In this document: positions 1-64,000 of the stretch, in pieces | Position numbering within the stretch: the stretch's first letter is position 1 | Layout of the letters: each line of letters starts with the position of its first letter | IMG/VR virus record: IMGVR_UViG_3300045747_000182 | Location: 116 to 64,115 of that record | Strand: one strand, 5' to 3' | DNA: 64,000 nucleotides | Source: a virus | The notes under the pieces: model-generated | What the model was told of the DNA's origin: nothing | What the model saw: the letters and a program-made list of their open reading frames with translations, nothing else | Database searches by the model: none | Position numbers and translations under genes: made by a program

Positions 1-1
1 C

Positions 2-220
2 GAAATCAAGGCTGACAGGTGGGCATGGTTCTCAGAGGGAAAAATACGCGCTGCGCACATTGCCGAGTTGTGCAGTGTGGAGATGCCAGAGCCGCTGACG
101 CAAAAGCAAGTAGTCGATGCCTTCTGCGCGTTGCCTCATAACGTCCAGTACGTCAGCATTTTTGATGCTGGTGTTCGCTTTGCTGAAAAGCACCACAACA
201 TAGGAGCAAAAGAACAATGA
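2..220 (+). CDS. 5'-truncated accessory protein, paralogous to 217-759 and to the C-terminus of 62961-63758
   Basis: Open frame from nt 2 (EIKADRWAW...AAHIAELCSVEMPEP...HNIGAKEQ*); stop overlaps the ATG at 217. Confidence 0.6.
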   Translation, partial: EIKADRWAWFSEGKIRAAHIAELCSVEMPEPLTQKQVVDAFCALPHNVQYVSIFDAGVRFAEKHHNIGAKEQ

Positions 221-759
221 CCAAATCAATTATTGAGATTGCGCGTGAAGCGGGAGCGTTGACAGAAATTAGAACTAGCTTGAACGTAGACGGTGACAGC
301 ATACTGTTTATGCCAGAAGAACTTGAAGCCTTCGCTGCCGCCATCAAAGCCGCGCACATTGAAGAACTGTGCAGTGTGGAGATGCCAGAGCCAGTGGGTT
401 ATGTATCAACTCACACAAGTCTAGAACAAGACCCGTACCACATCCAATTTAATCAAAAACTTACTCACGTTTACAGAGATACGGCAGTCAGAATTGACCC
501 TGTTGTCACCCTCGACCAACTCCAGCAAACAGTGGCAGCGGCAGTGGCGCGGCACAAACAGGATTGGAACCGCTTTCACCACTTGATGAAAAAGTATGGA
601 CTGCACCAGGGACGCACTGACGATGACTTGCTTGATATTCTTGACAAGCACTTAGCCGCACTCACAGCCGAGCGCGATGCGTACCAACAGGCAGCAGATA
701 ATCTGGCAATGGATTGCAAAGTGCTGCGGGAGGTAATCTATGAAGACCCCACAAAATAA
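217..759 (+). CDS. Accessory mosaic phage protein (Ea22-like style)
   Basis: 180-aa ORF with AGGAG upstream; shares AAHIxELCSVEMPEP with the upstream ORF. Confidence 0.65.
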   Translation: MTKSIIEIAREAGALTEIRTSLNVDGDSILFMPEELEAFAAAIKAAHIEELCSVEMPEPVGYVSTHTSLEQDPYHIQFNQKLTHVYRDTAVRIDPVVTLDQLQQTVAAAVARHKQDWNRFHHLMKKYGLHQGRTDDDLLDILDKHLAALTAERDAYQQAADNLAMDCKVLREVIYEDPTK

Positions 760-834
760 CAATAGCTATAATGCTTATTACACAAGACCATACCTTGAGT
801 GTGCTGACGATATCCGCAAACTTGGAGGACTGAC

Positions 835-1058
835 ATGAGCATATTCTCACAAACCCGTATAGTTATATCTCCTCATGAAAACAAATACATCCTTGAATAC
901 AAAAATGGTGTTGCAGTCTGTGGTGGTCTAAAGAATCTGAATACCACTATGACGAAAGTCTGCTTTCAAAATCCCATGCGCTAAGTCAGGCCAAAGAACA
1001 GGCAGAAATATTAATGGCAAAATTCGTTGTATGGGAAAGATCCAGTATCCAATGGTAA
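835..1058 (+). pseudogene. Probable frameshifted small gene (one A short at 901-905) or homopolymer sequence error
   Basis: GGAGG then ATG at 835; adding one A joins YILEYK to KWCCSLWW..., which ends overlapping the next ATG (1052). Confidence 0.4.
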
Positions 1059-1157
1059 CAGGTTGGCAGAACGGTCTCTCACAAGACTACTCCCGACCTC
1101 TCAGTGCTTGGTTCCTGAGCAGACTTGAATCAAGATACCTCTTAAGGAAAATGTTTA

Positions 1158-1391
1158 ATGAAAACAGCGGATGTACCTATGAAGACAAAACACAAGTATC
1201 GGCTGCGAGTAGACCCGTCCCGACAAATAATCTATCTGGAGAAAAAGAAATGGTGGTCGTGGACCTACGTAAAAATGTGGGCCTACGATGATAACTTAAA
1301 ATACCTACCTGAATGGAGCAAAGAAGCGCAACTCGAAATAGCAAAAAAGGTACTTAAAGATTGTAACAACGGAGAAGAAATCTATGTCTGA
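1158..1391 (+). CDS. Hypothetical protein
   Basis: 77-aa ORF in co-oriented gene array. Confidence 0.55.
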   Translation: MKTADVPMKTKHKYRLRVDPSRQIIYLEKKKWWSWTYVKMWAYDDNLKYLPEWSKEAQLEIAKKVLKDCNNGEEIYV

Positions 1392-1525
1392 CGTCGAACG
1401 ATTCTACACGGCAGTATGCGCCAAGTGGCCCTCACCACAACCATCTTGGCATGAACTCCATCCACAACGCCAAATGATTATCATGCAGTCTCTAAATATG
1501 ATGATCCAAGCAATGAGTATGCCAA

Positions 1526-1813
1526 ATGAGTAATCTACTTATCAACCATTGGGATATCGAGCTGGATGTCGAATACGACTACTCTCCGGCAGAACCCCAA
1601 ACATATGACGAACCCGGATGTCCAGCAGAAGTTGTTATTAACGGCGTATACCATGAAAAAATCGATATCATTGAAATCCTCAACCAAGCAACCCTTGACC
1701 GCATCTCTGAAATCATCCTCGAGAAAATTGATGAAGAATGTAAAAACGCAGAATACGATCGTGCCGACCAGTACTGGCAAGACCGTAAAGACAGGGAGCT
1801 TGAGACTTACTAA
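1526..1813 (+). CDS. Acidic hypothetical phage protein
   Basis: 95-aa ORF, coupled with neighbours. Confidence 0.6.
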   Translation: MSNLLINHWDIELDVEYDYSPAEPQTYDEPGCPAEVVINGVYHEKIDIIEILNQATLDRISEIILEKIDEECKNAEYDRADQYWQDRKDRELETY

Positions 1814-2096
1814 ACGCAAAGGCCCACCGCAAGAAGTCATCGACAAAGCTCAGGCAGGTCTGGCTCAATGGCGTAAAGAAAAGGTCTATGCCGAGAAGAA
1901 AGGCGGGAAGTTCCTTGAGGCATGGAAAGAAGAGCAAGAAATGAAGAAGCTTCAAAAGCGTACATCGCCAATGCAAGCTATCAAGAACTTCTGCAATAGC
2001 TGTGTCGGTGATATCCGAAGTGACATTACTAACTGTACAGCCAAGCAGTGTAAACTCTATATTTACCGTCCTTACCAGAAGGAGTCCGATGACTAG
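1800..2096 (+). CDS. Small putative zinc-binding protein (start uncertain; frame open from 1566)
   Basis: AIKNFCNSC...CTAKQCKLYIYRP: CxxC plus CxxxxC. Confidence 0.55.
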   Translation: MRLTKRKGPPQEVIDKAQAGLAQWRKEKVYAEKKGGKFLEAWKEEQEMKKLQKRTSPMQAIKNFCNSCVGDIRSDITNCTAKQCKLYIYRPYQKESDD

Positions 2097-2236
2097 TATC
2101 TTTGTCGTAGTCTTCACAGACTTAAAAGGTGACTGGGAAACTGTAGTTAAGGCTTTTAAACATAAAGTATCCGCAGAATACTTCTGTGATGCCCAAAATA
2201 AAGCTAACCCGCGTCTAAAATACCGTTACGAGGAAG

Positions 2237-2470
2237 TTGAGTATGTCGATTAATCCGCAAGTATCCCGCTATCGTGCAGTCGTTATCAAACATGCTCTGA
2301 TTCTCTACGCAGAAACAGGTAGGAAGGCTAACCGCATGTACACCCCAACCAATATGCTAAATGCAGCAACATCCATCACAGGTAAAACTTACAAGCGAGG
2401 TCAATATGTACAAGCAGCTGCTGATATTCAGTCTGTGCTTGATGAGCCTTTTAAAGACGTCCCATTCTGA
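2237..2470 (+). CDS. Hypothetical protein
   Basis: 77-aa ORF. Confidence 0.55.
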   Translation: MSMSINPQVSRYRAVVIKHALILYAETGRKANRMYTPTNMLNAATSITGKTYKRGQYVQAAADIQSVLDEPFKDVPF

Positions 2471-2789
2471 GACCATAGGGCTACATCTCCGCAGCATGCA
2501 CAATCAAGAAGGCTTTAACAATGATAATCCCGGACTGTATTACAAGCGAGACAACGGTTTCACAGCCGGAACCTACTACAATAGCGTCCGGCAACAGACG
2601 TTCTACGCTGGATACTCCCAAAGTACATCTTACGGATTCGACCTGTCGTATGCTCTCATGTCAGGATACCGCGAGTATTTGGTACCGACAATTCTACCCA
2701 GTGTTAAAATTGGTTTCACCCGACTAACTCTTGCTTATAACCCTTTTGGAGCTTCTGCACTACACCTATCCATTGAAAAGGAATTATGA
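2406..2789 (+). CDS. Putative small outer-membrane beta-barrel protein with signal peptide
   Basis: MYKQLLIFSLCLMSLLKTSHS leader; NNDNPGLYY, GTYYNS, FYAGYS amphipathic strand pattern. Confidence 0.55.
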   Translation: MYKQLLIFSLCLMSLLKTSHSETIGLHLRSMHNQEGFNNDNPGLYYKRDNGFTAGTYYNSVRQQTFYAGYSQSTSYGFDLSYALMSGYREYLVPTILPSVKIGFTRLTLAYNPFGASALHLSIEKEL

Positions 2790-3174
2790 TGAGACTCTAT
2801 GAACTTCCCCGAATGACTCACTTCAAAGTAGACAACGGTGAGATACTAAATCATGACCACCAAGAGGTGTTCCTACTAGACCACCTTGATGGTATGTACT
2901 CCGTGTGCTACGATGACATCGGTCAAATACATCATTTCTCTGTTAACACTCCTGTAATTAAGGTTGACTAATGCTAATCACACCTATACCAACAAAAGTT
3001 AAATTTGAAATTGAATGTACTGTACAAGAATTCATTGACATATACAAAGGTATTAATCGAACATCTTACGCAAGTCGTAAGTCCGCAGGTATGAAGGAAG
3101 ACGAATCATTAATCTTCCAAGAAATCTACGACCGACTGACCCCGATTGCAGAATCACTGGGCTTAACCGAATGA
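2786..3174 (+). CDS. Two small hypothetical proteins (2786-2971, 2971-3174)
   Basis: Overlapping start/stop coupling. Confidence 0.5.
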
Positions 3175-3602
3175 AACACTTCCCACATAACCAACACGTA
3201 TATCTTGCCGGATCTATTGAAGGAATTCCGTGGGAAGATGCAATCGAATGGCGTAACAATGCTATCAACTATCTAAATAAATATGAAATTGACTGCCTTG
3301 ACCCCTGCCGTAGAGTTGCGTTTAATAGCAGCACTGAACGACACGCTGACGCCCGAATCTTTAAGGCAGATCTACAAGATATCGCCTTCAGCACGGTTGT
3401 CCTTGCCAACTTATCAGATGCTATTGGTGGAAAAAAGTGGGGAACCGTTGCCGAAGTTGCACATGCTCACACCAAGAACAAGATCATTATTGTGATTCTT
3501 GCGCCTGACCAATGGGTACATCCCTTTATCAGCCAGTATGCAACAGAAATTCACTACAGTGTTTATGACGCATGTGACGCTGTGAAGGAGTACTTTCTTT
3601 GA
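3171..3602 (+). CDS. Nucleoside 2-deoxyribosyltransferase / nucleotide N-glycosidase-like protein
   Basis: VYLAGSI...WR...LDP...DLQDI...VVLANL...GTVAEVAHA pattern of the NDT-like fold. Confidence 0.75.
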   Translation: MKHFPHNQHVYLAGSIEGIPWEDAIEWRNNAINYLNKYEIDCLDPCRRVAFNSSTERHADARIFKADLQDIAFSTVVLANLSDAIGGKKWGTVAEVAHAHTKNKIIIVILAPDQWVHPFISQYATEIHYSVYDACDAVKEYFL

Positions 3603-3665
3603 CAGGTGTCGCAGTAATTATCATCACGTATACTATCTGGTACTATATCTCTTTTAAGGACTAAC

Positions 3666-3932
3666 ATGCCATACATTCGCTCTATTGACCGTGATCGCCT
3701 CGACTACGTTACTGATGCCCTCAGTAATGTCGGGATTAAATCTGCCGGAGAACTCAACTACCTGATTACTAAGCTTGTTGACAACTACCTTATTGACAAC
3801 GGTAAATCATACCAATACTACAATGACTGCATTGGTGCTCTTGAAGGTGCCAAGCTTGAGTTGTACCGTCGTTGTGTAGCTCCTTATGAAGACATCAAAC
3901 TAATGGAGAATGGCGATGTATATTTTGCCTGA
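3666..3932 (+). CDS. Conserved phage hypothetical protein
   Basis: MPYI...GELNYLIT...IGALEGAKLELYRR...PYEDIK...NGDVY; AAGGA RBS. Confidence 0.7.
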   Translation: MPYIRSIDRDRLDYVTDALSNVGIKSAGELNYLITKLVDNYLIDNGKSYQYYNDCIGALEGAKLELYRRCVAPYEDIKLMENGDVYFA

Positions 3933-4671
3933 AATTATCAAACACATCGAAGTGTGGTATATCAATGAATCAGGTAAGCACAGTAAACTTCTGCAAAGTA
4001 CTGTCCCTGAATCATTGTACCACTATAAAGACGAATTCAAATGTTATTACGTAATTCGATTTAAAGATGGAACTGATCTGCGTCTGTATAATGCAAGCCT
4101 TGAATACTACCTTGAAGACTCCTACGATATGCGAATGAGTGACTCTCTTGAAAAATCTTCATGGTCAATGCCATACCAAAAGGTTGACCCTAAAATGGAA
4201 GCTGCTATAAACGAATCGTGCCGTAATATGGTTGATAACGCAAATATAGTGTCCCCAACAAGTGTACAAGTAGGTAATCCTACTGTAAAACTTGGTGAAA
4301 CCCATCCCAACAATCTTGTGGACACCAACCTGAAGACAGCAGCTGCGGCTAAGAAGCCACGATTGAGTGACGTCCCGCCAGTAGCCCTCTTTGCCTTGGG
4401 CGCTGCAATGAGTGACGGTAAAGAAAAGTATGGCAGGTTTAACTGGCGTGAAACCGGATCGACATCCTCTGTGTTCTATGATGCAATGATGCGTCACCTG
4501 ACAGACTGGTACAACGGTGAAGACTACGCGCATGACTCCAAAGTACACCACCTTGGTCACCTTATGGCATCCTGCGCTATCCTTCTGGACAGTGAACTGC
4601 ATGGTCAACTGAATGACGACCGCCAAATCTACGGCACAATCTCCCGTAACCCTACATGGAAGTCTGAATGA
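3910..4671 (+). CDS. dATP/dGTP diphosphohydrolase domain protein (former DUF5664) with N-terminal extension
   Basis: KPRLSDVP...GKEKYGRFNWR...YDAMMRHL..W.NGED...DSKVHHLGHLMASCAILL. Confidence 0.8.
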   Translation: MAMYILPEIIKHIEVWYINESGKHSKLLQSTVPESLYHYKDEFKCYYVIRFKDGTDLRLYNASLEYYLEDSYDMRMSDSLEKSSWSMPYQKVDPKMEAAINESCRNMVDNANIVSPTSVQVGNPTVKLGETHPNNLVDTNLKTAAAAKKPRLSDVPPVALFALGAAMSDGKEKYGRFNWRETGSTSSVFYDAMMRHLTDWYNGEDYAHDSKVHHLGHLMASCAILLDSELHGQLNDDRQIYGTISRNPTWKSE

Positions 4672-4940
4672 AACTCGTTGAAATACGTTGTCGTGAAGGC
4701 GTAATAAACGTATGGGAAAACCGTACGTTTGTCGCCGGATATACCTTTGAAATAGGTGACCTTAATACTGACATCGTTGATTATGCTCGTGAGGGTGAAA
4801 TAGAGTATGACTACGGCGATGACAGTCTCTATGAAGGAGTCTGCTGATGGGTAAACTCAAACAGATGTTCACCGATGACCGTGGTGAAATCGATTATGCA
4901 GCCTACAACCGTTGGCTTGCTGAACAACACAAGGACAAAA

Positions 4941-5546
4941 ATGAACCATGTAAAGACAGTAAAAAGATTCGTAGCCGGAAGCCACAAGCTGTTCGACATC
5001 TATGAATGTACTGTAGATGAAGTCGAAAAATATACATCTGCAACCTCTAAAGAGATGGTCAAGCTTACCATCGCTGGCAAGGAGTACTCCGGTCTACACA
5101 ATAAATGGGTATACGAATACCTTTGTGAAAACGAAGGCAGTCCTTCTTTCGTGGTGTTATGGAGAGCACCCAAAGGGGAACCAATGGTTGCTTATGTCAA
5201 AGAAGTTTGGCAAGACCATATCAAGGGTGAATATAACGTCGAAGTCCCCAATGAAACAGAAGCGTATAATCATTCAGATCAGCAAGCATTCTGCTATATG
5301 TGGATAAACAAAGATGACGATCGTAAATACATTGGTATGCACACTGGAAAACCTGATGACGGTTACATCTGCAGTTCAGCTCAACTCTTGGATGAACATG
5401 GTGAATGCCCTACAAGGTTTCTCCGGACTATCCTAGCGTATGGCTCTACTCAGGAGATGCTTGAGCTTGAAACTATAATGCTCCTTCAACTCAAAACCAC
5501 AATGAGTCCTCTTTACTATAACCTCTCTAATAACCTTCGCAAATAA
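4941..5546 (+). CDS. Protein with C-terminal GIY-YIG (Seg-like) domain
   Basis: FCYMWINKDDDRKYIGMH...YICSS...ELE...YYNLSN; AAGGA RBS before ATG 4941. Confidence 0.6.
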   Translation: MNHVKTVKRFVAGSHKLFDIYECTVDEVEKYTSATSKEMVKLTIAGKEYSGLHNKWVYEYLCENEGSPSFVVLWRAPKGEPMVAYVKEVWQDHIKGEYNVEVPNETEAYNHSDQQAFCYMWINKDDDRKYIGMHTGKPDDGYICSSAQLLDEHGECPTRFLRTILAYGSTQEMLELETIMLLQLKTTMSPLYYNLSNNLRK

Positions 5547-5547
5547 T

Positions 5548-6447
5548 ATGTTTGAAAAATATATCCATCTGGAACGATACGGTACTGATGCTGTTGACGA
5601 AATCAATGTAGGTAAGTGCTATATCTTACCTAAACTCGACGGTACCAACGGTCGTATTCAATGGGATACTGAAGCAGAAATAATGCGCTATGGCTCCCGT
5701 AACCGTGACCTTGCATTAGGTGATGATAACGCAGGATTCGCTCTGCATGTATCTCAAAATAACAACCTACAAAATCTCTGTAAGACGTACAAAGGATATA
5801 CCTTCTATGGTGAATGGCTTGTACCTCATTCCCTAAAGACATACCGCGAAGATGCATGGCGTAAGTTTTATATCTTCGACGTTGTAGACCCACGCGGGAA
5901 CTTCCTACATTACGATCAATACAGTGTAATGCTGAAGAACTTCAACGTAGAATTCATTCCGTGTGTAGCCACAATAACTAACCCATCGTATGAACAACTT
6001 GTAACTGAAACAGAAAAGAACAAATATCTGCTGCAAGAAAACTCAGGTCATGGAGAAGGTATCGTCATCAAACGCTATGACTTCACAAACAGCTTTGGGC
6101 ATACTGTGTGGGCCAAACTCATCACAAATACCTTCAAAGATAAACATGTGGCAGAAATGGGTGGTTCAGTCATTGTAAACAAAATGATTGAAGAAGAGAT
6201 TGCTAATGAATTCGTCACAGAGCATGTCGTAAATAAAGTTCTGGAAAAGATTCGTAATGAGCATGGTTTGTTCTCAGCAAAGAATATCCCCCAATTACTC
6301 AACACTGTCTACCATGACCTCATCACAGAAGAAATGTGGGAAATCCTGAAGAAACATAAGAACCCTAGGATCGATTTCCGTACGCTAAATACCCTGACAA
6401 TCACTCGTGTAAAAGCAATCTTGCCAGAACTCTTTGGAGGTAAATAA
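5548..6447 (+). CDS. RNA ligase (Rnl2-like nucleotidyltransferase)
   Basis: Motif I KLDGTN, III YGEW, IIIa FYIFDV, IV EGIVIK, V AKL. Confidence 0.8.
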   Translation: MFEKYIHLERYGTDAVDEINVGKCYILPKLDGTNGRIQWDTEAEIMRYGSRNRDLALGDDNAGFALHVSQNNNLQNLCKTYKGYTFYGEWLVPHSLKTYREDAWRKFYIFDVVDPRGNFLHYDQYSVMLKNFNVEFIPCVATITNPSYEQLVTETEKNKYLLQENSGHGEGIVIKRYDFTNSFGHTVWAKLITNTFKDKHVAEMGGSVIVNKMIEEEIANEFVTEHVVNKVLEKIRNEHGLFSAKNIPQLLNTVYHDLITEEMWEILKKHKNPRIDFRTLNTLTITRVKAILPELFGGK

Positions 6448-7319
6448 TGAAACCAATGCTACTCTGCAGGGAAAACCCTGATACATCCAAGCTACAGTAC
6501 CCAATGCTGGTATTCCCCAAATTAGACGGTATCCGCTGCCCTATCGTTGATGCCAAGGCCAAGTCACGTACCCTTAAAGACATCCCAAACAAGCATGTAC
6601 AGTCAATTCTTTCTTACCCCGAATTCGAGGGATTCGACGGAGAGCTTATCGTCGGAGAGCCTAATAGCCCAACAGTATATCGAGACACTAATTCTTTCGT
6701 CATGTCGCATGACAAAGTTGGTATGTTCCGATACTTCGTATTTGATTACTGGAATCGAGATGAACCCTTCTATAAGCGATTCCAAGCATTAAGCGAATCT
6801 CTTGTCCATGAATACATCGAAGTAATCAAAGGTGTTCTTGTTAACAATGAAGAAGAACTCCTTGAAGCAGAACGACAAGTACTTGATGCCGGATATGAAG
6901 GGTTAATCCTCCGCAGTCTTACTGGCAAGTACAAGTTTGGTCGGACAACCATGAACGAAAACAACACCTACAAGCTAAAGCGTTTTGAAGATGCTGAAGC
7001 TGTTATTGTAGGCTTCGAAGAGGAAATGCACAATGGAAATGATGCTGAGACCAACGAACTTGGAAGAACTAAACGCTCGACTGCAAAAGCTGGAATGTCA
7101 GGCAAGGGAACTCTCGGTGCTTTTATCTGCAAGACACCTGATGGAATCGAATTTCGAATCGGCTCTGGCTTTGATGCAGAGATGCGAAAACAATATTGGA
7201 ATGATAAGATATCTTTACTTGGAGGTACGGTCAAATACAAACACTTCCCAATCGGCGTAAAAGATAAACCACGGCATCCTATCTTTCTGGGATTCCGTGA
7301 TATGGAGATTGACGGATGA
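6447..7319 (+). CDS. lig: ATP-dependent DNA ligase
   Basis: KLDGIR, FDGEL, VFD, YEGLILR, KLK and an OB domain (FRIGSGF...FLGFR). Confidence 0.92.
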   Translation: MKPMLLCRENPDTSKLQYPMLVFPKLDGIRCPIVDAKAKSRTLKDIPNKHVQSILSYPEFEGFDGELIVGEPNSPTVYRDTNSFVMSHDKVGMFRYFVFDYWNRDEPFYKRFQALSESLVHEYIEVIKGVLVNNEEELLEAERQVLDAGYEGLILRSLTGKYKFGRTTMNENNTYKLKRFEDAEAVIVGFEEEMHNGNDAETNELGRTKRSTAKAGMSGKGTLGAFICKTPDGIEFRIGSGFDAEMRKQYWNDKISLLGGTVKYKHFPIGVKDKPRHPIFLGFRDMEIDG

Positions 7320-7624
7320 TTGGCTACAAACTATTTCGTAAACGTAAGAACGGTACTCTTGGTCCACTCTTCATTAACAAACGACAAGTTATTGAAGTAG
7401 GCATAGAGTACCCCTTCGAACTACACCCCACAAAGGGATATGCAGTACGTCCCGGATGGCATATCTGTGATGATACTACAGCACCACATCTCAGCAAGAA
7501 AGGTCGTGTATGGTGTCAAGTTAAATTCACCCACATGAAGACTCTTAACCGCCCAAAATCGCAGGGTGGTACATGGTACCTTGGCAGTACCTTGCAGGTC
7601 ATCAAAGAGTTAGCCGGAACCTAG
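7316..7624 (+). CDS. Conserved phage hypothetical protein
   Basis: 102-aa ORF (YKLFRKRKNGTLGPLFIN...RPGWH). Confidence 0.65.
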   Translation: MIGYKLFRKRKNGTLGPLFINKRQVIEVGIEYPFELHPTKGYAVRPGWHICDDTTAPHLSKKGRVWCQVKFTHMKTLNRPKSQGGTWYLGSTLQVIKELAGT

Positions 7625-7628
7625 TACC
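7611..7628 (+). promoter_or_regulatory. Partial copy of candidate phage RNAP promoter motif
   Basis: TAGCCGGAACCTAGTACC; core matches other copies, 3' TATA part diverges. Confidence 0.4.
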
Positions 7629-7657
7629 TATTTTAAACTGACACAAGGAAATTTAAT

Positions 7658-8080
7658 ATGACATTCACTAAAGTAATTTTCGCATCCATTCTTACTGCAA
7701 CTTTGGCGGCATGTGGCTTGCGCGCTGACAAAGTATCCTTCGATACTCTTGAGACAGCTCGTGCTCAGAGCAAAGCCAATGTAGAATTCAATGCACAAAC
7801 TTTCCGTGCAACAAACCCACAATACAGCAACACAGCTATCGTTGCCCAAACAGACTCTACCATGTCACCGGAATGCCCTCAAGGTGACGGATGGGGTTCA
7901 GTTGTTTTGATTAACAAAGATAATCCTGCTCAGAAAATCGGACTGAAGTGCTCTACCGTGTCTGGCTCTGTAGGGTGTCTGCTGAATGACGACTTTCAAA
8001 AGAAGTCTTACGCCGGAGATGACGGTCGTTGCCAAGACGTCTCTAAAGTACCTTTCCCACTACCTAAAGTAATGAAATGA
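7658..8080 (+). CDS. Putative lipoprotein
   Basis: Signal peptide ending in lipobox LAAC; four further cysteines. Confidence 0.65.
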   Translation: MTFTKVIFASILTATLAACGLRADKVSFDTLETARAQSKANVEFNAQTFRATNPQYSNTAIVAQTDSTMSPECPQGDGWGSVVLINKDNPAQKIGLKCSTVSGSVGCLLNDDFQKKSYAGDDGRCQDVSKVPFPLPKVMK

Positions 8081-8322
8081 TTGTTATTGAATTCTTAATC
8101 TCTTTTGCGGTGCTAACTCTTATTGGGTTAGCTTTTTATGCTGGCTATAAACTAGGAAAGAAATGAAGAAGCTTAATGCAATAACCGTAACGTTCTACCT
8201 TGAAGACTTCCCAACGCCTGATGATGCAAGAGACTACTTAGGTGAATGGCTTGATTGTGCTAACGGTGTTATTTGTTGGGACCACAGTATCAGCTACGAC
8301 ATTGTATCAACAGAGGAAATCA

Positions 8323-8601
8323 ATGGATAAACTACCCGCTATTGTCACTCAAGAAGAATGTGCAGAAGTAATTCAGGCTATCAGCAAGTGCTTCAGGTTT
8401 GGTCTTAAGGAAAAATGGAACGGGTATACTAACAAAGAAGCCCTTGAGGAAGAAATCGGGCAACTGCAATATATGATTCACTTCTTAACCCAAGAATGGG
8501 AGCTTGATGAATTCATTATAGACAAAGCTTACGCAGACAAACATAAAGCTTACCTTAAATACAAACCATACTATGAAAAACTGGGATCACTTCTTTCTTG
8601 A
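8323..8601 (+). CDS. MazG-like nucleotide pyrophosphohydrolase
   Basis: TQEECAEVIQAISKCFRFG...LEEEIGQL; GAGG RBS before 8323. Confidence 0.7.
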   Translation: MDKLPAIVTQEECAEVIQAISKCFRFGLKEKWNGYTNKEALEEEIGQLQYMIHFLTQEWELDEFIIDKAYADKHKAYLKYKPYYEKLGSLLS

Positions 8602-9076
8602 CTTTGCCGAGCAAGTAGCTCAACAATCCTATGATATCAAAACTAAAGTCGGAACTGTTATTACCCGAGACGACGCTATCTTATCGTACTCGTACAACGG
8701 TACCCCTAGAGGGTGGTCTAACGTTATGCGTGATGATAAGGGTAAAACCCTGCCGTGCGTTATCCATTCAGAAATTTACGCACTTGCTAAGCTATGCCGG
8801 AGTACAGAAACTTCCGTTGGAGCAACGCTATATTGCACACTGTCACCTTGTATTGAATGCTCTAAAGCATGTGTTGCTGCGGGAATTTCCCGAGTCGTCT
8901 ATCGTGATAACTACAAATGTCTCGATGGAGTAAGCTTTCTGGTTGACAACAATACAGAAACAGTGCAAATACCTATGACACCTGACGGATATCAGCGACC
9001 TAAAATCCGTTGCTATGGCTCCTGCAATCATGAATCCCTCTTCAACCGAGATGAACTCCAACACACAGGACTTTAA
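8573..9076 (+). CDS. dCMP deaminase
   Basis: YNGTPRG, HSE zinc motif, LSPCIECSK. Confidence 0.9.
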   Translation: MKNWDHFFLDFAEQVAQQSYDIKTKVGTVITRDDAILSYSYNGTPRGWSNVMRDDKGKTLPCVIHSEIYALAKLCRSTETSVGATLYCTLSPCIECSKACVAAGISRVVYRDNYKCLDGVSFLVDNNTETVQIPMTPDGYQRPKIRCYGSCNHESLFNRDELQHTGL

Positions 9077-9202
9077 TGGAACTATACCTATGCTTCGCTC
9101 TTGCTTATATGCTGTGGGAAAACTGGTCTCTCACACAAGTAATTCTTCAGTTACGACATAACCAGAAGAACTATATCTCCATGTTAACTGACAAGGATAC
9201 CG

Positions 9203-9685
9203 ATGAAGAATTTAAAGATACAAGTCTCAGCGATACCCCCGATCGAAAAGGACATTAAGAAACTTCTTCTTGATATCCTTAACGACTACTGTAAACGGTT
9301 TAATGTTACATGCACAACAAATAAAACCGAAATACACATCTCGTTTATTAACTATGAGGAGTATATATCTTCAGGCCTTGCTACTCACGCGCCTGACTAT
9401 AACAAAATTATGGTTCAGATTGGTGACCCATTCCTGACAAGCGTAAACAGTGATGACTTTTCTGTTGAACCTAACAGTTACACTCTTACGACCTTCATCT
9501 GCACTATATGTCACGAACTCGTACATGTATGTCAATACCTGACAGGTCGTAAGGGTTCAGCACTAAAGGGTAACCACAACAAAGACGACCCCATCGAAGG
9601 TTACTACTTCGATCCTGCAGAAGTTGAGGCCAGAGCCTTGGAAAGCTTTTACAGAGCAAAATACGGACAAAAATTATATGACTAA
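9203..9685 (+). CDS. Putative zinc metallopeptidase-like protein
   Basis: HELVH motif and downstream EVEA. Confidence 0.55.
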   Translation: MKNLKIQVSAIPPIEKDIKKLLLDILNDYCKRFNVTCTTNKTEIHISFINYEEYISSGLATHAPDYNKIMVQIGDPFLTSVNSDDFSVEPNSYTLTTFICTICHELVHVCQYLTGRKGSALKGNHNKDDPIEGYYFDPAEVEARALESFYRAKYGQKLYD

Positions 9686-11528
9686 AAGGTATGTCTTCGA
9701 CATTGAGACCAATGGTTTCATGCCAGAAGTTAATAAGTGCTGGATGATTGTCATCCTAGATGTAGATACAGGTGAAGTGTTTACATATGTTTCCAAGACA
9801 GGAGACATGTGCAAAGAACTCTACAACGGTATGATGAAGTTGTATGAGGCAGACATCCTTATCGGTCACAACATAATCGGTTATGATTTGGTTGTGCTCA
9901 AACACTTGTTCGACTGGGCTCCTATGGCGCAACAACGCATCATGGATACCTACGTGTTGTCTCAGCTGATACAGTACCAGCGAAACCACAAACATAGCCT
10001 TGAGGGTTGGGGTACAGCGCTAGGATATCCTAAGCTGGAGTTCAAAGAGTTCGATAAGTACAGTAATGAGATGCTCACGTACTGTATCCGAGACGTCCAG
10101 CTGAATACTAAGGTATATTTAGACCTACAAGAAGACGGTACCCGTATCATCAAGCGTAATCCACTATTCATCAAAGGTATCTCTGTTGAAATGGAATTCG
10201 CCAAGATCGAAGCAGACATCCGGTCTAAGGGCTGGTGCTTTGATATGGAAACAGCTCTTAAACTACAGGAACATTTAAGTGAACGACTTGCGAAGTCCGA
10301 GGCCTATCTCGAGCCTCTTATTGGAATGCGTTGTATTCCCAAAGATGGAAGAGATGACTACAAGGAACCTGCTTGGCGTAAAGACGGCTGCTACACTGTC
10401 AATACAGTCAAGTGGTTTGACATTCCAATTGAGTCAGGACGACCTTCTCGTACTGGAAGACCTATTGAAGGCCCGTACTGCCGAGTGTCATTCGAGCAGG
10501 GCAAGGTCTCATCTATTGAAGTGGTCAAAAATTATCTCTACAGTATTGGATGGGAACCCGATGAATGGAATTGGGAACGTATTAAAGGAGTAATGCTCAA
10601 GAAAGGACCAAAGCTTACTGAAACAAGCTTACTACCCTTGGGTGAATCAGGAAGGTTAATCAATGAATACTACACAGTACGCTCGCGGCGAGACATCCTT
10701 AAAGGGTGGATTGAAGCAGCTCAAAAAGATGGTCGGCTACATGGTCGTATGTGGACTATTGGTACCCCTACATTCCGATGCCGCCATGAGGTGGTCGCGA
10801 ACATGCCGAGTGTTGACACCGAATACGGTAAGGAGATGCGTGCGCTTCTTAAATGCGAAGAGGGATTTACCATCGTGGGTGCTGACTCCGCTGGTAATCA
10901 GATGCGAGGACTCTGTCACTATATTGGAAACGAAGACTTTACGAACGAGGTAATCAATGGAGACGTCCACCAACGAAATGCCAATGCGCTGGGTGTTACT
11001 CGCAAACTTGCTAAACCCTTCTTGTACGCGTTTCTTTTCGGCGGGGGCGCTGGTAAGTTGGGCCTCATCCTTTCCGGAAAGCGTGATGCAGCCTTGGGAC
11101 AGTCTGCAATCGAAAAGTTTCAAGACTCAATTCCCGGACTTAAAGAACTCAGAGAGTCCCTTGAAGCGCAGTTCTCTAAAACCTCTGAGGCCTTTGGCAG
11201 CAAGAACGCCTTCATCAGAGGTATCGACGGGCGAACCATCTTTGTAAGCAGCAAGCATCAAGTACTGAACTACCTGTTGCAGACCCTTGAAGGTATTACA
11301 TGCAAGGCAGCTATTGTATGGATGAAAAAGGAGTTAATCAAGCGTGGTATTCCTCATTATTTCGCTCTTCATTATCATGATGAGTTTGCAGTGGTCGTAC
11401 CAGATGAGTACGCAGAAGAAGTTAGACTCTTGTCTATTGATTCTTTCACAGAAGCACCAAAAGACTTTGGAGTAACATGTATGAACGGAGACGCTCATAC
11501 GGGGAAGAACTATGCGGAGGTACACTGA
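9678..11528 (+). CDS. Family A DNA polymerase (T7-like, with 3'-5' exonuclease)
   Basis: Exo I DIETNG, Exo II GHNIIGYD, Exo III YCIRD; motif A GADSAGNQMR, B RKLAKPFLYAFLFG, C HYHDEF. Confidence 0.95.
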   Translation: MTKRYVFDIETNGFMPEVNKCWMIVILDVDTGEVFTYVSKTGDMCKELYNGMMKLYEADILIGHNIIGYDLVVLKHLFDWAPMAQQRIMDTYVLSQLIQYQRNHKHSLEGWGTALGYPKLEFKEFDKYSNEMLTYCIRDVQLNTKVYLDLQEDGTRIIKRNPLFIKGISVEMEFAKIEADIRSKGWCFDMETALKLQEHLSERLAKSEAYLEPLIGMRCIPKDGRDDYKEPAWRKDGCYTVNTVKWFDIPIESGRPSRTGRPIEGPYCRVSFEQGKVSSIEVVKNYLYSIGWEPDEWNWERIKGVMLKKGPKLTETSLLPLGESGRLINEYYTVRSRRDILKGWIEAAQKDGRLHGRMWTIGTPTFRCRHEVVANMPSVDTEYGKEMRALLKCEEGFTIVGADSAGNQMRGLCHYIGNEDFTNEVINGDVHQRNANALGVTRKLAKPFLYAFLFGGGAGKLGLILSGKRDAALGQSAIEKFQDSIPGLKELRESLEAQFSKTSEAFGSKNAFIRGIDGRTIFVSSKHQVLNYLLQTLEGITCKAAIVWMKKELIKRGIPHYFALHYHDEFAVVVPDEYAEEVRLLSIDSFTEAPKDFGVTCMNGDAHTGKNYAEVH

Positions 11529-11678
11529 TGAGTCTGGCCTGTATACCTTGGTGGGTCTACGATCTGGAATACCAGTATCATCTTGCCAAACAATCTGGCT
11601 GCATGGAATCCGAGTGGGTTCCTGAATGGAGCATTGCTATTGATGCTTACAACTACCGTAACTTAACGTACTTTAAAT

Positions 11679-12494
11679 ATGACAACTCAACTACTTATAA
11701 TTGATGCAGACAGTATCATCTACCAGATTGCCTACACGCAACCCTCAGTAGCCCTTGGCAAGCGGGAATTCGATCAATACATTGACAAGATTATCTTTGC
11801 TAATGAGCCGGAGAACACAATCATCTTTATTAAGGGTGACAAGAACTTTCGTATTGACTACGAGCCAACCTACAAAGGTAATCGTAAGGATAACATCGAA
11901 CCGGAAGTAAAAGAAAGAATTGTGGAACTGTATGAACATGCCAAGAATTATTGTGCAGAAGCTGATAACGCTGAAGCAGATGACTACGTCTGCTTTACAG
12001 CAAACAATGCTATCCGCGATGGGGTTACTTTTGTTGTCTCTCATATTGACAAGGATCTTAATTGTATTCCTGGCAAGCATCATAACTTTAGAACCGGTCT
12101 GTTTACTGATATTCCTTATGCAACCGCTTATAGGTTCCAGATGGAACAACTCCTACAAGGTGACGCGACAGACAATATTAAAGGTATCAAAGGCGTGGGA
12201 CCAAAGACAGCTACTAAACTACTGATAGAAGCTAAGGATGAGGATCTCTGGGAGGAAGTCTGTCGGGTATGGGAACTTAAGGTAGGTCGTGAATGGAAAG
12301 AACAGTTTGTGATTTGCGCTAATCTCATCTACATGAGAGAGTCACCCGACGACCTCCGTCCATTATCGTTTGAAGAACTAAAAGAAAGGTTAGAATGGAA
12401 GACTACGGACACTGGATCGCTCTCAGTCCAAGACCTGAAGGAAGCTTCGGCTTCGTTTATGCCATCTTTGGGCCAACCGGAAGACAATACATAG
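11679..12494 (+). CDS. 5'-3' exonuclease / RNase H (T7 gp6-like)
   Basis: IIDADS, EADD, DKDL, GDATDNIKGIKGVGPKTA. Confidence 0.9.
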   Translation: MTTQLLIIDADSIIYQIAYTQPSVALGKREFDQYIDKIIFANEPENTIIFIKGDKNFRIDYEPTYKGNRKDNIEPEVKERIVELYEHAKNYCAEADNAEADDYVCFTANNAIRDGVTFVVSHIDKDLNCIPGKHHNFRTGLFTDIPYATAYRFQMEQLLQGDATDNIKGIKGVGPKTATKLLIEAKDEDLWEEVCRVWELKVGREWKEQFVICANLIYMRESPDDLRPLSFEELKERLEWKTTDTGSLSVQDLKEASASFMPSLGQPEDNT

Positions 12495-12811
12495 GGAGAA
12501 AACAACTTGTTTCAATTTCAAAACGACTCGTCGCCGGATCTAAGCGACGAAGGGTTACTCGAAGAGAGAGTGACTGGAGATCATATACATCCTCCTGCAG
12601 GGAACTCCTTGATGATATTGAGTTGTACGGACTTGGATCATTTACTTTTGTTATATACAAATGGTGCTTCGGCGCAGGAGATCTCACATATAGCGAGGTC
12701 CAAGAGCAGTGGCAATCAGAGGTCTTATCAAGAGATGAGACGCCTGATGGGGAACGTCTTTGGTACAACGGGAACATCGGCGCGGTTAAATTCCTTAAGC
12801 CCCGAGTATAA
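12395..12811 (+). CDS. GIY-YIG-like nuclease domain protein
   Basis: FGFVYAI...QYIGRK...W.SY.SS...E...YNGNI. Confidence 0.65.
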   Translation: MEDYGHWIALSPRPEGSFGFVYAIFGPTGRQYIGRKQLVSISKRLVAGSKRRRVTRRESDWRSYTSSCRELLDDIELYGLGSFTFVIYKWCFGAGDLTYSEVQEQWQSEVLSRDETPDGERLWYNGNIGAVKFLKPRV

Positions 12812-13161
12812 TACAACATTAGCTTTTACAGATGACTAAGAAACAAACACCTAAGCCAGAAATCCTTGAGGAATATGTCAAGGTAAAAGATGAATTCAAA
12901 GAACAATGGGAGCGTAAAAAGCAAACCCAACGTGACGCCAAACAACGTCGTAATTTTGTACGTGAAATGAAAGAAGACCGTGACTACTCTTAATCGATTC
13001 ATTGAAGTTATCCACCCATGTGGCCGTGAAGGTATCATGCTTAACACAGCTCATATTGTGCATGTAGAACCACACCATGCCAAAGGAAGTCTGATCATGA
13101 TGGCAGGCGGTATCAAGCTTGTGACGCCCACAGAGTACATTACTATCTTCGAGGAATTACA

Positions 13162-14763
13162 ATGAGCAGGTGGATCCACTCACCATGCCCTAAGTGTGGA
13201 TCCTCTGATGCGTTCTCCTACAAAGAGGACGATGAATGGGGTTATTGCTTTAGCTGCACTAAAAATAGCCCTGTAGACCCCAACTCAATTAAAGTATTTA
13301 AAGAGAACTACGATATGCATACACTAGAAGAGATCGATTCATATGACACTCGCGGATTCCAAGAACGTGACATCAAAAAGATTGTCGCTAAGCATTACGG
13401 TGTTAAAGTATCTTATGGTGAGGACGGTACTATTGCCAGTCACTTTTATCCTTATACTAAAGATAACCAGATCGTTGCGTACAAGGAGCGTAAACTTCCT
13501 AAGTCTTTCGTTATCCATGGAGAATTCAAAGGCATACAACTCTTTGGTCAGAACGCTGCATCAGGTGGAAAACGAATTGTCATCACAGAAGGTGAACTGG
13601 ACTGTCTCGCCGTGGCTCAAGCTCAACACGACAAGTATGGCAGGTTCTATCCAGTGGTGGCCATACCTTCAGCGTCGAACACAAAGATGCTCCTTGAACA
13701 ACGAGAGTTCCTGAGATCATTCGATGAAGTCGTCTTAATGTTTGACATGGATGAGCCCGGACAGAAGGCCACTCAGGATGCTGCTCGAATTATCGGCTTC
13801 GATAAGGTTAAGGTTGCAGACCTCCCCGAGAAAGACCCATGTGAGGTGCTCATCAAGAATGGTTCTGAAGCATTGATGATGTGCGTGTTTAACGCCCGTA
13901 CATTTAGCCCTGCAGGTGTAGTCAAAGGTGAAGAAGTGTGGGCACAGTATCTACGCCGGAAGAACACCGAGAGTCTCCCATATCCGGACTGTCTTGCCGG
14001 ACTAAACGACAAACTACAGGGTATGCGTGAAGGTGAAATTGCTCTGTTTACCTCCGGTACAGGCTCCGGTAAGAGTACTGTCATCAAAGAGATTGTCATG
14101 CAGGTGCTCGACAAAACAGAGTCCATGGTAGGTATGGTATCCCTTGAAGAATCTGTAGGTGACACCGCACAAAAGTTCATTGGGATGAAACTCAATAAGA
14201 ACCTTTCAACCGAAGATGTAGGAGAAGAGGAACAATATGCAGCATTTCAAAGCGTGTTTGGAGATGAACGACTCATTCTGCTTGATCATCAAGGATCTGT
14301 TAGCGATGAATCGCTCATTGATAAACTGGAACACTTGGCTCTTATGGGTTGTAAGTATATTATCCTTGATCATATTACTATTGCTGTCAGTGAAGGTATG
14401 AATGGCAAGACAGGTAATGAAGCAGTAGATGCATTCATGAGTGACCTGCTCAAGATCGTCAAGAAGCATAACATATGGCTTGGTGTTGTGTCTCACCTGC
14501 GTAAAGGCGATAAGAAAGTTTTTGAAGAGGGTGACCTACCTTCTATCGATGACATCAAAGGTAGTGGCTCCATCAAGCAGATTTCTTTTGACATCATTGC
14601 TTTTGCTCGTAATATGATTGCTGAGACAGTCCAAATGCGGAACACCATCAAGCTTCGTGTACTGAAGTGTCGCTTTACTGGTCTGACCGGAGACTGCGGC
14701 AGTACATGTTATAATCCTGAGACGGGACGTCTGTATAAACCGACTTTTGTAGACTTCGAATAA
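13162..14763 (+). CDS. DNA primase-helicase (T7 gp4-like)
   Basis: N-terminal CPKC/CFSC zinc finger, TOPRIM ITEGELD / MFDMD, Walker A GTGSGKST, IILDHI, VSHLRK. Confidence 0.95.
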   Translation: MSRWIHSPCPKCGSSDAFSYKEDDEWGYCFSCTKNSPVDPNSIKVFKENYDMHTLEEIDSYDTRGFQERDIKKIVAKHYGVKVSYGEDGTIASHFYPYTKDNQIVAYKERKLPKSFVIHGEFKGIQLFGQNAASGGKRIVITEGELDCLAVAQAQHDKYGRFYPVVAIPSASNTKMLLEQREFLRSFDEVVLMFDMDEPGQKATQDAARIIGFDKVKVADLPEKDPCEVLIKNGSEALMMCVFNARTFSPAGVVKGEEVWAQYLRRKNTESLPYPDCLAGLNDKLQGMREGEIALFTSGTGSGKSTVIKEIVMQVLDKTESMVGMVSLEESVGDTAQKFIGMKLNKNLSTEDVGEEEQYAAFQSVFGDERLILLDHQGSVSDESLIDKLEHLALMGCKYIILDHITIAVSEGMNGKTGNEAVDAFMSDLLKIVKKHNIWLGVVSHLRKGDKKVFEEGDLPSIDDIKGSGSIKQISFDIIAFARNMIAETVQMRNTIKLRVLKCRFTGLTGDCGSTCYNPETGRLYKPTFVDFE

Positions 14764-14770
14764 GGAAAAT

Positions 14771-16984
14771 ATGAATCCACTAGACTATCTCACGGCACGA
14801 GTTGAGAAAGTAGTAGTCAACTCCGACAAGATTTACAACGAGGGTGCTCGCCTTCTGGCACACTATCCAACATGGGAATACGAACTTGAACGCTTTATTA
14901 ATGAAAGTTGGGATACTCTCCTACGATACTGTATACGAAACAAAAATGCTAAGTTTACTGCAACCGTCAAACTTACCTTTGCTAGTGACCTCATTGGCAA
15001 ACGGGTGGTTAGGGCTATTGGTGGTGATGAATCAGACATTAAGTCTACTCTTGCCATCGGTGATCTCCTCCTTGAAACGTTTCTTCAGGATGGTCTAATT
15101 GATATCTTCAGGGAATACAATGGGATCAAGGCTCCCTACATGGTACGGATTGTCAATCAGACATGTGATATTAAGCCCACACTTATTGGCACCGTCTTTG
15201 AGCCTCCGTTACCCATCACAGGATTGTTCAGTGGAATTACCAAAGAACCCTTTATCAAAGGCTGGACCAACGGTAAACTGTTTTACGACTACCTCGACAG
15301 ACCCTTTGTTAAGGCACTTGAGACGCTTAGACAGCAGCCTTGGGCTCTCAACAACCCTCTCCTAACTGCTATTCAAAGCAATCCACCACCAGAAACTCTT
15401 GCTCTGGTAGACGCCGATGGTGAAATCCATGAGTGGAATATCCACCATGAGAACCTGCACCTGCCCAAGAAGCTTACTCATACAGATAGTACTGCTTTTG
15501 CCGGAAAGAAAGATCCCAAGCTACAGCGTCTGGTAAGTAAGTACTTTGAGTATGTTCAGGTAGTACGCAAAGCGGAGTTGGTACAGTCACAAGGGTACCC
15601 ATTCTACCAAGAAGTCAGCTGTGACTACCGTGGCCGGATATACTATGCAGAATCCTTTCTGGAATTCCAAGGTAGTGACTTGGCCCGTAGTCTGTTCTTG
15701 TTTCATAACAAGAAGGTGGTTGATCAGCGTGGCTTCTACTGGCTATGTATTCATGCAGCCAGTTGCTTTAATCGATCCTTCACTATTGAAGATCTTCGTT
15801 TGGTAAAGTACTTCGAGACAGACTACATAAACTATCTGCAGAAGGAAGGTCTTGACACTATATCCGTGGATAAGATGACACTCGATGACCGCTACAAATG
15901 GGTCATCCACAATATGGATATGGTCAAGGATGTCTCAGCCCGTAAACTAATCATGGACTACGCGGAAAAACCCTATAGCTTCCTTGCTGTATGTATGGAG
16001 ATCACAAAATACTATGACTGCAAGAAAGCAGGTATCCCTTGCTTGAGTGGCTTTCCAGTACCTATTGATGGCAGTAATAACGGCTGGCAACATCTGGCAG
16101 CTATGAGTAAGGATGCTCAAGCAGGTGAACTTGTTTCTCTGACTAACACACCTATTCAAAAAGACTTCTACGTGGCTGTAGCAAAAGAGCTTATCACTCT
16201 GATGCCTGAATGGTTCTCCGAAAAGAAAATCCCCATGAAGCATATCCGTAAGGGTATCGCTAAACGGGGGTCTATGACTCGGGCCTACTCAGCCGGACGT
16301 AATCGTATTGCAAAGAACATGTACGATGACTGCCATATGGAAGGGTTTACTGTTAAATACGGTATTGATGAGAATACCTGCGGTGAACTGGCAAAGAACC
16401 TTATTGAGGCAATCAATGCTGTCTGTGCCGGACCTCTTCAAACAACCAAATACTTACAAAAGATTGCTGAGCATGAGCTTAATAACAGTCGCAACTCTTT
16501 ATCTTGGCATACTCCAAGCGGATTTCCTGTCGTTTATAAGGCCTTTTTACAGCACGAACGTAAACAACGAGGTACTATCAAGGGTATCGACGGGAACAAA
16601 GATGGGAGAGTAATGCATGTACTTAAAGTTGATGTCCTTAATCAAGAGACTGGCGAAAAGGTGCCATGCCGTAGAAGTTTTGCAAGTGGTATCAGTCCTA
16701 ATGTTGTACACAGCTATGACGCAGCCCACATGGCAAATACAATCGTCGCTTTTAACGGCAGTTTCGCTGCTGTCCATGATTCATTCTCAGTACACGCATC
16801 GGAAGTTGACTTCCTACAAGACGTAACTAAAATGACGTTCATCGCGCAATACGATGTGGACAACTTCTTTGATATCCTGATGGATACTTTGATGCTGCAT
16901 AAGGATACTTTCATGTTCCCTAAACCTGAAACAGGTAACTTAAACCTGAAGGAAGTCAACGAGAGTAAATACTTCTTTTGCTGA
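14771..16984 (+). CDS. Single-subunit T7-type DNA-dependent RNA polymerase
   Basis: CDYRGRIY, motif A PIDGSNNG, motif B KGIAKRGSMTRAYS, PNVVHSYD, motif C VHDSF. Confidence 0.95.
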   Translation: MNPLDYLTARVEKVVVNSDKIYNEGARLLAHYPTWEYELERFINESWDTLLRYCIRNKNAKFTATVKLTFASDLIGKRVVRAIGGDESDIKSTLAIGDLLLETFLQDGLIDIFREYNGIKAPYMVRIVNQTCDIKPTLIGTVFEPPLPITGLFSGITKEPFIKGWTNGKLFYDYLDRPFVKALETLRQQPWALNNPLLTAIQSNPPPETLALVDADGEIHEWNIHHENLHLPKKLTHTDSTAFAGKKDPKLQRLVSKYFEYVQVVRKAELVQSQGYPFYQEVSCDYRGRIYYAESFLEFQGSDLARSLFLFHNKKVVDQRGFYWLCIHAASCFNRSFTIEDLRLVKYFETDYINYLQKEGLDTISVDKMTLDDRYKWVIHNMDMVKDVSARKLIMDYAEKPYSFLAVCMEITKYYDCKKAGIPCLSGFPVPIDGSNNGWQHLAAMSKDAQAGELVSLTNTPIQKDFYVAVAKELITLMPEWFSEKKIPMKHIRKGIAKRGSMTRAYSAGRNRIAKNMYDDCHMEGFTVKYGIDENTCGELAKNLIEAINAVCAGPLQTTKYLQKIAEHELNNSRNSLSWHTPSGFPVVYKAFLQHERKQRGTIKGIDGNKDGRVMHVLKVDVLNQETGEKVPCRRSFASGISPNVVHSYDAAHMANTIVAFNGSFAAVHDSFSVHASEVDFLQDVTKMTFIAQYDVDNFFDILMDTLMLHKDTFMFPKPETGNLNLKEVNESKYFFC

Positions 16985-17031
16985 TGATTACCTTTCTTAT
17001 CCTCTTAACTCTTTGGTTGATCGTACTCCAG

Positions 17032-17049
17032 TAGACGGAACCTAATAAG
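17032..17049 (+). promoter_or_regulatory. Candidate phage RNAP promoter
   Basis: Intergenic TAGACGGAACCTAATAAG matching copies at 55411, 59632, 60147. Confidence 0.6.
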
Positions 17050-17063
17050 AAACACATGAAAGG

Positions 17064-17636
17064 ATGTATATGAACTACGTTGTGTACAGCCATCATAGGT
17101 TAACTGATTGGGGTACTTTCTATATTGGTCAAGGTAAAAACCGAAAAAGAGCATACAGCAAAAGTAACCGTAACAAACACTGGATAAACACAGTAAATAA
17201 ATATGGTTATTTTATTATTGTAAGAGCCACCAATCTAACTAAGGAACAGGCCAACCAACTTGAAATATCTTTAATAAAGCAATACGGCAGAAAAGATAAA
17301 CAAGAAGGCCGCTTAGTTAACCAAACGGATGGCGGTGAAGGTAATACCAGACTCACAAACAGTCAAAAAAAAGCCATACAAAAGTCAAACAGCACCAGGA
17401 AAGTAACAGAGGAAACTAAACGAAAAATCTCTGAATCTTTAAAAGGTAAATGTTTATCTGAAGAAACCAAAAACAAGATGTCAATGCTCCGAAAAGGAAT
17501 TTGTCATTCAGAAGAACACAAATATAAACTAGCACTTGCAAACAAGCTACGATTTAATAAAATAACTTTACAGGAATATAATGAACTCTTATCAATCCAT
17601 AATCGCGAAAAGCCGCTACGCCCGTTATCTCCCTGA
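17064..17636 (+). mobile_element. Free-standing GIY-YIG homing endonuclease with NUMOD3-like repeats
   Basis: VVY...[23 protein letters not shown]; repeats [29 protein letters not shown]; A-rich; overlaps RNR start. Confidence 0.75.
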
Positions 17637-19455
17637 AGAAAGTCGTCGAGAGGATTGGCCTGAAACGTCAGCCCGTTGGATTGAATTCTTTAAAGAAAAA
17701 TTGTCAGACAAAATTGCAGTAAACGATTCTATTTGGGATATCTTAGGTACAAGTATTACCAACCTAGAAACTCTACCATCTATGCGTTCAATCATGACTG
17801 CTGGGCCTGCGCTTACTCGCACAAACGTAGCAGCTTATAACTGCGCATACCTAACTGTAGATCACCGTCGTGCGTTTGACGAGGCAGCGTACATTCTTCT
17901 GTGTGGCACTGGTGTCGGCTTCAGCTGTGAACAACGTTATGTTTCTAAATTGCCACCTATCCCTGTTATAAAAGAATACGATCGTACAATCGTTGTAGAA
18001 GATTCTAAGGAGGGTTGGTGTGAAGCATACAAATCACTCGTTAAGCACCTGTTCCTCGGCGAAATCCCTAAATGGGACGTATCAAAGGTACGTCCTGCAG
18101 GAGCACCACTCAAGACCTTCGGTGGGCGAGCATCAGGACCAGACCCTTTGTGTTCACTATTTGATTACACTGTTACAAAATTTAAGGCGGCACAGGGTCG
18201 CCAACTCAAGCCTATCGAGGCTCACGACATCATGTGTAAGATCGGAGAAGTCGTGGTGGTCGGTGGCGTTAGACGATCTGCAATGATTTCCTTGGGCGAT
18301 CTCGGAGACTATGACCATGCCACGGCTAAGTCAGGTGCTTGGTGGGAAACTCATGGTGAACGCGCACTGGCAAATAACTCTGCAGTGTACGACAGCAAAC
18401 CTTCTATCGGTGCATTCATGAAGGAATGGCTAGACATCTACAACAGTCACTCCGGTGAACGAGGAATCTTTAATCGTGAAGCAAGCCAAAAGCAAGCAGC
18501 TAAGTGGGGTCGTCGTGATGGTACCATCGACTATGGAACCAACCCTTGCAGCGAAATTATTCTCAAGCCCTATCAATTCTGTAATCTCAGTACCGTTGTT
18601 GTATCACCATACGATACATTGGACTCCCTTAAACACAAGGTTAGACTCGCTGCCATTATGGGAACTATGCAGTCAACCCTGACTGAGTTCCCTTATCTGC
18701 GGTCTATCTGGAAGAAGAATACTGAGCAAGAACGCTTGTTAGGTGTATCTATGACAGGTATCCTTGACAATCCAAACTTAAACCGTATGGATGATAATGG
18801 TAAATCTCTTAAATTTGTTCTTGAAACTCTTCGGGAAGTTGCTCGGCAAACAAATGAAGAGTGGGCAGAAATCCTTGGAATTAATCCTTCTGCAGCTATT
18901 ACTTGTGTGAAGCCTGAAGGTACTGTCTCTCAGCTTACTCAAACATCCAGTGGTATTCATGCCGGACACTCTCGGTATTACATTCGCCGTATTCGTCAGG
19001 ACATCAAAGACCCATTGACTCAATTCTTGATGGACCAAGGTGTTGCTTATGAACCCTGCGTTATGAAGCCGGATACTACTGTTGTGTTTAGTTTCCCTCA
19101 AGAAGCTAAAGGTAAAACCCGTAATGACCTTACTGCCATTGAACATCTTGAAATCTGGTTGGCATATCAGCGTAATTACTGCGAGCATAAGCCTTCAGTA
19201 ACTATCAGCATCAAGGACAATGAATGGCTGGAAGTAGGTGCATGGGTGTATGAGCACTTCGATGAATGTACTGGCATCAGCTTCTTACCTGACGACGGTG
19301 GTACATACCGCCAAGCCCCTTACGAAGAAATTGATGAAGATCAATTCAACCATATGACAATGCCCGTAATTGACTGGTCTCTCTTTCATGAAGACCGTGA
19401 TAACGTAGAAGGTGCTCAAATGCTTGCTTGCACTAGTGGCTCATGTGCAATCTAA
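17581..19455 (+). CDS. nrdJ: Class II (B12-dependent) ribonucleotide reductase
   Basis: [32 protein letters not shown]-terminal CTSGSC; no small subunit gene. Confidence 0.93.
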
Positions 19456-19466
19456 AGAAAGAACAA

Positions 19467-19736
19467 ATGAAAATTCTTAAGTTCAGTGGTGACTGGTGCC
19501 AACCCTGCAAGGCACTGCAAGCGGTACTCGAAGACGTTCTACCCTATGACTTCCCCGAAATTGATCTTGTCGAAGTTGATGTCAAGAAAGATCCTGACAT
19601 GACTCGTGAGTGGGGTATTCGATCGGTACCTACTCTTATTCTTATTGATAGTGACGATAACTGGTTGAAGACTTCTGTAGGCTTCATGGACAATGCCAAG
19701 CTTAAAGCATGGTTGACTAACCCAAACAAGGACTGA
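19467..19736 (+). CDS. Thioredoxin
   Basis: WCQPC active site, IRSVPTLI. Confidence 0.9.
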   Translation: MKILKFSGDWCQPCKALQAVLEDVLPYDFPEIDLVEVDVKKDPDMTREWGIRSVPTLILIDSDDNWLKTSVGFMDNAKLKAWLTNPNKD

Positions 19737-19871
19737 TATGTATTACAAAGAAATTGAATCTAACCGTGACAAGAAAGAAGCTCATGATAACGCAGCTAAA
19801 CGTACTGCAGGTGACCGTGCTCTGAAACGTCAGGACTATAACCGTAAAGCAAAGAAGGAGCAAGCAGCTAA

Positions 19872-20150
19872 ATGAACGAACTATTTGATTTTGGACAAGC
19901 AATCCATTCACTAAAAGCAGGTAACAAAGTTACTCGATCAGGGTGGAATGGAAAAGGTATGTTCTTGTTTCTAGTACAAGGGTCTACCTTTGAGGTATCT
20001 CGATCGCCATTGTTTGGTATCTATCCTGCAGGAACAGTTATCAATTACTGCCCTCACGTAGATATGCGTACTGCGGATGGCTCCATTGTGCCTTGGCTAG
20101 CGTCTCAATCAGACATCCTTGCAAATGACTGGATGGTAGTATATGGGTAA
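19872..20150 (+). CDS. DUF2829 family protein (Tad2-like anti-Thoeris sponge candidate)
   Basis: FGQAIHSLKAGNKVTRSGWNGKGMFL...PWLASQSDILANDW. Confidence 0.8.
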   Translation: MNELFDFGQAIHSLKAGNKVTRSGWNGKGMFLFLVQGSTFEVSRSPLFGIYPAGTVINYCPHVDMRTADGSIVPWLASQSDILANDWMVVYG

Positions 20151-20302
20151 AGGGTCTTCACGACGACCTACTGACACCAGTAAGTTTGACAACAACTATG
20201 AGGCTATCTTCGGTAAGAAGAAACCTGTGGAGACCCCTTCGCAGGAAGAGCTTGAGCAGAAGCATAATAACAGCTATGATGAATACTTAATGGAGGCAAC
20301 TC

Positions 20303-20755
20303 ATGACCCAATCTAAAGGATTTGTTTCCCCTTTAAAGAACTTTCATAGTGACAACTTTGTTGCTTACTTTAAAGCACACTATTATCACTTTGCAGTACA
20401 AGGTACTACCTTCGCGCAAGACCATGGCTTGCTGAACGAAATCTATGACTTCCTTTGGGCTGCTCATGATGATATAGGCGAGCAACTTCGTCAACTAGAC
20501 GCCCTACCGTTTCCCTCTATGGCGGCAATGATTGATGCTGCATGCCTGTCTGAGGCTAAAGCGGGTAAGATGTCCTCAGCGGATATGTTTACAGACCTCA
20601 ACAAAGTTTTTGATGTATTAGCCGACTGCGCTCAGGGGCTGTATCAATCAACTGAAATGTATGGTGGACTGCAGACGTATCTTGGAGACTACCTTAAGGG
20701 TCTTTCCAAACTACATTGGAAAATCAAAGCAACTATTGGAAAGAGTATCGAATGA
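20303..20755 (+). CDS. Dps/ferritin-like protein
   Basis: KAHYYHF.V.G..F...H...EIY...HDDIGEQLRQL pattern. Confidence 0.8.
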   Translation: MTQSKGFVSPLKNFHSDNFVAYFKAHYYHFAVQGTTFAQDHGLLNEIYDFLWAAHDDIGEQLRQLDALPFPSMAAMIDAACLSEAKAGKMSSADMFTDLNKVFDVLADCAQGLYQSTEMYGGLQTYLGDYLKGLSKLHWKIKATIGKSIE

Positions 20756-21036
20756 AAAGCTATAACAGTGCAGCCCTTCGGGGTATCGAATATGATGACA
20801 TGGACTTTAAGAAAGACATGTATGAATCTTCAGGTATTACTATCCCTGACCATCTCTTGTACAAGCCTGAAATGAATGACTGGATGCTAAATGAAATGCA
20901 TGGTCGTAATGTTGCAGGTCTTCAGCGAACTGTCAACCCAACTACCAGCAAAAACTATACTGCTGAAGAAGCCTTAAACGAAGCTAACAAACTACGCTCA
21001 TTGGCTAAAAATAATATCAACTCATTGATGTCGTAA
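20752..21036 (+). CDS. Hypothetical protein
   Basis: ATGA-coupled to Dps-like gene; last + strand gene before terminator. Confidence 0.6.
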   Translation: MKSYNSAALRGIEYDDMDFKKDMYESSGITIPDHLLYKPEMNDWMLNEMHGRNVAGLQRTVNPTTSKNYTAEEALNEANKLRSLAKNNINSLMS

Positions 21037-21082
21037 AAAAAATAACCCCTACCGGAGTAATCCAGTAGGGGGTTTTTTATTT
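21035..21082. terminator. Bidirectional intrinsic terminator between convergent blocks
   Basis: A-tract, CCCCTACCGGA-gtaa-TCCAGTAGGGG stem, T-tract. Confidence 0.9.
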
Positions 21083-21083
21083 G

Positions 21084-24000
21084 CTAGTTCATGAAGTAAA
21101 CTAAGCCTCGACGAGCCATCTCCTTGATCTTCTCAAGGTAGTAATTCTTCTCTTTCTGTCCAAGCTTCTGCCACTCACTCAACTTACTCTTGCTTTTGTA
21201 TTCACCTTTATCATCTTTGTAAACAGAGTTCAAGCTGATTTGTTGGTAACTATGCACCAACTTAGCAGCCATCTTTCCGGATATCGTTAAACTATCTTCC
21301 TTAGAGTTAATATCAAAGGGTAAGCTTTCCATAGTCTTAACAATCATCAAGTCTTTTTCACTTGGTTTAGGACCATCTCCAGCTTTATACCTTTCGACAT
21401 TACCTTTAGAGTAACCATACATGAGCCTCCAGTTCATAAGCAAACCTTTGAACATACCTTTAGCTCCAATGTCTACCTCTTTTTCAACCGACAAATTGCG
21501 CAGACCATCATCGTACTGTTTAGTAAAGTCAGAGATAAGAGCATCCTGAACGTTCCACTCAAGTACCTTTGGTAAGACAATATTGTTAGCCACATGCATA
21601 AACGCAAGATAGCTGTCGGTATTAAGAATCAAGTTATCAAACACAGATGCCACAAACTTCATATCCTTAGGTGCTTTACCACCGTTGATATAATTAAGAG
21701 TTTCAGCAACAAGAACCGACTCACGGTATTGTCCAAGGATAGGGCCAATCTGATTACGTGCGGCACTTCCGGGCTCCGGCACATAATGAACATCATCAGG
21801 GCGCTTACCCGTTTTAGGATCTACGTCTTGATAACCCTGAATCATCTTCTCTTTGGCACGCCCCATAGAATCCACTTGAGAAACCGTTTTAGGTATTCGC
21901 GTGGTAGTACCGTCGGCATTAGAGATCTGCATGAAGTCGCCCGTAGGTTGGTTCATGAAGCTACCAATACCAAGAGTCTCACCCCAATAGCCTTTCGCTT
22001 GTGGTAATCGGTTAAGTGTTTGAAGGATAGACACCAAATGCTTAGGTAAAGCCATTTGATTCATGTCAACAACTGACTTGAGTGTTGCATGGAAGATATC
22101 GTTCAAACCTTCAACAAGTTTAGCTCGGCTATTGTCGTATAAAGGTAACAGCTTTTGAGTTAGCTCGGGATTCTTTTGAAGGAACTTAACTGCCTGATCA
22201 AAATTGTATTGAGCAGCTTTGCCGTAGTCAGTAGTCAGCAGTACACCCTTACCAAATTCGTCAGCCTTACTAAAGTCTTTTGCATCAATTGTCTTATTAA
22301 AAAAGTCTTGCCATGCTTCTTTCAGTCCAGGGATATTAGCAGGAACAGCTGTATGGATTGTTTTGTCAGCTGCTACCTTCATAAAGTAAAACCGTGGGTT
22401 ACCATCAGGCTGAGTAGACTCAAAACCACCCTCATGTGCAACAAACGGATCCCACAACATACCTGTCCGGCGAAGAACAACCTCGTTACCGATATCAGCA
22501 GCAAGGAAAGCCCGACCTGCAGAATTCATGTCGATATCTGTGGTTGCTTTAGGTGTAAAGGACAATCCCTTTTCTTTTGCATTCAGATAATCTGCTGCAT
22601 CGAGGTAAGCTTGCAAACGGAATCCCCAATTCTTCTTGGTAGACCCATTAACAAAGTTAGTAATTACCTGCTGTTGCTTTGGCGTCAGCTGAAACCCCTC
22701 AAGAGTTTTAGGGTTCAAACCCGCTGTGACAATACCGTTTTTATCTGTAGGAATAACTGATTTTAGCACTGCACCAATCTCTGCTGCTTTACCAATAAAT
22801 TCAGGACTAACCAAGCTAACCATGTCATGAATTTGTAATGACTCGGTACGCACACCACGCTCTGATCCAACATCAAGGTTCTTACCTAGCACTGCCAAGA
22901 AAGAGAACTCTTTTTGTTTATCAGTCAAATCAAAGTTCTTTTGATTGAACTGCGTTTGCATACCCTTCCAGATTTCTCCGGCTTCCATTTTGCTAATTGG
23001 ATTGGTGTGCCATTTAGGAGTGTTGCTGACATTCATTGCTACATTAACACCGCCAAGGGTAGCACGCAATGGTAGATTACCCTGCATATTTAAGTCTTCG
23101 GCGTCATTATAAGCGCGTTGAACAACATAGTCTGCCCAATGAGGTGCGTAACGAAGACCACCATGAAGAATGTTTTGAGAGTTGTAATTCAAAGTCTTCA
23201 TCAGGCCAGTTGCTTGTGCGCGAAATGCTGAAGTCTCAGTAGCACCGTCTGCTGAAAGACCCATCAGCTTAGATACATTGGGGATACCTTGGATAGGTAG
23301 AGGTAAGCGAGTACGGGCGTCTTTATTGGCTGTAAATGAGTTGCCGCCGCCCTCTATACTAGGTAAAGGTAAAGCTCCTGCAGCATCATGAATAGCATTA
23401 ATACCAAACAAGATACCATAAAATGCGCGTTCAGGTGAAGGTACATACCCCACAGACCCAAGAATACGCATAGTCTCAGTCATCACAGGTACTTCTGTCT
23501 TGTTAACACGGTTAGGTGCTCCGCGACGAGTATTGATTTGTGCTCCAACTGGATTACCAAAGTTAGTAACTGGCGTAGCTTGCGACCGACCACGACCGCC
23601 TTCAGTAAGGTCAGCTGCAAGGCCACGTGAAGAAGTAATAAACTCGCGGCCATTAATCGGGCTGAATTGGTACATTTCTTTACCGTCAACTATATCCCTT
23701 AGCATTGTACCTGACTCAACTGCAGCGTTAAGCAGAAGAGCACCGCCATAATTTGAGTTCATTGTAGACAGCGGTTTAAGAGCTTGTCCTGTTAATGGAT
23801 CTACAGCAGTACGCCTTGTAAGGTTTTGGAGGCCTTTACCGAATACACCAATAGCAGTGTCTCTATCAATCTTACCTACTTTGGCTTGTGGTTCTACAAT
23901 ACCTTCATCTTCAAACAAAGAACCAAATTCGTTGCTATTAAGGAAGTCCAATGAGTCAGCCGCCTCTTTATGTCCACTGGCAATATCCCCATCTTTAACT

Positions 24001-24698
24001 TCTTCAGCACCCATAAAAATTGGAGCGGTAATAGCCAATACTTTCGTGGCAAGGGCAGCTGCTGCCGGAGCACTCTTAAGGTGATAACCTTCCATAAGAG
24101 CTACAAGACCGTTCGAATGGGCGTTCATACCAATACCACCATCAATTTGGGATACTGTCATTGAATTCAGGGTATCGCCAATCCGACGAGCAGTCTTCAT
24201 GATAGTCGCTGACTCTTGAGTATCAGGTCTAGCCATAGAAAAAGCTTGCTGAAGCTCTTCTTCATTACGGAAACCCTCGGAACCCCGCAAAGCATTAAGC
24301 TTTTGCAGTCTCATAGTTTCTTCGTAGTGCGCTCTGGCTTGTTCAATGTTCAAAGGTAGACCGTCCGGCCCCATTGCTTCCAATTGGGGTTGCCCTTGAT
24401 TAGGGAAGGGTTCTTGAACAGCTTCTTCCGGCTGAGCTTGCTGTGCAAATTCATCGGTAAACTCAGGTACACTATAATTGTTTGCACTCCCTGTAGACTG
24501 TCTATTCTCGGGAAGATCACCCATAGCATTTGCACGAGTATAATCCAGCGCAGACTGGTCCATAATAAGACCTTGACCTGCCAGGTCTTGTCCAAAGTTC
24601 TTTTGGGTATTAGCTGACGGAGGTACCGGAGCAGGCTTAGGAATCTCAATAGGGGTTGTCTGGGAATTAAAGTTGCCAGAGCTTGAAAACTTACTCAT
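21084..24698 (-). CDS. Internal virion protein with N4 virion-RNAP-like single-subunit RNA polymerase domain
   Basis: Ordered motifs: DYVVQRAY..LNMQGN (R528), DIDMNSAG (D723), K817-x7-Y825G, SVFDN (D1021); last gene of the ejection-protein block. Confidence 0.8.
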   Translation of the reverse strand: MSKFSSSGNFNSQTTPIEIPKPAPVPPSANTQKNFGQDLAGQGLIMDQSALDYTRANAMGDLPENRQSTGSANNYSVPEFTDEFAQQAQPEEAVQEPFPNQGQPQLEAMGPDGLPLNIEQARAHYEETMRLQKLNALRGSEGFRNEEELQQAFSMARPDTQESATIMKTARRIGDTLNSMTVSQIDGGIGMNAHSNGLVALMEGYHLKSAPAAAALATKVLAITAPIFMGAEEVKDGDIASGHKEAADSLDFLNSNEFGSLFEDEGIVEPQAKVGKIDRDTAIGVFGKGLQNLTRRTAVDPLTGQALKPLSTMNSNYGGALLLNAAVESGTMLRDIVDGKEMYQFSPINGREFITSSRGLAADLTEGGRGRSQATPVTNFGNPVGAQINTRRGAPNRVNKTEVPVMTETMRILGSVGYVPSPERAFYGILFGINAIHDAAGALPLPSIEGGGNSFTANKDARTRLPLPIQGIPNVSKLMGLSADGATETSAFRAQATGLMKTLNYNSQNILHGGLRYAPHWADYVVQRAYNDAEDLNMQGNLPLRATLGGVNVAMNVSNTPKWHTNPISKMEAGEIWKGMQTQFNQKNFDLTDKQKEFSFLAVLGKNLDVGSERGVRTESLQIHDMVSLVSPEFIGKAAEIGAVLKSVIPTDKNGIVTAGLNPKTLEGFQLTPKQQQVITNFVNGSTKKNWGFRLQAYLDAADYLNAKEKGLSFTPKATTDIDMNSAGRAFLAADIGNEVVLRRTGMLWDPFVAHEGGFESTQPDGNPRFYFMKVAADKTIHTAVPANIPGLKEAWQDFFNKTIDAKDFSKADEFGKGVLLTTDYGKAAQYNFDQAVKFLQKNPELTQKLLPLYDNSRAKLVEGLNDIFHATLKSVVDMNQMALPKHLVSILQTLNRLPQAKGYWGETLGIGSFMNQPTGDFMQISNADGTTTRIPKTVSQVDSMGRAKEKMIQGYQDVDPKTGKRPDDVHYVPEPGSAARNQIGPILGQYRESVLVAETLNYINGGKAPKDMKFVASVFDNLILNTDSYLAFMHVANNIVLPKVLEWNVQDALISDFTKQYDDGLRNLSVEKEVDIGAKGMFKGLLMNWRLMYGYSKGNVERYKAGDGPKPSEKDLMIVKTMESLPFDINSKEDSLTISGKMAAKLVHSYQQISLNSVYKDDKGEYKSKSKLSEWQKLGQKEKNYYLEKIKEMARRGLVYFMN

Positions 24699-27600
24699 TT
24701 AATAATCTCCTAGTTCTTTCTGCAAATACTTTGCGAAAGCTGGTGTTGTTCCAAACACAGGCAATGTTCTTACTAAAGTCTGTGTCTTGTGTCCGGGTTT
24801 AGCGGATAGAGCATCATCTATTTTGTTTAGATATGCTAAAGCAGGGGCTTGATCAGCAACATTAGAGGCTATTGTTGCAGCAAATCCTTTTGCTTTTGTA
24901 GATTCGGGTACTGTTGGTGAGATAGCATCCCATACGCGTTGTCCTGATCCAAGGAATCCGGCCTGACCTATAAAGCGTTGAAACTTCTTGTCATCTTTAA
25001 GCCATTCAGGTGGGGATTCGCCGTACTTAATAAGGTCTTTCATATACAACGCAAAGAAGGTGAGAGCCATCATCATAGCAGCCGTAGCAGCAGCGTTAAC
25101 TTGATCTGCTGAACCTGACTTGCGAAGATCTTTTAGCAACAACGGCAACACATTTGCTGTGAACGCCGAAGTGTAACCCTGAAACTGAGTAAACAATTGC
25201 AGATAAGGATCGTTGTAAAACTTTGGCCGATTCATTTTTGTAGGATGAATAACAGCTTCAGTTGTAAAATTATGAGCGCCTGTAGTGAGTTGTTCCCGCA
25301 TGCGTTGTTCATAATCAGGATGTGATGGTTCTGCGTTAAGCATCCAATCAACATCCACACCAATACGTATCAGATGCTCTCTTGCATCTTGTGCCTTTTG
25401 TGTAGGAGGCCCATTAGGGCTATCCTTAAGGTCTTGCAGTATAGTGTTGTTCCAGTTGTTAATAGCATCAGCACCAATAGATAACTTAGCAAAGCGAGTA
25501 ATGTTAGTTACACTGGTTAGACCAGTCATCTTAAAGAAACCTTCAGTCCACTTACGAAATATTCCATTAATAACATCTTGCCTGTGACCCATATCACCTT
25601 CGGCAGAGAATCCATGAACAAACAAAGTGTTACGGTAATCTTTTACAAGTGGTGACTTCTCAGGATTCTTCCCAAGAGATTGTATTGCATTGGCCATTTC
25701 CGCACCAAAGCCTTTTAAGAGTGCTTTAGTTGCCTTCAAAGCTTGAGGCATTGTCAAATGACGATAGACCTGAGCGAACTCTACGGTACTAGAGATAGCA
25801 GCCAAAGGAAGACTACTAACCACAGAAAGGAAATTAACAGTATCAAGGGCACCTTTCACATAAGGGTTATTTACAGGGTGATACTCACCATTACGCATTG
25901 CAATCCAGTCTTGAAGCTCTTTGGCAAACATAGATCCACGCTCAGGGCTGATAGATCCCTCGTCAATTGCCCCTTTAACCAGAGCCGCCAGATGACTTCC
26001 ATTTTTACCTAAAAGGTTTTTATGAGTATAAATAGCTGCACCTTTAGCTGCCAAAGAACTGGCATTGGCAAGGGGGTCGTGATGCAGGAACTTATGGAAG
26101 GCTGTCTTGACTGCAGGGTCATTTAATGCTTGTTCAGTTCTATTTTTTAAATCAGCTAGAGGATCAGAAGCACCAAAGAAAGCTTCCATTGGGTCTGTAA
26201 TTGCATTGACATCTACGTTGTTAAGTATCTTGTTAACAACTTCGTCTGCTTCGTGCGGAGCTAGTTTCATGTGTTGCATCAAGAGCTTTTTGAATTCTCC
26301 TGTATTACGAGCAATAGCTTGTTTGTTAACGGGTTTACTTTCTAGGGCCTGTTGTAAAGATAGCTCTTGTCCGGTTACTCTGTTGTACTCCTTAACCAAT
26401 GCACCAAGCTTTTCAGTGTAAGCAATAATACCCTCACGGTACTTAACATTGTGAGCCCCGATGTCTGCATTAAGGTCATACCGAGTTACAGCATCACGAA
26501 CTCCTTTAACGTCAAGACCTTCACTAACACGATTCAGCTTAAGGATTGCTTCAGTGATTTTAGGATCAGACAAAAGCATACTGATTTCAGCAAGAGACTT
26601 TGTGCCAAATGCTACTTTAATTTCGTCAGGAGAACCAAACATATTACTCAGTTGCTGAGCCATATGTCGTTGTTGTTCCTCAATACTGCCACCATTGAAA
26701 GCACGAGAAGAACCTAGCAGTGATTGTAATGCTAAAAGGTTATTACCTTCTTTACCATCGGCTGTAAACATATTTGACCACTTATCCCAAAGGCTTTTCA
26801 CACCTTTGTTCTGCCACCAATTGCTGATAGCACTAGTTACTCCAGAAGTTTCACGCCGGAGGTTTTCTGCTTGAGCTAGATCCGCAAGGTTTGCTTCTTC
26901 ACTACCTTGTACAGCACGATCAATCTGCTCAGACGCATTAGGTACATATCCAAAAGTGTTAATCAAGCTTGCTTGCCGTTGGAGATCATTCATCTTAGGT
27001 GTTACATCAGCGCTAGTAGTTCCACGTAACAGCAAATGACCACCTGCACCGAATGCACCACCAAGACCAACACCACCTGCGGAAGCATTCAGCACGCGGT
27101 TCTTCAACGCAGACATATCTGTTTGATTGTCAGGCAAACTCAGAGAACCTTGTTCACCGAAGTATTGAGTAAGCTCTTGTAAGCCTTCTGTTCCACCTTC
27201 AGCCAAAGCGTCGCCAACAACAATAGAAGGAAGACGACCCAAAGATCTTTCTGCAGTCCATTTTACTTGTTTAGTTGCTTGCTCTGCATCTTTAAACGCT
27301 TGCAGCTTACTGAAGTCAGTGATATCTTTAATAGACTTCTTGGCACTATCCAGTAGTGCTTCTTCTGCAGCTGGTTTTGAATAACCCTTTTTAACTAGTT
27401 CTTCAATAACCTTATCACGAGTTTCTTTTTGAAAGAAGCTACCGTGAATATGTCCAATAGAGAAATTGTCAAGTGCGGCCTGAAGAATACCTGAGCCAAT
27501 AGCAAAGGTTGCATTTTTACTTTCTTGGTTTTGCCATGTCTGTCCGGCGTAAACAATTGCAGGTGCAGACAAAGAAGCACCCATGGTTAGAGGTGCTGCA

Positions 27601-28526
27601 GCAGTAGCCGCAATTGAGAGCATCATTTGAGGTGCAGAAGCAAAGGCATTACCAACAAGCCAATCAGATGTTTTGGAAAAAGAATCAAGAGTCCACTTAC
27701 CGTCTTCATTAAACGCATTGCCATTACGAAGATTAGGCAGGTCACTTAAGTCAGCTTCGTAAGCATTTGTCTTACGCTGAGCCATTGTCTGCAAGTAATC
27801 ACTACCAATGGAGTTGCCAAGTATATCTAAACTTGCCCAAGCACCCTGCTTCATGCTGGCCATGCCTTGTTCCCAACCAGTAGCTATGTTACTTCGAGCT
27901 TCACCCTTATAGTTTTCATCAGACTTTATCTGTGCTGGGGCAATATAGTAGGGGTTGTTACCTTGATGGTCAAGAGTAGCACCATAAGATTTTGCGTCAG
28001 GCGCATAAAGCTTTGCCATGAAAGTATCTTCATTGAAAATACTGTTCATTGCATTAAGATATTTATCTTCTTTTGTTGGTGCTTTAAACTGTTGTCGGTT
28101 TATAGCCTTATCAAAGTCTGCAAAATCTCTGCGGTTACTTGCATTAGGGTCAAACGTAGTTGTATCCGCAAGACGGTTTGCAGCAAGGTAGTCGCTGAGA
28201 CCTTCTCCGCGATCGTTAACCAAGTCGCCTACAACTCGATTGTACTTATCTTTTTTCTCTGTAAGAACAGGCTTATTAAAACCCTTTTCAGCTCTAATAC
28301 GCCGCACCATTTCCGTTTGAGCATCTGCTCCAGTATAGGAAGGTGAGAAGTCTCCGGCTACAGTACCAATCTTCTGAGTTTCACGAGTGTTAACCGATGG
28401 TAGCCGCAGGGACGTACTGTCTAGTAACTCAAACGTGTCGCCATCCTTGTTGTATGGTACTTGCTTAAGAGGAGGAACATAAGGGACTTCTCCCTGTTGC
28501 CTTAATGCATCATCAAATTGCCCCAT
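24699..28526 (-). CDS. Large internal virion (ejection) protein with N-terminal SNase-like domain
   Basis: 1275 aa; DGDT..LRLPSVNTRE..DKYNRV near N-terminus; Ala/Gly-rich hydrophobic stretches. Confidence 0.75.
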   Translation of the reverse strand: MGQFDDALRQQGEVPYVPPLKQVPYNKDGDTFELLDSTSLRLPSVNTRETQKIGTVAGDFSPSYTGADAQTEMVRRIRAEKGFNKPVLTEKKDKYNRVVGDLVNDRGEGLSDYLAANRLADTTTFDPNASNRRDFADFDKAINRQQFKAPTKEDKYLNAMNSIFNEDTFMAKLYAPDAKSYGATLDHQGNNPYYIAPAQIKSDENYKGEARSNIATGWEQGMASMKQGAWASLDILGNSIGSDYLQTMAQRKTNAYEADLSDLPNLRNGNAFNEDGKWTLDSFSKTSDWLVGNAFASAPQMMLSIAATAAAPLTMGASLSAPAIVYAGQTWQNQESKNATFAIGSGILQAALDNFSIGHIHGSFFQKETRDKVIEELVKKGYSKPAAEEALLDSAKKSIKDITDFSKLQAFKDAEQATKQVKWTAERSLGRLPSIVVGDALAEGGTEGLQELTQYFGEQGSLSLPDNQTDMSALKNRVLNASAGGVGLGGAFGAGGHLLLRGTTSADVTPKMNDLQRQASLINTFGYVPNASEQIDRAVQGSEEANLADLAQAENLRRETSGVTSAISNWWQNKGVKSLWDKWSNMFTADGKEGNNLLALQSLLGSSRAFNGGSIEEQQRHMAQQLSNMFGSPDEIKVAFGTKSLAEISMLLSDPKITEAILKLNRVSEGLDVKGVRDAVTRYDLNADIGAHNVKYREGIIAYTEKLGALVKEYNRVTGQELSLQQALESKPVNKQAIARNTGEFKKLLMQHMKLAPHEADEVVNKILNNVDVNAITDPMEAFFGASDPLADLKNRTEQALNDPAVKTAFHKFLHHDPLANASSLAAKGAAIYTHKNLLGKNGSHLAALVKGAIDEGSISPERGSMFAKELQDWIAMRNGEYHPVNNPYVKGALDTVNFLSVVSSLPLAAISSTVEFAQVYRHLTMPQALKATKALLKGFGAEMANAIQSLGKNPEKSPLVKDYRNTLFVHGFSAEGDMGHRQDVINGIFRKWTEGFFKMTGLTSVTNITRFAKLSIGADAINNWNNTILQDLKDSPNGPPTQKAQDAREHLIRIGVDVDWMLNAEPSHPDYEQRMREQLTTGAHNFTTEAVIHPTKMNRPKFYNDPYLQLFTQFQGYTSAFTANVLPLLLKDLRKSGSADQVNAAATAAMMMALTFFALYMKDLIKYGESPPEWLKDDKKFQRFIGQAGFLGSGQRVWDAISPTVPESTKAKGFAATIASNVADQAPALAYLNKIDDALSAKPGHKTQTLVRTLPVFGTTPAFAKYLQKELGDY

Positions 28527-28539
28527 ATATTCCTTTCAG

Positions 28540-31500
28540 TTATTTAAGCTTAGACATTGCGTATTGATAAAACGCTGACTGCTCTTTGCTGTCTTCAAAT
28601 TTAAGTGTCTTATCTTTGACTTCTTTTTGGTAAGCCATTTTGATATCTTTCAAGGTATCAACACGACGGTTGTAGTATGCAGAAGGACTTTCATCCTCTT
28701 GCCGTTTAACTTTATTACTAAGCTTTGTATCTAAACCTGCAATCATATCCGCACTCATACGCTTGTTACCAATAGTAAAGTCAGCAGGACTAATACCTTG
28801 TTGAGCCACCAATCGGTTAGCTGCGATGTAAGGTGTTATGTCGTTAACAGTTACTTTACCTGCATCAATATTCTCTTTTTGATCAAGAATAAACTGACGT
28901 ACAGCTGCAGTTGTTATAGTACTCATTTCAGATTTAACACGAGGGTCTTGCGGATTCAACCCACTGGTAACAGCCCACTTAGCTGCTTGGTTAGCAATTG
29001 TAGCTGCGTCAAGACCTATTGACTTGGCATTGTTATGCTGGTCTTTAGGTGCGGCTGCACGAATAGCCGATTCAGTATCATCCTTAAGTTGCTTATGAAG
29101 TGAATCAAAGGTAGCTGCTTGTGCTGCCTTAGAGTGAAGAGCATCATCGTAGGGTACTGCACGATAACCATCGTACAAATAGCCCTTGTCAGGACTATTG
29201 CGCGAAAGGGTAGCTGCGTATTGATTCATTGGGATACCGTTAATCAAAACATCCTCATCACCTTTACGGCGACCTGTGGCGTACTTAACAGGTTGGCCCC
29301 ATACAACTTCGCCCATTAAAGGGCCAGCATTCATAGTGTACTTTTTAAGCTCACCAGTGTTAGTTACTGTTGTTTTGGGTTCACCAAGCAAAGAAGGGTC
29401 ACCAAGACGCTTAGGATCTTTACGAACTGACTCAATATACTTACGAACGTTATCTGGCGCGTAACCATCTTTAACGTATTCTGTGTGTTGAGCACGCAAG
29501 TCTTTAGTCATATCCCTCTCATCTTGCTGATCAAAGCTAATTTTTTGGCGATTCAATGCAGCATCTTCGGATTGCTCAAAGGTATGCCGCTTATCGGAGG
29601 TAGTAATAGTGTCAACAGACGCACCGCGAAGAGCACGATTAATGTTGTCACCTGTAGCCGCACGAAAAGCTGCACCACCAATAAACCTAATAAGGTCTTT
29701 TTGGTTGAACATACTATCTTTACCACCGTATAAATCTTTAAGAATACTTTCCCAAAAAGATTGCTTTTGTTCTGGAGGTAATTGTGCAGCAGTCTTTTCT
29801 GCTTCTGCCAAGGTTGGTTGATTATTTTGTGTAACACCCGCAAGATACTTATTAAGTAAATCAGTTGGTGGAGGAGGCACTTCGTTTGTCGCAGTAGGCG
29901 TGGGTTCCGAAGTAGTAGGTTCCGGAACTTCTTTACTTGAAAAGGGTGTCACTGCTCGGTTAAATGCAGAGCTTTGAGGTTGTGGAATACTTACAACATT
30001 TCCTGTTGCAGGGTCTGTAACCTTATAAGTACCCTCTGCCCTACGTTCTGCGTTTGGAGAAGCGTCATTAGGTTTAGTCAGCCAATTAGGGCTTACTGTT
30101 TGAACATCATATCCAAATTTGCTTATTGAAGGAGGTGGTGCTACAGGGTTTAAAGGGTCAACAACCGTGGGGTTTACCTTGCGACCGTTTGGCCCTGAAG
30201 AGTATTCAATATCTTCTCCGTATTTTTGTCGGTTGATATTACGAAATTGACCTGCTGTCATTCCACGTAGGTGTGGGTTTGCCGCCAAATCTTTTTCTTG
30301 CAAGAAGCTGTCAAGCTTTGCATCCTGAGGTGCATTAACTACTTTAGCATATTCTGATGGGTTTAAAAAGTGAGCACCATACAGATCTGCATTTGTTGGG
30401 GTAATGCCTTTATTAACTAAAGCCTTACTGTTTTCATTAGTATAATCTTTCATCAGATCTGTTTGAACTACTCCTGAGTAATATTCAGGGGACTTGAATG
30501 CGGTTTTAGCGTAAGAAGCATTTGGGTTATTCTTTTTCAAGCCTTCAAAAGTACCTGCCGTAAACTGGCCAAGTCCCCCTGCAGTAGAGCGAGGGTTTTG
30601 TGCTGTTGCTTTGCCTCCAGACTCAATACCAAAAGTTTTGTTTTGATATTCGGGGGACCATGTCGCCGTTAATGGAGCACTAATTACAACAGGATCAATT
30701 CCCTGACGAGACAACCTTGCAGAACTATCGTAGGCTAGAGGGGACTCAACATATTCGTCACCATCAGCATACCCACGAAGCTGCTTATCAATCTCTTCGT
30801 CAATTTTCTTTGTACGAGTTTTAAGAGCTTCTTGAGCTTGTCCAGCCATACCACCTAGCTTAGGCGCTTCTACAGGTACATCCTTTTGACCAAACACTCT
30901 TTTGATTTTGTCAAGGTAAGATTCATTCTCTGGTACAGGAACTTCGGTAGTACCTCCTGCGTAACCGTTAATCTGCTTATTGATTTCATCATCCAACTTT
31001 TTGGTACGAGTCTTCAATGCTTCCTGAGCTTGTCCTACCATACCACCTAGTTGTGGTGCCTCAACTGGAACATCTTTCTTACCAAGAACACGCTTAAGCT
31101 TCTCCAAGTAAGTTTCTTCTACAGGAGCCGTAACAGGAACTCCGGTAGTACCGTCCGCATATCCCAAGCGATGTTTCTTTGGACCTACTTGAGGCATAAC
31201 CGCAAGTTGATTCTGCAGTTGTACTTTACCAGTCATTGTAGGAACCATACCGCCATTAGCAAAGCCATTTACAGGCATACCTTGGGCCTGACGTCCTTGC
31301 TGGACCATCCTCTGAATAGCGGGTTTGTTACGAGGATCTTGAGCAGCAGCACGAGGAATAACAGCTTCTCCGGGAGTAAGCATTGCGGGTACTGTGTCGG
31401 AGGGCATTACAGGGTGACGTCCACCAAGAGGTCTGCCACCTACGCGAGGTTGTCCTGACAGAGGCTTCCCAATGACTCCACCGTTGGCATGCCCTTGAGT

Positions 31501-31800
31501 AAGCTGCGAACCATTACCTTGAACAGTAGATGTCATAGCAGGGTTAATTGCTTCAACATTCTTTGAGCCAAGAATCATACCTGCACTCAGAGGACCACCA
31601 TGCTCGGACATCTTAGCTTTGTGCTCATTCTCTTTATGTCCCAGAGATTGATTAGCTTTGTTAGCTGCTTCCATAAGTTTAATTTCATGAAGCTCTTGCT
31701 TGCGAGTTTCTTCCAACTCTGCTTTGTTATCTTCACGTTTTTCCTTAGCAGCAAACTTCAAGTATTCCCGATGTTGCTTGCCGGATAGTGGTCCATTCAT
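28540..31800 (-). CDS. Large internal virion protein with lytic-transglycosylase-like domain and internal duplication
   Basis: 1086 aa; GIESGG..NPRSTAGGLGQF...LYGAHF; SDTVPAMLTPGE; two approx. 65-aa tandem units. Confidence 0.75.
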   Translation of the reverse strand: MNGPLSGKQHREYLKFAAKEKREDNKAELEETRKQELHEIKLMEAANKANQSLGHKENEHKAKMSEHGGPLSAGMILGSKNVEAINPAMTSTVQGNGSQLTQGHANGGVIGKPLSGQPRVGGRPLGGRHPVMPSDTVPAMLTPGEAVIPRAAAQDPRNKPAIQRMVQQGRQAQGMPVNGFANGGMVPTMTGKVQLQNQLAVMPQVGPKKHRLGYADGTTGVPVTAPVEETYLEKLKRVLGKKDVPVEAPQLGGMVGQAQEALKTRTKKLDDEINKQINGYAGGTTEVPVPENESYLDKIKRVFGQKDVPVEAPKLGGMAGQAQEALKTRTKKIDEEIDKQLRGYADGDEYVESPLAYDSSARLSRQGIDPVVISAPLTATWSPEYQNKTFGIESGGKATAQNPRSTAGGLGQFTAGTFEGLKKNNPNASYAKTAFKSPEYYSGVVQTDLMKDYTNENSKALVNKGITPTNADLYGAHFLNPSEYAKVVNAPQDAKLDSFLQEKDLAANPHLRGMTAGQFRNINRQKYGEDIEYSSGPNGRKVNPTVVDPLNPVAPPPSISKFGYDVQTVSPNWLTKPNDASPNAERRAEGTYKVTDPATGNVVSIPQPQSSAFNRAVTPFSSKEVPEPTTSEPTPTATNEVPPPPTDLLNKYLAGVTQNNQPTLAEAEKTAAQLPPEQKQSFWESILKDLYGGKDSMFNQKDLIRFIGGAAFRAATGDNINRALRGASVDTITTSDKRHTFEQSEDAALNRQKISFDQQDERDMTKDLRAQHTEYVKDGYAPDNVRKYIESVRKDPKRLGDPSLLGEPKTTVTNTGELKKYTMNAGPLMGEVVWGQPVKYATGRRKGDEDVLINGIPMNQYAATLSRNSPDKGYLYDGYRAVPYDDALHSKAAQAATFDSLHKQLKDDTESAIRAAAPKDQHNNAKSIGLDAATIANQAAKWAVTSGLNPQDPRVKSEMSTITTAAVRQFILDQKENIDAGKVTVNDITPYIAANRLVAQQGISPADFTIGNKRMSADMIAGLDTKLSNKVKRQEDESPSAYYNRRVDTLKDIKMAYQKEVKDKTLKFEDSKEQSAFYQYAMSKLK

Positions 31801-31809
31801 AGGAACTCC

Positions 31810-32349
31810 TTAAAATAATTTCAATCGTTTAGCTGCCATAAGACCTAGCATACCCCATCCAACAGGACCCATTGCACCCATCATAGCTTCTCCGGCCCCA
31901 CCTGCAGCGGCGGCACCCATAGGAGCACCTGTGAGGGTAGCTGCAGTGAGACCACCTCCAGCGGCTTCAGCGCCAAGAACTGCTGGTGCTGTTCCTGCAA
32001 CTGCCAAAGAGCTTTCTGCAGCAGGAGCAAGTGCAATACCTGCTTGTGGAGCACCAGCTGAAAGACCTGCGTTTGTAGCTGGTGTTGCAATACTGTATTG
32101 GCTTAGAGGTGCCTTATAATTAATACCTGCATCGGCAGCGTTAATCATTTGATTGGCACCACGATTCATGGCAATGCCAGTAACAAGCCCTGTAAGAGGG
32201 TCTTGTTGTTCCTGAACATGCTGTATAGGCTGTGCTTCAGGTTGTTGTTGATAAGTTACGGTATTAGGTACCGTCTGTACGGCTGGTTTTTGTTGGTCCA
32301 TCCATGCCCAAGGATCTTGGTAACTCATATTAGTGCTCGCTCCAGCCAC
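31810..32349 (-). CDS. Ala/Gly-rich putative DNA-ejection protein
   Basis: 179 aa, hydrophobic C-terminus MGPVGWGMLGLMAAKRLKLF. Confidence 0.6.
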   Translation of the reverse strand: MAGASTNMSYQDPWAWMDQQKPAVQTVPNTVTYQQQPEAQPIQHVQEQQDPLTGLVTGIAMNRGANQMINAADAGINYKAPLSQYSIATPATNAGLSAGAPQAGIALAPAAESSLAVAGTAPAVLGAEAAGGGLTAATLTGAPMGAAAAGGAGEAMMGAMGPVGWGMLGLMAAKRLKLF

Positions 32350-32608
32350 TATTTTGGCCGATGGATGGTTGTTCTACTGGAGCAGGATGCAATGCCGCAA
32401 TAGCTGCGTTAGATTGGTCCATACCAATAGGTGCAAAACCATGGGTCATGGGTATACCACCACCCTTAGAGCCACCTGCCTGAGGTGCTTCCGACGTGTG
32501 TGCTCCGGCGAACATATTTGCGTAGGAGCCACTACCGTGAAAGTTTGGTTGAGTGAGAGCTGCCGGAGCAGCAGCAATGTTAGAGGGGACTCCTGAGCCG
32601 CCAGCCAT
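32330..32608 (-). CDS. Small Gly-rich virion-associated protein
   Basis: 92-aa ORF coupled within the operon. Confidence 0.5.
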   Translation of the reverse strand: MAGGSGVPSNIAAAPAALTQPNFHGSGSYANMFAGAHTSEAPQAGGSKGGGIPMTHGFAPIGMDQSNAAIAALHPAPVEQPSIGQNSGWSEH

Positions 32609-33321
32609 TATTTACCTCCTCCACCAGATTGGGTAGTTGTCTGCCGTGCTGGATTACCATACACAGTAGAAGCATACCGCTGAAGACCTTGCCAACCTGC
32701 GTCAAGTTGACTTTGATTAATACCACGCTCTTGATTACCGAGATTAGCCAGTCCGGATGCCGTAGCATTAGCCAACTGACTGGACTGTCCAACAGAGGAA
32801 CCAATAGCAGACTCTGCCTGAAGACGATTCTGGAACATCTTGTTCTCGTAGTCAGCATTTACTTGGGCAAGCTTACCAGTAGTGTCTGCGTTCTGAGCAC
32901 CCTGCATGACAGCACTACGCGCAGAACCCAAAGCACCATTCTGACCGAAGTTGCTGTTGATTCCTGCAGTAGCTTTTTGTGCATCAAGAACAATAGCATT
33001 CTTTTGAGCGTCAAGAGTAGCAGCAGATGGAGCCATCGCCATACTACTTAAGCGAGCTTGTTGGCTGGATAACGTATCAAGTCCGGCTCCACCTGTCTGA
33101 GCAATGGCTTGCCCACCACCACCGAAGGCTGCTTGTTGATTCCCTGTTGCACCAGCTACCTGCGAAAGGTTTCCTGACTGGAACATTCCCTGAGCATTTT
33201 GATTGGCATTAACCAAATAAGGCATTAACTCCGGTGGAACATTCTGCGAAGTAGTTGTGGAGCCACCCCCACCCGAGCCTCCTCCAGCACGTTTAGTTAT
33301 TTTACCGTAACTATATTTCAT
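32608..33321 (-). CDS. Putative DNA transfer/pilot protein
   Basis: GGGSGGGGSTTTSQNVPPELMPY N-terminus; Q/N/A/G-rich. Confidence 0.65.
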   Translation of the reverse strand: MKYSYGKITKRAGGGSGGGGSTTTSQNVPPELMPYLVNANQNAQGMFQSGNLSQVAGATGNQQAAFGGGGQAIAQTGGAGLDTLSSQQARLSSMAMAPSAATLDAQKNAIVLDAQKATAGINSNFGQNGALGSARSAVMQGAQNADTTGKLAQVNADYENKMFQNRLQAESAIGSSVGQSSQLANATASGLANLGNQERGINQSQLDAGWQGLQRYASTVYGNPARQTTTQSGGGGK

Positions 33322-33737
33322 AAATCTATCCTCATAACTGTGTATACTTCTTTGAATTCAGGAATATACTTGGGTAATACTTTGGCCCAACCTTTACGGC
33401 CCCATTGTTCAATTGATTTACAACCGCAATCTTTTGCGTATTGAATAATGGTTGGGAATACTTGTGCTTGTTCATCAAAGTTATCACCGCTGAAGGCAAT
33501 AATATGAAGTGTTTTATGTTGGCTGTATTGCAGGATTTCGGTGAGACCTACTCCGACAATATTACCTTCCGCAGTCATAACCGCCCAACATATTGCTTGG
33601 TTATTAAGACACTTACGAAGGTAGTCTGTCAGGGAAGATTCGCCCTGACCTGTTTCAATAACTCGGGTAAGATACTCTGAGATACGATTCCAGTTAGAAG
33701 CTACCTGATCTTGGGTTAATGCGAAGATATTTGTCAT
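33318..33737 (-). CDS. GNAT-fold-like virion assembly protein
   Basis: KTLHIIAFSG...AKDCGCKSIEQWGRKGW; position after tail genes. Confidence 0.6.
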   Translation of the reverse strand: MTNIFALTQDQVASNWNRISEYLTRVIETGQGESSLTDYLRKCLNNQAICWAVMTAEGNIVGVGLTEILQYSQHKTLHIIAFSGDNFDEQAQVFPTIIQYAKDCGCKSIEQWGRKGWAKVLPKYIPEFKEVYTVMRIDL

Positions 33738-35161
33738 ATTGCAAAGTCCATTATGCTTATGTACCCATTAGCGTCAGGTGCTCCATAAAGTTCAGCTATA
33801 CCTGTACCAAGGGAATTTACTAAAGTACATTTCGTGGTTATCCTTATACTGAAACTTATACTATGACCTGCCCATATTACAGGCGTACCGTCTGAATAAG
33901 ATAGAGTACCCGCAAAAGAATATCCCAGAGTTGAAAATGAATAAGGCATCTTTACGTTTGATGCTTGGTTCGGGGTAACAAAATAGTTTACATAGCTGGC
34001 TAATGGAGCAGGTACTGTGTAGAATCCGGTAACATATATGTAGGAACCTTTGGTATTATCGTACGCAATTACTTCTACTGTACCCGCGATCATTCTTTCT
34101 ACTGTCCCATTCCAATATGCATTCAGAACCCCATGAGCATTAATAAGAAATTTACTACTGTTCATAGTAACAGGTGTTACTGTGCTCTGAGTAGATATTA
34201 CTGTTGTTACAGGAAAGGTGGTAGTACCAGATACGGCAGCGTAAGTACTAAATGTTGTAGGTGTTAAAAAACCATTAATAGAAAGTACAGAACCGTTATT
34301 AACGACGTTACGATTAACGTCACCAAGGGCAAAAGTACCATTAGTCTTTATAAGAGCTCCGCTACCTGTCATGGTAGTACCACTAATATTGGGTGCATCA
34401 CCCACAATAATATTGTTTGCAGTAAGACTTCCTACTTTGAGTTTAGCTAAATAAGGTGGACCCCACGTAGTCAATCCAGTAGATGTATCGAATATACCAT
34501 CAATTTGATACATAGTAGATCCCGGACTTAGGTAAGGAACAACCGAAGACCATGTTTCACCGCCGGACCAAGTATTAATTGGAGGCACCGATAATGATCC
34601 TGTTGAGGTATAAAAGGAGGGAGATGCCGATAGGTAATCAAACACCAAAGAGTAAGCTACTCTGGCAGACTGGGTAGCAATTGTGGATATCAGATTAAGA
34701 TCGATTGCAACCCCACCATCAACACTATATAAAGTTCCTGGAGTTGTTATACTAATATAATAGTTAAATTGTCGTCCGGCTGTAACAACATACCACAGAC
34801 CGTACCCTGTACCAAACCCTCCGTTAGACGCCTCAATCCAAGTGTAGTCTGTTGGGTTTGTCGATTCAGTACTCAAGTCAGAGTTATATATACCAAAGAA
34901 CTTTTTTCCAGAGGGCGTATTAGCAAAACCAGTACCGACATTATCATCTGCATACTTAATATGCATATACCTGTAAGGGTATCCTGTGGCGGTACCTGCA
35001 TTAGGATTGGTATATGAGCTGCTACTTCCACCACCTGTAGTGGTAACACCTGTATAACTGGACAGGGTTTCTCCAATATTATACAAGAATGAATCTAATT
35101 CTTGATCACCAGTTATAGGTGCTGTAAGCATGTTATCTCCTTGCTGTTGGCTTGGCGTCAA
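33734..35161 (-). CDS. Tail/fibre-associated structural protein
   Basis: YMHIKYADD..G..F...YFGIYN...DYTW module; Thr/Gly-rich. Confidence 0.6.
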   Translation of the reverse strand: MTPSQQQGDNMLTAPITGDQELDSFLYNIGETLSSYTGVTTTGGGSSSSYTNPNAGTATGYPYRYMHIKYADDNVGTGFANTPSGKKFFGIYNSDLSTESTNPTDYTWIEASNGGFGTGYGLWYVVTAGRQFNYYISITTPGTLYSVDGGVAIDLNLISTIATQSARVAYSLVFDYLSASPSFYTSTGSLSVPPINTWSGGETWSSVVPYLSPGSTMYQIDGIFDTSTGLTTWGPPYLAKLKVGSLTANNIIVGDAPNISGTTMTGSGALIKTNGTFALGDVNRNVVNNGSVLSINGFLTPTTFSTYAAVSGTTTFPVTTVISTQSTVTPVTMNSSKFLINAHGVLNAYWNGTVERMIAGTVEVIAYDNTKGSYIYVTGFYTVPAPLASYVNYFVTPNQASNVKMPYSFSTLGYSFAGTLSYSDGTPVIWAGHSISFSIRITTKCTLVNSLGTGIAELYGAPDANGYISIMDFAI

Positions 35162-36671
35162 TATACAAAGTAGGTATACGCCAGTAGTCCGTGGATGTTA
35201 TCCGATAATTGATTAATCGACCTGACACTCGCGGGTCCACTTTATAGCTCTGGTTATTTTCTGCGGTCGGGTATATTGTGAAGGTATCTTCAAGGCCACC
35301 GTTATCAACTGACAAGTCATAGTCTTTTGTATAATTATTCTGGCCTATAACCCTGATAGTTATTGCTGCAGTAGAAGGTACCCGATCAAACAAAGGATAA
35401 AGAGAGCTTATAACCATATTATGCGATGGATCACCTACGTTAAGTTTTAGCCTTTCGACATACGAGGAATATCCTGCCAGAGCAGTTCCATCCCACATAG
35501 TATACACGTCATCCGTCTGCAGGGTCTGTGTTCCTGTAGTGGTCATATAAAGACGTTCTTTGCCGTACTGCCACGCGTTGGATACATTGGCCGGACCATT
35601 AAACACGTAAGTTGTATTACCAAGAGTTCTCTTTGTCCACGTCTTAGAAGCAAAGTTAAACACAAGAGCCATGTTGTTCGATGTAGATGACCCCATAGGG
35701 AAGCATATCCAGATCTCTTTGTACTGAGGGTTCTTTACGACAACTACCTTATTGATAGCTGCTTGATTAAGATTCCTGAAAAACCATTTCTTTACACGGC
35801 CCTCTGCCAAGGATGTTATCTGTCCACTTCCGTTATGAGCGTATATATCGTTACGATCAACCACAAAATGATTGCCATCGTACTCAACAACGCAGTCAGT
35901 GTTAAGGATACCATAAGTATTGCTGTAGGGAGCAACGCGAGTAGTTCCAGCAATAGAGAGCATAGAAATACTGTCGCTAGAATAAACGAACATGTTGCCC
36001 CTAAGAGTAAGCATATCAAGGACAGGTGATGTAGAGCTAATTTCGAATTCATCTGCGGTATCCGTGGTTAGTCCAGGTTGCCATACGGTGGGTATACTTC
36101 CTGTAGCTGCTTGAACAGACACTCTGATAGTTCCCGGAGCATATGTTGTTACACCTCCAGAAACAAGCTTAAGGTTGGCAGCAACCAAAGAGTAGTTAAG
36201 GGATCTGATTACTTTTGCAGTAACAGTAAGACCCCCAATATAGTTCCAGTTAGGTAGAGGCTGAAATGAAGATCCTGCTGAAGGGTCTCCGTAGAGACAG
36301 TACAAAGGTGTATTGACTCCATCATTAAGGATAATAGCAAAGCCACCATTAAAGGTACATCCCTGCCAGTCAGCTCCAACATAAGGAGCACCACCAGTAA
36401 ACATTGTGGAGACACCTCCAGCAGCATTTACACGGACAATGTTACCGTCCTTAGCAAAGATATTATAGCCCTGATCAGGACGTCTCCAGTGGATACCATA
36501 GTCAGGAATTATCGCCACGGTTCTGGACAGGATTTCTCCCGTAGTGGTACTCACCGAAGAGTCATCAAAACGTACATTGAGTACATCTGAGAATACGTTC
36601 GGTGGTAGCATCACGGAAGGAGGGTCCGGCGTGAACCCCCCTGAGCCAAGATCACTTACTGGTTGAGCCAT
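35133..36671 (-). CDS. Tail tubular / DNA-stabilisation (nozzle) protein
   Basis: 512 aa beta-rich, C-terminal RVSGRLINYRI; podovirus tail position. Confidence 0.7.
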   Translation of the reverse strand: MAQPVSDLGSGGFTPDPPSVMLPPNVFSDVLNVRFDDSSVSTTTGEILSRTVAIIPDYGIHWRRPDQGYNIFAKDGNIVRVNAAGGVSTMFTGGAPYVGADWQGCTFNGGFAIILNDGVNTPLYCLYGDPSAGSSFQPLPNWNYIGGLTVTAKVIRSLNYSLVAANLKLVSGGVTTYAPGTIRVSVQAATGSIPTVWQPGLTTDTADEFEISSTSPVLDMLTLRGNMFVYSSDSISMLSIAGTTRVAPYSNTYGILNTDCVVEYDGNHFVVDRNDIYAHNGSGQITSLAEGRVKKWFFRNLNQAAINKVVVVKNPQYKEIWICFPMGSSTSNNMALVFNFASKTWTKRTLGNTTYVFNGPANVSNAWQYGKERLYMTTTGTQTLQTDDVYTMWDGTALAGYSSYVERLKLNVGDPSHNMVISSLYPLFDRVPSTAAITIRVIGQNNYTKDYDLSVDNGGLEDTFTIYPTAENNQSYKVDPRVSGRLINYRITSTDYWRIPTLYIDAKPTARR

Positions 36672-36955
36672 TATTTATCCTTCACTTTGATAACAATCTC
36701 TGCTTGTTTAACTCTGCCACCAAGGGTAGTAACGACTACCACAATAGTATAGCTCTGGCCATCAGTACCTCCTGATACCCACACCTTTACAACCCCATCG
36801 GGGTCTATTTCTGTGGATATCAGGTTGATACCTGCGCTTGCAGAACCTGTTACGGTCTCTGCAGAATCAGCAAGAGCTAAAAGCCAATTAACAAAAGAGA
36901 TATCGTAGTCTTGCACCTCAATAGGTTGCTTATCGAACGTTGCGAGTATAGCCAT
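36671..36955 (-). CDS. Putative fibre-tail adaptor
   Basis: FDKQPIEVQDYDISF..W...VKVWVSGGTDGQSY..TTLGGRV. Confidence 0.65.
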   Translation of the reverse strand: MAILATFDKQPIEVQDYDISFVNWLLALADSAETVTGSASAGINLISTEIDPDGVVKVWVSGGTDGQSYTIVVVVTTLGGRVKQAEIVIKVKDK

Positions 36956-39900
36956 TATAGTTTTCCTTTGGTACAGATACCTTGTTGTTTATTGGTTTGA
37001 GACTTGTTAAATAGATAGGGGTTGGTACACCCACAGAAACCCGAGGAGGTTTAACCGAAGTTAGATTAATCTGTTTAGGTACTTCGACCTTATACTTACT
37101 TGTACTGAATCCAAAACAGTACACTATTGTCTGATCATTTCCTGAGGTATTAATCTCAAAGCAGTCAGCAGACGTTAATACATGACCCTGTATAATACTA
37201 TTAATAGTACTACTTCCGGACTGTCCGCATAAGGCTCCGACTAGAGCATGATTCTGCGTAAGGGTATTTGCCGTGCTATTGTTGCTATTATTAGAATTTG
37301 CTGCAACAAGCGTACGAGATACTGTGACATTACCTGCACCTGAAGATGCATTCTGCGTCGAACCTGCAGCCACAAATGATTGTGATTGTGATACTGCGTT
37401 TGCAGAACTGGTTGAGTACTGGTCTGCGTTTAGTTTTGTAAGCTGGTGATTTTGGGTTACAACGAGGCTACCTGTAGGGTTGTAAGTAACTACAATGATA
37501 CCCTGACCGCCAGTTCCAAACGATGATTGGTCAGACAGTGTGCTTGCACCACCCCCACCGCCGCCATAGAGCCCACCATTTCCGGGCAATGCTGCTCCAA
37601 GATAAGAAATAGAGGCAGCACCGCCACCGCCACCACCACCAGAACCAACAGAACCCCATTCGGTACCGTTACCCCCATTACCACCTACGCCGCTATTAGA
37701 TGAGTTACCAGCAGCACCAGCCAGACCACCAAGGCTGTTACCTCCGCGACCTCCTGCTCCGCCGGAATAGACTCCACCAACATTAACAAAGCTTCCGGTT
37801 ACACCATTAGCTCCTGCTCCGTTAGGTCCTGCTGCTCCACCACCGCCTGAGCCACCTGCATTGGACCCTCCGGCGTCATTACCTCCGACGTCACCACCTC
37901 CTCCGGCGTATTTAACGTCTCCAACACAAGCTGATATCTGAGAGCTGAACCCTGACCCCGCACGGTATCCACCCTTAGCTAGTAGCGTTGAAGTGGATTG
38001 GAAGTATGTGTCACCACCATTATTACTTTCTGCTGTGGTTGTAGGACCAACTGAGATACCTACTACATCTCCTGCGGTTAGACTTACATTGCTTATTTTA
38101 GCGTAGCAACCACCGCCTCCAGCTTGTCCTACGTTAACGGCAGTAAACGGACTGGTACCCGAAGCACCAGCGCCAATAGCCTCAACAGTACTTCCTGCAG
38201 AAGTCCAGTTAGAGGGTACCGTCCAAGACGTCAATGCAGTATTTGTAATTAATACTTGTACTGCAGAAGCTGGCGGTGCGCTTGAGGATGCTTGTTGATT
38301 ACTTGAGCTTGCAAGCAGAGTAGATGCTTTGCTTACTATACCCGTTCCGGAGTTTGCACTTTGAGAACTACCTGCTCCAACAAGTATAACGTTGTTACCA
38401 ACGATATTAGTTGTGCAATAATTTACCTGAGACGCAGTAGCAGATACCACCAGATGATTTTGGGTAATAGCGCCTGATCCGGACAAATTGTACTGATAGC
38501 TGTTAGACCAATCAGTGACTACAAGAGTCTGATTGCGGAATACCGTTATAGATCCTGTGCCGGATGTTGCTGTTTGAGTAGAGTCTGCAGCCACCAACTG
38601 AGGTACACCCATAACACCTGTGCCTGACGAAGCCGACTGCGATAAGTCTGCTTTGACAAGGATATGGTTCTGAGTTACTGCAGCAGTTCCAGAGGATGCA
38701 GCCTGATCTGAGTTTGCAGATACAAGAGTTATACCTGAAGACGACTGGCTAATGACTCCTGTGCCAGAAGTCTGGTTTTGGGTACTGTTTGCAAAGACAA
38801 GTAACTGAACCTGAGTTACTACACCAGTGCCTGAGGTAGAAGCCTCTGAAACGTTTGCTGCCACAAGTATTTGCACTTGTGTTACTGCTCCGGTTCCTGA
38901 GGTTTGATCCTGTGTGGATGTTGCAGCAACAAGACCGTTACCAGCCGTTATTACTCCGGTTCCAGACGTTGCTGACTGACTTGAACCTGCACCAACCAAT
39001 ATATGGTTTTGGGTTACTACACCAGTCCCTGAAGTAGAAGCTTCAGAGGAGTTGGCATGAACTAGTACATGATTCTGAGTTACTGTTCCTGTACCCGAAG
39101 TTTGGTCTTGAGTACTATTTGCTACAACAAGAGACCCAATAACAGAGATAACACCAGTACCCGAGGTGGACGCCTGTGTGGAGTCTGCCTTTACAAGTAT
39201 ATGGTTTTGAGCTACTGTTCCGGTTCCTGAAGTAGAATCCTCTGAAGAATTAGCCGATACAAGAATCTGTACCTGTGTTACTACGCCAGTACCTGAAGTG
39301 GATGCCTGTAACGAATCTGCTTTAACCAACGAATGATTCTGCGATATTGTTACTGCGGAACTGGTTGGTGCCTGAGAAGCACCTGATCCAACCATTATCT
39401 GCGTTTGGATTATGTTTGCAGTACCCGAGGTTTGATCCTGCGTACTGTTAGCTGAAACGAGAGTTACACCTGAAGATGCCTGAGAGATAATACCTGTACC
39501 AGAAGTTGCAGACTGTGATGCCGGAGCACCAACAAGAAGCTGATTCTGAGTTATAGCTCCAGTGCCTGAGGTAGAAGCTTCGGAAACATTAACCGATACA
39601 AGGATCTGTACTTGTGATACTGTTCCAGTTCCTGACGTTGCTGCTTGATTTGAAGGGCTTGCTACAAGAGCCGAGCCCGAGGTTGCTCCTCCAATAAGCT
39701 CATAAGAGAACCATGCTGCAGGAACTTGTGTGCTGTCAAAGAAAGTTTCATACCGTAGTAACTCATCAAATACACCTACTTTATCCGTGGGTGTAGGTGG
39801 CGTTACTGATACGTATGTTATTGGTGTTGGATTAGATAAACCACCACCGTTAGTTGTACTGATCGTCTTGGCACCAACGCTGGCAGGGGTATAAGTGAAG

Positions 39901-40700
39901 GTTCCTGTGGGAGACCCTGTGCTGATACCTACCGTTGTAGGCGTGAAGGTTCCTCCACCTGCACCATCGTTAGGCGTTACTACGACAGTACCTGATATTG
40001 GACCATTTGCGCCGACTGTAAAGTTTGTGGATGCTACACTTACGTTACCTGTTGTAGGTCCTGTGAGAGTAGTGGCAGTTGCCCCACCATCGGCAAAGGT
40101 GGCAATAGCAACAGACCACTGATCGGCAGAAGTCAGCGTTCCCCAAGATGCTGTTTGCGTACCTGTGGCAGAAACAATTTTGTAGTCAGCAGCGAGCGAT
40201 GTGTTGGTTGATATGCTCCCTGCGCTGGTATACCCCGTTGCAGGGATTGTTGCGCCAGTACGCGATAGTGAGTCATCGCCCCAAACTGCAAATACAACTT
40301 CTGATGCAGTTGTTGTAGCAGCTGTCGGGCCGATTGTTGGGTTTGCCCCAAAAGCACCACCACCCAAGGATTTATCTACAGCAGCAAGCGCGGTCCACTC
40401 CGTTAGTACACCACCCAAAGAATCATTGGTGTTGTTAGGAGTGATGGTAATGGTTGTGCTGCCAGCCGCTACACCATCAAGTCTCCAGATGCTGACTGCA
40501 TTGTGGAATGCTACAACATTTCCAGAGACAACCTGCGACCAAGTACCACCACCGCTAACAGTGGGTATACCTGTACCTGTGCCGTTGTTATATTCCGAGA
40601 TTGCAAGTAGCAGTGTGCTCCCTGCGGTCAGCGTCTTGGTTAAGGCAAGGTTACCCGTTGCTGAGTTACCTGTAACGGGAGCGCCGATGATTGTTGGCAT
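36930..40700 (-). CDS. Long fibre/adhesin-like structural protein with 22-aa repeats and Gly-rich insert
   Basis: 1256 aa; at least 17 clear LVxAxSxQxxTSGTGxxTQ units. Confidence 0.75.
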   Translation of the reverse strand: MPTIIGAPVTGNSATGNLALTKTLTAGSTLLLAISEYNNGTGTGIPTVSGGGTWSQVVSGNVVAFHNAVSIWRLDGVAAGSTTITITPNNTNDSLGGVLTEWTALAAVDKSLGGGAFGANPTIGPTAATTTASEVVFAVWGDDSLSRTGATIPATGYTSAGSISTNTSLAADYKIVSATGTQTASWGTLTSADQWSVAIATFADGGATATTLTGPTTGNVSVASTNFTVGANGPISGTVVVTPNDGAGGGTFTPTTVGISTGSPTGTFTYTPASVGAKTISTTNGGGLSNPTPITYVSVTPPTPTDKVGVFDELLRYETFFDSTQVPAAWFSYELIGGATSGSALVASPSNQAATSGTGTVSQVQILVSVNVSEASTSGTGAITQNQLLVGAPASQSATSGTGIISQASSGVTLVSANSTQDQTSGTANIIQTQIMVGSGASQAPTSSAVTISQNHSLVKADSLQASTSGTGVVTQVQILVSANSSEDSTSGTGTVAQNHILVKADSTQASTSGTGVISVIGSLVVANSTQDQTSGTGTVTQNHVLVHANSSEASTSGTGVVTQNHILVGAGSSQSATSGTGVITAGNGLVAATSTQDQTSGTGAVTQVQILVAANVSEASTSGTGVVTQVQLLVFANSTQNQTSGTGVISQSSSGITLVSANSDQAASSGTAAVTQNHILVKADLSQSASSGTGVMGVPQLVAADSTQTATSGTGSITVFRNQTLVVTDWSNSYQYNLSGSGAITQNHLVVSATASQVNYCTTNIVGNNVILVGAGSSQSANSGTGIVSKASTLLASSSNQQASSSAPPASAVQVLITNTALTSWTVPSNWTSAGSTVEAIGAGASGTSPFTAVNVGQAGGGGCYAKISNVSLTAGDVVGISVGPTTTAESNNGGDTYFQSTSTLLAKGGYRAGSGFSSQISACVGDVKYAGGGGDVGGNDAGGSNAGGSGGGGAAGPNGAGANGVTGSFVNVGGVYSGGAGGRGGNSLGGLAGAAGNSSNSGVGGNGGNGTEWGSVGSGGGGGGGAASISYLGAALPGNGGLYGGGGGGASTLSDQSSFGTGGQGIIVVTYNPTGSLVVTQNHQLTKLNADQYSTSSANAVSQSQSFVAAGSTQNASSGAGNVTVSRTLVAANSNNSNNSTANTLTQNHALVGALCGQSGSSTINSIIQGHVLTSADCFEINTSGNDQTIVYCFGFSTSKYKVEVPKQINLTSVKPPRVSVGVPTPIYLTSLKPINNKVSVPKENYNGYTRNVR

Positions 40701-40732
40701 AAGTTACTCCCTGTAATTACAAACCGTTAACA

Positions 40733-41131
40733 TTAGGTGCCAAGTATTTCTGCTACCCTTGTTTGAGCTATCAATCCAAGACTTGCAATAAACGTAACAC
40801 CACTAATAATATCAGGATCATCAAGATGAACCTGCTCCGCTACTGACAAGTCAGAGAGCATTGTGCGCATTGCTGCTCTTGCTTCCAAAGGAAGTAATAA
40901 ACTTTCAGGAGCGTTGTCTATAGAGATGCGCTCCAAAGCAGTAAATAACCTGCGGAACTCCAACCTACTCATTACTTTACCAATAACTGGTGTAGAGGTA
41001 GGAGCAGGTTGGCTTTCCAGTTGTTCACTGAAGTTTAACTCAGGGTACATATCCTGCAGTGTTTGAAGGTAGTCAGGGTCAATGCTGACACAGACTTCGG
41101 TTATACCATTTTTAGTGCCAACCAGTATCAT
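40733..41131 (-). CDS. Putative fibre assembly protein
   Basis: SRLEFRRLFTALERISI...RVAEILG pattern. Confidence 0.5.
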   Translation of the reverse strand: MILVGTKNGITEVCVSIDPDYLQTLQDMYPELNFSEQLESQPAPTSTPVIGKVMSRLEFRRLFTALERISIDNAPESLLLPLEARAAMRTMLSDLSVAEQVHLDDPDIISGVTFIASLGLIAQTRVAEILGT

Positions 41132-41133
41132 TG

Positions 41134-42321
41134 TTATTTCTCCATCACAGCTAAAGAACCACTGAAGAATGTCGCCGTAGCAGCAGAAGCAAGTATGTTA
41201 TGTAGCATGCATGTACCGTTATAAAGTCTTATTCCGGGAGCGCCAATTGTTTTAGGTGTAGATACGTTGACTACTGCAGTACCAATTTTACTGATATCGC
41301 GGCAGATCATCATACTGATAGAACCTGTAACCAGAGAAGTACCAAGAGTAACTGACTGAATAGACTGAACACCCTTGTCTCCGGCGGCGAGCTGGAACCA
41401 TACGATAGTACCGATAACGGGTGTAGCAGGTATTTGTGATCCTGCAATAGCCGACAGTGTGGCTGTTCGCCCTGCTGTACCTGCACTATTAGTGTAGCTA
41501 ACTGTTGTATTTGCAATTGCAGCAGCGTTGGTTGCTGCAGCTGTAAACAACATTGCAATAGTACAGCCCTCACCAGACGTTGCACCGTTAACATCTCTAG
41601 GAGGAAGTGTTGGTGTGGTTATAGCTTGGGCCGTAATGGTAGTTACTACCAGACCAGAGTTCACCCATAGTACATCAAAAAAGTCATTGGTGTGAACTAC
41701 ACTTGCGGCCATTTCAAGGGCAGTCAAATAGTTAGCGCCTGTAGAAGCATTTGGGATGGGGATACATCCGAAGTCAGCTGTGGTGGTACCATCAGTAACA
41801 CGGCCATTAACTCCGGGCGTTCCGGGGGCCCATGCTCCGGGATAACCTGCATCTTTAGAGGTACAATACCAGCATCCGGCAACGTCAGGGGCTGTACTTG
41901 TCTTCATAAAGCCAATATTCATGCCGTTATAGTTTCCGAGTCCTGACGGAGGATACTCAGCGCCGTTCTGATCACGGTGAACCCATGAGCCATCTTCCCG
42001 ATAACCCATGTTTTCTCCGGGCAATAACGGGAACTGCATAAGCTCAACAGAGTTAGTACCATCAAAGTGTTCTACACCAACAACGCAGGAAGTTTCTGTA
42101 CTGTTATTAGTGATGTATATAGCTCGTACGTTTCGTTGAGCACCGGAGGCAGGGCTACCAACAATTGTTGTTGTAGCCGCAGTAGTAATACGAGTATTAG
42201 TTCGTGCGGGTGTGATTGTTGTACCGTTCACATCTACATAGCTAGCATGCACCTCAATGGTTGACGTAGCAGTAGCAGTAGTGATACGGATGATGTCACT
42301 TATTGAGGTTAGTAGTAGCAT
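41134..42321 (-). CDS. Structural protein, Thr/Ala/Gly-rich
   Basis: 395-aa ORF in tail block. Confidence 0.6.
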   Translation of the reverse strand: MLLLTSISDIIRITTATATSTIEVHASYVDVNGTTITPARTNTRITTAATTTIVGSPASGAQRNVRAIYITNNSTETSCVVGVEHFDGTNSVELMQFPLLPGENMGYREDGSWVHRDQNGAEYPPSGLGNYNGMNIGFMKTSTAPDVAGCWYCTSKDAGYPGAWAPGTPGVNGRVTDGTTTADFGCIPIPNASTGANYLTALEMAASVVHTNDFFDVLWVNSGLVVTTITAQAITTPTLPPRDVNGATSGEGCTIAMLFTAAATNAAAIANTTVSYTNSAGTAGRTATLSAIAGSQIPATPVIGTIVWFQLAAGDKGVQSIQSVTLGTSLVTGSISMMICRDISKIGTAVVNVSTPKTIGAPGIRLYNGTCMLHNILASAATATFFSGSLAVMEK

Positions 42322-42326
42322 ATGTA

Positions 42327-42713
42327 TTAGGTAGGTTGGTTAGAGGTATATACTGGGCCAGGGAAGGTCAGAGTATTACCAGAAGTAATTGCTTGGTTAG
42401 ACGTTTCATCAGTAACCCAAATAACGTTTGCAGTACCGTCCGTGAAAGCAATATGCAGGTCAGGAGTACCAGTAGCAGAAGCCGTGGCTGTTGCAGTCTT
42501 ACCAGCAGCTACCGTCAATGTGCGGTTAGAGCCTGAAGAAGCAAGAGTGTAGTCACCTGACACCATTGCAACACCTGCGTTAAGTTTATTTGCCGTTACA
42601 GTTGCGTAAGAGTCTCCTGCAGCGTATGCAGAGATAAGCAACATTGTAGATGCATTAGTTTTGATGTCATTCAGACCACTGTCCAAGACACCTGAGCGTA
42701 CCCATTTTGCCAT
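42327..42713 (-). CDS. Small virion structural protein
   Basis: 128-aa beta-rich ORF. Confidence 0.6.
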   Translation of the reverse strand: MAKWVRSGVLDSGLNDIKTNASTMLLISAYAAGDSYATVTANKLNAGVAMVSGDYTLASSGSNRTLTVAAGKTATATASATGTPDLHIAFTDGTANVIWVTDETSNQAITSGNTLTFPGPVYTSNQPT

Positions 42714-43162
42714 TATATTTTCCTTTGTTTAATTAACAGAGCTTCTGCCTGTCTGCGCAGGACAAGTCCCGCAAGTATTTTACCGCCACCACGATTCCAT
42801 TTAAGGATCTCGAGTATGGCTTCATCCCATTGTTCTGCATTAATTTTTCTGCGCAGAGTTGATGTCTGTAGACGTCCTGATCCAAGATTATATACGAAGT
42901 CAATCAAAGCATTAAGTATATTAATGTCAGTTAACTTAGGGCATAATCTCAGAACAGAGGACAGACATTTACGTAATTCTATATCAAGCCAAGATACGGC
43001 CTGATCCATTGTACATGGAGGGTCCTGAAGGGTTACTCTGCGACCATCCGGATAAAATGTTGTTCCAAAACCTATTGTAGGTACTCCGGCTGGACATAGG
43101 TAGGGTTTAGATTTGAACCCTTCAAACCTCACACAAAGTGCTTTTGCGGGTTCAGTATCCAT
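42713..43162 (-). CDS. Endolysin, GH24 lysozyme
   Basis: FEG...PYLCPAGVPTIGFG, ALIDFVYNLG, GLVLRRQAE; no SAR segment. Confidence 0.92.
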   Translation of the reverse strand: MDTEPAKALCVRFEGFKSKPYLCPAGVPTIGFGTTFYPDGRRVTLQDPPCTMDQAVSWLDIELRKCLSSVLRLCPKLTDINILNALIDFVYNLGSGRLQTSTLRRKINAEQWDEAILEILKWNRGGGKILAGLVLRRQAEALLIKQRKI

Positions 43163-43404
43163 CAGGGTTTATCCGCCTTGTTATCTATCTTACTTTCAAT
43201 ACGTGTAAGCATCTGCATTAGTGTATCTTTGAAATCTTTGAAGTCATCTTTTCGGGTGTAGTTGTCATGCAACTTTTCCTTTAACTCTGTAATATGTTCT
43301 TGAGTCTTTTCAGTCTTCTCCCAAAGAGTTCTCATAAGCCACCCCATAACCGCAAATGTTCCGAATACGACAGCATGTAGCACCTCTACTCCTAAAATTT
43401 CCAT
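43162..43404 (-). CDS. Putative holin-like membrane protein
   Basis: One N-terminal TM segment then coiled coil. Confidence 0.55.
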   Translation of the reverse strand: MEILGVEVLHAVVFGTFAVMGWLMRTLWEKTEKTQEHITELKEKLHDNYTRKDDFKDFKDTLMQMLTRIESKIDNKADKP

Positions 43405-43889
43405 TATAAACCTCGCTTTGTTAAAGTCCGGTCCAAGAACCAGTAGTTAATAGTACCGGATACCAATGCAGTAAAGTCCGGTGTCATGATCAGTTTAAAG
43501 ATCTCGGCAGTGCCAAGACCTGTGGTAAGAACAGTATACACATGGAACCACAAGTACAGGCCAACCACAAGATATGTGACCAGAGGACGTACTGCTGCAG
43601 ACATATCCGCAATCCACTTACTGGATACCTTAACCATTTCGGTCTGCTGTGTGATAGCCGCATTAAATGCTGCCATAGCACCAACATCTACATCTGCATT
43701 ACGTTGAGCACCAATCTCTTCCAAACGAATACTTCCGCGAACTTTCTCAAGCGCAGACTGTTCTTGGAACATCTTCAGCTCATGCTCTCGCTCATTCTTC
43801 TTATCAAAGAACTTCATTATTTCGGGGAATAATCGGAAAGCACCACCAAGCAGTGTCCCGAATACGCCACCACTTAGGATGTCGAACAT
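43404..43889 (-). CDS. Putative holin-like membrane protein
   Basis: N-terminal hydrophobic segment, VRPLVTYLVVGLYLW TM, C-terminal YWFLDR. Confidence 0.6.
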   Translation of the reverse strand: MFDILSGGVFGTLLGGAFRLFPEIMKFFDKKNEREHELKMFQEQSALEKVRGSIRLEEIGAQRNADVDVGAMAAFNAAITQQTEMVKVSSKWIADMSAAVRPLVTYLVVGLYLWFHVYTVLTTGLGTAEIFKLIMTPDFTALVSGTINYWFLDRTLTKRGL

Positions 43890-44116
43890 TATTTTTCCTT
43901 ATCTAGTATTTGTTGTTTCTGATTGAAGAATCTGGCCACAGACTCATGTGCGACGACTATTCCACCGTATGCCATCCAAAGCCATTCAGTTCCACTACCT
44001 TTAAGTACCGTGAATATGAATGCCCATGTCATAGCTGCTTTACCTATGTTAGACCACAGAGAGGTTTCTCGGAGCTTCCCTGTAGCATGATCGGTTATGA
44101 GTTCCAAAAATTTCAT
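43889..44116 (-). CDS. Small membrane protein
   Basis: Two hydrophobic segments, basic C-terminus. Confidence 0.55.
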   Translation of the reverse strand: MKFLELITDHATGKLRETSLWSNIGKAAMTWAFIFTVLKGSGTEWLWMAYGGIVVAHESVARFFNQKQQILDKEK

Positions 44117-44490
44117 TTGAAGAGTCCGTAAGTTTTGTGTTGCTTTGGCTTTGTATTGTCGAAGGGCTCAAGGAACCTTCCAACAATTTGTATTGCCAAC
44201 CACTGTCTCCAGCCTGAACCGTTCAATATCAGATCGTCCATACGAGTAGACAGCATAAGACGCTGTACGGAAGGCCATTGAAGGAACAGAAGTGTTCCCC
44301 AAAAGATGTCTACGTAGACGTCTACTGCAATGACTATTGCGCCTATTCCTTGTACGATTGGGTTGAAAACTTTACGATCCCATTGGCTGGTCTTGTCTGC
44401 AAGAATATCGAAGAACAAGAGGTATCCAGCCCAAAGAATAAATGGAGCAAAGAAATGGAATGAGAGCCAATAGCTAAATATTTCTTGCAT
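44113..44490 (-). CDS. Membrane-associated hypothetical protein
   Basis: 125 aa with two hydrophobic segments. Confidence 0.55.
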   Translation of the reverse strand: MQEIFSYWLSFHFFAPFILWAGYLLFFDILADKTSQWDRKVFNPIVQGIGAIVIAVDVYVDIFWGTLLFLQWPSVQRLMLSTRMDDLILNGSGWRQWLAIQIVGRFLEPFDNTKPKQHKTYGLFK

Positions 44491-45956
44491 TATACCTCCG
44501 CAGAAAAATCAATCCAGGCCGTACCGAGGCTAAATCTCCACCAACCAGAAACGCCAATAGTAGGTCCTGATGTCAAATTAAAAGCTAATTCTGAGCAGTT
44601 AGGGGTGTTAACTGTGCCTATTATAGTGGTTGCAGGGTAAACACCCCCAGTAGCAAAATAAGTTAAATGTGTTGCCGCAGATTGGCTAAAAATTGGATTG
44701 CTTCTCATAGCTATGGGGAAATAAAATACCCCGTAGATCTGAGTAGACGAATAAGCGGAGGCAGTAAACACAGGTGAGTTTGCGGCCCCATTGGCGGAAA
44801 ATCTGTAGTAATACCTATGACACAAAGCCAACTCCGTACCATAAGGACGGTGTTCAAACTCGGTAGCAGCAGAGCCAATTTCAAGTTGAACAAATCCAAA
44901 GGAAAGCATCTTACCAACACCCATGGCAGTTGCAGGACCACTTTGGTAAGCCAGATCGACAATCAAACCATTTGTTGCGGCTGCAGGGATAGTTACAGTT
45001 TTGTAGACCTTGGTCCAAGTGTTTGTTGGAATAGAGGTTGAGCTACCTGTGCCTGAGATGTCTACGATTGTCGCCAATGTAAACACATCCGCTGCACCGG
45101 AGTTGTATCCAATCCTTGGTGTGACGGTGTAGTTGCTAACGTTGTCGTGGTATACCCAATACGATAGTGTTACTGTTTTATTAATTAAGTGCCTGCTATT
45201 GAGTGCTTCGATACGCTGATGGACGTTAAGTACTTTTGTATTCGTGCCTGCAGTCATCCTGAATACGTTTCCATACGGCATACCTGTAACGTTATTGGGA
45301 CCCAAAGGGTTGGTGCATGACCCTGCATTACCCGTAGTACTGTCGTGTACAACATACCAACGATCCGCGCAATACACTGGTGTTGGAGCGGTGTCTGGAG
45401 TTGTTGCAAAGCTTGAGCCACGTTGAGAAACCCTGAAGTCACCATTAATTAAAACGTTACGGAAGCCAGCAAGCTCTGAGTTATCAACATATTGCTTTGT
45501 TGCAGCCTGAAGAGCACTCACAGGATCCTGCGCTAGGGTCACTACTCCCGTAAATGTAGGGCTAGCTACAGGTGCTCTGGTTGTATCTGTTGGATGGACA
45601 TGATCTCCACGAGTATAAAGCGTAGAAACACCCGCAGTGGCGGTACCATTAATTAAAGGTGCTGCGCTTGAGGGTGTATAAGCAGAAGCACTGGCGGCAG
45701 CGGCAATGGCACTGTTATTTGCATTAGTAGCAGATGTACTTGCTGCAGATGCGCTATTAGAGGCATTAGTTGCGGATGTACTTGCTGCAGATGCGCTATT
45801 AGAGGCATTAGTTGCGGATGTACTTGCTGCAGATGCAAGAGAAGCAGCGGCCTCTACTATTGAGGAGCCATTAGCCGAGGATGGTCCTGCTCCATTATCG
45901 TACTGACCTCCGGCGGCGTTACTACCTGTGGAGCCTGTTTTTGTTGTGTATCCCAT
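44490..45956 (-). CDS. Tail fibre protein
   Basis: SASAASTSATNA repeats, ATKQYVD, RNVLINGDFRVSQRG, QLEIGSAATEFEHRPYGTELALCHRYY. Confidence 0.85.
   Translation of the reverse strand: MGYTTKTGSTGSNAAGGQYDNGAGPSSANGSSIVEAAASLASAASTSATNASNSASAASTSATNASNSASAASTSATNANNSAIAAAASASAYTPSSAAPLINGTATAGVSTLYTRGDHVHPTDTTRAPVASPTFTGVVTLAQDPVSALQAATKQYVDNSELAGFRNVLINGDFRVSQRGSSFATTPDTAPTPVYCADRWYVVHDSTTGNAGSCTNPLGPNNVTGMPYGNVFRMTAGTNTKVLNVHQRIEALNSRHLINKTVTLSYWVYHDNVSNYTVTPRIGYNSGAADVFTLATIVDISGTGSSTSIPTNTWTKVYKTVTIPAAATNGLIVDLAYQSGPATAMGVGKMLSFGFVQLEIGSAATEFEHRPYGTELALCHRYYYRFSANGAANSPVFTASAYSSTQIYGVFYFPIAMRSNPIFSQSAATHLTYFATGGVYPATTIIGTVNTPNCSELAFNLTSGPTIGVSGWWRFSLGTAWIDFSAEV
45733..45836. repeat. 42-bp tandem repeat (2.5 copies) in tail fibre gene
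   Basis: Unit GATGTACTTGCTGCAGATGCGCTATTAGAGGCATTAGTTGCG. Confidence 0.9.
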
Positions 45957-45964
45957 AAGACTCC

Positions 45965-46861
45965 TTAAATAAGACCGTTAGCGTTAAAACCGATATGTAC
46001 GTTACCACCACGAGCCCTGCGCATCTTCTCTTCTCTGTTCATGAGTTCCATTGCGTTAGCTGCCTTCATCATGAATCTCTTTTCCATTACGTCATCCATA
46101 AGGAATCCACCAATATGACTCAGGGCAGACCACAGAAGGAGCTGTTCATTACTGTCTCTCAGCCAATTCGGTACAGGTTTACCCGTAAAGTACTTTGTGG
46201 TTACTACGGGGTTATATGAGGTTGCTTCCGCTAATGTAGCAAAACAAAGGGTTACTGAGCCGGAGGTTGACAGATACAATGGGGTATCGGATGAGACACC
46301 TACCGCAAGGTATGGTTGTGTGGCGTCAGCAATACCAACCGTATAGTTAGTTGGTACAACAGAATACAAGGCATCTAACGCGGGAAGTCGGCGATAGTAA
46401 CCTATCTGCAGGACTGTCCCTACGGGAAGCTGTGGACGGACAAAGATTTTACCTTCAGACCACATCCAGTTATAGGAGGAATACGTCTCAGAGAAGATAT
46501 CAAAGAAAGCACGTCGATCAGTAATCTCATTGAAGACCCGATTAGACGACATTGTGTTTGAGCTTGTTACTTTAGTTCTGAGGAAAATAAACTCAGTAAG
46601 GTCTGTGGGGATAGCAAAAGAGGTGTATGCACTGTTGTACATACTATTAGTCATATCACCATCACCTACGTTATCTGCAGTCTCTACAGTATACTCAACT
46701 GAGGTTTCCAGCGGAGGAATCCTCAGGATTTTATAGCAATCATCAGCACCATACGACAAACAACTTTCAATAACGCTGTCTGAGAGTGCGGCTCCTTCTG
46801 GTTTATTACTCCAGCTCCGGACCTTCTCGATCAGAGCGTTATATTGGGTTGTTGTTGACAT
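45965..46861 (-). CDS. Head-tail adaptor / tail tubular protein A
   Basis: Position after capsid; N- and C-terminal adaptor-like segments with a central insertion. Confidence 0.7.
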   Translation of the reverse strand: MSTTTQYNALIEKVRSWSNKPEGAALSDSVIESCLSYGADDCYKILRIPPLETSVEYTVETADNVGDGDMTNSMYNSAYTSFAIPTDLTEFIFLRTKVTSSNTMSSNRVFNEITDRRAFFDIFSETYSSYNWMWSEGKIFVRPQLPVGTVLQIGYYRRLPALDALYSVVPTNYTVGIADATQPYLAVGVSSDTPLYLSTSGSVTLCFATLAEATSYNPVVTTKYFTGKPVPNWLRDSNEQLLLWSALSHIGGFLMDDVMEKRFMMKAANAMELMNREEKMRRARGGNVHIGFNANGLI

Positions 46862-46869
46862 GATGCTCC

Positions 46870-47193
46870 TTAAGCAGATCTCACATTACTTGTCAGTAGA
46901 TGCGGGTATTCAGAGATAATAATATTCTTGAATCGACGCATAAGGACAGGATCCTTCATGGTTTCTTCATCATGAATATTGATGTGGTATTTTGTGAGGA
47001 TATCGATTGATACGATGTCCGGAATAATAGCAAACGAACGATACTGTCGTTTGGAGGAAGCAGTCTCATCTTCCTGACGAGAGCGTTCTGCGTATGCCTT
47101 ATAAGCTGATACGTCCTGAGCAAGCTGAAAGTCTCGCTCATTTGTGTTTACACGGAAACTATTAGCGTTACCGTCTTGTGATAGAAATCCCAT
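46870..47193 (-). CDS. Conserved hypothetical virion protein
   Basis: 107-aa ORF with AAGGA RBS. Confidence 0.6.
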   Translation of the reverse strand: MGFLSQDGNANSFRVNTNERDFQLAQDVSAYKAYAERSRQEDETASSKRQYRSFAIIPDIVSIDILTKYHINIHDEETMKDPVLMRRFKNIIISEYPHLLTSNVRSA

Positions 47194-47235
47194 ATGTGTC
47201 CTTATAGGTTACGTTAGTAAACTATCGTAACGTGA

Positions 47236-47505
47236 TTAGTTGGAAGCAATAACTCGGAAAGAGCCAGCTTCAGAGAGTTCGCCGTATTCGTACCGGACGT
47301 TAGCGCCAGTATATGCAGCAACAGTATCATTGAAATACGTCAGAGTTGTGGTTACAAGCTTAGAATACATTGCGCCGACAATCTTGGCTGGCTGCAGAAT
47401 AGAGCCGCTTGAAAGTGCTGGTGCAGAGAATTGAATAGCAATGCAATTTGTGTCTGAAATAATTTCGGATGTACCGTTTGTTTGAGTAATTTTTAATCCA
47501 AACAT
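47236..47505 (-). CDS. Small hypothetical (possible capsid decoration) protein
   Basis: 89 aa directly after capsid gene. Confidence 0.5.
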   Translation of the reverse strand: MFGLKITQTNGTSEIISDTNCIAIQFSAPALSSGSILQPAKIVGAMYSKLVTTTLTYFNDTVAAYTGANVRYEYGELSEAGSFRVIASN

Positions 47506-47521
47506 GTGTATCCTTAAATGA

Positions 47522-47551
47522 AATAAGGGAAGGATTTCTCCCTCCCTTATT
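47522..47551 (-). terminator. Intrinsic terminator after major capsid gene
   Basis: AATAAGGGA...TCCCTTATT hairpin. Confidence 0.7.
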
Positions 47552-47556
47552 ATTGA

Positions 47557-48648
47557 TTACGTACCGGAAAGACCGAGAATTAAACCGCTTCCTTTCGGAT
47601 TGCGACACTCAAGAGTACCCTCTTGCAGAATCTGACCGATGATAGAATCACCAAGCTGACCCAAGTCAACTTCTTGCAGAGGCCGCAGAGAGGCCCAAGA
47701 GAACCACGAAGGATCGTAAACCATACCGGCCCAGTTAGCACCGCCGCCAGCAACACCAGTCAGAGTACGCGAAATACCCATGATGTAGTTAGGTACAACC
47801 ATGATGTCACCGAAGTCACTCATGTACACTTCGACGGACTGACGCAGTTTGCCATCAGCGTCGATGTTACGGCGTGCGTTACCATCTCCGGGATTGGAGG
47901 TCGTAGAACCGCCCAATTGAGCCTTGGCAGAGAACACACGACGGTTGGCCGGAGACAGCATCAAGCGAGTAGCCTTACCACCCTGCTCATACACTGCTTG
48001 CATAACTTGGTCGATGTGCGACAGAGTCAAGGAAGCGCCAACACCAGTAGTGTAAGTACCAGAAACACCGCCACCAGCGTTGGTAGGAGGAGTATAAGTA
48101 CCTGTACCAACGTACAGAGCAGTACCAGACGAAGCCAGTGGATAGTTAACCCACGAAGCATAGCCACCGAAGGTACGTGTGCCGGAACCGTTAGATGATT
48201 GGAAACCAACCAAATCGTATTCAACGTCACGTTGCATTTCAGTGCCGCGCTTCTTCAGTTGGTATGCGTATTCATCAGCAACACCAGCTTGGTCAACCGC
48301 ACGTTTGGTACCAGTAACGGTAACAGTTTTGCTGTTGATTTGGGTGTAATTGCCCAGACGAGTACGGAACAACTCTGCAGGTTGAGCACCAGTAACGGTG
48401 GAGTAAGACACACCTTCAGCAACCGCAGACGATGCGGGGGTTGCCAATTCGTCAGTTTGCCACTCATGGAAAACTGCAGTAGCCTTTGTCTTGCCGATAG
48501 ACGACAAGAAGGGCGTTTCATCACGAGAAATCATCGAGATGAAGTTTGCCAGATCTTCGCGCTCGGAAACGTTACCTGCGTTACCAGTTGCGCCAGACGA
48601 GCGAGCAACGGCCTTAGGGCCGCCAGTTTGAAAAGTATTACCAGCCAT
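47557..48648 (-). CDS. Major capsid protein
   Basis: REDLANFISMISRDETPFLS, HEWQTDEL, RLGNYTQI, LKKRGTEMQRDVE, GTLECRNP. Confidence 0.9.
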   Translation of the reverse strand: MAGNTFQTGGPKAVARSSGATGNAGNVSEREDLANFISMISRDETPFLSSIGKTKATAVFHEWQTDELATPASSAVAEGVSYSTVTGAQPAELFRTRLGNYTQINSKTVTVTGTKRAVDQAGVADEYAYQLKKRGTEMQRDVEYDLVGFQSSNGSGTRTFGGYASWVNYPLASSGTALYVGTGTYTPPTNAGGGVSGTYTTGVGASLTLSHIDQVMQAVYEQGGKATRLMLSPANRRVFSAKAQLGGSTTSNPGDGNARRNIDADGKLRQSVEVYMSDFGDIMVVPNYIMGISRTLTGVAGGGANWAGMVYDPSWFSWASLRPLQEVDLGQLGDSIIGQILQEGTLECRNPKGSGLILGLSGT

Positions 48649-48674
48649 TTTAATTTATCCTTACATAATTATAG

Positions 48675-49811
48675 TTAGAGTTTTCGGCTTATGGAAGAAA
48701 TGCTTTTAAGAAAATCGTTTTGAGACTTTGCATCAGCTTGTCCCGACAGGACTTTATTACGCAAAGATGTATCAGCAGCTTTCTTCTGAGAGTTGGTCTG
48801 ACCTCCGTTTTTAAGCGGGACAGATTTAGTCTGAGTAGTTTGCTTGCGTTTTACTTCTCCGGTTTCTTTTGCACCTTTGAGTTTACGGTAGTCGTTAATA
48901 AACTTTACAACAGCAGGTTCATAGATGGATTCTAGCAGTGCTGCAGGAATACCCTCTTTGATTGCGAAGTCTCGTACTGAAACAGCTACTTTTTCATTGT
49001 AGTCTGGAACGAAATCCTTGATTGTTTCGTTATATTTCTTCAGCGATTCTTGTGCCTGAGCTTGCGCATCAGCTTGCCATTTTTCAGCAACAGCTTTTAA
49101 CTGTGCTTCTCGTTTATTACGTACACCCCAATACTGTTCTTGCACGGTCTCAAGTTCATCCTTGAGTTCTCGTGCCGTATAGGAGTCACCATCTTCTTTG
49201 GCTTTGTCAATATCTGCTTTTAGTTTTTGATATTTATTAGCCAATGAAGTTTCTGCGGCGGTATACTCTTCATTAAGAGCAGTTCCAAGAGTAATTACTT
49301 CTTGAAGTTTTTCCGCACGTTCTTGCTCAACTTGTTTCTTCAATTCACCAAGTTCGCGCCCCTTCTGAGATAGATGCTGATCAGTCTGAAAACCTTTACG
49401 GATTTCTTCGAGTGTCTTGTATTCTGTTTTACCATCAACGGTAACAGGTACTTTGTACTCCCAGTCGATATCTTCTTCGGAAGGCAAGTCTGCGTTGGTA
49501 GACGTATCATCGTCGCCGGACTTTTCTTCATCAGTTGATTCTTCTGTCTTATCTTCATCTAGGTCATTTTCGGAGGACTCATCTGTTTCTTGGGCTTCTT
49601 GTTCTACAGATGTGTCTTCCGGAGTGGAATCATTTGTCTCTTCATTGCTTGGAGATTCTGCGTCAAGTCCTAGCAGGGCTGCTGCAGGAGAATTACGCAT
49701 AATGTCGGCAAGAGCTTTTGATTCGCCCTCTGCACTATAACTACCGTCATTTCCAAAGCTCGCAGAGGAAATCTCAGATGCGGGTGTGGAAGTAGAGAGT
49801 GTATTTAGCAT
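48675..49811 (-). CDS. Capsid scaffolding protein
   Basis: Acidic N-terminus, YKVPVTVDGK..TLEEIRKGFQ, coiled coil; upstream of capsid. Confidence 0.8.
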   Translation of the reverse strand: MLNTLSTSTPASEISSASFGNDGSYSAEGESKALADIMRNSPAAALLGLDAESPSNEETNDSTPEDTSVEQEAQETDESSENDLDEDKTEESTDEEKSGDDDTSTNADLPSEEDIDWEYKVPVTVDGKTEYKTLEEIRKGFQTDQHLSQKGRELGELKKQVEQERAEKLQEVITLGTALNEEYTAAETSLANKYQKLKADIDKAKEDGDSYTARELKDELETVQEQYWGVRNKREAQLKAVAEKWQADAQAQAQESLKKYNETIKDFVPDYNEKVAVSVRDFAIKEGIPAALLESIYEPAVVKFINDYRKLKGAKETGEVKRKQTTQTKSVPLKNGGQTNSQKKAADTSLRNKVLSGQADAKSQNDFLKSISSISRKL

Positions 49812-49836
49812 GTTTGTATATTACCTTTGTGTCTTA

Positions 49837-50429
49837 TTATTTGTTCTTTGCGGCACGCACTGCAGCCATACGGTCTGCGGGAGATACTGCGGGAACAGGA
49901 TTAGGGGCCTCTTGCCCATCAAGTCGTTCGATGATATCGATTGCATTTTGAATCGTTACCAGAACATTCGCATATTGTTGTGATCGGCCAATACCGCCGT
50001 TGTTACCTGACTCAGCAATGTCATGGATAAGCTCTTTACGCGATCGTTCAAGAGTTTGGATTGCTGTTTGATATTCATTCATTCGTTATCTACCTTGTCA
50101 GAGCCTTCTTGCTCGATAAATTTCATGTTGTTTCCATATGTTTCAATATTGATCATACGGGACTTTACTTCACCAAGAGCCATAGCAGAAGCGTAAAGGA
50201 ATTCACGCTCCTTGGTTGCATGAGGCTCGCTCTTAAGCCACGTAACGAAGAGATCACAGAGGATCTCCGCGTACGCGTCATTAAAGAACATCTCACGCTC
50301 GGTCTTGACGAAGGTAGCTCTACGAAGAGCTTGTTGGGCATCACGGAATGGTTCAACTTTCATTTCACCTGTTTCATGATTCATCTTAGGCTTTACTTTC
50401 TCTTGAAACGCCTTGCGATACTTATCCAT
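49837..50429 (-). CDS. Two hypothetical proteins between portal and scaffold (50079-50429, 49837-50082)
   Basis: Coupled ORFs with RBS. Confidence 0.55.
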
Positions 50430-50437
50430 TAATTACC

Positions 50438-52687
50438 TTACATTGTTGGTTGTGGTTGATTCATTGCTGCAGCAGGACCATTCACTTCAGGAATAGCGGG
50501 TGCTCCGGCGGGTGATGAACCGTCGTTATGAATATCGGCATCAATAACCATTTTAGCTTGTTTAAGGATGTCCATGATATTCGGTTGATCAGGTAGTTCA
50601 ATACCTTCTTTACCTGCAGAAATATACAGCTTGGCCCACTCTTGATAAGACTTGTCAATAGCAACCATAAGCTGTTTGGTGTTATCTTGAATGGCATTCT
50701 TCGCTTGGATATTCGTGAGGGTAAGTGTGGCCTGACGCTGCAAAAGATCAATCTGTTTAGCTTGTTCTTCAAGAGCCTTTTGCTTCTCTCCGGCTTGCTG
50801 TTCAGCTTGACGGGACTGCAGTGCCTGTTGAATAAACTTGGGGTCAGTATAATCAACAAGGAAGTCAAGAGGATCCAAGTCCATAGCTTCCAGAGTTTTA
50901 CATGCGATCTTTACAGCGGCAGATGGGTCCACTGCAGAGCCTGCACCCGCCTGCTGTAGCGCGGGGATAAGCTGCTGACCAACCATCTGCATTTTCTTAA
51001 TTACGTTACTGTTGCTGTTCTCACCTACGTCTGCATCAACAAACATCAGCATATTATCCGGTAACATAGACGGATCAATAGACTTCATGAAGTTGTTCTG
51101 ATCGTAATAGTTAATCTCACGACCACGGAACTTATCACGCATCATCATGTAGATGCCTTCAGCCAGACGCTTGAATCCGGTCTCAGCAAACCTACGAGCC
51201 ATGTATTGTATGCGGACCTGTGCTGCCGACATAGCGCGAGACATCTTTTCTTCGGAATTACCCGAAACATAAAGAGTATCATTTAAACCTTGTGCCGCTT
51301 TTGACAGTCCGGTTGATTGTTCTTTATGTAGTTGCAAAGCTTCCAATAAAGGCACCGTACCAGTACTGATTGTGTCAGGACTTAGTGGCGCAACAGCTGC
51401 CATGGGGTTACCATTGGTAGCAATAATCTGTTTTGGCTTCATATTCTGCAAAGCACTGAAGTCAACCACGTTAGGGTCAGCCAGTTTTGGAGAATAGTTA
51501 GTCAGATATACGTTTTCGACGAATCCACGCAGAATAGCCGTGGAAGCAAGAGTAGAAGGGCGAATCATGTCAGCAACTGACAGACCAAAGAACTCGTGAG
51601 GCACCTCAAATGGGCAGAGTGTGGCCAAAGGGATACTATCTACGTCTTCTTCGAGCAAAATTTTGTTTCCGGCAAGAATCAGGTGCTTAAGTTCAGCAAT
51701 ACCATCACCATCGCGGTCAATTCTGATCCAGCATTCAATAGTAACGATCATTTGATTTGCTTCTGCAGGAAATAGCTCCTTAGAATGACCACCCATCCAG
51801 TATTCTTGTCCGGTCAGACGCTTACGTGCTGCCTGTTCTTCGGTATAACGGGTATTCCATGATGCAGAGCCATCACCAATCTGCTGCCAGTCAATTTCGT
51901 CAGCCATATCGGGCCAAAGCTTTCGAATATCGCTCCGAGTCAGGTCAGTTTGGATACCTACGAATGCAGCATCGTCCAGATTGTGTGCATCACGTGTGAT
52001 ACGGAAGCATTCTGGAGGTACATTCTTGATTCGTACCCTGCTCTTCTCAGTTTTCTTCTTCAGACGGACTTCTTTGTAGACAATTCCGTAGGAAGCTTGC
52101 CCATCTTCACCTGTAATGAGCTTGTTGTCATACTTGAGGTCACCGACAATCTCTACATTAGGTTCAGCAAGGAGTACATCAAGGTTATCTTGACTGATCT
52201 CATCATACTCTTCGAATTTATAGTCGAAGTCTTCAACAAAATCCCATTTAACAATAGAATTCTTCCACAGAAGAGCTGACTTGGTCCACGTATTGAGGAT
52301 TTCCCAGCCATTATTCTGCTTGAAGATAGTGTAGTTTACCATATCACCCGCTACTTTAGCATTGTGATAGTCTTTTGGTTGAGTTCCTGTGGGGACAAAC
52401 CGAGCAAGCTTGTTGTTATTGAACATGAGTTCAGCAATAATAGCTGTAAACCCTTCAACTGCTTCTACAGTGTCCGAAGAAACTATTTGAGAGACGCCCT
52501 GAGGAGACAAATGCCCTTCAGGAAGCATACCGTATTCATAGGTAGCCTTCTGACGCTCTCTGGCCATGTCAGAACTGTTGAGGAAGTCCCCAACCGAGTT
52601 CATGATACCAGCTTCAACTGTATTAATCAGTTCTTCGTCAGTTACTTTTTCTTTGTAACCGGCGGTAAGACGTCCGTTTGTGATCAT
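50438..52687 (-). CDS. Portal protein
   Basis: 749 aa between terminase and scaffold; IVSSDTVEAVE, VKWDF, C-terminal helical barrel. Confidence 0.88.
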   Translation of the reverse strand: MITNGRLTAGYKEKVTDEELINTVEAGIMNSVGDFLNSSDMARERQKATYEYGMLPEGHLSPQGVSQIVSSDTVEAVEGFTAIIAELMFNNNKLARFVPTGTQPKDYHNAKVAGDMVNYTIFKQNNGWEILNTWTKSALLWKNSIVKWDFVEDFDYKFEEYDEISQDNLDVLLAEPNVEIVGDLKYDNKLITGEDGQASYGIVYKEVRLKKKTEKSRVRIKNVPPECFRITRDAHNLDDAAFVGIQTDLTRSDIRKLWPDMADEIDWQQIGDGSASWNTRYTEEQAARKRLTGQEYWMGGHSKELFPAEANQMIVTIECWIRIDRDGDGIAELKHLILAGNKILLEEDVDSIPLATLCPFEVPHEFFGLSVADMIRPSTLASTAILRGFVENVYLTNYSPKLADPNVVDFSALQNMKPKQIIATNGNPMAAVAPLSPDTISTGTVPLLEALQLHKEQSTGLSKAAQGLNDTLYVSGNSEEKMSRAMSAAQVRIQYMARRFAETGFKRLAEGIYMMMRDKFRGREINYYDQNNFMKSIDPSMLPDNMLMFVDADVGENSNSNVIKKMQMVGQQLIPALQQAGAGSAVDPSAAVKIACKTLEAMDLDPLDFLVDYTDPKFIQQALQSRQAEQQAGEKQKALEEQAKQIDLLQRQATLTLTNIQAKNAIQDNTKQLMVAIDKSYQEWAKLYISAGKEGIELPDQPNIMDILKQAKMVIDADIHNDGSSPAGAPAIPEVNGPAAAMNQPQPTM

Positions 52688-52830
52688 TGTTTTCCTTCAT
52701 TCAATCAAACAAGGTCAACAATGACCTGAATAGGTGGTGCCGTATGATGGTTTATCATATCCATTACTAGCACCGTGTAACTACTTTTAATCCGTGCACG
52801 AGTTACCAACGCAGGACACAAGGGATAATC

Positions 52831-53436
52831 TTATGGTAGGGGAACGGTAACCGTGAGAGGTACAAACCGTTGTGCAGCAAGGAGCGCATCCCGCAAATTT
52901 TGAGTAACACCTGCGTTAATCAAGTCACGAGTGCGATTAGCTTCTGCACTTACCAATTCTTTTACTTCGCAGCAACATTCTGCAGCCTGAGCCAATGCCA
53001 AGGCATGGTTCTGAGTTGCCAGCAAGACTCCTGCAGCAGAGGTTTTCTCTGTGGCAAGAATCTGAGCAGCACCAATCTTTTCGGAGGTCAGTTGCTGGGC
53101 TGCAGCCACTTTTTCCGTTGTGAGTTGTTGCGCTGCGGCTGTCTTTTCAATAGCCAACTGCATAGCAGCTGCTGTCTTCTCGATAGCGAGTTGACTGGCT
53201 GCAGCAGTCTTTTCTGTTGCGAGTTCACTTGCGGCTGCAATCTTTTCGATCGCAATACCGTTAGCAAAAATACTGTCATTCAAATGTTTTGATTCAAAAC
53301 GTTGTCCAAACATAACGTCACGAGTACGTTCGTTGGCTTCGATAGTCATGGCAAGACGCGCCTGATCACCAAAATTGTCATTGTTGTTTTGACCAAAACC
53401 CACCACTGAAGGTGTACCGATAATTGCTTCTGTCAT
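52831..53436 (-). CDS. Hypothetical protein with seven 11-aa repeats
   Basis: (I/T/S)EKxAAAxQLx x7 then AECCCEVK. Confidence 0.7.
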   Translation of the reverse strand: MTEAIIGTPSVVGFGQNNNDNFGDQARLAMTIEANERTRDVMFGQRFESKHLNDSIFANGIAIEKIAAASELATEKTAAASQLAIEKTAAAMQLAIEKTAAAQQLTTEKVAAAQQLTSEKIGAAQILATEKTSAAGVLLATQNHALALAQAAECCCEVKELVSAEANRTRDLINAGVTQNLRDALLAAQRFVPLTVTVPLP

Positions 53437-53570
53437 ATATTTTCCTTTGTAATTATGACCATGAAGTGCAAAATTACACTCCTCAATAATACCACGTCGG
53501 TAGGTGTATTAGGGGAGTAATCTTCCTTTAGACAGGGTTTGAGCCTATCGAAGATTGTTTGATTTTAGTT

Positions 53571-53708
53571 TTATCGACCACGGATTGGTAGTGTACGTTC
53601 AGACTTGGAAGTCTTAGCAGTGTCCAATACTTTTCCCATTGGTTTGGGCTTAATCAAAGAAGCCAATTGTTTATTCTGTTCCGGAGTTTGTTTTTGAACG
53701 CCTGACAT
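53571..53708 (-). CDS. Small basic protein
   Basis: 45-aa ORF after GAGG, below ORF-track cutoff. Confidence 0.45.
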   Translation of the reverse strand: MSGVQKQTPEQNKQLASLIKPKPMGKVLDTAKTSKSERTLPIRGR

Positions 53709-53720
53709 GTTAATCCTCTT

Positions 53721-55373
53721 TTATAACCAGTTTGTTTCAACTGTTTGAAACCCACCCTGCTTCTGCGAGAAGGGTACGTTAGTGTTAGTTAATCGATCAC
53801 CGTGGGTACGGATCACTTCGAGTGCAATAGCAAGAGCAATGACTGTATCGTCATTATAGCCAAACTGAGCATTCGTTTTACCTGACTCATCTGCAACATA
53901 ATTCATGAGTTCCCTGATTACAACTATCGAAGGAATCCATACGTCATCTTGCTCAATGGCATTTTTAAGGAATCCAATGATTGCAGGTTTGGTCTGAGCA
54001 GTGGTCTTCCAACCTACCCTCATACCGTCTTCTTTTGAAACATTAGCTATCTTTGTTTGATAGTAAAGGTTCACATATTTCATTTGTGTAAGTCTGTTCA
54101 GAGTAGCAATACCCATACTGTTAGACTCTACAGCCAGAAGAGCATTGTTGTAGTACCTGCCAAGGTAAAACAAAAGATCTCCGAACTGAGAAGGATCAAT
54201 AAGGTTATTACGGTATACCGCGCAGACTTCTCTCTTGGAATTCATTACGACTGCAGCTGAAGAATCCTTACCGACACCAAGAGCAACGTCTGCTCCTATA
54301 GCAAAAGAATCATCAAAGGTCGGATATTTAAATATCTCAATAGAACCTTGACGAGCATCTTCGAAGAGACAACTCTCGAAGTTAAACTCTCTTTTTGCCA
54401 GTATTGGTTGGGGTATCAGAGTGTTGAGCTTACCAAGGTTAAACACGTTAGATCCTGAAGCAATAAAAGCTTCTTCAGGGCTTGATGGATACTCTTGCTT
54501 GAACTTATCTGCTCCGGACTCCGCAATCTTAAGTCTACGCCAGTACATCTGTTCGTTACTGAGGGTAAACTTCTTTGATATAATCTCTTCTTCTGTGGTT
54601 AACTCAAACCCTTCAGGGACTTTCCTCTGATACTCGGGCATAAGAAACCATGGGACGAATATAGGCAGGTAGTCATTTTCTCCTGCCACAGCACCCATCC
54701 ATAACCTGTGAAACTCATTACCAATACCATTGGCAGTACTCTCAAGGATTACTTCGGTACCATCAGCTTGGGATATCCCTTGGAATAGTCCCGCCAAGAT
54801 CTTAACATCATGGGTCCAGAAAGCAACTTCCGAAAGATGAGCGATTGTAGGTGTCGTACCGCGACCTGCTTCGGGTGCTCCTGCCGTGTACAGCCGATAC
54901 CCTGAGTCATTGTGTTCAAAGATAATCTCTTTGGCATTTGACTTTCTGAACTTGGGACGATAGTCCTCAGGCATATTGTCAATAGTATTTCGAGACATCG
55001 TGAACAGAGAGTCCGATGTGGCGGCATCATGAGCCATGACGACTGACTTGTTGTGTGCATTGAAGTAACTCTTCCAGAATACCCTTGCGGTAGTAAATGT
55101 TGATAGACCCATCTGACGAGCTTTTAAAATTATTGCTCTTACTTTTCCTGTTTCCTTCAACTGCTTCTCGATAGCATCATTCGCAATGACCTGTGCTGCA
55201 TTGAATTCGAATGGCAGAAAACCTTTGGAAGTATCTTTGGGTAGAATCTTGATCTGTTCTTTGGCGAATGTTCTGAAGTCTGTTTTGTAGACCTCAAGAC
55301 GTTCTCGCCGCTTTATTTCTCTGAGTGCTTCCAGCTTCTGCAGGTTAGCGCCCTTGGTAGACTTAGTAGCCAT
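53721..55373 (-). CDS. terL: Terminase large subunit
   Basis: ILKARQMGLST, AHLSEVAFW, LESTANG, GADVALG, AVESNSMG, DDTVIALA. Confidence 0.95.
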   Translation of the reverse strand: MATKSTKGANLQKLEALREIKRRERLEVYKTDFRTFAKEQIKILPKDTSKGFLPFEFNAAQVIANDAIEKQLKETGKVRAIILKARQMGLSTFTTARVFWKSYFNAHNKSVVMAHDAATSDSLFTMSRNTIDNMPEDYRPKFRKSNAKEIIFEHNDSGYRLYTAGAPEAGRGTTPTIAHLSEVAFWTHDVKILAGLFQGISQADGTEVILESTANGIGNEFHRLWMGAVAGENDYLPIFVPWFLMPEYQRKVPEGFELTTEEEIISKKFTLSNEQMYWRRLKIAESGADKFKQEYPSSPEEAFIASGSNVFNLGKLNTLIPQPILAKREFNFESCLFEDARQGSIEIFKYPTFDDSFAIGADVALGVGKDSSAAVVMNSKREVCAVYRNNLIDPSQFGDLLFYLGRYYNNALLAVESNSMGIATLNRLTQMKYVNLYYQTKIANVSKEDGMRVGWKTTAQTKPAIIGFLKNAIEQDDVWIPSIVVIRELMNYVADESGKTNAQFGYNDDTVIALAIALEVIRTHGDRLTNTNVPFSQKQGGFQTVETNWL

Positions 55374-55410
55374 GATAATTTTTGTCCTTGTGTCGTGGAA
55401 AATATATTTT

Positions 55411-55429
55411 CCTTATAAGGTTCCGGCTA
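55411..55429 (-). promoter_or_regulatory. Candidate phage RNAP late promoter upstream of terL
   Basis: Minus strand TAGCCGGAACCTTATAAGG. Confidence 0.65.
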
Positions 55430-55685
55430 GACAGTTTGACCGTAATTTTAGTCGATAGGGTAGTTATGGACTGAGATTACGGACAAAGATATCCCTACGT
55501 AGAGGAAGGGTATAGGCTGGGAATTACTTGGTAATAATTTTTGAAAATGGATTTTTGGGGGAATTTCTTTGGGGTACCCTTCTCTTTGTGTGTGGAAAAA
55601 TTTTTTGTGTTGTTTGGGTTCGCCTTGCTTGCTTTGAGCACCCCCTGACTTTCTTGGGCGCTCGCTGGTTGGTGGGCGGCACCCG

Positions 55686-56017
55686 CTTCGGGTCGTACTG
55701 GCAGCACCTTTGCTGTGTTCTTTTAGGATACATCATGATTCTCCGTACGACAGCTCAAGCCTACTACAACGCTCGCCGTTCTACCGCAGCAATAGACCGC
55801 TGCTGGGACGACGTTGTAACAGCGATTGACTTGGTGTTGGCTGAGGTGCATCCTGGTAATCTCGGTGCTCTTCCCCCATCACCTGCCAATCTGTTGTGGA
55901 AGGCTTACAGTGTTGGCATTCTGTCTAGGAATGATTACAACCGTATCCAAGATACGTTCATTCTGTGATAAATGTCTGTGCGACATACCGCAAGTATGTT
56001 GCCAATACGACCTGAAG
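55686..56017. repeat. Inverted 21-bp repeat pair (55686-55706, 55997-56017)
   Basis: TGCTGCCAGTACGACCCGAAG (-) versus TGTTGCCAATACGACCTGAAG (+), 18/21 identical. Confidence 0.65.
55735..55968 (+). CDS. First putative early gene, hypothetical
   Basis: AGGA RBS, ATG 55735. Confidence 0.55.
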   Translation: MILRTTAQAYYNARRSTAAIDRCWDDVVTAIDLVLAEVHPGNLGALPPSPANLLWKAYSVGILSRNDYNRIQDTFIL

Positions 56018-56120
56018 AGACAACATTCCGATATGCCTGTTGTGGGTATATCAGAGTGCGTCTTTGCATTCTAACCGCCGATGGTCGGGTACCATCAGGA
56101 TGTCATTACGGAGAAATACC

Positions 56121-56492
56121 ATGACTACACGTACCGCAAACCTGTCCTTTGCCCAAATGGGCGCTATCCTTGCTGCTCACAACAGCACAGAGCAGACACC
56201 TGTGACGACATTCATCTGCGCTAATCCTACCAAGGGTGACGCTATCAGTGAGCCGATGAAGATCATCCATGTGCAGCGTAATGCAGCAAAGGGTGAGTTG
56301 TATGTTATCGGTGATGACGGTAACACACGTACCTGCCAGATCCGTCGCTTGAGTGACAACAAGATCATTGCAGCGAAAATGGGCAATGAACTCTATGATA
56401 TGGCACAGCTCTGCAAAGAGCGTGGTGTTGAAGTCAAGTTTGTTGCTGCTGGTGGTAACAACACCAACAAATGGTTCTACAAGTTCGCCTAA
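56121..56492 (+). CDS. Early hypothetical protein
   Basis: GGAG RBS, ATG 56121. Confidence 0.65.
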   Translation: MTTRTANLSFAQMGAILAAHNSTEQTPVTTFICANPTKGDAISEPMKIIHVQRNAAKGELYVIGDDGNTRTCQIRRLSDNKIIAAKMGNELYDMAQLCKERGVEVKFVAAGGNNTNKWFYKFA

Positions 56493-56501
56493 CTAAGGCC
56501 T

Positions 56502-57034
56502 CTTTCTCAGAGTAACAGAGAGACCATAGCACAGGGTAAGTACTGTGCAAACATCCCACTAACGATATCTTCACACAGGAGATCCATCATGGATAATCCC
56601 TCATATGACCACCTAGTAGTGGTTAATCGCAATGAATGCCAGACCAAGCTCTCCACTTGGTACAGCAAGAGACCTGAATTCGCAGGACGTCCTTGGGTAG
56701 TTCTTAACAAGAACACCGGCTATTTCATCTCACCAGCATTCCTCACCAAGGAAGATGCCGAAGATGAACGTGCGGAGATCATCGTGCAGGATATGTTCTC
56801 GGACTACGATGACGGAATATATTATCCCGAAGAATATTCCGATGTATCTGTGCAGAAAGCCTCAGAATAACTGAGGTATTGCGGAGAGTCCAGTGAGGGA
56901 TGACCTTTGGCAGATGTCGTCGTGGGGACTCAGCTTGTCAATGCTACCTTTCTCAGGTTAACAGAGAGACCCTTACATGGGGTAAGTACCATGTAGACTT
57001 CCCATCAACTACTTCCCATCAGGAGTATCCTATG
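56502..57034 (+). promoter_or_regulatory. Two copies (56502-56591, 56948-57034) of a hairpin-containing intergenic element
   Basis: Shared CTTTCTCAG..TAACAGAGAGACC, hairpin with GGTAAGTA loop, CAGGAG RBS. Confidence 0.7.
56589..56870 (+). CDS. Early hypothetical protein
   Basis: AGGAG RBS inside repeat copy 1. Confidence 0.6.
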   Translation: MDNPSYDHLVVVNRNECQTKLSTWYSKRPEFAGRPWVVLNKNTGYFISPAFLTKEDAEDERAEIIVQDMFSDYDDGIYYPEEYSDVSVQKASE

Positions 57035-59600
57035 TACTACATCATCTCTCGTGCTTCCGGAGATATCATCGACAAACTCCCTCTCTATGCCTCAGCTTCA
57101 GACCTCAACAGGTGGTCAAGCAAAGACGTCTCAATCGTTATCTACAACTAAAGGCATCATATCATGGGCACTCTATCAACACTCTTCATGGTTCTCATAA
57201 CCTTTTGTAACACAACTGTCTTCTTCACAGTACTCCATATTCTGGAACGTAATGAAGGAGGCTATCTACACTGGGGTACCGCTGCACTCTGCATCATGAT
57301 CTTTGCAGCAATCATCACATACCTTATGGTATTCATCAACCACGAGTACTTAGGAGAACAAACATGGCAAGATTAATTGAAGATGGCATACAAGTGTCCA
57401 TACAAGAACTCTACTACGTAGCATCATTCTTCGATGATAAATGTGTGAGCCTCATTAGAGGCCCATACGTAGACATCCTTGATGCACTAACTAATGTAGA
57501 CGACCAACGTCTGCTGGCAATCCATACTGACATCCGTGTAGTAAAATCTTTTGTAACTGTTGGTGAATTGTAAATTAACCAAACTTAGGAAAACTGTAAT
57601 GACAAAGAAATACCTTCTATTAACACCTATTCAAGGTGCTGACTATCAAATGACCAACAAGCAAATGATCATTGCCTTGACTGAACAAGGTTGCGGTCAT
57701 ATCATTGCCAAAGACGTCAACGGTGAGACCATCATCTATGCATCTGCCCCAAAAGTAGAACTTCTCGAAGCCCTCTGCTCAAACAATGAGTTTGATGGTA
57801 TCGTTATCGAGTACACAGGGGTGTATGATTGTGTCATTGACTAACGAATGTAATAAGTAAAGGAGAATGAGATGACCAATGCCTATGCTATCATAACTAA
57901 AGGGGAGTCTACAGAGACATTCCAAAAAGGAACCCCACCACTAAACAAGTGGATCTTATGCAAAACTATAGAAGAAGGCTTAAGTTATGTCTTCGCAACT
58001 AACTACGGGTATATCAGAGTAAACCAAGATGGCTACATAAGTAACGGTTCCCTTGAATTCTTCATCGATGAAGAGTTCGAGTGGAGAGAGTCCGATGAAA
58101 AAATCTCTATCACTATCACTAACTAAAGAATCCAAATGAAGACAATCGTAGTAAACCCATCCCAAGAATTCCAACCAGTAACCATACAAGTTACTTTTGA
58201 GAATGCCAAAGAGCTTAAACTCTTCAAAGATATGTGTTCATGGAACATGACCATCCCAAAACTCATAACAGATGAAACAGAAGAAGGAGCTAACTACAAA
58301 GTCATGCGTGATATCCTAGATAACATCCGAGAAGCTCTCGCCGGACGTTAGCATACCCATGGTAATGACACCCTTCAAACGGTGTCTCCTACAACATCCT
58401 TTATTTATTTTCTTATATACATTATGAAACACCTTAATAACCACTGTGATAGCTAAACATACCCTTGAAGTAACCCACGAAGAAGCAATCCTGCTTGCAT
58501 ACCTGACAGGAAGTATCCTTGGGGGTGGCACTGCCCGAGAACTCTGTTCAGCAATGTATGAAGTGTTCCATGAAGACTTCAAAATAACCATTGATGATAT
58601 CGACAAATGTGGTCTGACAGGTGAAGTCTACACAAAGGAATACAATGGAACACGTTAATACATCAAAAGAGACTAAGCATAGCTTAAAGATATCCCATGA
58701 CGAAGCCATCGTTATAAAGGCTGCAGTAGGCGGTATCAGTGGAACAGGCTACTGGAGAAACCTTGCAGATCGTATCCACGATTGCTTAGAACAAAAGTGT
58801 GAGGTGACCTTCTCAGAATCTCACAAACTTCTTGATGGTGAATTAACCTTAACTACAAAGGTGAAACAATGATATCTGACAACTACACATGCTATGAAGC
58901 CTTCGAGGTAAATCTTGTCAAGAGATACCTCAATGGTGAAACTGTACAATGGTCTATCCTTATAGAAGATAATTGGGATAATGTAACTCCATACGAAAGC
59001 CCTGAAGACATCTATAGGATATCCAACCCTAGCTACCGATTTAGAATCAAAGAAAAGATTACATATCAATACCGTCATTTAGCCTTAGACCGAAATAATA
59101 ACATACTCCACTATGCACCTAATGGCAACTATAAAGCAAACGTCTGCTATATATTCGACCATGATAATGAACTCATCGGAGTAGAGCTCGTATGAAGTCC
59201 GCCAAAGAAATCTACGATGAACTTATCGTCAGAGTCAAGCGTACATCACTCGTAGAACACCTTGCAAAGAAGCGTGTAGTGTATAACCCCGAAGATGGTA
59301 CCCAACGGTTCTATCTTGACGACAAACTTATCGGTATCAAACACGTAAGGAGTAATCTTAATGGCAACAGTTGATAAAGATTTAGCAGACAACATCATCG
59401 CTAACAACGGCTACTATAACGGAGACTCTGAAAATGAACTCGGTGATAATCCTCGGTGTGTTATTGTTACTCGCTACGATAATGCTTTCGGAGGAACCTC
59501 CTATGGGTTGACCTTCGAAGGAGATCCCTACCGTTATTCTGCAACATACTTCGTGAAGAATCCTGAAATCGTATGGAGCTTTTACCCAACAACCGCATAG
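57032..59600 (+). CDS. Array of about 12 small co-oriented early hypothetical genes
   Basis: Tightly packed 40-110 aa ORFs with RBSs and overlapping start/stops. Confidence 0.55.
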
Positions 59601-59631
59601 GTGAATTCTAGTCTGTAATCATACTGAATCC

Positions 59632-59649
59632 TAGCCGGTACCTAATAGG
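59632..59649 (+). promoter_or_regulatory. Candidate phage RNAP promoter
   Basis: Intergenic TAGCCGGTACCTAATAGG. Confidence 0.6.
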
Positions 59650-59734
59650 GACTTCCTTAATAGGATATCCTTATAAGATAATAAAGGTAATTAATAACAA
59701 TAAATCATTAAATACCTTTAAGAATTCCTATTGA

Positions 59735-60124
59735 TTAATCCTCAGTAGGATTCTTCTGTAAGCCTTCTTGCTCAATGATAGCCAAAAGCTCTTCATCGGT
59801 CAAGTCAGCGGTCTTAGTCGTAACAGACTGGTCAATCCGCTGAAGCTTAGGTTGCTCGTACTCTGCTATCTGTGATGCATACCGAGCAGCATCGTCCATC
59901 TTATCCTCTTGGAGAGCCAAGTGCATAGCCATCTTTAAAATATCCAATGCTGTAATGTCTGGAAGATCTTCTTTGATCTTCATGAATGCTTTAGCCGTAA
60001 CCTTAAACTGTTGCTGTAGCTCAAGATTCAACAACCGACTCTGAACAGACTTCCTTTGATTCTCACGAGCAGTCTCCGAAGTAATCAATTTAAGGTTCTT
60101 AAGTGAGTTAGGTGATACTTTCAT
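59735..60124 (-). CDS. Probable terminase small subunit
   Basis: NSLKNLK...ARENQRKS N-terminus; AARYASQIAEYEQPKLQRIDQ...DLTDEELLAII C-terminus. Confidence 0.7.
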   Translation of the reverse strand: MKVSPNSLKNLKLITSETARENQRKSVQSRLLNLELQQQFKVTAKAFMKIKEDLPDITALDILKMAMHLALQEDKMDDAARYASQIAEYEQPKLQRIDQSVTTKTADLTDEELLAIIEQEGLQKNPTED

Positions 60125-60146
60125 TTTTAATCCTTTGTAAAATATA

Positions 60147-60164
60147 TCTTTAAGGTACCAGCTA
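60147..60164 (-). promoter_or_regulatory. Candidate phage RNAP promoter upstream of probable terS
   Basis: Minus strand TAGCTGGTACCTTAAAGA. Confidence 0.6.
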
Positions 60165-60255
60165 GTAATAGTTGGTAGTACAGCTAATCATGGCCACTTC
60201 TTCCACTCGTTTCTCTCCTAAAACTCTCACTCAACGTCCTTCTGAAAGCAAATCA

Positions 60256-60816
60256 ATGTCTAATCAATTCGAACCCCGTAACGTCATCCTCAAAAACATT
60301 ACCCTGTTCTGGGCCAAGCTGGATAAGCCAGTAGATAACTTCGCCGGAGATGCCCAACAATGGGAAATCCAAGCTCGTGTTCCTAAGAAGCGTCGTGCTG
60401 AACTGGAACAATTCGGTAAAGTCAAAGAGCAGGATGACGGTTCAGTGTCTATCAACTTCCGCAAGAAGTCTGAAAAGGCTGACGGTTCCCCATCGGCTAA
60501 AGTACGCGTAGTTGATGGTTCTAAAGAGCCTATTGACTCCAAGTCCATCGGTAACGGTTCTGTAGGTAACATCATGCTGATGCTCAAAGACTACGAAATC
60601 AAGCACCCTAAGACTGGTAAAGTGACTAAGTCTGGTACTCAGACCATGTTGACTGCGGTACAAGTCACTGACCTGAAGATCTTCGAAAAGACTGGTGGAG
60701 AAAACTTCACTGACTTTGACATGGAAGATGAAGCTCCTGCAGCAAAGAAAGCGCCTGCAAAAGGTAAGGCTAAACCAGCAGCTGACGAACAAGATGACGA
60801 CGACATCCCATTCTAA
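60256..60816 (+). CDS. Single-stranded DNA-binding protein (T7 gp2.5-like)
   Basis: LFWAKLDKP, IGNGSVGN, LTAVQV, acidic tail ending DDDDIPF. Confidence 0.85.
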   Translation: MSNQFEPRNVILKNITLFWAKLDKPVDNFAGDAQQWEIQARVPKKRRAELEQFGKVKEQDDGSVSINFRKKSEKADGSPSAKVRVVDGSKEPIDSKSIGNGSVGNIMLMLKDYEIKHPKTGKVTKSGTQTMLTAVQVTDLKIFEKTGGENFTDFDMEDEAPAAKKAPAKGKAKPAADEQDDDDIPF

Positions 60817-60831
60817 TCCATAGAATATACA

Positions 60832-60860
60832 CCCCAAGGTAACACTTGGGGTTTTCTTTT
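60832..60860 (+). terminator. Intrinsic terminator after SSB
   Basis: CCCCAAG-gtaaca-CTTGGGG then TTTTCTTT. Confidence 0.8.
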
Positions 60861-60881
60861 CCAGTTATCAAAAGGCACAAA

Positions 60882-61322
60882 ATGCTAATTAAAGATGAAG
60901 ATAGTGATCGCGGAAGTAATATCTACCATACAAACGTACCCTGTAAGTGGCCGGGAACTAAAGAAGATATTGCTGAAATGGTAGGACGTACATTCAGTGA
61001 AATCACTGGTGAATTCAACGATAGTGAGGTCTGCTTCAAATCAACTGACGGTTTCACATTCAAATTCTATCATGAACAAGATTGTTGCGAAAGTGTATAC
61101 CTCGAAGACATCACCGGAAATCTTAATGATCTGCTAAACACGCCAATCTTGCTTGCCGAAGAGCGCCATAACCATGACAACCCTCCAGAAGAATACACAG
61201 AAAGCCATACGTGGACATTCTACGAATTTCGTACCATCAAAGCTTCTGTAACATTGCGCTGGTTAGGTGAGTCCAACGGATACTACTCTGAAAGTGTTGA
61301 CTTGATGATAACAAAGGACTAA
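60882..61322 (+). CDS. Conserved phage hypothetical protein
   Basis: YHEQDCCESV..TWTFY..RWLGESNGYYSESV. Confidence 0.7.
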   Translation: MLIKDEDSDRGSNIYHTNVPCKWPGTKEDIAEMVGRTFSEITGEFNDSEVCFKSTDGFTFKFYHEQDCCESVYLEDITGNLNDLLNTPILLAEERHNHDNPPEEYTESHTWTFYEFRTIKASVTLRWLGESNGYYSESVDLMITKD

Positions 61323-61323
61323 T

Positions 61324-62526
61324 ATGTATAACGCTAAACTACACTCTGTATTCTCCCTCGCCCACAACGCCCTGATCAAAGAATTGCATGAAGTCGAAAA
61401 CAGGTTAATGCTTGATAAGTTCTTTGCAGGGCTATACTGGGCCAGCGCCGACAAATCAAAACCTGAATCAACAAAACATTCCTTCGAACAATACAAAGCA
61501 ACCAAAGAGCGTATCACCTTCGGCAAGGACAAGGCCAAGCGTCTTCGTTATGCTATCCGTGTGATGAAACTCTCCAAGTCTGCAGCCGGACTTATTGACA
61601 GAGAATGAAAATCGTATATTACAACCCTGAAAAATCACTTTTTATAGCAAAAGGAGGTCGTGCGTTAGTGTTTCCCTATGACCACCCCAACTGCTCAAAT
61701 ACTCAAGTTGCCTTAACAAGTATGGTAACTAAAGTACTTCCTGACGGTCAATTCTTTACTGAGAACTCTCATTATGTACCTGCTTCTAGTTTTCCAACTG
61801 ATAAGTGTCAACCCGCAGACCAAAGATGAGTACTATGGCTGGATGCCAGCTGGTATGTTCGAGTCCGAAAAGCTATGTTTAGCAGTAGGCTCTGTCATGG
61901 GTAAAATAAGCAATACCCAAAAAGGTGTAAAGCAAATCATCTGTGTTCCATCACGTAATCCGGAAATGATATGAAAAATAAAATCGTTATTGCAGTGTTC
62001 TCTCCATTCATCCTTATTGGTTTTATTTGGCATGGAATCGACATAGGTTTTCATGCGGGAAGATTCCTTGGAGATAAGTACCTATGATTTATATTCTTAT
62101 TGTCATAATGCACGCAGGAGTAGGCACTGCAGAGTTTAATACTTTGGAACAATGCCAATACGTAGCAAAAACTCTGCGTCAGGGGTATGTAACTAATGCA
62201 CAATGTTTCGAAAAAGGTATCAAATGACAAAACTCAAAATAAACAGAGAGGTATCCACACTGTATATCGACGGTGATACGTTAACAAGTATCATCGATGA
62301 ATTCCAAGGACTTGTTGACATCTATGGCCCTGAAACTTTCGTGAGTCTTGAAGAAGAATCTTACAGTGACAACAAATACTTGGCACTGATAGTACCTACC
62401 CTTGAGAGTGATGCAGAATACGAAGCTCGCGTAGGTAGAGAAAAAGCAATTGCGGAAAAGCGTAAGCAATGGACAGAAAGATGGGGAACAGCTAGTGAAT
62501 GTGCTGACGCTACCTTCTATCGTTGA
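61324..62526 (+). CDS. Several small hypothetical genes
   Basis: Coupled ORFs 61324-61608, 61605-61829, 61774-61974, 62203-62526. Confidence 0.5.
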
Positions 62527-62746
62527 TGCCGTGGAGTTCAGGCGCGAACAGTACCTACTTACACAAAAGCAGTGGGCGCAAGTGATTGGCATGAGTCAGT
62601 CGCACTACTCTGAATTTAGGTCGGGGAAGAGGAATCTCACGATGGCACAGGCCGCTAAGTGTTTTGAGTATGGCGTACCCGCCGAGTGTCTATTCCAAAA
62701 CCTTGGCAACAAGGACTATCGACACATCAAGAAAGTATTGAAATGA
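62501..62746 (+). CDS. XRE-family helix-turn-helix protein
   Basis: LTQKQWAQVIGMSQSHYSEFRSGKRNLT. Confidence 0.75.
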   Translation: MLTLPSIVDAVEFRREQYLLTQKQWAQVIGMSQSHYSEFRSGKRNLTMAQAAKCFEYGVPAECLFQNLGNKDYRHIKKVLK

Positions 62747-62960
62747 CCAACTTCAAAGAAGAAATGAAACTGCGCAGCCACAACATCATGCAAAGTAGAT
62801 CGCGTGGTTTGCCGCTGGTGCGAATGGCTAAGTATCAAAACGACATTACCAAATTGGAAAAGCAAGTCCAAATGCTAATGGAGCAGCTAACTGTGGTTGC
62901 TCAACAACGTGATGCATTGGACAAAACACTGCGCAGCATCTATGAAGGAGCGAAAGAACG

Positions 62961-63758
62961 ATGACCATTGAAAACATCGAAAACCACATGGCTAAAGCCT
63001 GTAATTGTGGAAGTGTCAACTTTGTCCTGCTCAAGTCTGGCGGCATTGAATGCAACAAATGCGGAACTGTCTTACAAAATATCAAATGGGATCATACTGA
63101 TGAACGCAGCGATTGGGAGCAGGCATGGCACACACTCAACAATGAAGTGCTACAACTCAAAGCCGAACTAGGCGACCTACCGGAATCGCAGGCAGAAATG
63201 TTGGGGACTATTAAGCAACTACGCTATCGCATCCATGAACTTGAAGGTGAAGTGATTGGCTATAAGCGCATTCTTGATGAAGCCTCATCCGCTGCCGCAA
63301 TGAGTGAGCCTGTGAAGCCTATCGGCTACATCAGCAAGACAGGACACGGCACTTATTTCCGCGAGTCCATTACTCCTGAACTTGCAGCACTTACGCACGG
63401 GGGCAACCCTATGTGGACGCCAGTCGGCCCCATAACACCCGCTGCCGCAGTGAGTGAGCCTGTTGGCGTCAAGGGCTACGCAATGGCGCTGAATGAAGTC
63501 GCATTGAAGCTGCGAAAACGCTATGAGCATGATTTGCTGTCTACACCGCTGTGGGCTGAGTTTGAAAAAGCCAGAAACAAGTTTGCCGCAAGCATTGCCA
63601 CCCCACCCGCTGCCCCGCCGCCTTTGAGCGTTAAGCAAATTCACGATTGGTGGGCAAGTGAAAACGGCTTAGAGGATTGCGATATGTGCAAGCTGGAGGA
63701 CTTTGCCAAAGTAGTTCAAGCAGTGGAAAAGGCACACAACATAGGAGCGAAAGAATGA
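62961..63758 (+). CDS. Mosaic accessory protein (Ea22-like style)
   Basis: CNCG..CNKC N-terminus, coiled coil, duplicated AAMSEPV/AAVSEPV linkers. Confidence 0.65.
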   Translation: MTIENIENHMAKACNCGSVNFVLLKSGGIECNKCGTVLQNIKWDHTDERSDWEQAWHTLNNEVLQLKAELGDLPESQAEMLGTIKQLRYRIHELEGEVIGYKRILDEASSAAAMSEPVKPIGYISKTGHGTYFRESITPELAALTHGGNPMWTPVGPITPAAAVSEPVGVKGYAMALNEVALKLRKRYEHDLLSTPLWAEFEKARNKFAASIATPPAAPPPLSVKQIHDWWASENGLEDCDMCKLEDFAKVVQAVEKAHNIGAKE

Positions 63759-63933
63759 CCAACATCATTGAACCACCCGCCAATGTAGTGCAACTGATGC
63801 CACAAAGAACAGTTTGCGATGACTTGGTGCAATCTATTCGTGATGCTGTTTACAGCTATGCAGGGCGCTTGTCAGTGGCGGAAACACTTGGCTGTATTGA
63901 GATTGCTGTTGATGGTCTAAGGAAGGAGTTGCT

Positions 63934-64000
63934 ATGAAAATTTATGTTCAAATTGATGTGCCTGACGATTGGGAAAAGCGTCTGGATATGCAGCAAACTG
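63934..64000 (+). CDS. 3'-truncated ORF at window end
   Basis: GGAG RBS, MKIYVQIDVPDDWEKRLDMQQT... Confidence 0.55.
   Translation, partial: MKIYVQIDVPDDWEKRLDMQQT

Follow-up and report, generated by a model that had tools for sequence, protein, structure and literature searches.

It is probable that the DNA analysed here belongs to a CRP-7-type podovirus not yet in culture, with two single-subunit RNA polymerases (RNAPs) of its own that would divide transcription in the manner proposed below. The window (the whole stretch of 64,000 nucleotides that was analysed) is almost the entire complete viral genome of 64,134 bp, and the phage occurs in wetland and pond metagenomes. The genes are arranged in two convergent coding blocks, a plus-strand replication block and a minus-strand late block, which are separated by a hairpin. 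The replication set comprises DNA polymerase A, primase-helicase, exonuclease, a Gp2.5-like SSB and ligase. The late operon is closed by three minus-strand giants of 1086, 1275 and 1204 aa, and the gene of the 1204-aa RNAP comes last. The features around the junction of the two blocks are the following:

13162..14763, plus strand: primase-helicase, directly 5' of the T7-type RNAP, RNAP1 (phrog_239, E 5e-150; Toprim and DnaB_C Pfam matches)
14771..16984, plus strand: RNAP1, single-chain T7-type RNA polymerase, 737 aa with 13 cysteines (PF00940, phrog_414)
21035..21078, no strand assigned: hairpin resembling a bidirectional intrinsic terminator, with a GC-rich stem of 7 bp between an A-run and a T-run, read from the sequence
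21084..24698, minus strand: cysteine-free candidate virion RNAP of 1204 aa, the compact second single-subunit RNAP (AlphaFold2 model, Foldseek, VIA, hhalign, motif map)
24699..28526, minus strand: IVP-D-like internal virion/ejection protein, 1275 aa with no cysteine and with an N-terminal staphylococcal-nuclease-like domain (phrog_6958)
28540..31800, minus strand: cysteine-free ejection protein of 1086 aa that carries a lytic transglycosylase domain (phrog_4067, residues 368-528, E 1.7e-14)

Sequence and fold of the two RNA polymerases

The sequence-only reading had placed a T7-type RNAP of 737 aa after the primase-helicase, and this is borne out by the match of RNAP1 to PF00940 (RNA_pol; E 3.7e-55, 188 bits with a cut-off of 22) and to phrog_414 (E 4.6e-94). 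The gene starts 8 nt past that of the primase-helicase, and the DxxGR, A, B and C motifs are visible in the hhalign output. The nearest cultured homologue is gp30 of phage CRP-7, with 31% identity; RNAPs of T7-like phages (LUZ100, Ralstonia phages and pelagiphages) are 25-27% identical, and the similarity to the N4 RNAPII proteins gp15 and gp16 is weak and collinear. RNAP1 is a canonical T7-type enzyme that contains cysteines and presumably acts in the cytoplasm, and its gene comes last in the replication block.

The same reading had pointed to a second RNAP-like gene in the ejection block. The product of this gene has no direct sequence match in Pfam, PHROG or PDB; PF00940 does not match it, and nine of its homologues have no Pfam match either. 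An N-terminal low-complexity extension of about 270 aa is followed by a full T7-like polymerase body, for which the AlphaFold2 model (residues 270-1204) has a pLDDT of 78 and a pTM of 0.76. Foldseek found 73 PDB matches to this model (E<=1e-3), and the best 50 of the 73 are all single-subunit RNAPs, with E values of 4e-11 for the yeast mtRNAP, 8e-11 for T7 and 4e-9 for the N4 mini-vRNAP. With VIA, 518 residues were aligned with T7 (Z 22.4), covering T7 residues 25-883, and 583 residues with the N4 mini-vRNAP (Z 17.4, TMq 0.44). The model has 47 matches in BFVD at E<=1e-3, and about one third of these rows are unnamed, while the named rows are all T7-type RNAPs, N4-type vRNAPs or similarly long proteins with uninformative names.

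The profile of 37 members of the second-RNAP family aligns with the T7-type RNAP alignment over 430 collinear columns (hhalign 92.5%, E 4.8e-7), and the DxxGR, A, B and T/C motifs are collinear. The link of the family to the N4 vRNAP is weak (hhalign 13%, E 2e-3), and the four N4 vRNAP Pfam domains PF21769, PF21894, PF21624 and PF21867, found in every N4-like homologue among the matches listed, are absent from the second RNAP (E<=0.01). Given this weak link and the lack of an N4 Pfam match, the likeness to N4 rests on fold, position and composition. The N4 vRNAP itself matches T7-type RNAPs with E 0.018 (HH-suite), and taken together these three comparisons lend modest support to the intermediate lineage that had been put forward.

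The metagenome search returned 158 clusters of the second RNAP at 50% identity (E<=1e-3); among the best 150 of the 158, nearly all full-length members have lengths of 1100-1440 aa, and no sequence approaches 3500 aa. The fold, the profile alignment and the conserved catalytic residues place the identity of the 21084-24698 product as an RNA polymerase far beyond chance, and with its IVP-D-like neighbour they confirm the second gene of the earlier reading. No published description of this compact second RNAP was found.

Promoter-like sites and the proposed transcription programme

The 18-nt promoter-like motif TAGCCGGWACCTWATAAG has 4 matches versus 0.08 expected, and its positions are kept in three genomes, namely that of the source phage and those of the relatives G001 and G003, in which the T7-type RNAP is 64-74% identical. 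The promoter-like sites and the elements of the small-ORF early region (~55.5-59.6 kb) are the following:

7611..7628, plus strand: weaker promoter-like site with 3 mismatches, in the middle region (motif match)
17032..17049, plus strand: promoter-like site 48 nt past the RNAP1 stop codon, at the same position in the relatives L024, L036 and L013 and in G001 and G003
55412..55429, minus strand: promoter-like site, exact motif, upstream of terL, position kept in G001 and G003
56502..56563, plus strand: early-region element, copy 1 (family D7), two hairpins
56948..57009, plus strand: early-region element, copy 2, same element as copy 1
59632..59649, plus strand: promoter-like site (motif match) where the small-ORF early region ends and the Gp2.5-like SSB and replication block starts
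60147..60164, minus strand: promoter-like site with 4 mismatches, upstream of a 129-aa ORF (59735-60124, minus strand), putative terS, position kept in G001 and G003

The sites that precede the late genes plausibly have RNAP1 as their reader, and those before terL and the putative terS make it plausible that the T7-type enzyme drives the late genes, as had been supposed.

In the early-region element, a TTCTC..GAGAGACC hairpin precedes another hairpin, whose stem varies and whose 8-nt loop, GGTAAGTA, is fixed. Its five copies in the three genomes have four different stems, all fully paired, and no Rfam family matches it. The element is near-identical in genomes whose second RNAPs share only 31% identity and, therefore, fits a polymerase-specific promoter poorly; it could be an RNA-level signal instead. 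The early promoters of N4 are DNA hairpins with a stem of 5-7 bp and a 3-nt loop, as read for P1 and P2 in N4 DNA. No hairpin promoter of this type was established here; a single hairpin with a loop of 3 nt (55681-55693) came into question, and the relatives do not share it. None of the RNA runs searched held the phage sequence.

In the programme that we propose, the compact second RNAP would be a late product that enters the capsid together with the two other giants lacking cysteine and is ejected with the DNA; its transcripts, the first of the infection, would come from the small-ORF early region. RNAP1 would next read the promoters of the TAGCCGGWACCTWATAAG type, giving rise to transcripts of the remaining plus-strand genes and of the whole minus-strand late block, including that of the new virion polymerase. 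Because the two enzymes would transcribe all blocks in this scheme, the host RNA polymerase may be dispensable.

It is also conceivable, and we judge it somewhat unlikely, that three polymerases are at work, with the compact enzyme acting early, RNAP1 transcribing part of the rest and the host RNAP serving one class of genes, for instance so that transcription gets as far as the RNAP1 gene or the middle genes, in which case the phage would not be independent of the host RNAP. This is how N4 works (PMC13434306), and a share for the host enzyme would suit the location of the RNAP1 gene, which is preceded by its own promoter-like sites and separated from the upstream early region by ~19 kb, the bacterial-type hairpin/T-run terminator that divides the two blocks, and the fact that an early promoter was sought in the early region and none was assigned. 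Nonetheless, the RNAP1-type motif stands before the late operons, which in N4 are read by the host RNAP, and the only SSB found is Gp2.5-like, with no homologue of the N4 SSB. The early region is also not enriched in sigma-70-like sites (22 versus 17.2 +/- 4.1 in shuffles), which is a weak indication.

Ejection block, cysteine content and active site

The proposed ejection of the second RNAP draws on its neighbours. The IVP-D-like protein matches the virion structural protein family phrog_6958 (E 1e-26), and its residues 839-1134 match the particle protein gp50 of LUZ24 (tblastn, E 1e-8). Its AlphaFold2 model shows the SNase fold (TMt up to 0.60, probability 1.0), and the score against PF00565, 19.6 bits, is slightly below the cut-off. 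The positional equivalents of the 1086-aa protein in the relatives carry Pfam SLT or Phage_lysozyme. The stop codon TAA of the IVP-D-like gene directly abuts the ATG of the second RNAP gene, and throughout the family the RNAP gene always comes directly after the IVP-D-like gene, with a junction of 0-10 nt. The frame of this junction varies among the relatives and, therefore, there is no fusion by readthrough; judged from the genes, the second RNAP is translated as a separate polypeptide. The N4 vRNAP has been placed within an IVP-D homologue (Hardies et al., PMC4819975).

The three giants, 3565 aa taken together, contain no cysteine, and neither does the N4 vRNAP (3500 aa). The cysteine content across the 37-member family is 0.013%, versus 1.58% (median of 12 per protein) in the homologues of RNAP1. 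Gene order and composition thus suggest that the second RNAP is probably carried in the particle and ejected.

T7 RNAP and mitochondrial RNAP also serve replication, and a late, unpackaged cytoplasmic enzyme that shares an operon with the ejection proteins could likewise take part in replication priming or processing, or serve a very late class of genes. The virion location is deduced solely from gene order and composition, which leaves room for such a role, but we consider it quite unlikely given that cysteine is strictly absent from the whole family, as it is from the ejection proteins encoded next to it and from the N4 vRNAP, but not from RNAP1, and that the gene invariably adjoins the IVP-D-like gene. 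Moreover, little remains to be transcribed for an enzyme that is made last, and for priming the phage already encodes a primase-helicase.

That the second RNAP is a working polymerase, as in the preferred reading, is in line with its active site. Residues D723 (motif A), D1021 (motif C), R528 and R545 are invariant in the 37 family sequences, at 14-39% identity, and K817, Y825 and G826 (motif B) are kept in at least 90% of them; hhalign pairs the A, B and C residues with the corresponding motifs of T7-type RNAPs. The T/DxxGR segment reads D523-Y-V-V-Q-R528 followed by N-M-Q-G, with Gln for Gly and one extra residue, and its Asp is not retained in gp33 of CRP-7. In motif B, an Asp takes the place of the basic residue (R627 in T7) that lies 12 positions N-terminal to the conserved Tyr. 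Judged by its conserved residues, the second RNAP is catalytically intact. That it is an ejected structural or translocation component which kept the RNAP fold and lost RNA polymerisation, as its high divergence (26-44% identity among relatives with RNAP1 59-97% identical) and the substitutions in motif B and DxxGR might suggest, is very improbable in view of the two invariant catalytic aspartates, the conserved Lys, Tyr and Gly of motif B and a polymerase body that is complete from the N-terminal domain through the C-terminus.

Pairing in relatives and comparison with known phages

The pairing noted by the sequence-only reading in one genome recurs in viromes. Both RNAP genes are present in 27 of 34 related loci, which are all those with enough flank, the remaining 7 stopping 0-4.1 kb past the second-RNAP gene, short of the expected position of RNAP1. 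Both are also found, in the same layout, in three distant members at ~17% identity. Among 50,697 records, the only cultured phage with this layout is the roseophage CRP-7, which carries gp30 (RNAP) and gp33 ("hypothetical"). The latter is a clear member of the second-RNAP family, with 172 bits in hmmsearch and 99.7% (E 1e-25) in hhalign, and it retains motifs A, B and C. CRP-7 is a Roseobacter (Planktomarina) phage (MK613349; Zhang et al. 2019, PMC6918029), and in its description only ORF30 was named RNAP while gp33-35 were left hypothetical (PMC6918029).

The gene order of CRP-7, with DNA polymerase, exonuclease, primase and the RNAP gp30, and then the minus-strand giants gp35, gp34 and gp33, is found in the source phage with homologous proteins. 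However, CRP-7 is of marine origin and its genome measures 58 kb, RNAP1 is 31% identical, and the relation to gp33 is seen only by profile. Because of this large divergence, the source phage is a distant member of the CRP-7 group and not of the same genus. The layout does not fall inside a described genus, given that CRP-7 is unclassified and only gp30 was annotated by its authors. The two-RNAP pairing marks a whole overlooked phage group.

The architecture had been described as unlike that of both T7-like and N4-like phages, which holds for the former. A PF00940 RNAP, a T7-like replication set, short conserved phage promoters and a transglycosylase domain among the internal virion proteins are shared with T7-like phages (Autographiviridae/Autotranscriptaviridae), and in phiKMV-like phages the RNAP gene also comes after the replication genes. 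We know of no T7-like phage with a polymerase in the particle. Membership of this group, with one non-virion RNAP and one coding strand, was rejected, given that the source phage has two RNAP genes and two convergent blocks on two coding strands; its 64-kb genome and its much larger ejection proteins also differ.

For N4, the description does not hold in full. N4 pairs a virion RNAP with a T7-like RNAPII (PMC13434306); gp50 (mini-vRNAP residues 998-2103; PDB 2PO4, 3C2P, 9PNR) and RNAPII gp15/gp16 served as the N4/Schitoviridae reference. The source phage likewise has two phage single-subunit RNAPs, one of them T7-like, and its virion-type RNAP belongs to the ejection-protein set, is cysteine-free, has the same fold, and is the product of the final gene in a leftward late operon, which runs towards the replication genes. 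A programme unlike that of N4 is contradicted by this shared pair and shared last position. The differences lie elsewhere: the second RNAP is a separate protein, one third as large as the N4 giant, placed after the IVP-D-like protein, not before, whereas in N4 it is the middle domain of a 3500-aa chain (NTD, RNAP, CTD), and the sequence similarity is marginal. An N4-type gp50 chain was rejected on the stand-alone length of 1204 aa, the narrow length range of the family and the missing N4 Pfam domains. RNAP1, whose gene ends the replication block, consists of one chain and has an N-terminal domain like that of T7, whereas RNAPII is a gp15/gp16 heterodimer, and promoter-like sites of the RNAP1 type precede late genes that N4 leaves to the host RNAP.

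Two virion RNA polymerases have so far been structurally characterised, N4 gp50 and gp66 of the crAss-like phage phi14:2, which is also delivered by the capsid (PMC13434306). The latter is of the two-barrel, cellular RNAP type, with a fold unrelated to that of the right-hand T7/N4-type enzyme. We tentatively raise the possibility that the cysteine-free RNAPs of ~1.1-1.4 thousand residues form a third class of virion RNAP, compact, stand-alone and intermediate in sequence between T7-type RNAPs and the N4 vRNAP, which would represent the state before fusion with IVP-D in the N4 ancestor and which, with a T7-type partner reading late promoters, would render these widespread aquatic podoviruses fully independent of the host RNAP. 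If true, this would offer a far smaller system for the study of polymerase packing, ejection and refolding, sequences that bridge the gap in the debate on how the N4 vRNAP arose from T7-type enzymes and IVP-D, and what could be the first podovirus programme with no need of the host RNA polymerase at any stage. The new single-subunit RNAP and its promoter may also form a pair of biotechnological use. The compact, separately encoded N4-style enzyme occurs in no fewer than 158 sequence clusters and, among cultured phages, in CRP-7; its recognition amends the annotation of a phage group that is widespread in aquatic habitats and in which this key gene has everywhere been called hypothetical.

Genome layout and the T7-type RNA polymerase

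The window covers positions 116-64115 of an IMG/VR virus record of 64,134 bp, which carries terminal repeats and is rated 100% complete. DNA near-identical to the window is contained in wetland and pond metagenome runs, and in none of the RNA runs searched for it. The genome is made up of a plus-strand and a minus-strand coding block, with the following contents.

Main features of the two coding blocks
~55.5 kb, across the record ends, to ~21.0 kb, plus strand: block starting with about a dozen small ORFs, followed by the replication set
Replication set, early members, plus strand: Gp2.5-like SSB, RNA ligase, DNA ligase, DNA pol A (9624-11528), exonuclease
Replication set, later members, plus strand: primase-helicase (13162-14763), RNAP (14771-16984), homing endonuclease, class II RNR
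21035-21078: hairpin between an A-run and a T-run, at the point where both blocks converge
55373 to 21084, minus strand: terL, portal, scaffold, major capsid protein, tail and fibre genes, endolysin and, last, three giant ORFs (1086, 1275 and 1204 aa)

The RNA polymerase of the replication set (RNAP1) is a single-chain enzyme of the canonical T7 type, matching PF00940 (188 bits, E 3.7e-55) and phrog_414 (E 4.6e-94). Its identity is 31% with gp30 of the cultured roseophage CRP-7 and ~25% with the RNAPs of T7-like phages, and its matches to N4 RNAPII are only short and collinear, at the C-terminus of gp15 and the N-terminus of gp16.

The protein encoded at 3910-4671 (+) contains a dATP/dGTP diphosphohydrolase N-terminal domain (PF18909, E 3e-25), of a family known from phages that modify nucleotide pools. 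Its PHROG label, 'endolysin; inhibits RNA polymerase', would make it a T7-lysozyme-like regulator of RNAP; this reading was dropped in view of the Pfam domain, and the label is misleading. Ribosome-binding-site/start regions are repeated at 185-224, 62946-62968 and 63726-63765 (+), and repeat families D14, D15 and D20 cover these together with a 44-nt repeat (50-93 and 349-392), which suggests a small paralogous gene family spanning the record ends. ORF 36930-40700 encodes a 1256-aa tail or fibre-like protein, in which a periodic repeat of 66 nt (22 aa) is present at 38605-39669 (-) in at least eight copies that have diverged (families D1, D2, D5 and D6).

The second RNA polymerase

For the 1204-aa product of the last minus-strand ORF (21084-24698), nothing was found in Pfam or PHROGs, among PDB sequences by phmmer or with a 9-sequence profile, or in 50,697 phage records by tblastn. 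Comparison of the three giants with N4 gp50 by BLASTP gave noise only, and a 37-sequence profile gave only sub-threshold matches in the PDB (E about 2), all of them to human mtRNAP in the motif T/C region. An AlphaFold2 model, obtained with 9 homologues and covering residues 270-1204, reached a pLDDT of 78 and a pTM of 0.76. Foldseek returned 73 matches to this model in the PDB at E<=1e-3, and all 50 of the matches listed are single-subunit RNAPs, indicating a predicted fold of this class; yeast mtRNAP was matched at 4e-11, T7 RNAP at 8e-11 and N4 mini-vRNAP at 4e-9 (TMq 0.44).

A profile search of 1.84 billion representatives gave 158 clusters at E<=1e-3. Nearly all of the matches listed are 1100-1440 aa long and none has the length of the N4 enzyme, and all the members looked up are without name or labelled hypothetical. 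In the alignment of 37 family members, which are 14-39% identical to the query, the invariant positions include R528, R545, D723, G746, G912 and D1021, and conservation is 90% or more at G728, R769, K817, Y825, G826 and N1038. Alignment of this family with 18 T7-type RNAPs by hhalign gave a probability of 92.5% (E 4.8e-7, 430 columns), and places the putative DxxGR motif at D523..R528, motif A at D723 (DIDMNSAGRAF), motif B at K817..Y825-G826, and motifs T and C at NQIGPILGQYRES...VFD1021N. The TEGGR at about residue 366 was dropped as a candidate for the T/DxxGR motif, given that both hhalign and family invariance put it at D523-R528.

The measures of kinship are split. With VIA-align, the model aligned to the T7 elongation complex with a Z of 22.4 (518 residues, over T7 residues 25-883) and to N4 mini-vRNAP with a Z of 17.4 (583 residues), so that Z scores, together with the HH comparisons, favor the T7-type enzymes, while TM-score and aligned length slightly favor N4. 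In BFVD, T7-type RNAPs and the polymerase segments of N4-like vRNAPs are evenly represented among the best matches. By hhalign, the family matches the polymerase domains of N4 vRNAP at 13% (E 2e-3, 259 columns), while N4 and T7-type match each other at only 2.5% (E 0.018). Because its links to both groups exceed the link between them, the second-RNAP family appears to bridge the two, lying in sequence nearer to the T7-type.

Ejection module and transcription signals

The late operon ends with the second RNAP gene, which is preceded by those of the transglycosylase-bearing giant (phrog_4067) and the 1275-aa protein. In its C-terminal part, the latter is similar to phrog_6958 and to gp50, a particle protein of LUZ24. 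The similarity to LUZ24 gp50 and the work of Hardies et al., in which N4 vRNAP is hosted by the IVP-D protein type (PMC4819975), are the two grounds on which the 1275-aa protein is assigned to the IVP-D (T7 gp16) lineage. At its N-terminus (28032-28454 (-), residues ~25-165), Foldseek detected a staphylococcal nuclease fold (TMt up to 0.60, probability 1.0), and PF00565 scored 19.6 bits, slightly below the cut-off; this predicted domain might act as a nuclease that is injected, or as a module that binds nucleic acid beside the polymerase. Equivalence of the 1275-aa protein to the CTD of N4 gp50 was rejected, since Foldseek gave no such match and the hhalign comparison with full-length N4 vRNAPs fell short of significance (probability 1%).

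The ATG of the second RNAP gene directly follows the TAA of the 1275-aa ORF and has its own AGGAG ribosome-binding site. The junction in 22 relatives is always 0-10 nt, with a frame that varies. In relatives the two ORFs overlap as TAATG or are spaced by 4 nt, in frames that differ, which rules out a readthrough fusion; the two products are coupled but separate polypeptides.

Cysteine is absent from all 3565 residues of the three giants, as it is from the 3500 residues of N4 gp50. It makes up 0.013% of the 37-member second-RNAP family versus 1.58% of the RNAP1 homologues (median of 12 per protein), and 12-14 cysteines are present in each of the other replication enzymes of this genome. Such a contrast within one genome is hard to account for, other than by the second RNAP being under the same constraints as proteins that exit the capsid. 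The topology is the same in N4, where vRNAP ends a leftward late operon and adjoins the ejection proteins gp51 and gp52. From gene order, neighbors, cysteine content and N4 topology, the second RNAP is probably a virion enzyme that is ejected.

The coordinates of a promoter-like motif, taken from a companion sequence-only reading, were tested here. The motif TAGCCGGWACCTWATAAG occurs 4 times at <=3 mismatches versus 0.08 expected, with a fifth copy that is gapped.

Promoter-like sites
Upstream of terL
Upstream of the 129-aa ORF at 59735-60124 (-)
59632, at the start of the replication block
48 nt past the RNAP1 stop
7611

As TAG[C/T]CGGTACCTAATAGA, the motif keeps the same places in two complete relatives, G001 and G003, where it is also found after the capsid gene. 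RNAP1 is 64-74% identical in these genomes and the second RNAP only 31%, and the motif is for this reason assigned to RNAP1, which would place the late genes under a phage enzyme. The 129-aa ORF stands alone, with the early region on one side and the SSB gene on the other; it has a late-type promoter-like site of its own, and relatives keep it at 56-63% identity; it had been called terS from sequence, and no functional match was found in PHROG or Pfam.

Some 300 nt of non-coding, G+C-rich leader separate terL from the first early ORF. Within it is the CTTTGGGGTACCC block (sites at 55565-55600 and 55636-55660 (+)), whose GGTACC core is shared with the late promoter-like motif; the block is conserved in G001 and, more loosely, in G003. 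At 55681-55693, a 3-nt-loop hairpin of the N4 promoter type was rejected, being conserved in neither relative. A two-hairpin element of the early region, the GGTAAGTA-loop element, occurs at 56502-56563 and 56948-57009 (+), these being 2 of 5 copies across three genomes (G003 ~25449-25528 and ~25849-25928; G001 ~5615-5694). Its second hairpin has four different stems, fully paired or compensated, around the fixed loop GGTA(A/T)GTA, and the element may serve as a promoter formed by structured DNA or as a signal for RNA processing or stability. The Rfam search of the early region, this element included, gave no match, and sigma-70-like sites were not enriched there, which is weak evidence given that the host is not identified.

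Conservation of the pairing and comparison with T7 and N4

The pairing of the two polymerases was looked for in viromes, as the sequence-only reading had proposed, and was recovered. In 27 of 34 related loci (3 from exact look-ups and 31 from IMG/VR), a T7-type RNAP gene in convergent orientation lies 1-5 kb downstream of the second RNAP gene, and the other 7 stop 0-4.1 kb beyond that gene, short of the expected place of RNAP1. The IVP-D-like and transglycosylase proteins are present in all loci that have the upstream flank. In three members of the second RNAP family at ~17% identity the gene order is the same: a lysozyme- or SLT-bearing giant, a giant of 1400-1600 aa, the RNAP-like gene and a convergent PF00940 RNAP, beyond which lie primase-helicase, exonuclease and DNA pol A.

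CRP-7 is the sole record with this layout among 50,697 phages. Its gp33 matches the family profile with 172 bits (hhalign 99.7%, E 1e-25), and motifs A, B and C are retained in it. The CRP-7 paper names ORF30 alone as RNAP (PMC6918029), and full-text literature searches turned up no account of such phages having a second or virion RNAP. The compact stand-alone virion-type RNAP together with the single-chain T7-type RNAP is a diagnostic marker of a phage group that is widespread and has hardly any cultured members.

The architecture had been described as unlike both T7-like and N4-like phages. The second part of this description is overstated, because the system works like vRNAP and RNAPII of N4; as to the first, the genome is not that of a T7-like phage. 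Nonetheless, the second RNAP falls outside the N4 vRNAP family: it is without the three-domain chain of 3500 aa, and the N4 Pfam domains are absent from it. The polymerase comes after the IVP-D-like protein here and before it in N4, and the late genes would be transcribed by a phage enzyme, unlike those of N4.

Comparison of the window with L008, a 64,914-bp JGI contig, reveals sharp mosaicism, with RNAP1 97%, the IVP-D-like protein 47% and the second RNAP 31% identical. This contrast indicates that the replication and ejection modules differ in their histories and that the border between them lies close to the convergent terminator. In L006, a 64-kb relative, an ISL3-family transposase gene (19978-20712 (-)) lies between the primase-helicase and T7-type RNAP genes, an insertion sequence within a lytic-type phage genome.

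Follow-up and report, generated by a model that had tools for sequence, protein, structure and literature searches.

A stand-alone candidate virion-type RNA polymerase whose gene closes the ejection-protein operon of a podophage related to CRP-7

The window analysed here, a stretch of 64,000 nucleotides from the IMG/VR virus record IMGVR_UViG_3300045747_000182 (positions 116 to 64,115), carries on its minus strand a virion/ejection operon that ends with the gene P0001, an open reading frame which, as a check of the sequence confirmed, codes for 1204 aa (Table 1). An AGGAG ribosome-binding site (24707-24711) precedes the start of P0001, and the TAA of the upstream 1275-aa ORF (24699-24701) directly abuts its ATG, so that the two genes form a coupled stop-start. 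A terminator-like hairpin is located a few bases past the P0001 stop codon, where the plus-strand and minus-strand operons run towards each other. P0001 has a ribosome-binding site, a start and a stop of its own, which supports it as a separate gene and no part of a polyprotein. The 83 representatives of the family are either about 1100-1400 aa in length or shorter fragments, the longest of them (1413 aa) being far below the 3500 aa of the N4 protein, and in two relatives the arithmetic of gene coordinates shows that the P0001 homologue and the gene upstream of it occupy different reading frames. The sequence-only reading had proposed a polymerase encoded as its own gene, which is borne out by these data, and had expected annotation pipelines to call it hypothetical; annotation pipelines do so, and gp33 of Roseobacter phage CRP-7, discussed below, is likewise entered as 'hypothetical protein'.

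The genes preceding P0001 in the operon encode two giant and two small proteins. The C-terminal part of the 1275-aa protein matches a virion structural protein family, and tblastn related this protein to LUZ24 gp50 ('phage particle protein') and to CRP-7; the SNase-like domain PF00565 at its N-terminus (E 0.011) falls short of the cut-off. Counterparts syntenic to the 1086-aa giant carry SLT or lysozyme domains in the relatives. In addition, the 237-aa protein shows a weak match to phrog_4287, 'DNA ejection protein' (E 0.0059). Altogether, the genes at 21084-33321 encode 3,981 aa with no cysteine at all.

Table 1. Genes and features at the P0001 locus and at the T7-like RNA polymerase gene (positions in the window).
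Feature	Position	Strand	Basis
Ordinary T7-like RNA polymerase, 737 aa, 13 Cys	14771..16984	+	PF00940 E 3.7e-55
Bidirectional intrinsic-terminator-like hairpin: A-run, GC-rich stem, T-run	21037..21080		sequence read directly
P0001 gene, 1204 aa, divergent single-subunit RNA polymerase	21084..24698	-	ORF, AF2 model, hhalign
Aromatic C-terminus V-Y-F-M-N-COOH	21087..21101	-	family alignment, superposition
Motif C, residues 1015-1026; F1020-D1021; D1021 second catalytic Asp	21621..21656	-	family alignment
Long beta-hairpin between motifs B and C, residues 913-943	21870..21962	-	AF2 model strands E614-627, E633-644
Motif B / O-helix, residues 813-827, K817-x7-Y825-G826	22218..22262	-	family alignment
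Motif A, residues 720-737; catalytic D723; G728 at D+5 steric-gate position	22488..22541	-	family alignment
T/DxxGR-NPQ region, residues 523-545; conserved R528, Q539, R545	23064..23132	-	family alignment, hhalign
N-terminal domain, ~residues 96-390, collinear with N4 mini-vRNAP N-terminal domain	23529..24413	-	VIA-align, hhalign
N-terminal tail, ~95 residues, predicted disordered, poorly conserved	24414..24698	-	pLDDT 40-54 over residues 1-90
Junction 5' of P0001 gene	24699..24711	-	sequence read directly
Cysteine-free giant virion protein, 1275 aa, upstream of P0001	24699..28526	-	phrog_6958 E 9.6e-27
Cysteine-free giant, 1086 aa; its transglycosylase domain is a feature of T7 gp16-type ejection proteins	28540..31800	-	phrog_4067 E 1.7e-14
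Small proteins of 179 and 237 aa, both without Cys, heading the cysteine-free block	31810..33321	-	0 Cys

Searches of Pfam, PHROGs and PDB sequences, as well as tblastn against cultured phages, returned no match to P0001. PF00940, the family of T7-type polymerases, did not recognise it at E up to 1, and the same limit gave no match of PF21769, PF21894, PF21624 or PF21867, all four precomputed on every N4-like vRNAP found, to either P0001 or its neighbours. As no curated family recognises the protein, its homology rests on profile-profile comparison and predicted structure. At such divergence the failure of PF00940 does not exclude homology, and it is the comparison of sequence profiles that shows it: hhalign aligned the P0001 family profile with nine N4-like mini-vRNAP regions (Prob 97.6, E 3.8e-12, 501 columns) and with seven T7-like RNA polymerases of the same phage group (Prob 96.1, E 2.9e-9, 571 columns), all four motifs being in register in the latter alignment.

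The AF2 model of residues 300-1204 (pLDDT 80.6, pTM 0.83) was compared with known structures in several ways. In VIA-align, the best match was T7 RNA polymerase (Z 25.3, 522 aligned residues, T7 267-883), followed by the yeast mitochondrial enzyme (Z 22.4) and N4 mini-vRNAP (Z 19.6, 589 aligned, mini-vRNAP 272-1061), with 508-589 residues aligned across the three. Foldseek against the PDB yielded 73 significant matches, every one of them a single-subunit RNA polymerase, and all BFVD matches were either phage T7-like polymerases or segments of N4-like vRNAPs. An exhaustive fold search of 48,161 chains placed single-subunit RNA polymerases in the five top rows (Z 14-21); family-A DNA polymerases came next at Z 5-11 (best 11.3) with ~320 residues aligned, and everything else scored below 5. 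Modelling and Foldseek comparison with N4 mini-vRNAP and T7 RNA polymerase, the check that had been suggested along with the original identification, gave a fold match with RNA polymerases, the only proteins among the significant PDB hits of Foldseek.

The sequence-only reading had quoted the polymerase motifs by residue and nucleotide, and scripted string location found all of them in place. DYVVQRAYNDAEDLNMQGN begins at residue 523, LQAYLDAADYL at 695, TDIDMNSAG at 720, KAPKD at 1008 and SVFDN at 1018; D723 corresponds to nt 22530-22532 and D1021 to nt 21636-21638, and K817, Y825 and G826 are also where they had been reported. The conservation of these residues was assessed in 61 P0001 homologues with a mean column identity of 16%. 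The sole invariant columns are R528, R545, D723, G728, G746, R769, Y825, D1021 and N1038, while K817 and G826 are conserved in at least 90% of the sequences. Since the catalytic columns are invariant at such low mean identity, the match to the polymerase motifs is more than chance.

P0001 has the T/DxxGR motif, and after it the N-P-Q and the basic residue, in register with the N4 and T7-like enzymes, with one additional residue separating Arg and Gln. R528 and R545 occur in 61/61 homologues, Q539 in 52, N537 in 48, and Gly at position 527 in 25. The profile alignment pairs R528, Q539 and R545 with R424, Q434 and R440 of N4, and hhalign pairs them with R289, Q300 and R306 of the T7-like polymerase. 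In motif A, both D723 and G728 (61/61) are aligned with D559 and G564 of N4 and with D433 and G438 of the T7-like enzyme; D723 is found at the end of model strand E420-425. Motif B has the right spacing, with K817 in 60, Y825 in all and G826 in 57 of the 61 sequences. K817 and Y825, which hhalign pairs with N4 K670/Y678 and T7-like K498/Y506, are located in and just past model helix H510-523. D1021 (61/61) lies in the turn joining model strands E718-720 and E723-727, so that the metal-binding pair D723/D1021 has the expected secondary-structure setting in the AF2 model.

Two deviations noted earlier, Asp813 at the position of the motif B Arg and Met724 after the motif A Asp, are indeed present. 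Position 813, equivalent to T7 R627 and N4 R666, is occupied by Lys in 29 and by Asp in 20 of the 61 family members, and an Asp at this basic position could alter NTP binding. The Phe-Asp of motif C had been taken for the N4 virion-RNAP form. N4 does have F950-D951, a feature common to the subfamily of P0001; however, Phe is confined to this close subfamily and the wider family mostly has His, as do T7-type polymerases. Because 33 of the 61 members carry His at residue 1020, against 23 with Phe and 5 with Tyr, Phe-Asp is no diagnostic N4 signature. F1020-D1021 is paired by hhalign with H669-D670 of the T7-like enzyme. The long beta-hairpin between motifs B and C is placed in the model like the promoter specificity loop of T7 and N4 polymerases and, judging by its position, may be its counterpart. 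At the C-terminus, Tyr is found at 1201 in 30/61 and Phe at 1202 in 36/61 homologues, position 1203 being Tyr, Met or Phe; the end of the model (residue 905) aligns with T7 residue 883, so that the two C-terminal ends superpose.

P0001 might instead be a DNA polymerase of family A or some other template-dependent polymerase; family-A DNA polymerases share the palm and fingers core and appear at Z 5-11 in the fold search. Yet the RNA polymerases reach Z 14-25 with 480-590 residues aligned, including regions outside that core, against ~320 residues for the DNA polymerases, and P0001 has the T/DxxGR motif specific to single-subunit RNA polymerases. Pol I carries a Glu steric gate at the D+5 position of motif A. 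In the P0001 family this position is invariably Gly, as in T7 (G542) and N4 (G564). Moreover, the phage genome already encodes a family-A DNA polymerase at 9624-11528, and such an assignment of P0001 appears extremely improbable. Hence, in agreement with the initial identification of a T7/N4-type enzyme, the fold, the profile homology with motifs in register and the invariant catalytic residues make it almost certain that P0001 is a very divergent homologue of the T7/mitochondrial/N4 single-subunit RNA polymerases.

Whether such a protein could be a degenerate polymerase fold, serving as a purely structural ejection protein without catalysis, deserves consideration, given that the motif B Arg is gone and that curated RNA polymerase families do not recognise it. 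In 61 sequences of 16% mean identity, however, there is no or almost no variation in the metal-binding Asp pair, the Lys and Tyr of the O-helix, the D+5 Gly and the Arg of T/DxxGR, whereas the rest of the sequence has changed almost wholly, and this is the pattern expected from purifying selection on an active site. Loss of catalysis is therefore very unlikely, and P0001 is predicted with good confidence to be an active RNA polymerase.

Compared with the mini-vRNAP of N4 gp50 (residues 998-2103), P0001 exhibits the same right-hand single-subunit fold of ~1100-1200 residues, is collinear with it from the N-terminal domain through motif B, according to the profile alignment (E 3.8e-12), and shares the T/DxxGR Arg, the Asp and D+5 Gly of motif A and the Lys-x7-Tyr-Gly of motif B. 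In the N-terminal domain, VIA-align of model 90-369 with mini-vRNAP 21-300 gave a middling Z of 8.2 (165-172 residues aligned), tied with winged-helix matches; the hhalign alignment with N4-like vRNAPs begins at P0001 residue 212, which equals mini-vRNAP 150. Both genes end an ejection-protein gene block of a short-tailed phage. However, mini-vRNAP is the middle third of a 3500-aa chain, while P0001 is a separate protein whose polymerase part, like that of T7, extends to the very C-terminus and finishes in an aromatic tail; its flanking giants have no detectable similarity to the N- and C-terminal domains of gp50, and the motif B Arg of N4 is not conserved in its family. The phage itself is no schitovirus: it has a genome of ~64 kb and a single full-length T7-like RNA polymerase in place of the split RNAPII of Schitoviridae, whose late genes are transcribed by the host enzyme. 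From T7-type polymerases, which are its top structural match, P0001 differs by being ~450 residues longer, by its location in the late virion operon instead of among early/middle genes, and by its lack of cysteine.

The absence of cysteine extends beyond the window. Of the 74,236 residues in the P0001 family, 14 are Cys, 52 of the 61 members having none, and N4 gp50 likewise contains no cysteine in 3,500 aa, as opposed to the T7-like polymerases of the same phages with 1.6% Cys and 9-16 Cys each. The chance of finding no cysteine in 1204 aa is ~7e-11 at the 1.9% Cys of this phage's enzymes and ~7e-4 at the 0.6% of its other virion proteins. Since Cys is also missing from the scaffold protein of the phage and from one further virion protein, this property is suggestive but not specific. 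Together with the conserved position of the gene at the end of the operon, the gp50-like cysteine absence strengthens the view that P0001 is probably packed into the virion and ejected.

The fold, the homology and the catalytic residues would be equally compatible with a second active RNA polymerase of late synthesis that stays unpackaged and acts in the same infected cell, for example as a late-gene transcriptase or as a maker of replication primers; T7 and mitochondrial RNA polymerases can make primers for replication. However, in all genomes checked the gene closes the structural operon, coupled to a pair of ejection-type giants, and the most distal place in the late operon would not be expected for an enzyme needed to transcribe late genes. 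In addition, P0001 shares its cysteine absence with N4 gp50 and with its ejection neighbours and not with the cytoplasmic T7-like polymerases, which a purely cytoplasmic role leaves unexplained. We consider an unpackaged enzyme unlikely.

The second polymerase of the phage, the 737-aa T7-like enzyme, has as its nearest cultured relative CRP-7 gp30 (31% identity), and the unclassified podophage CRP-7 is also the nearest cultured relative of the phage. A P0001-type gene is paired with a T7-like polymerase in 9/9 informative genomes, including CRP-7, and the gene order at the operon end is the same in CRP-7 and in every related locus with enough upstream DNA. The sole P0001 family member found in a cultured phage is CRP-7 gp33 (QBQ72826.1), a distant one (hhalign Prob 99.5, E 1.5e-22, 676 columns). 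In CRP-7, gp35, gp34 and gp33, all three giants being Cys-free, converge in the same order on gp30. Differences are seen in the sequence of gp33, which has ~22% identity to P0001 over a 312-residue BLASTP alignment and a His-Asp motif C. The description of CRP-7 reports the T7-like polymerase alone (PMC6918029), and no published description of a P0001-type polymerase was found in the literature.

The only candidate promoter element is a 62-nt element present in two copies in the early region; the stem differs between the copies yet still pairs, and the 8-nt loop, compared with 3 nt in the N4 hairpin promoters, is identical. It occurs in these two copies only, and viral contigs gave no match to it. 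The number of sigma-70-like host promoter sites in the early region, 22 versus 17.2 +/- 4.1 expected, amounts to no enrichment. Of the two systems, it is only N4 for which packaging and hairpin promoters have been proven.

On balance, we favour the reading of P0001 as a stand-alone virion-type RNA polymerase which is made late, packaged and ejected and which starts early transcription; its function as the early-gene transcriptase, taken separately, is given a slightly better than even chance. The protein would roughly correspond, as a stand-alone enzyme, to the mini-vRNAP in the centre of N4 gp50, the sole addition being a disordered tail of ~95 residues at the N-terminus. It would be produced late, its gene being translationally coupled and the last in the ejection-protein operon, be packed in the capsid along with the two giant Cys-free ejection proteins, and enter the host through the tail in an unfolded state. 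Inside the cell it would start early transcription before any phage protein exists and probably help to draw the genome in, after which the T7-like polymerase, whose gene follows the start of the plus-strand block at a distance of ~23 kb, would take over middle and late transcription.

A variant of this scheme would have P0001 packaged and ejected, with a chiefly mechanical role as part of the ejectosome and as a genome-pulling motor, RNA synthesis being secondary or limited to a short leader. The evidence from context and cysteine content is the same for both. According to two published accounts, most of the T7 genome is pulled in by transcription, and the N4 vRNAP is the third ejection protein and helps genome transport (PMC13434306; PMC4496689). 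Such a role is, however, a shade of the virion-type reading. The motor would still need the conserved catalytic site, and a chiefly mechanical function seems improbable.

A more tentative generalisation is that CRP-7-type marine podophages might run their entire transcription without the host RNA polymerase, an injected, compact, Cys-free enzyme using promoters of a new kind to read the early genes and assisting genome entry, and the T7-like polymerase transcribing the remainder. If true, host-independent transcription would have been solved independently a third time, next to the giant vRNAP of N4 and the multisubunit virion RNA polymerases of jumbo phages, and giant carrier domains would prove dispensable for the packaging and ejection of a polymerase.

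The open reading frame of P0001, a 1204-residue protein, is uninterrupted on the minus strand of the window, which is the stretch from base 116 to base 64115 of a virus record of 64,134 bp, complete and bearing direct terminal repeats. A sequence-only reading had proposed this protein to be a stand-alone virion RNA polymerase (RNAP), and all motif strings quoted in its support were located by script at the residues and nucleotides assigned to them, including the putative catalytic aspartates D723 and D1021, K817, Y825 and G826, as well as an aspartate (D813) at the position of the motif B arginine and a methionine (M724) following the motif A aspartate. In an alignment of 61 family members, with a mean column identity of 16%, the sole invariant columns are R528, R545, D723, G728, G746, R769, Y825, D1021 and N1038, and K817, G826, K886, N982 and Q990 are conserved in at least 90% of the sequences, so that the proposed catalytic residues are found among the conserved columns. 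The Phe-Asp pair of motif C is indeed present in P0001, but its interpretation as a mark of the N4 form does not hold, since 33 members have His-Asp in motif C, 23 have Phe-Asp and five Tyr-Asp, which makes Phe-Asp a subfamily trait. The motif B arginine is no feature of this RNAP-like family either: the position equivalent to T7 R627 is occupied by lysine in 29 and by aspartate in 20 of the 61 members.

No match to P0001 was obtained in Pfam and PHROGs, permissive thresholds included, among all PDB sequences searched with phmmer and two family profiles, or among 50,697 phage records searched with tblastn. A word-indexed search recovered 28 relatives, and an exhaustive one 83 representatives at 50% identity. 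The family thus comprises at least 83 sequence clusters, all of them stand-alone enzymes separate from the virion RNAP (vRNAP) of Schitoviridae; the longest representative has about 1400 residues, and the family size is approximately one third of the 3500-residue N4 chain. As had been anticipated, all sources that name relatives of P0001 label them hypothetical.

Significant homology to known polymerases was detected only when a profile was used on both sides of the comparison. The hhalign matches of the family profile to the single N4 mini-vRNAP (the central domain of N4 gp50; E 0.11 and 0.048) and to the T7-like RNAP of the window alone (E 0.011) were weak, yet in the correct register, and an N4 target cut to the motif B-C region gave a spurious match only. 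Against a profile of seven T7-like RNAPs of the same phage group (A5), the probability was 96.1 and the E value 2.9e-9 over 571 columns, with R528 paired to R289, Q539 to Q300, R545 to R306, D723 to D433, G728 to G438, K817 to K498, Y825 to Y506 and D1021 to D670. Since the search for mini-vRNAP homologues listed only relatives of more than 70% identity, diverse schitovirus regions were gathered by tblastn; the profile of nine such regions (A6) gave a probability of 97.6 and an E value of 3.8e-12 over 501 columns, covering P0001 from residue 212 to 831 and pairing R528 with R424, R545 with R440, D723 with D559, G728 with G564, K817 with K670 and Y825 with Y678. R424, D559, R666, K670, Y678 and D951 are invariant in A6. 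These significant profile-profile matches identify the family as a genuine branch of the single-subunit RNAPs, and a very remote one. By these alignments it is about equidistant from T7-like and from N4-like enzymes, if slightly nearer to N4, whose alignment takes in the N-terminal domain as well. The invariant glycine at D+5 of motif A (G728) corresponds to T7 G542 and N4 G564, a position held in Pol I by the glutamate steric gate. Together with the T/DxxGR motif, this glycine points to an RNA rather than a DNA polymerase.

The AlphaFold2 model of residues 300-1204, built with 26 homologues as input (mean pLDDT 80.6, pTM 0.83), bears out the predicted fold, as single-subunit RNAPs top the Foldseek matches listed. 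A Foldseek search against the PDB returned 73 matches at E <= 0.001 (best 2.8e-11), and the top matches listed are all T7 RNAP, mitochondrial RNAP or N4 vRNAP. VIA-align superposed the model on the T7 RNAP elongation complex (Z 25.3, 522 residues aligned, T7 residues 267-883), yeast mitochondrial RNAP (Z 22.4) and N4 mini-vRNAP (Z 19.6, 589 aligned, residues 272-1061). In an exhaustive structure search of 48,161 chains, single-subunit RNAPs were the top five (Z 14-21) and family-A DNA polymerases reached Z 5-11 with about 320 residues aligned, noise being below 5. The named matches among BFVD viral models are to T7-like RNAPs of phages or to segments of N4-like vRNAPs, accompanied by a few uncharacterised proteins. 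In the model, the motifs fall in the secondary structure expected of them: D723 is placed at a strand end, K817 inside a helix, Y825 just past it and D1021 within a beta-turn-beta element. A long beta-hairpin (residues 913-943) between motifs B and C appears to occupy the place of the T7/N4 specificity loop. A second model, of residues 1-420 (pLDDT 73.9), is disordered up to about residue 95 and then forms a folded domain. Foldseek found no significant match for it (best E 0.065), T7 and N4 RNAPs heading the weak list, and in VIA-align N4 mini-vRNAP (residues 21-300) ranked first, though at a middling Z of 8.2 (165-172 aligned), tied with winged-helix proteins. Taken with the schitovirus profile alignment, this result suggests that nearly all of P0001 is collinear with mini-vRNAP.

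Features of the window and of two related loci (CRP-7, a cultured Roseobacter phage; L006, a metagenomic contig)
Feature	Position	Strand	Remark
P0001 gene	21084-24698	-	1204 aa
D723 codon	22530-22532	-	motif A
D1021 codon	21636-21638	-	motif C
1275-aa protein	24699-28526	-	virion structural family matched by the C-terminal part, LUZ24 gp50 'particle protein' included
1086-aa protein		-	transglycosylase domain
237-aa protein		-	weak ejection-protein match
179-aa protein		-	beside the 237-aa protein
Five consecutive late genes	21084-33321	-	0 Cys in 3,981 residues
Late virion block	55373 down to 21084	-	ends with the P0001 gene
Terminator-like hairpin	21037-21080		bidirectional, A-run/T-run flanks
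T7-like RNAP	14771-16984	+	PF00940, E 3.7e-55
Homing-endonuclease-like gene	17064-17636	+	NUMOD3/HNH type
dATP/dGTP diphosphohydrolase N-terminal domain	3910-4671	+	PF18909, E 3.1e-25
62-nt element, copy 1	56502-56563	+	early region
62-nt element, copy 2	56948-57009	+	early region
Homing-endonuclease-like gene, L006	17500-18006	-	same place as in the window
CRP-7 gp33 (L005)	7860-11567	-	annotated hypothetical

The P0001 gene closes the late virion block, which includes genes for terminase, portal, scaffold, major capsid protein, tail fibre and other virion proteins, and follows the gene of the 1275-aa giant. Residues 40-134 of this giant resemble a staphylococcal nuclease, at a sub-threshold score (PF00565, E 0.011, 16.7 bits vs a cut-off of 21). 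The TAA of the upstream gene abuts the P0001 ATG. A readthrough fusion of the two products was considered and rejected in view of an AGGAG ribosome-binding site eight bases 5' of the ATG and of relatives L006 and L007, in which the two ORFs lie in different frames; P0001 is therefore a separate protein with no readthrough extension, in line with the earlier claim of a gene of its own. The three giants amount to 3565 aa and might be regarded as gp50 cut into three, but no similarity of the neighbours to gp50 was found and the polymerase is last rather than central, so that this reading was rejected as well. The terminator-like hairpin lies a few bases past the P0001 stop, precisely where the replication and virion operons converge. 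The plus strand carries the replication genes and the T7-like RNAP, directly 3' of which lies a homing-endonuclease-like gene; a similar gene is found in L006. The window also encodes a PF18909 domain, a family linked to 2-aminoadenine (Z-base) genomes.

The cysteine content sets P0001 apart from its cytoplasmic counterparts. The 61 family members contain 14 cysteines in 74,236 residues, 52 of them having none, whereas the T7-like RNAPs of the same phages have 9-16 each (1.6% of residues). N4 gp50 likewise lacks cysteine throughout its 3,500 residues, as do the three giants in CRP-7 and in the metagenomic contigs L004, L006 and L007. In the window, the plus-strand ORFs of at least 150 aa, mostly replication and nucleotide-metabolism enzymes, hold 94 cysteines in 4,887 residues (1.9%; all 15 have 1-5%), and the other virion proteins 35 in 5,826 (0.6%). 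At the enzyme frequency, a chain of 1204 residues would lack cysteine with a probability of about 7e-11, and at the virion-protein frequency with one of about 7e-4. By these counts P0001, unlike its cytoplasmic sister enzyme, is under a constraint in common with proteins that are known, or can be expected, to pass through the envelope in unfolded form, which is indirect evidence for a place in the virion. The absence of cysteine across the late-gene block may be a usable marker of candidate ejected proteins.

The nearest cultured phage is CRP-7, whose T7-like RNAP is 31% identical to that of the window. It has the same layout, in which the series gp35, gp34, gp33 and the T7-like gp30 converge. 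Its gp33 is a distant member of the family (hhalign probability 99.5, E 1.5e-22), and the T7-like polymerase alone was reported in the CRP-7 paper (PMC6918029). In metagenomic contigs carrying near and far members alike, the order of large ejection-type proteins, RNAP-like gene and converging T7-like RNAP recurs. Phages with a P0001-type protein have a T7-like RNAP too, as seen in nine of nine informative loci (the window, CRP-7, L004, L006, L007, L008, L009, L019 and L020), two contigs too short to tell being left out of the count. The C-terminus of the T7-like RNAPs of this group, that of the window included, reads YFFC-COOH, and that of the RNAP-like family is the aromatic Y-F-(Y/M/F)-(N/T/S)-COOH. 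Both endings recall the FAFA tail of T7 RNAP.

The early region was inspected for promoters, and no enrichment of sigma-70-like sites was observed there. A 62-nt element is present in two copies between small ORFs, each consisting of a conserved CTTTCTCAG..TAACAGAGAGACC part followed by a hairpin. The hairpin arms differ and yet pair (GCACAG/CTGTGC vs TACATGG/CCATGTA), the 8-nt loop GGTAAGTA is identical, and no T-run follows. These repeats are candidate P0001 promoters; they could equally be RNA processing sites. The element had no match in viral contigs, and no other hairpin placement of its loop word was found. The palindromic word CCTTATAAGG occurs in too few copies to be judged as a promoter.

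A conserved single-subunit RNAP active site is present in a protein that stands alone, lacks cysteine and has its gene at the end of the ejection operon, in phages that carry a T7-like RNAP too. N4 vRNAP is packaged, ejected and reads the first genes (PMC4496689; PMC13434306). By analogy with this example, we infer that P0001 is packaged in the virion and then ejected, whereupon it would transcribe the first genes before the T7-like RNAP takes over. A virion-carried single-subunit RNAP has been regarded as the hallmark of the N4-like Schitoviridae, in which it is a 3500-residue chain, and recent N4 papers still call vRNAP unique to that family (PMC13434306). Full-text literature searches yielded no account of a compact virion-type single-subunit RNAP that stands alone, and none of CRP-7-type phages having a second polymerase. 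StenR_269's 'putative vRNAP' (PMC10747016) is a different giant protein, named on speculation, and falls outside the RNAP-like family.

The family occurs in a widespread marine phage group, and its cultured member, CRP-7, makes the proposed packaging open to bench test. If packaged, P0001 would be a new, very divergent promoter-specific RNAP, which might be of use as an orthogonal tool for transcription. It would further indicate that the polymerase domain alone is able to pass a podovirus tail, and would offer a natural comparison for the contribution of the N- and C-terminal domains of the N4 enzyme.
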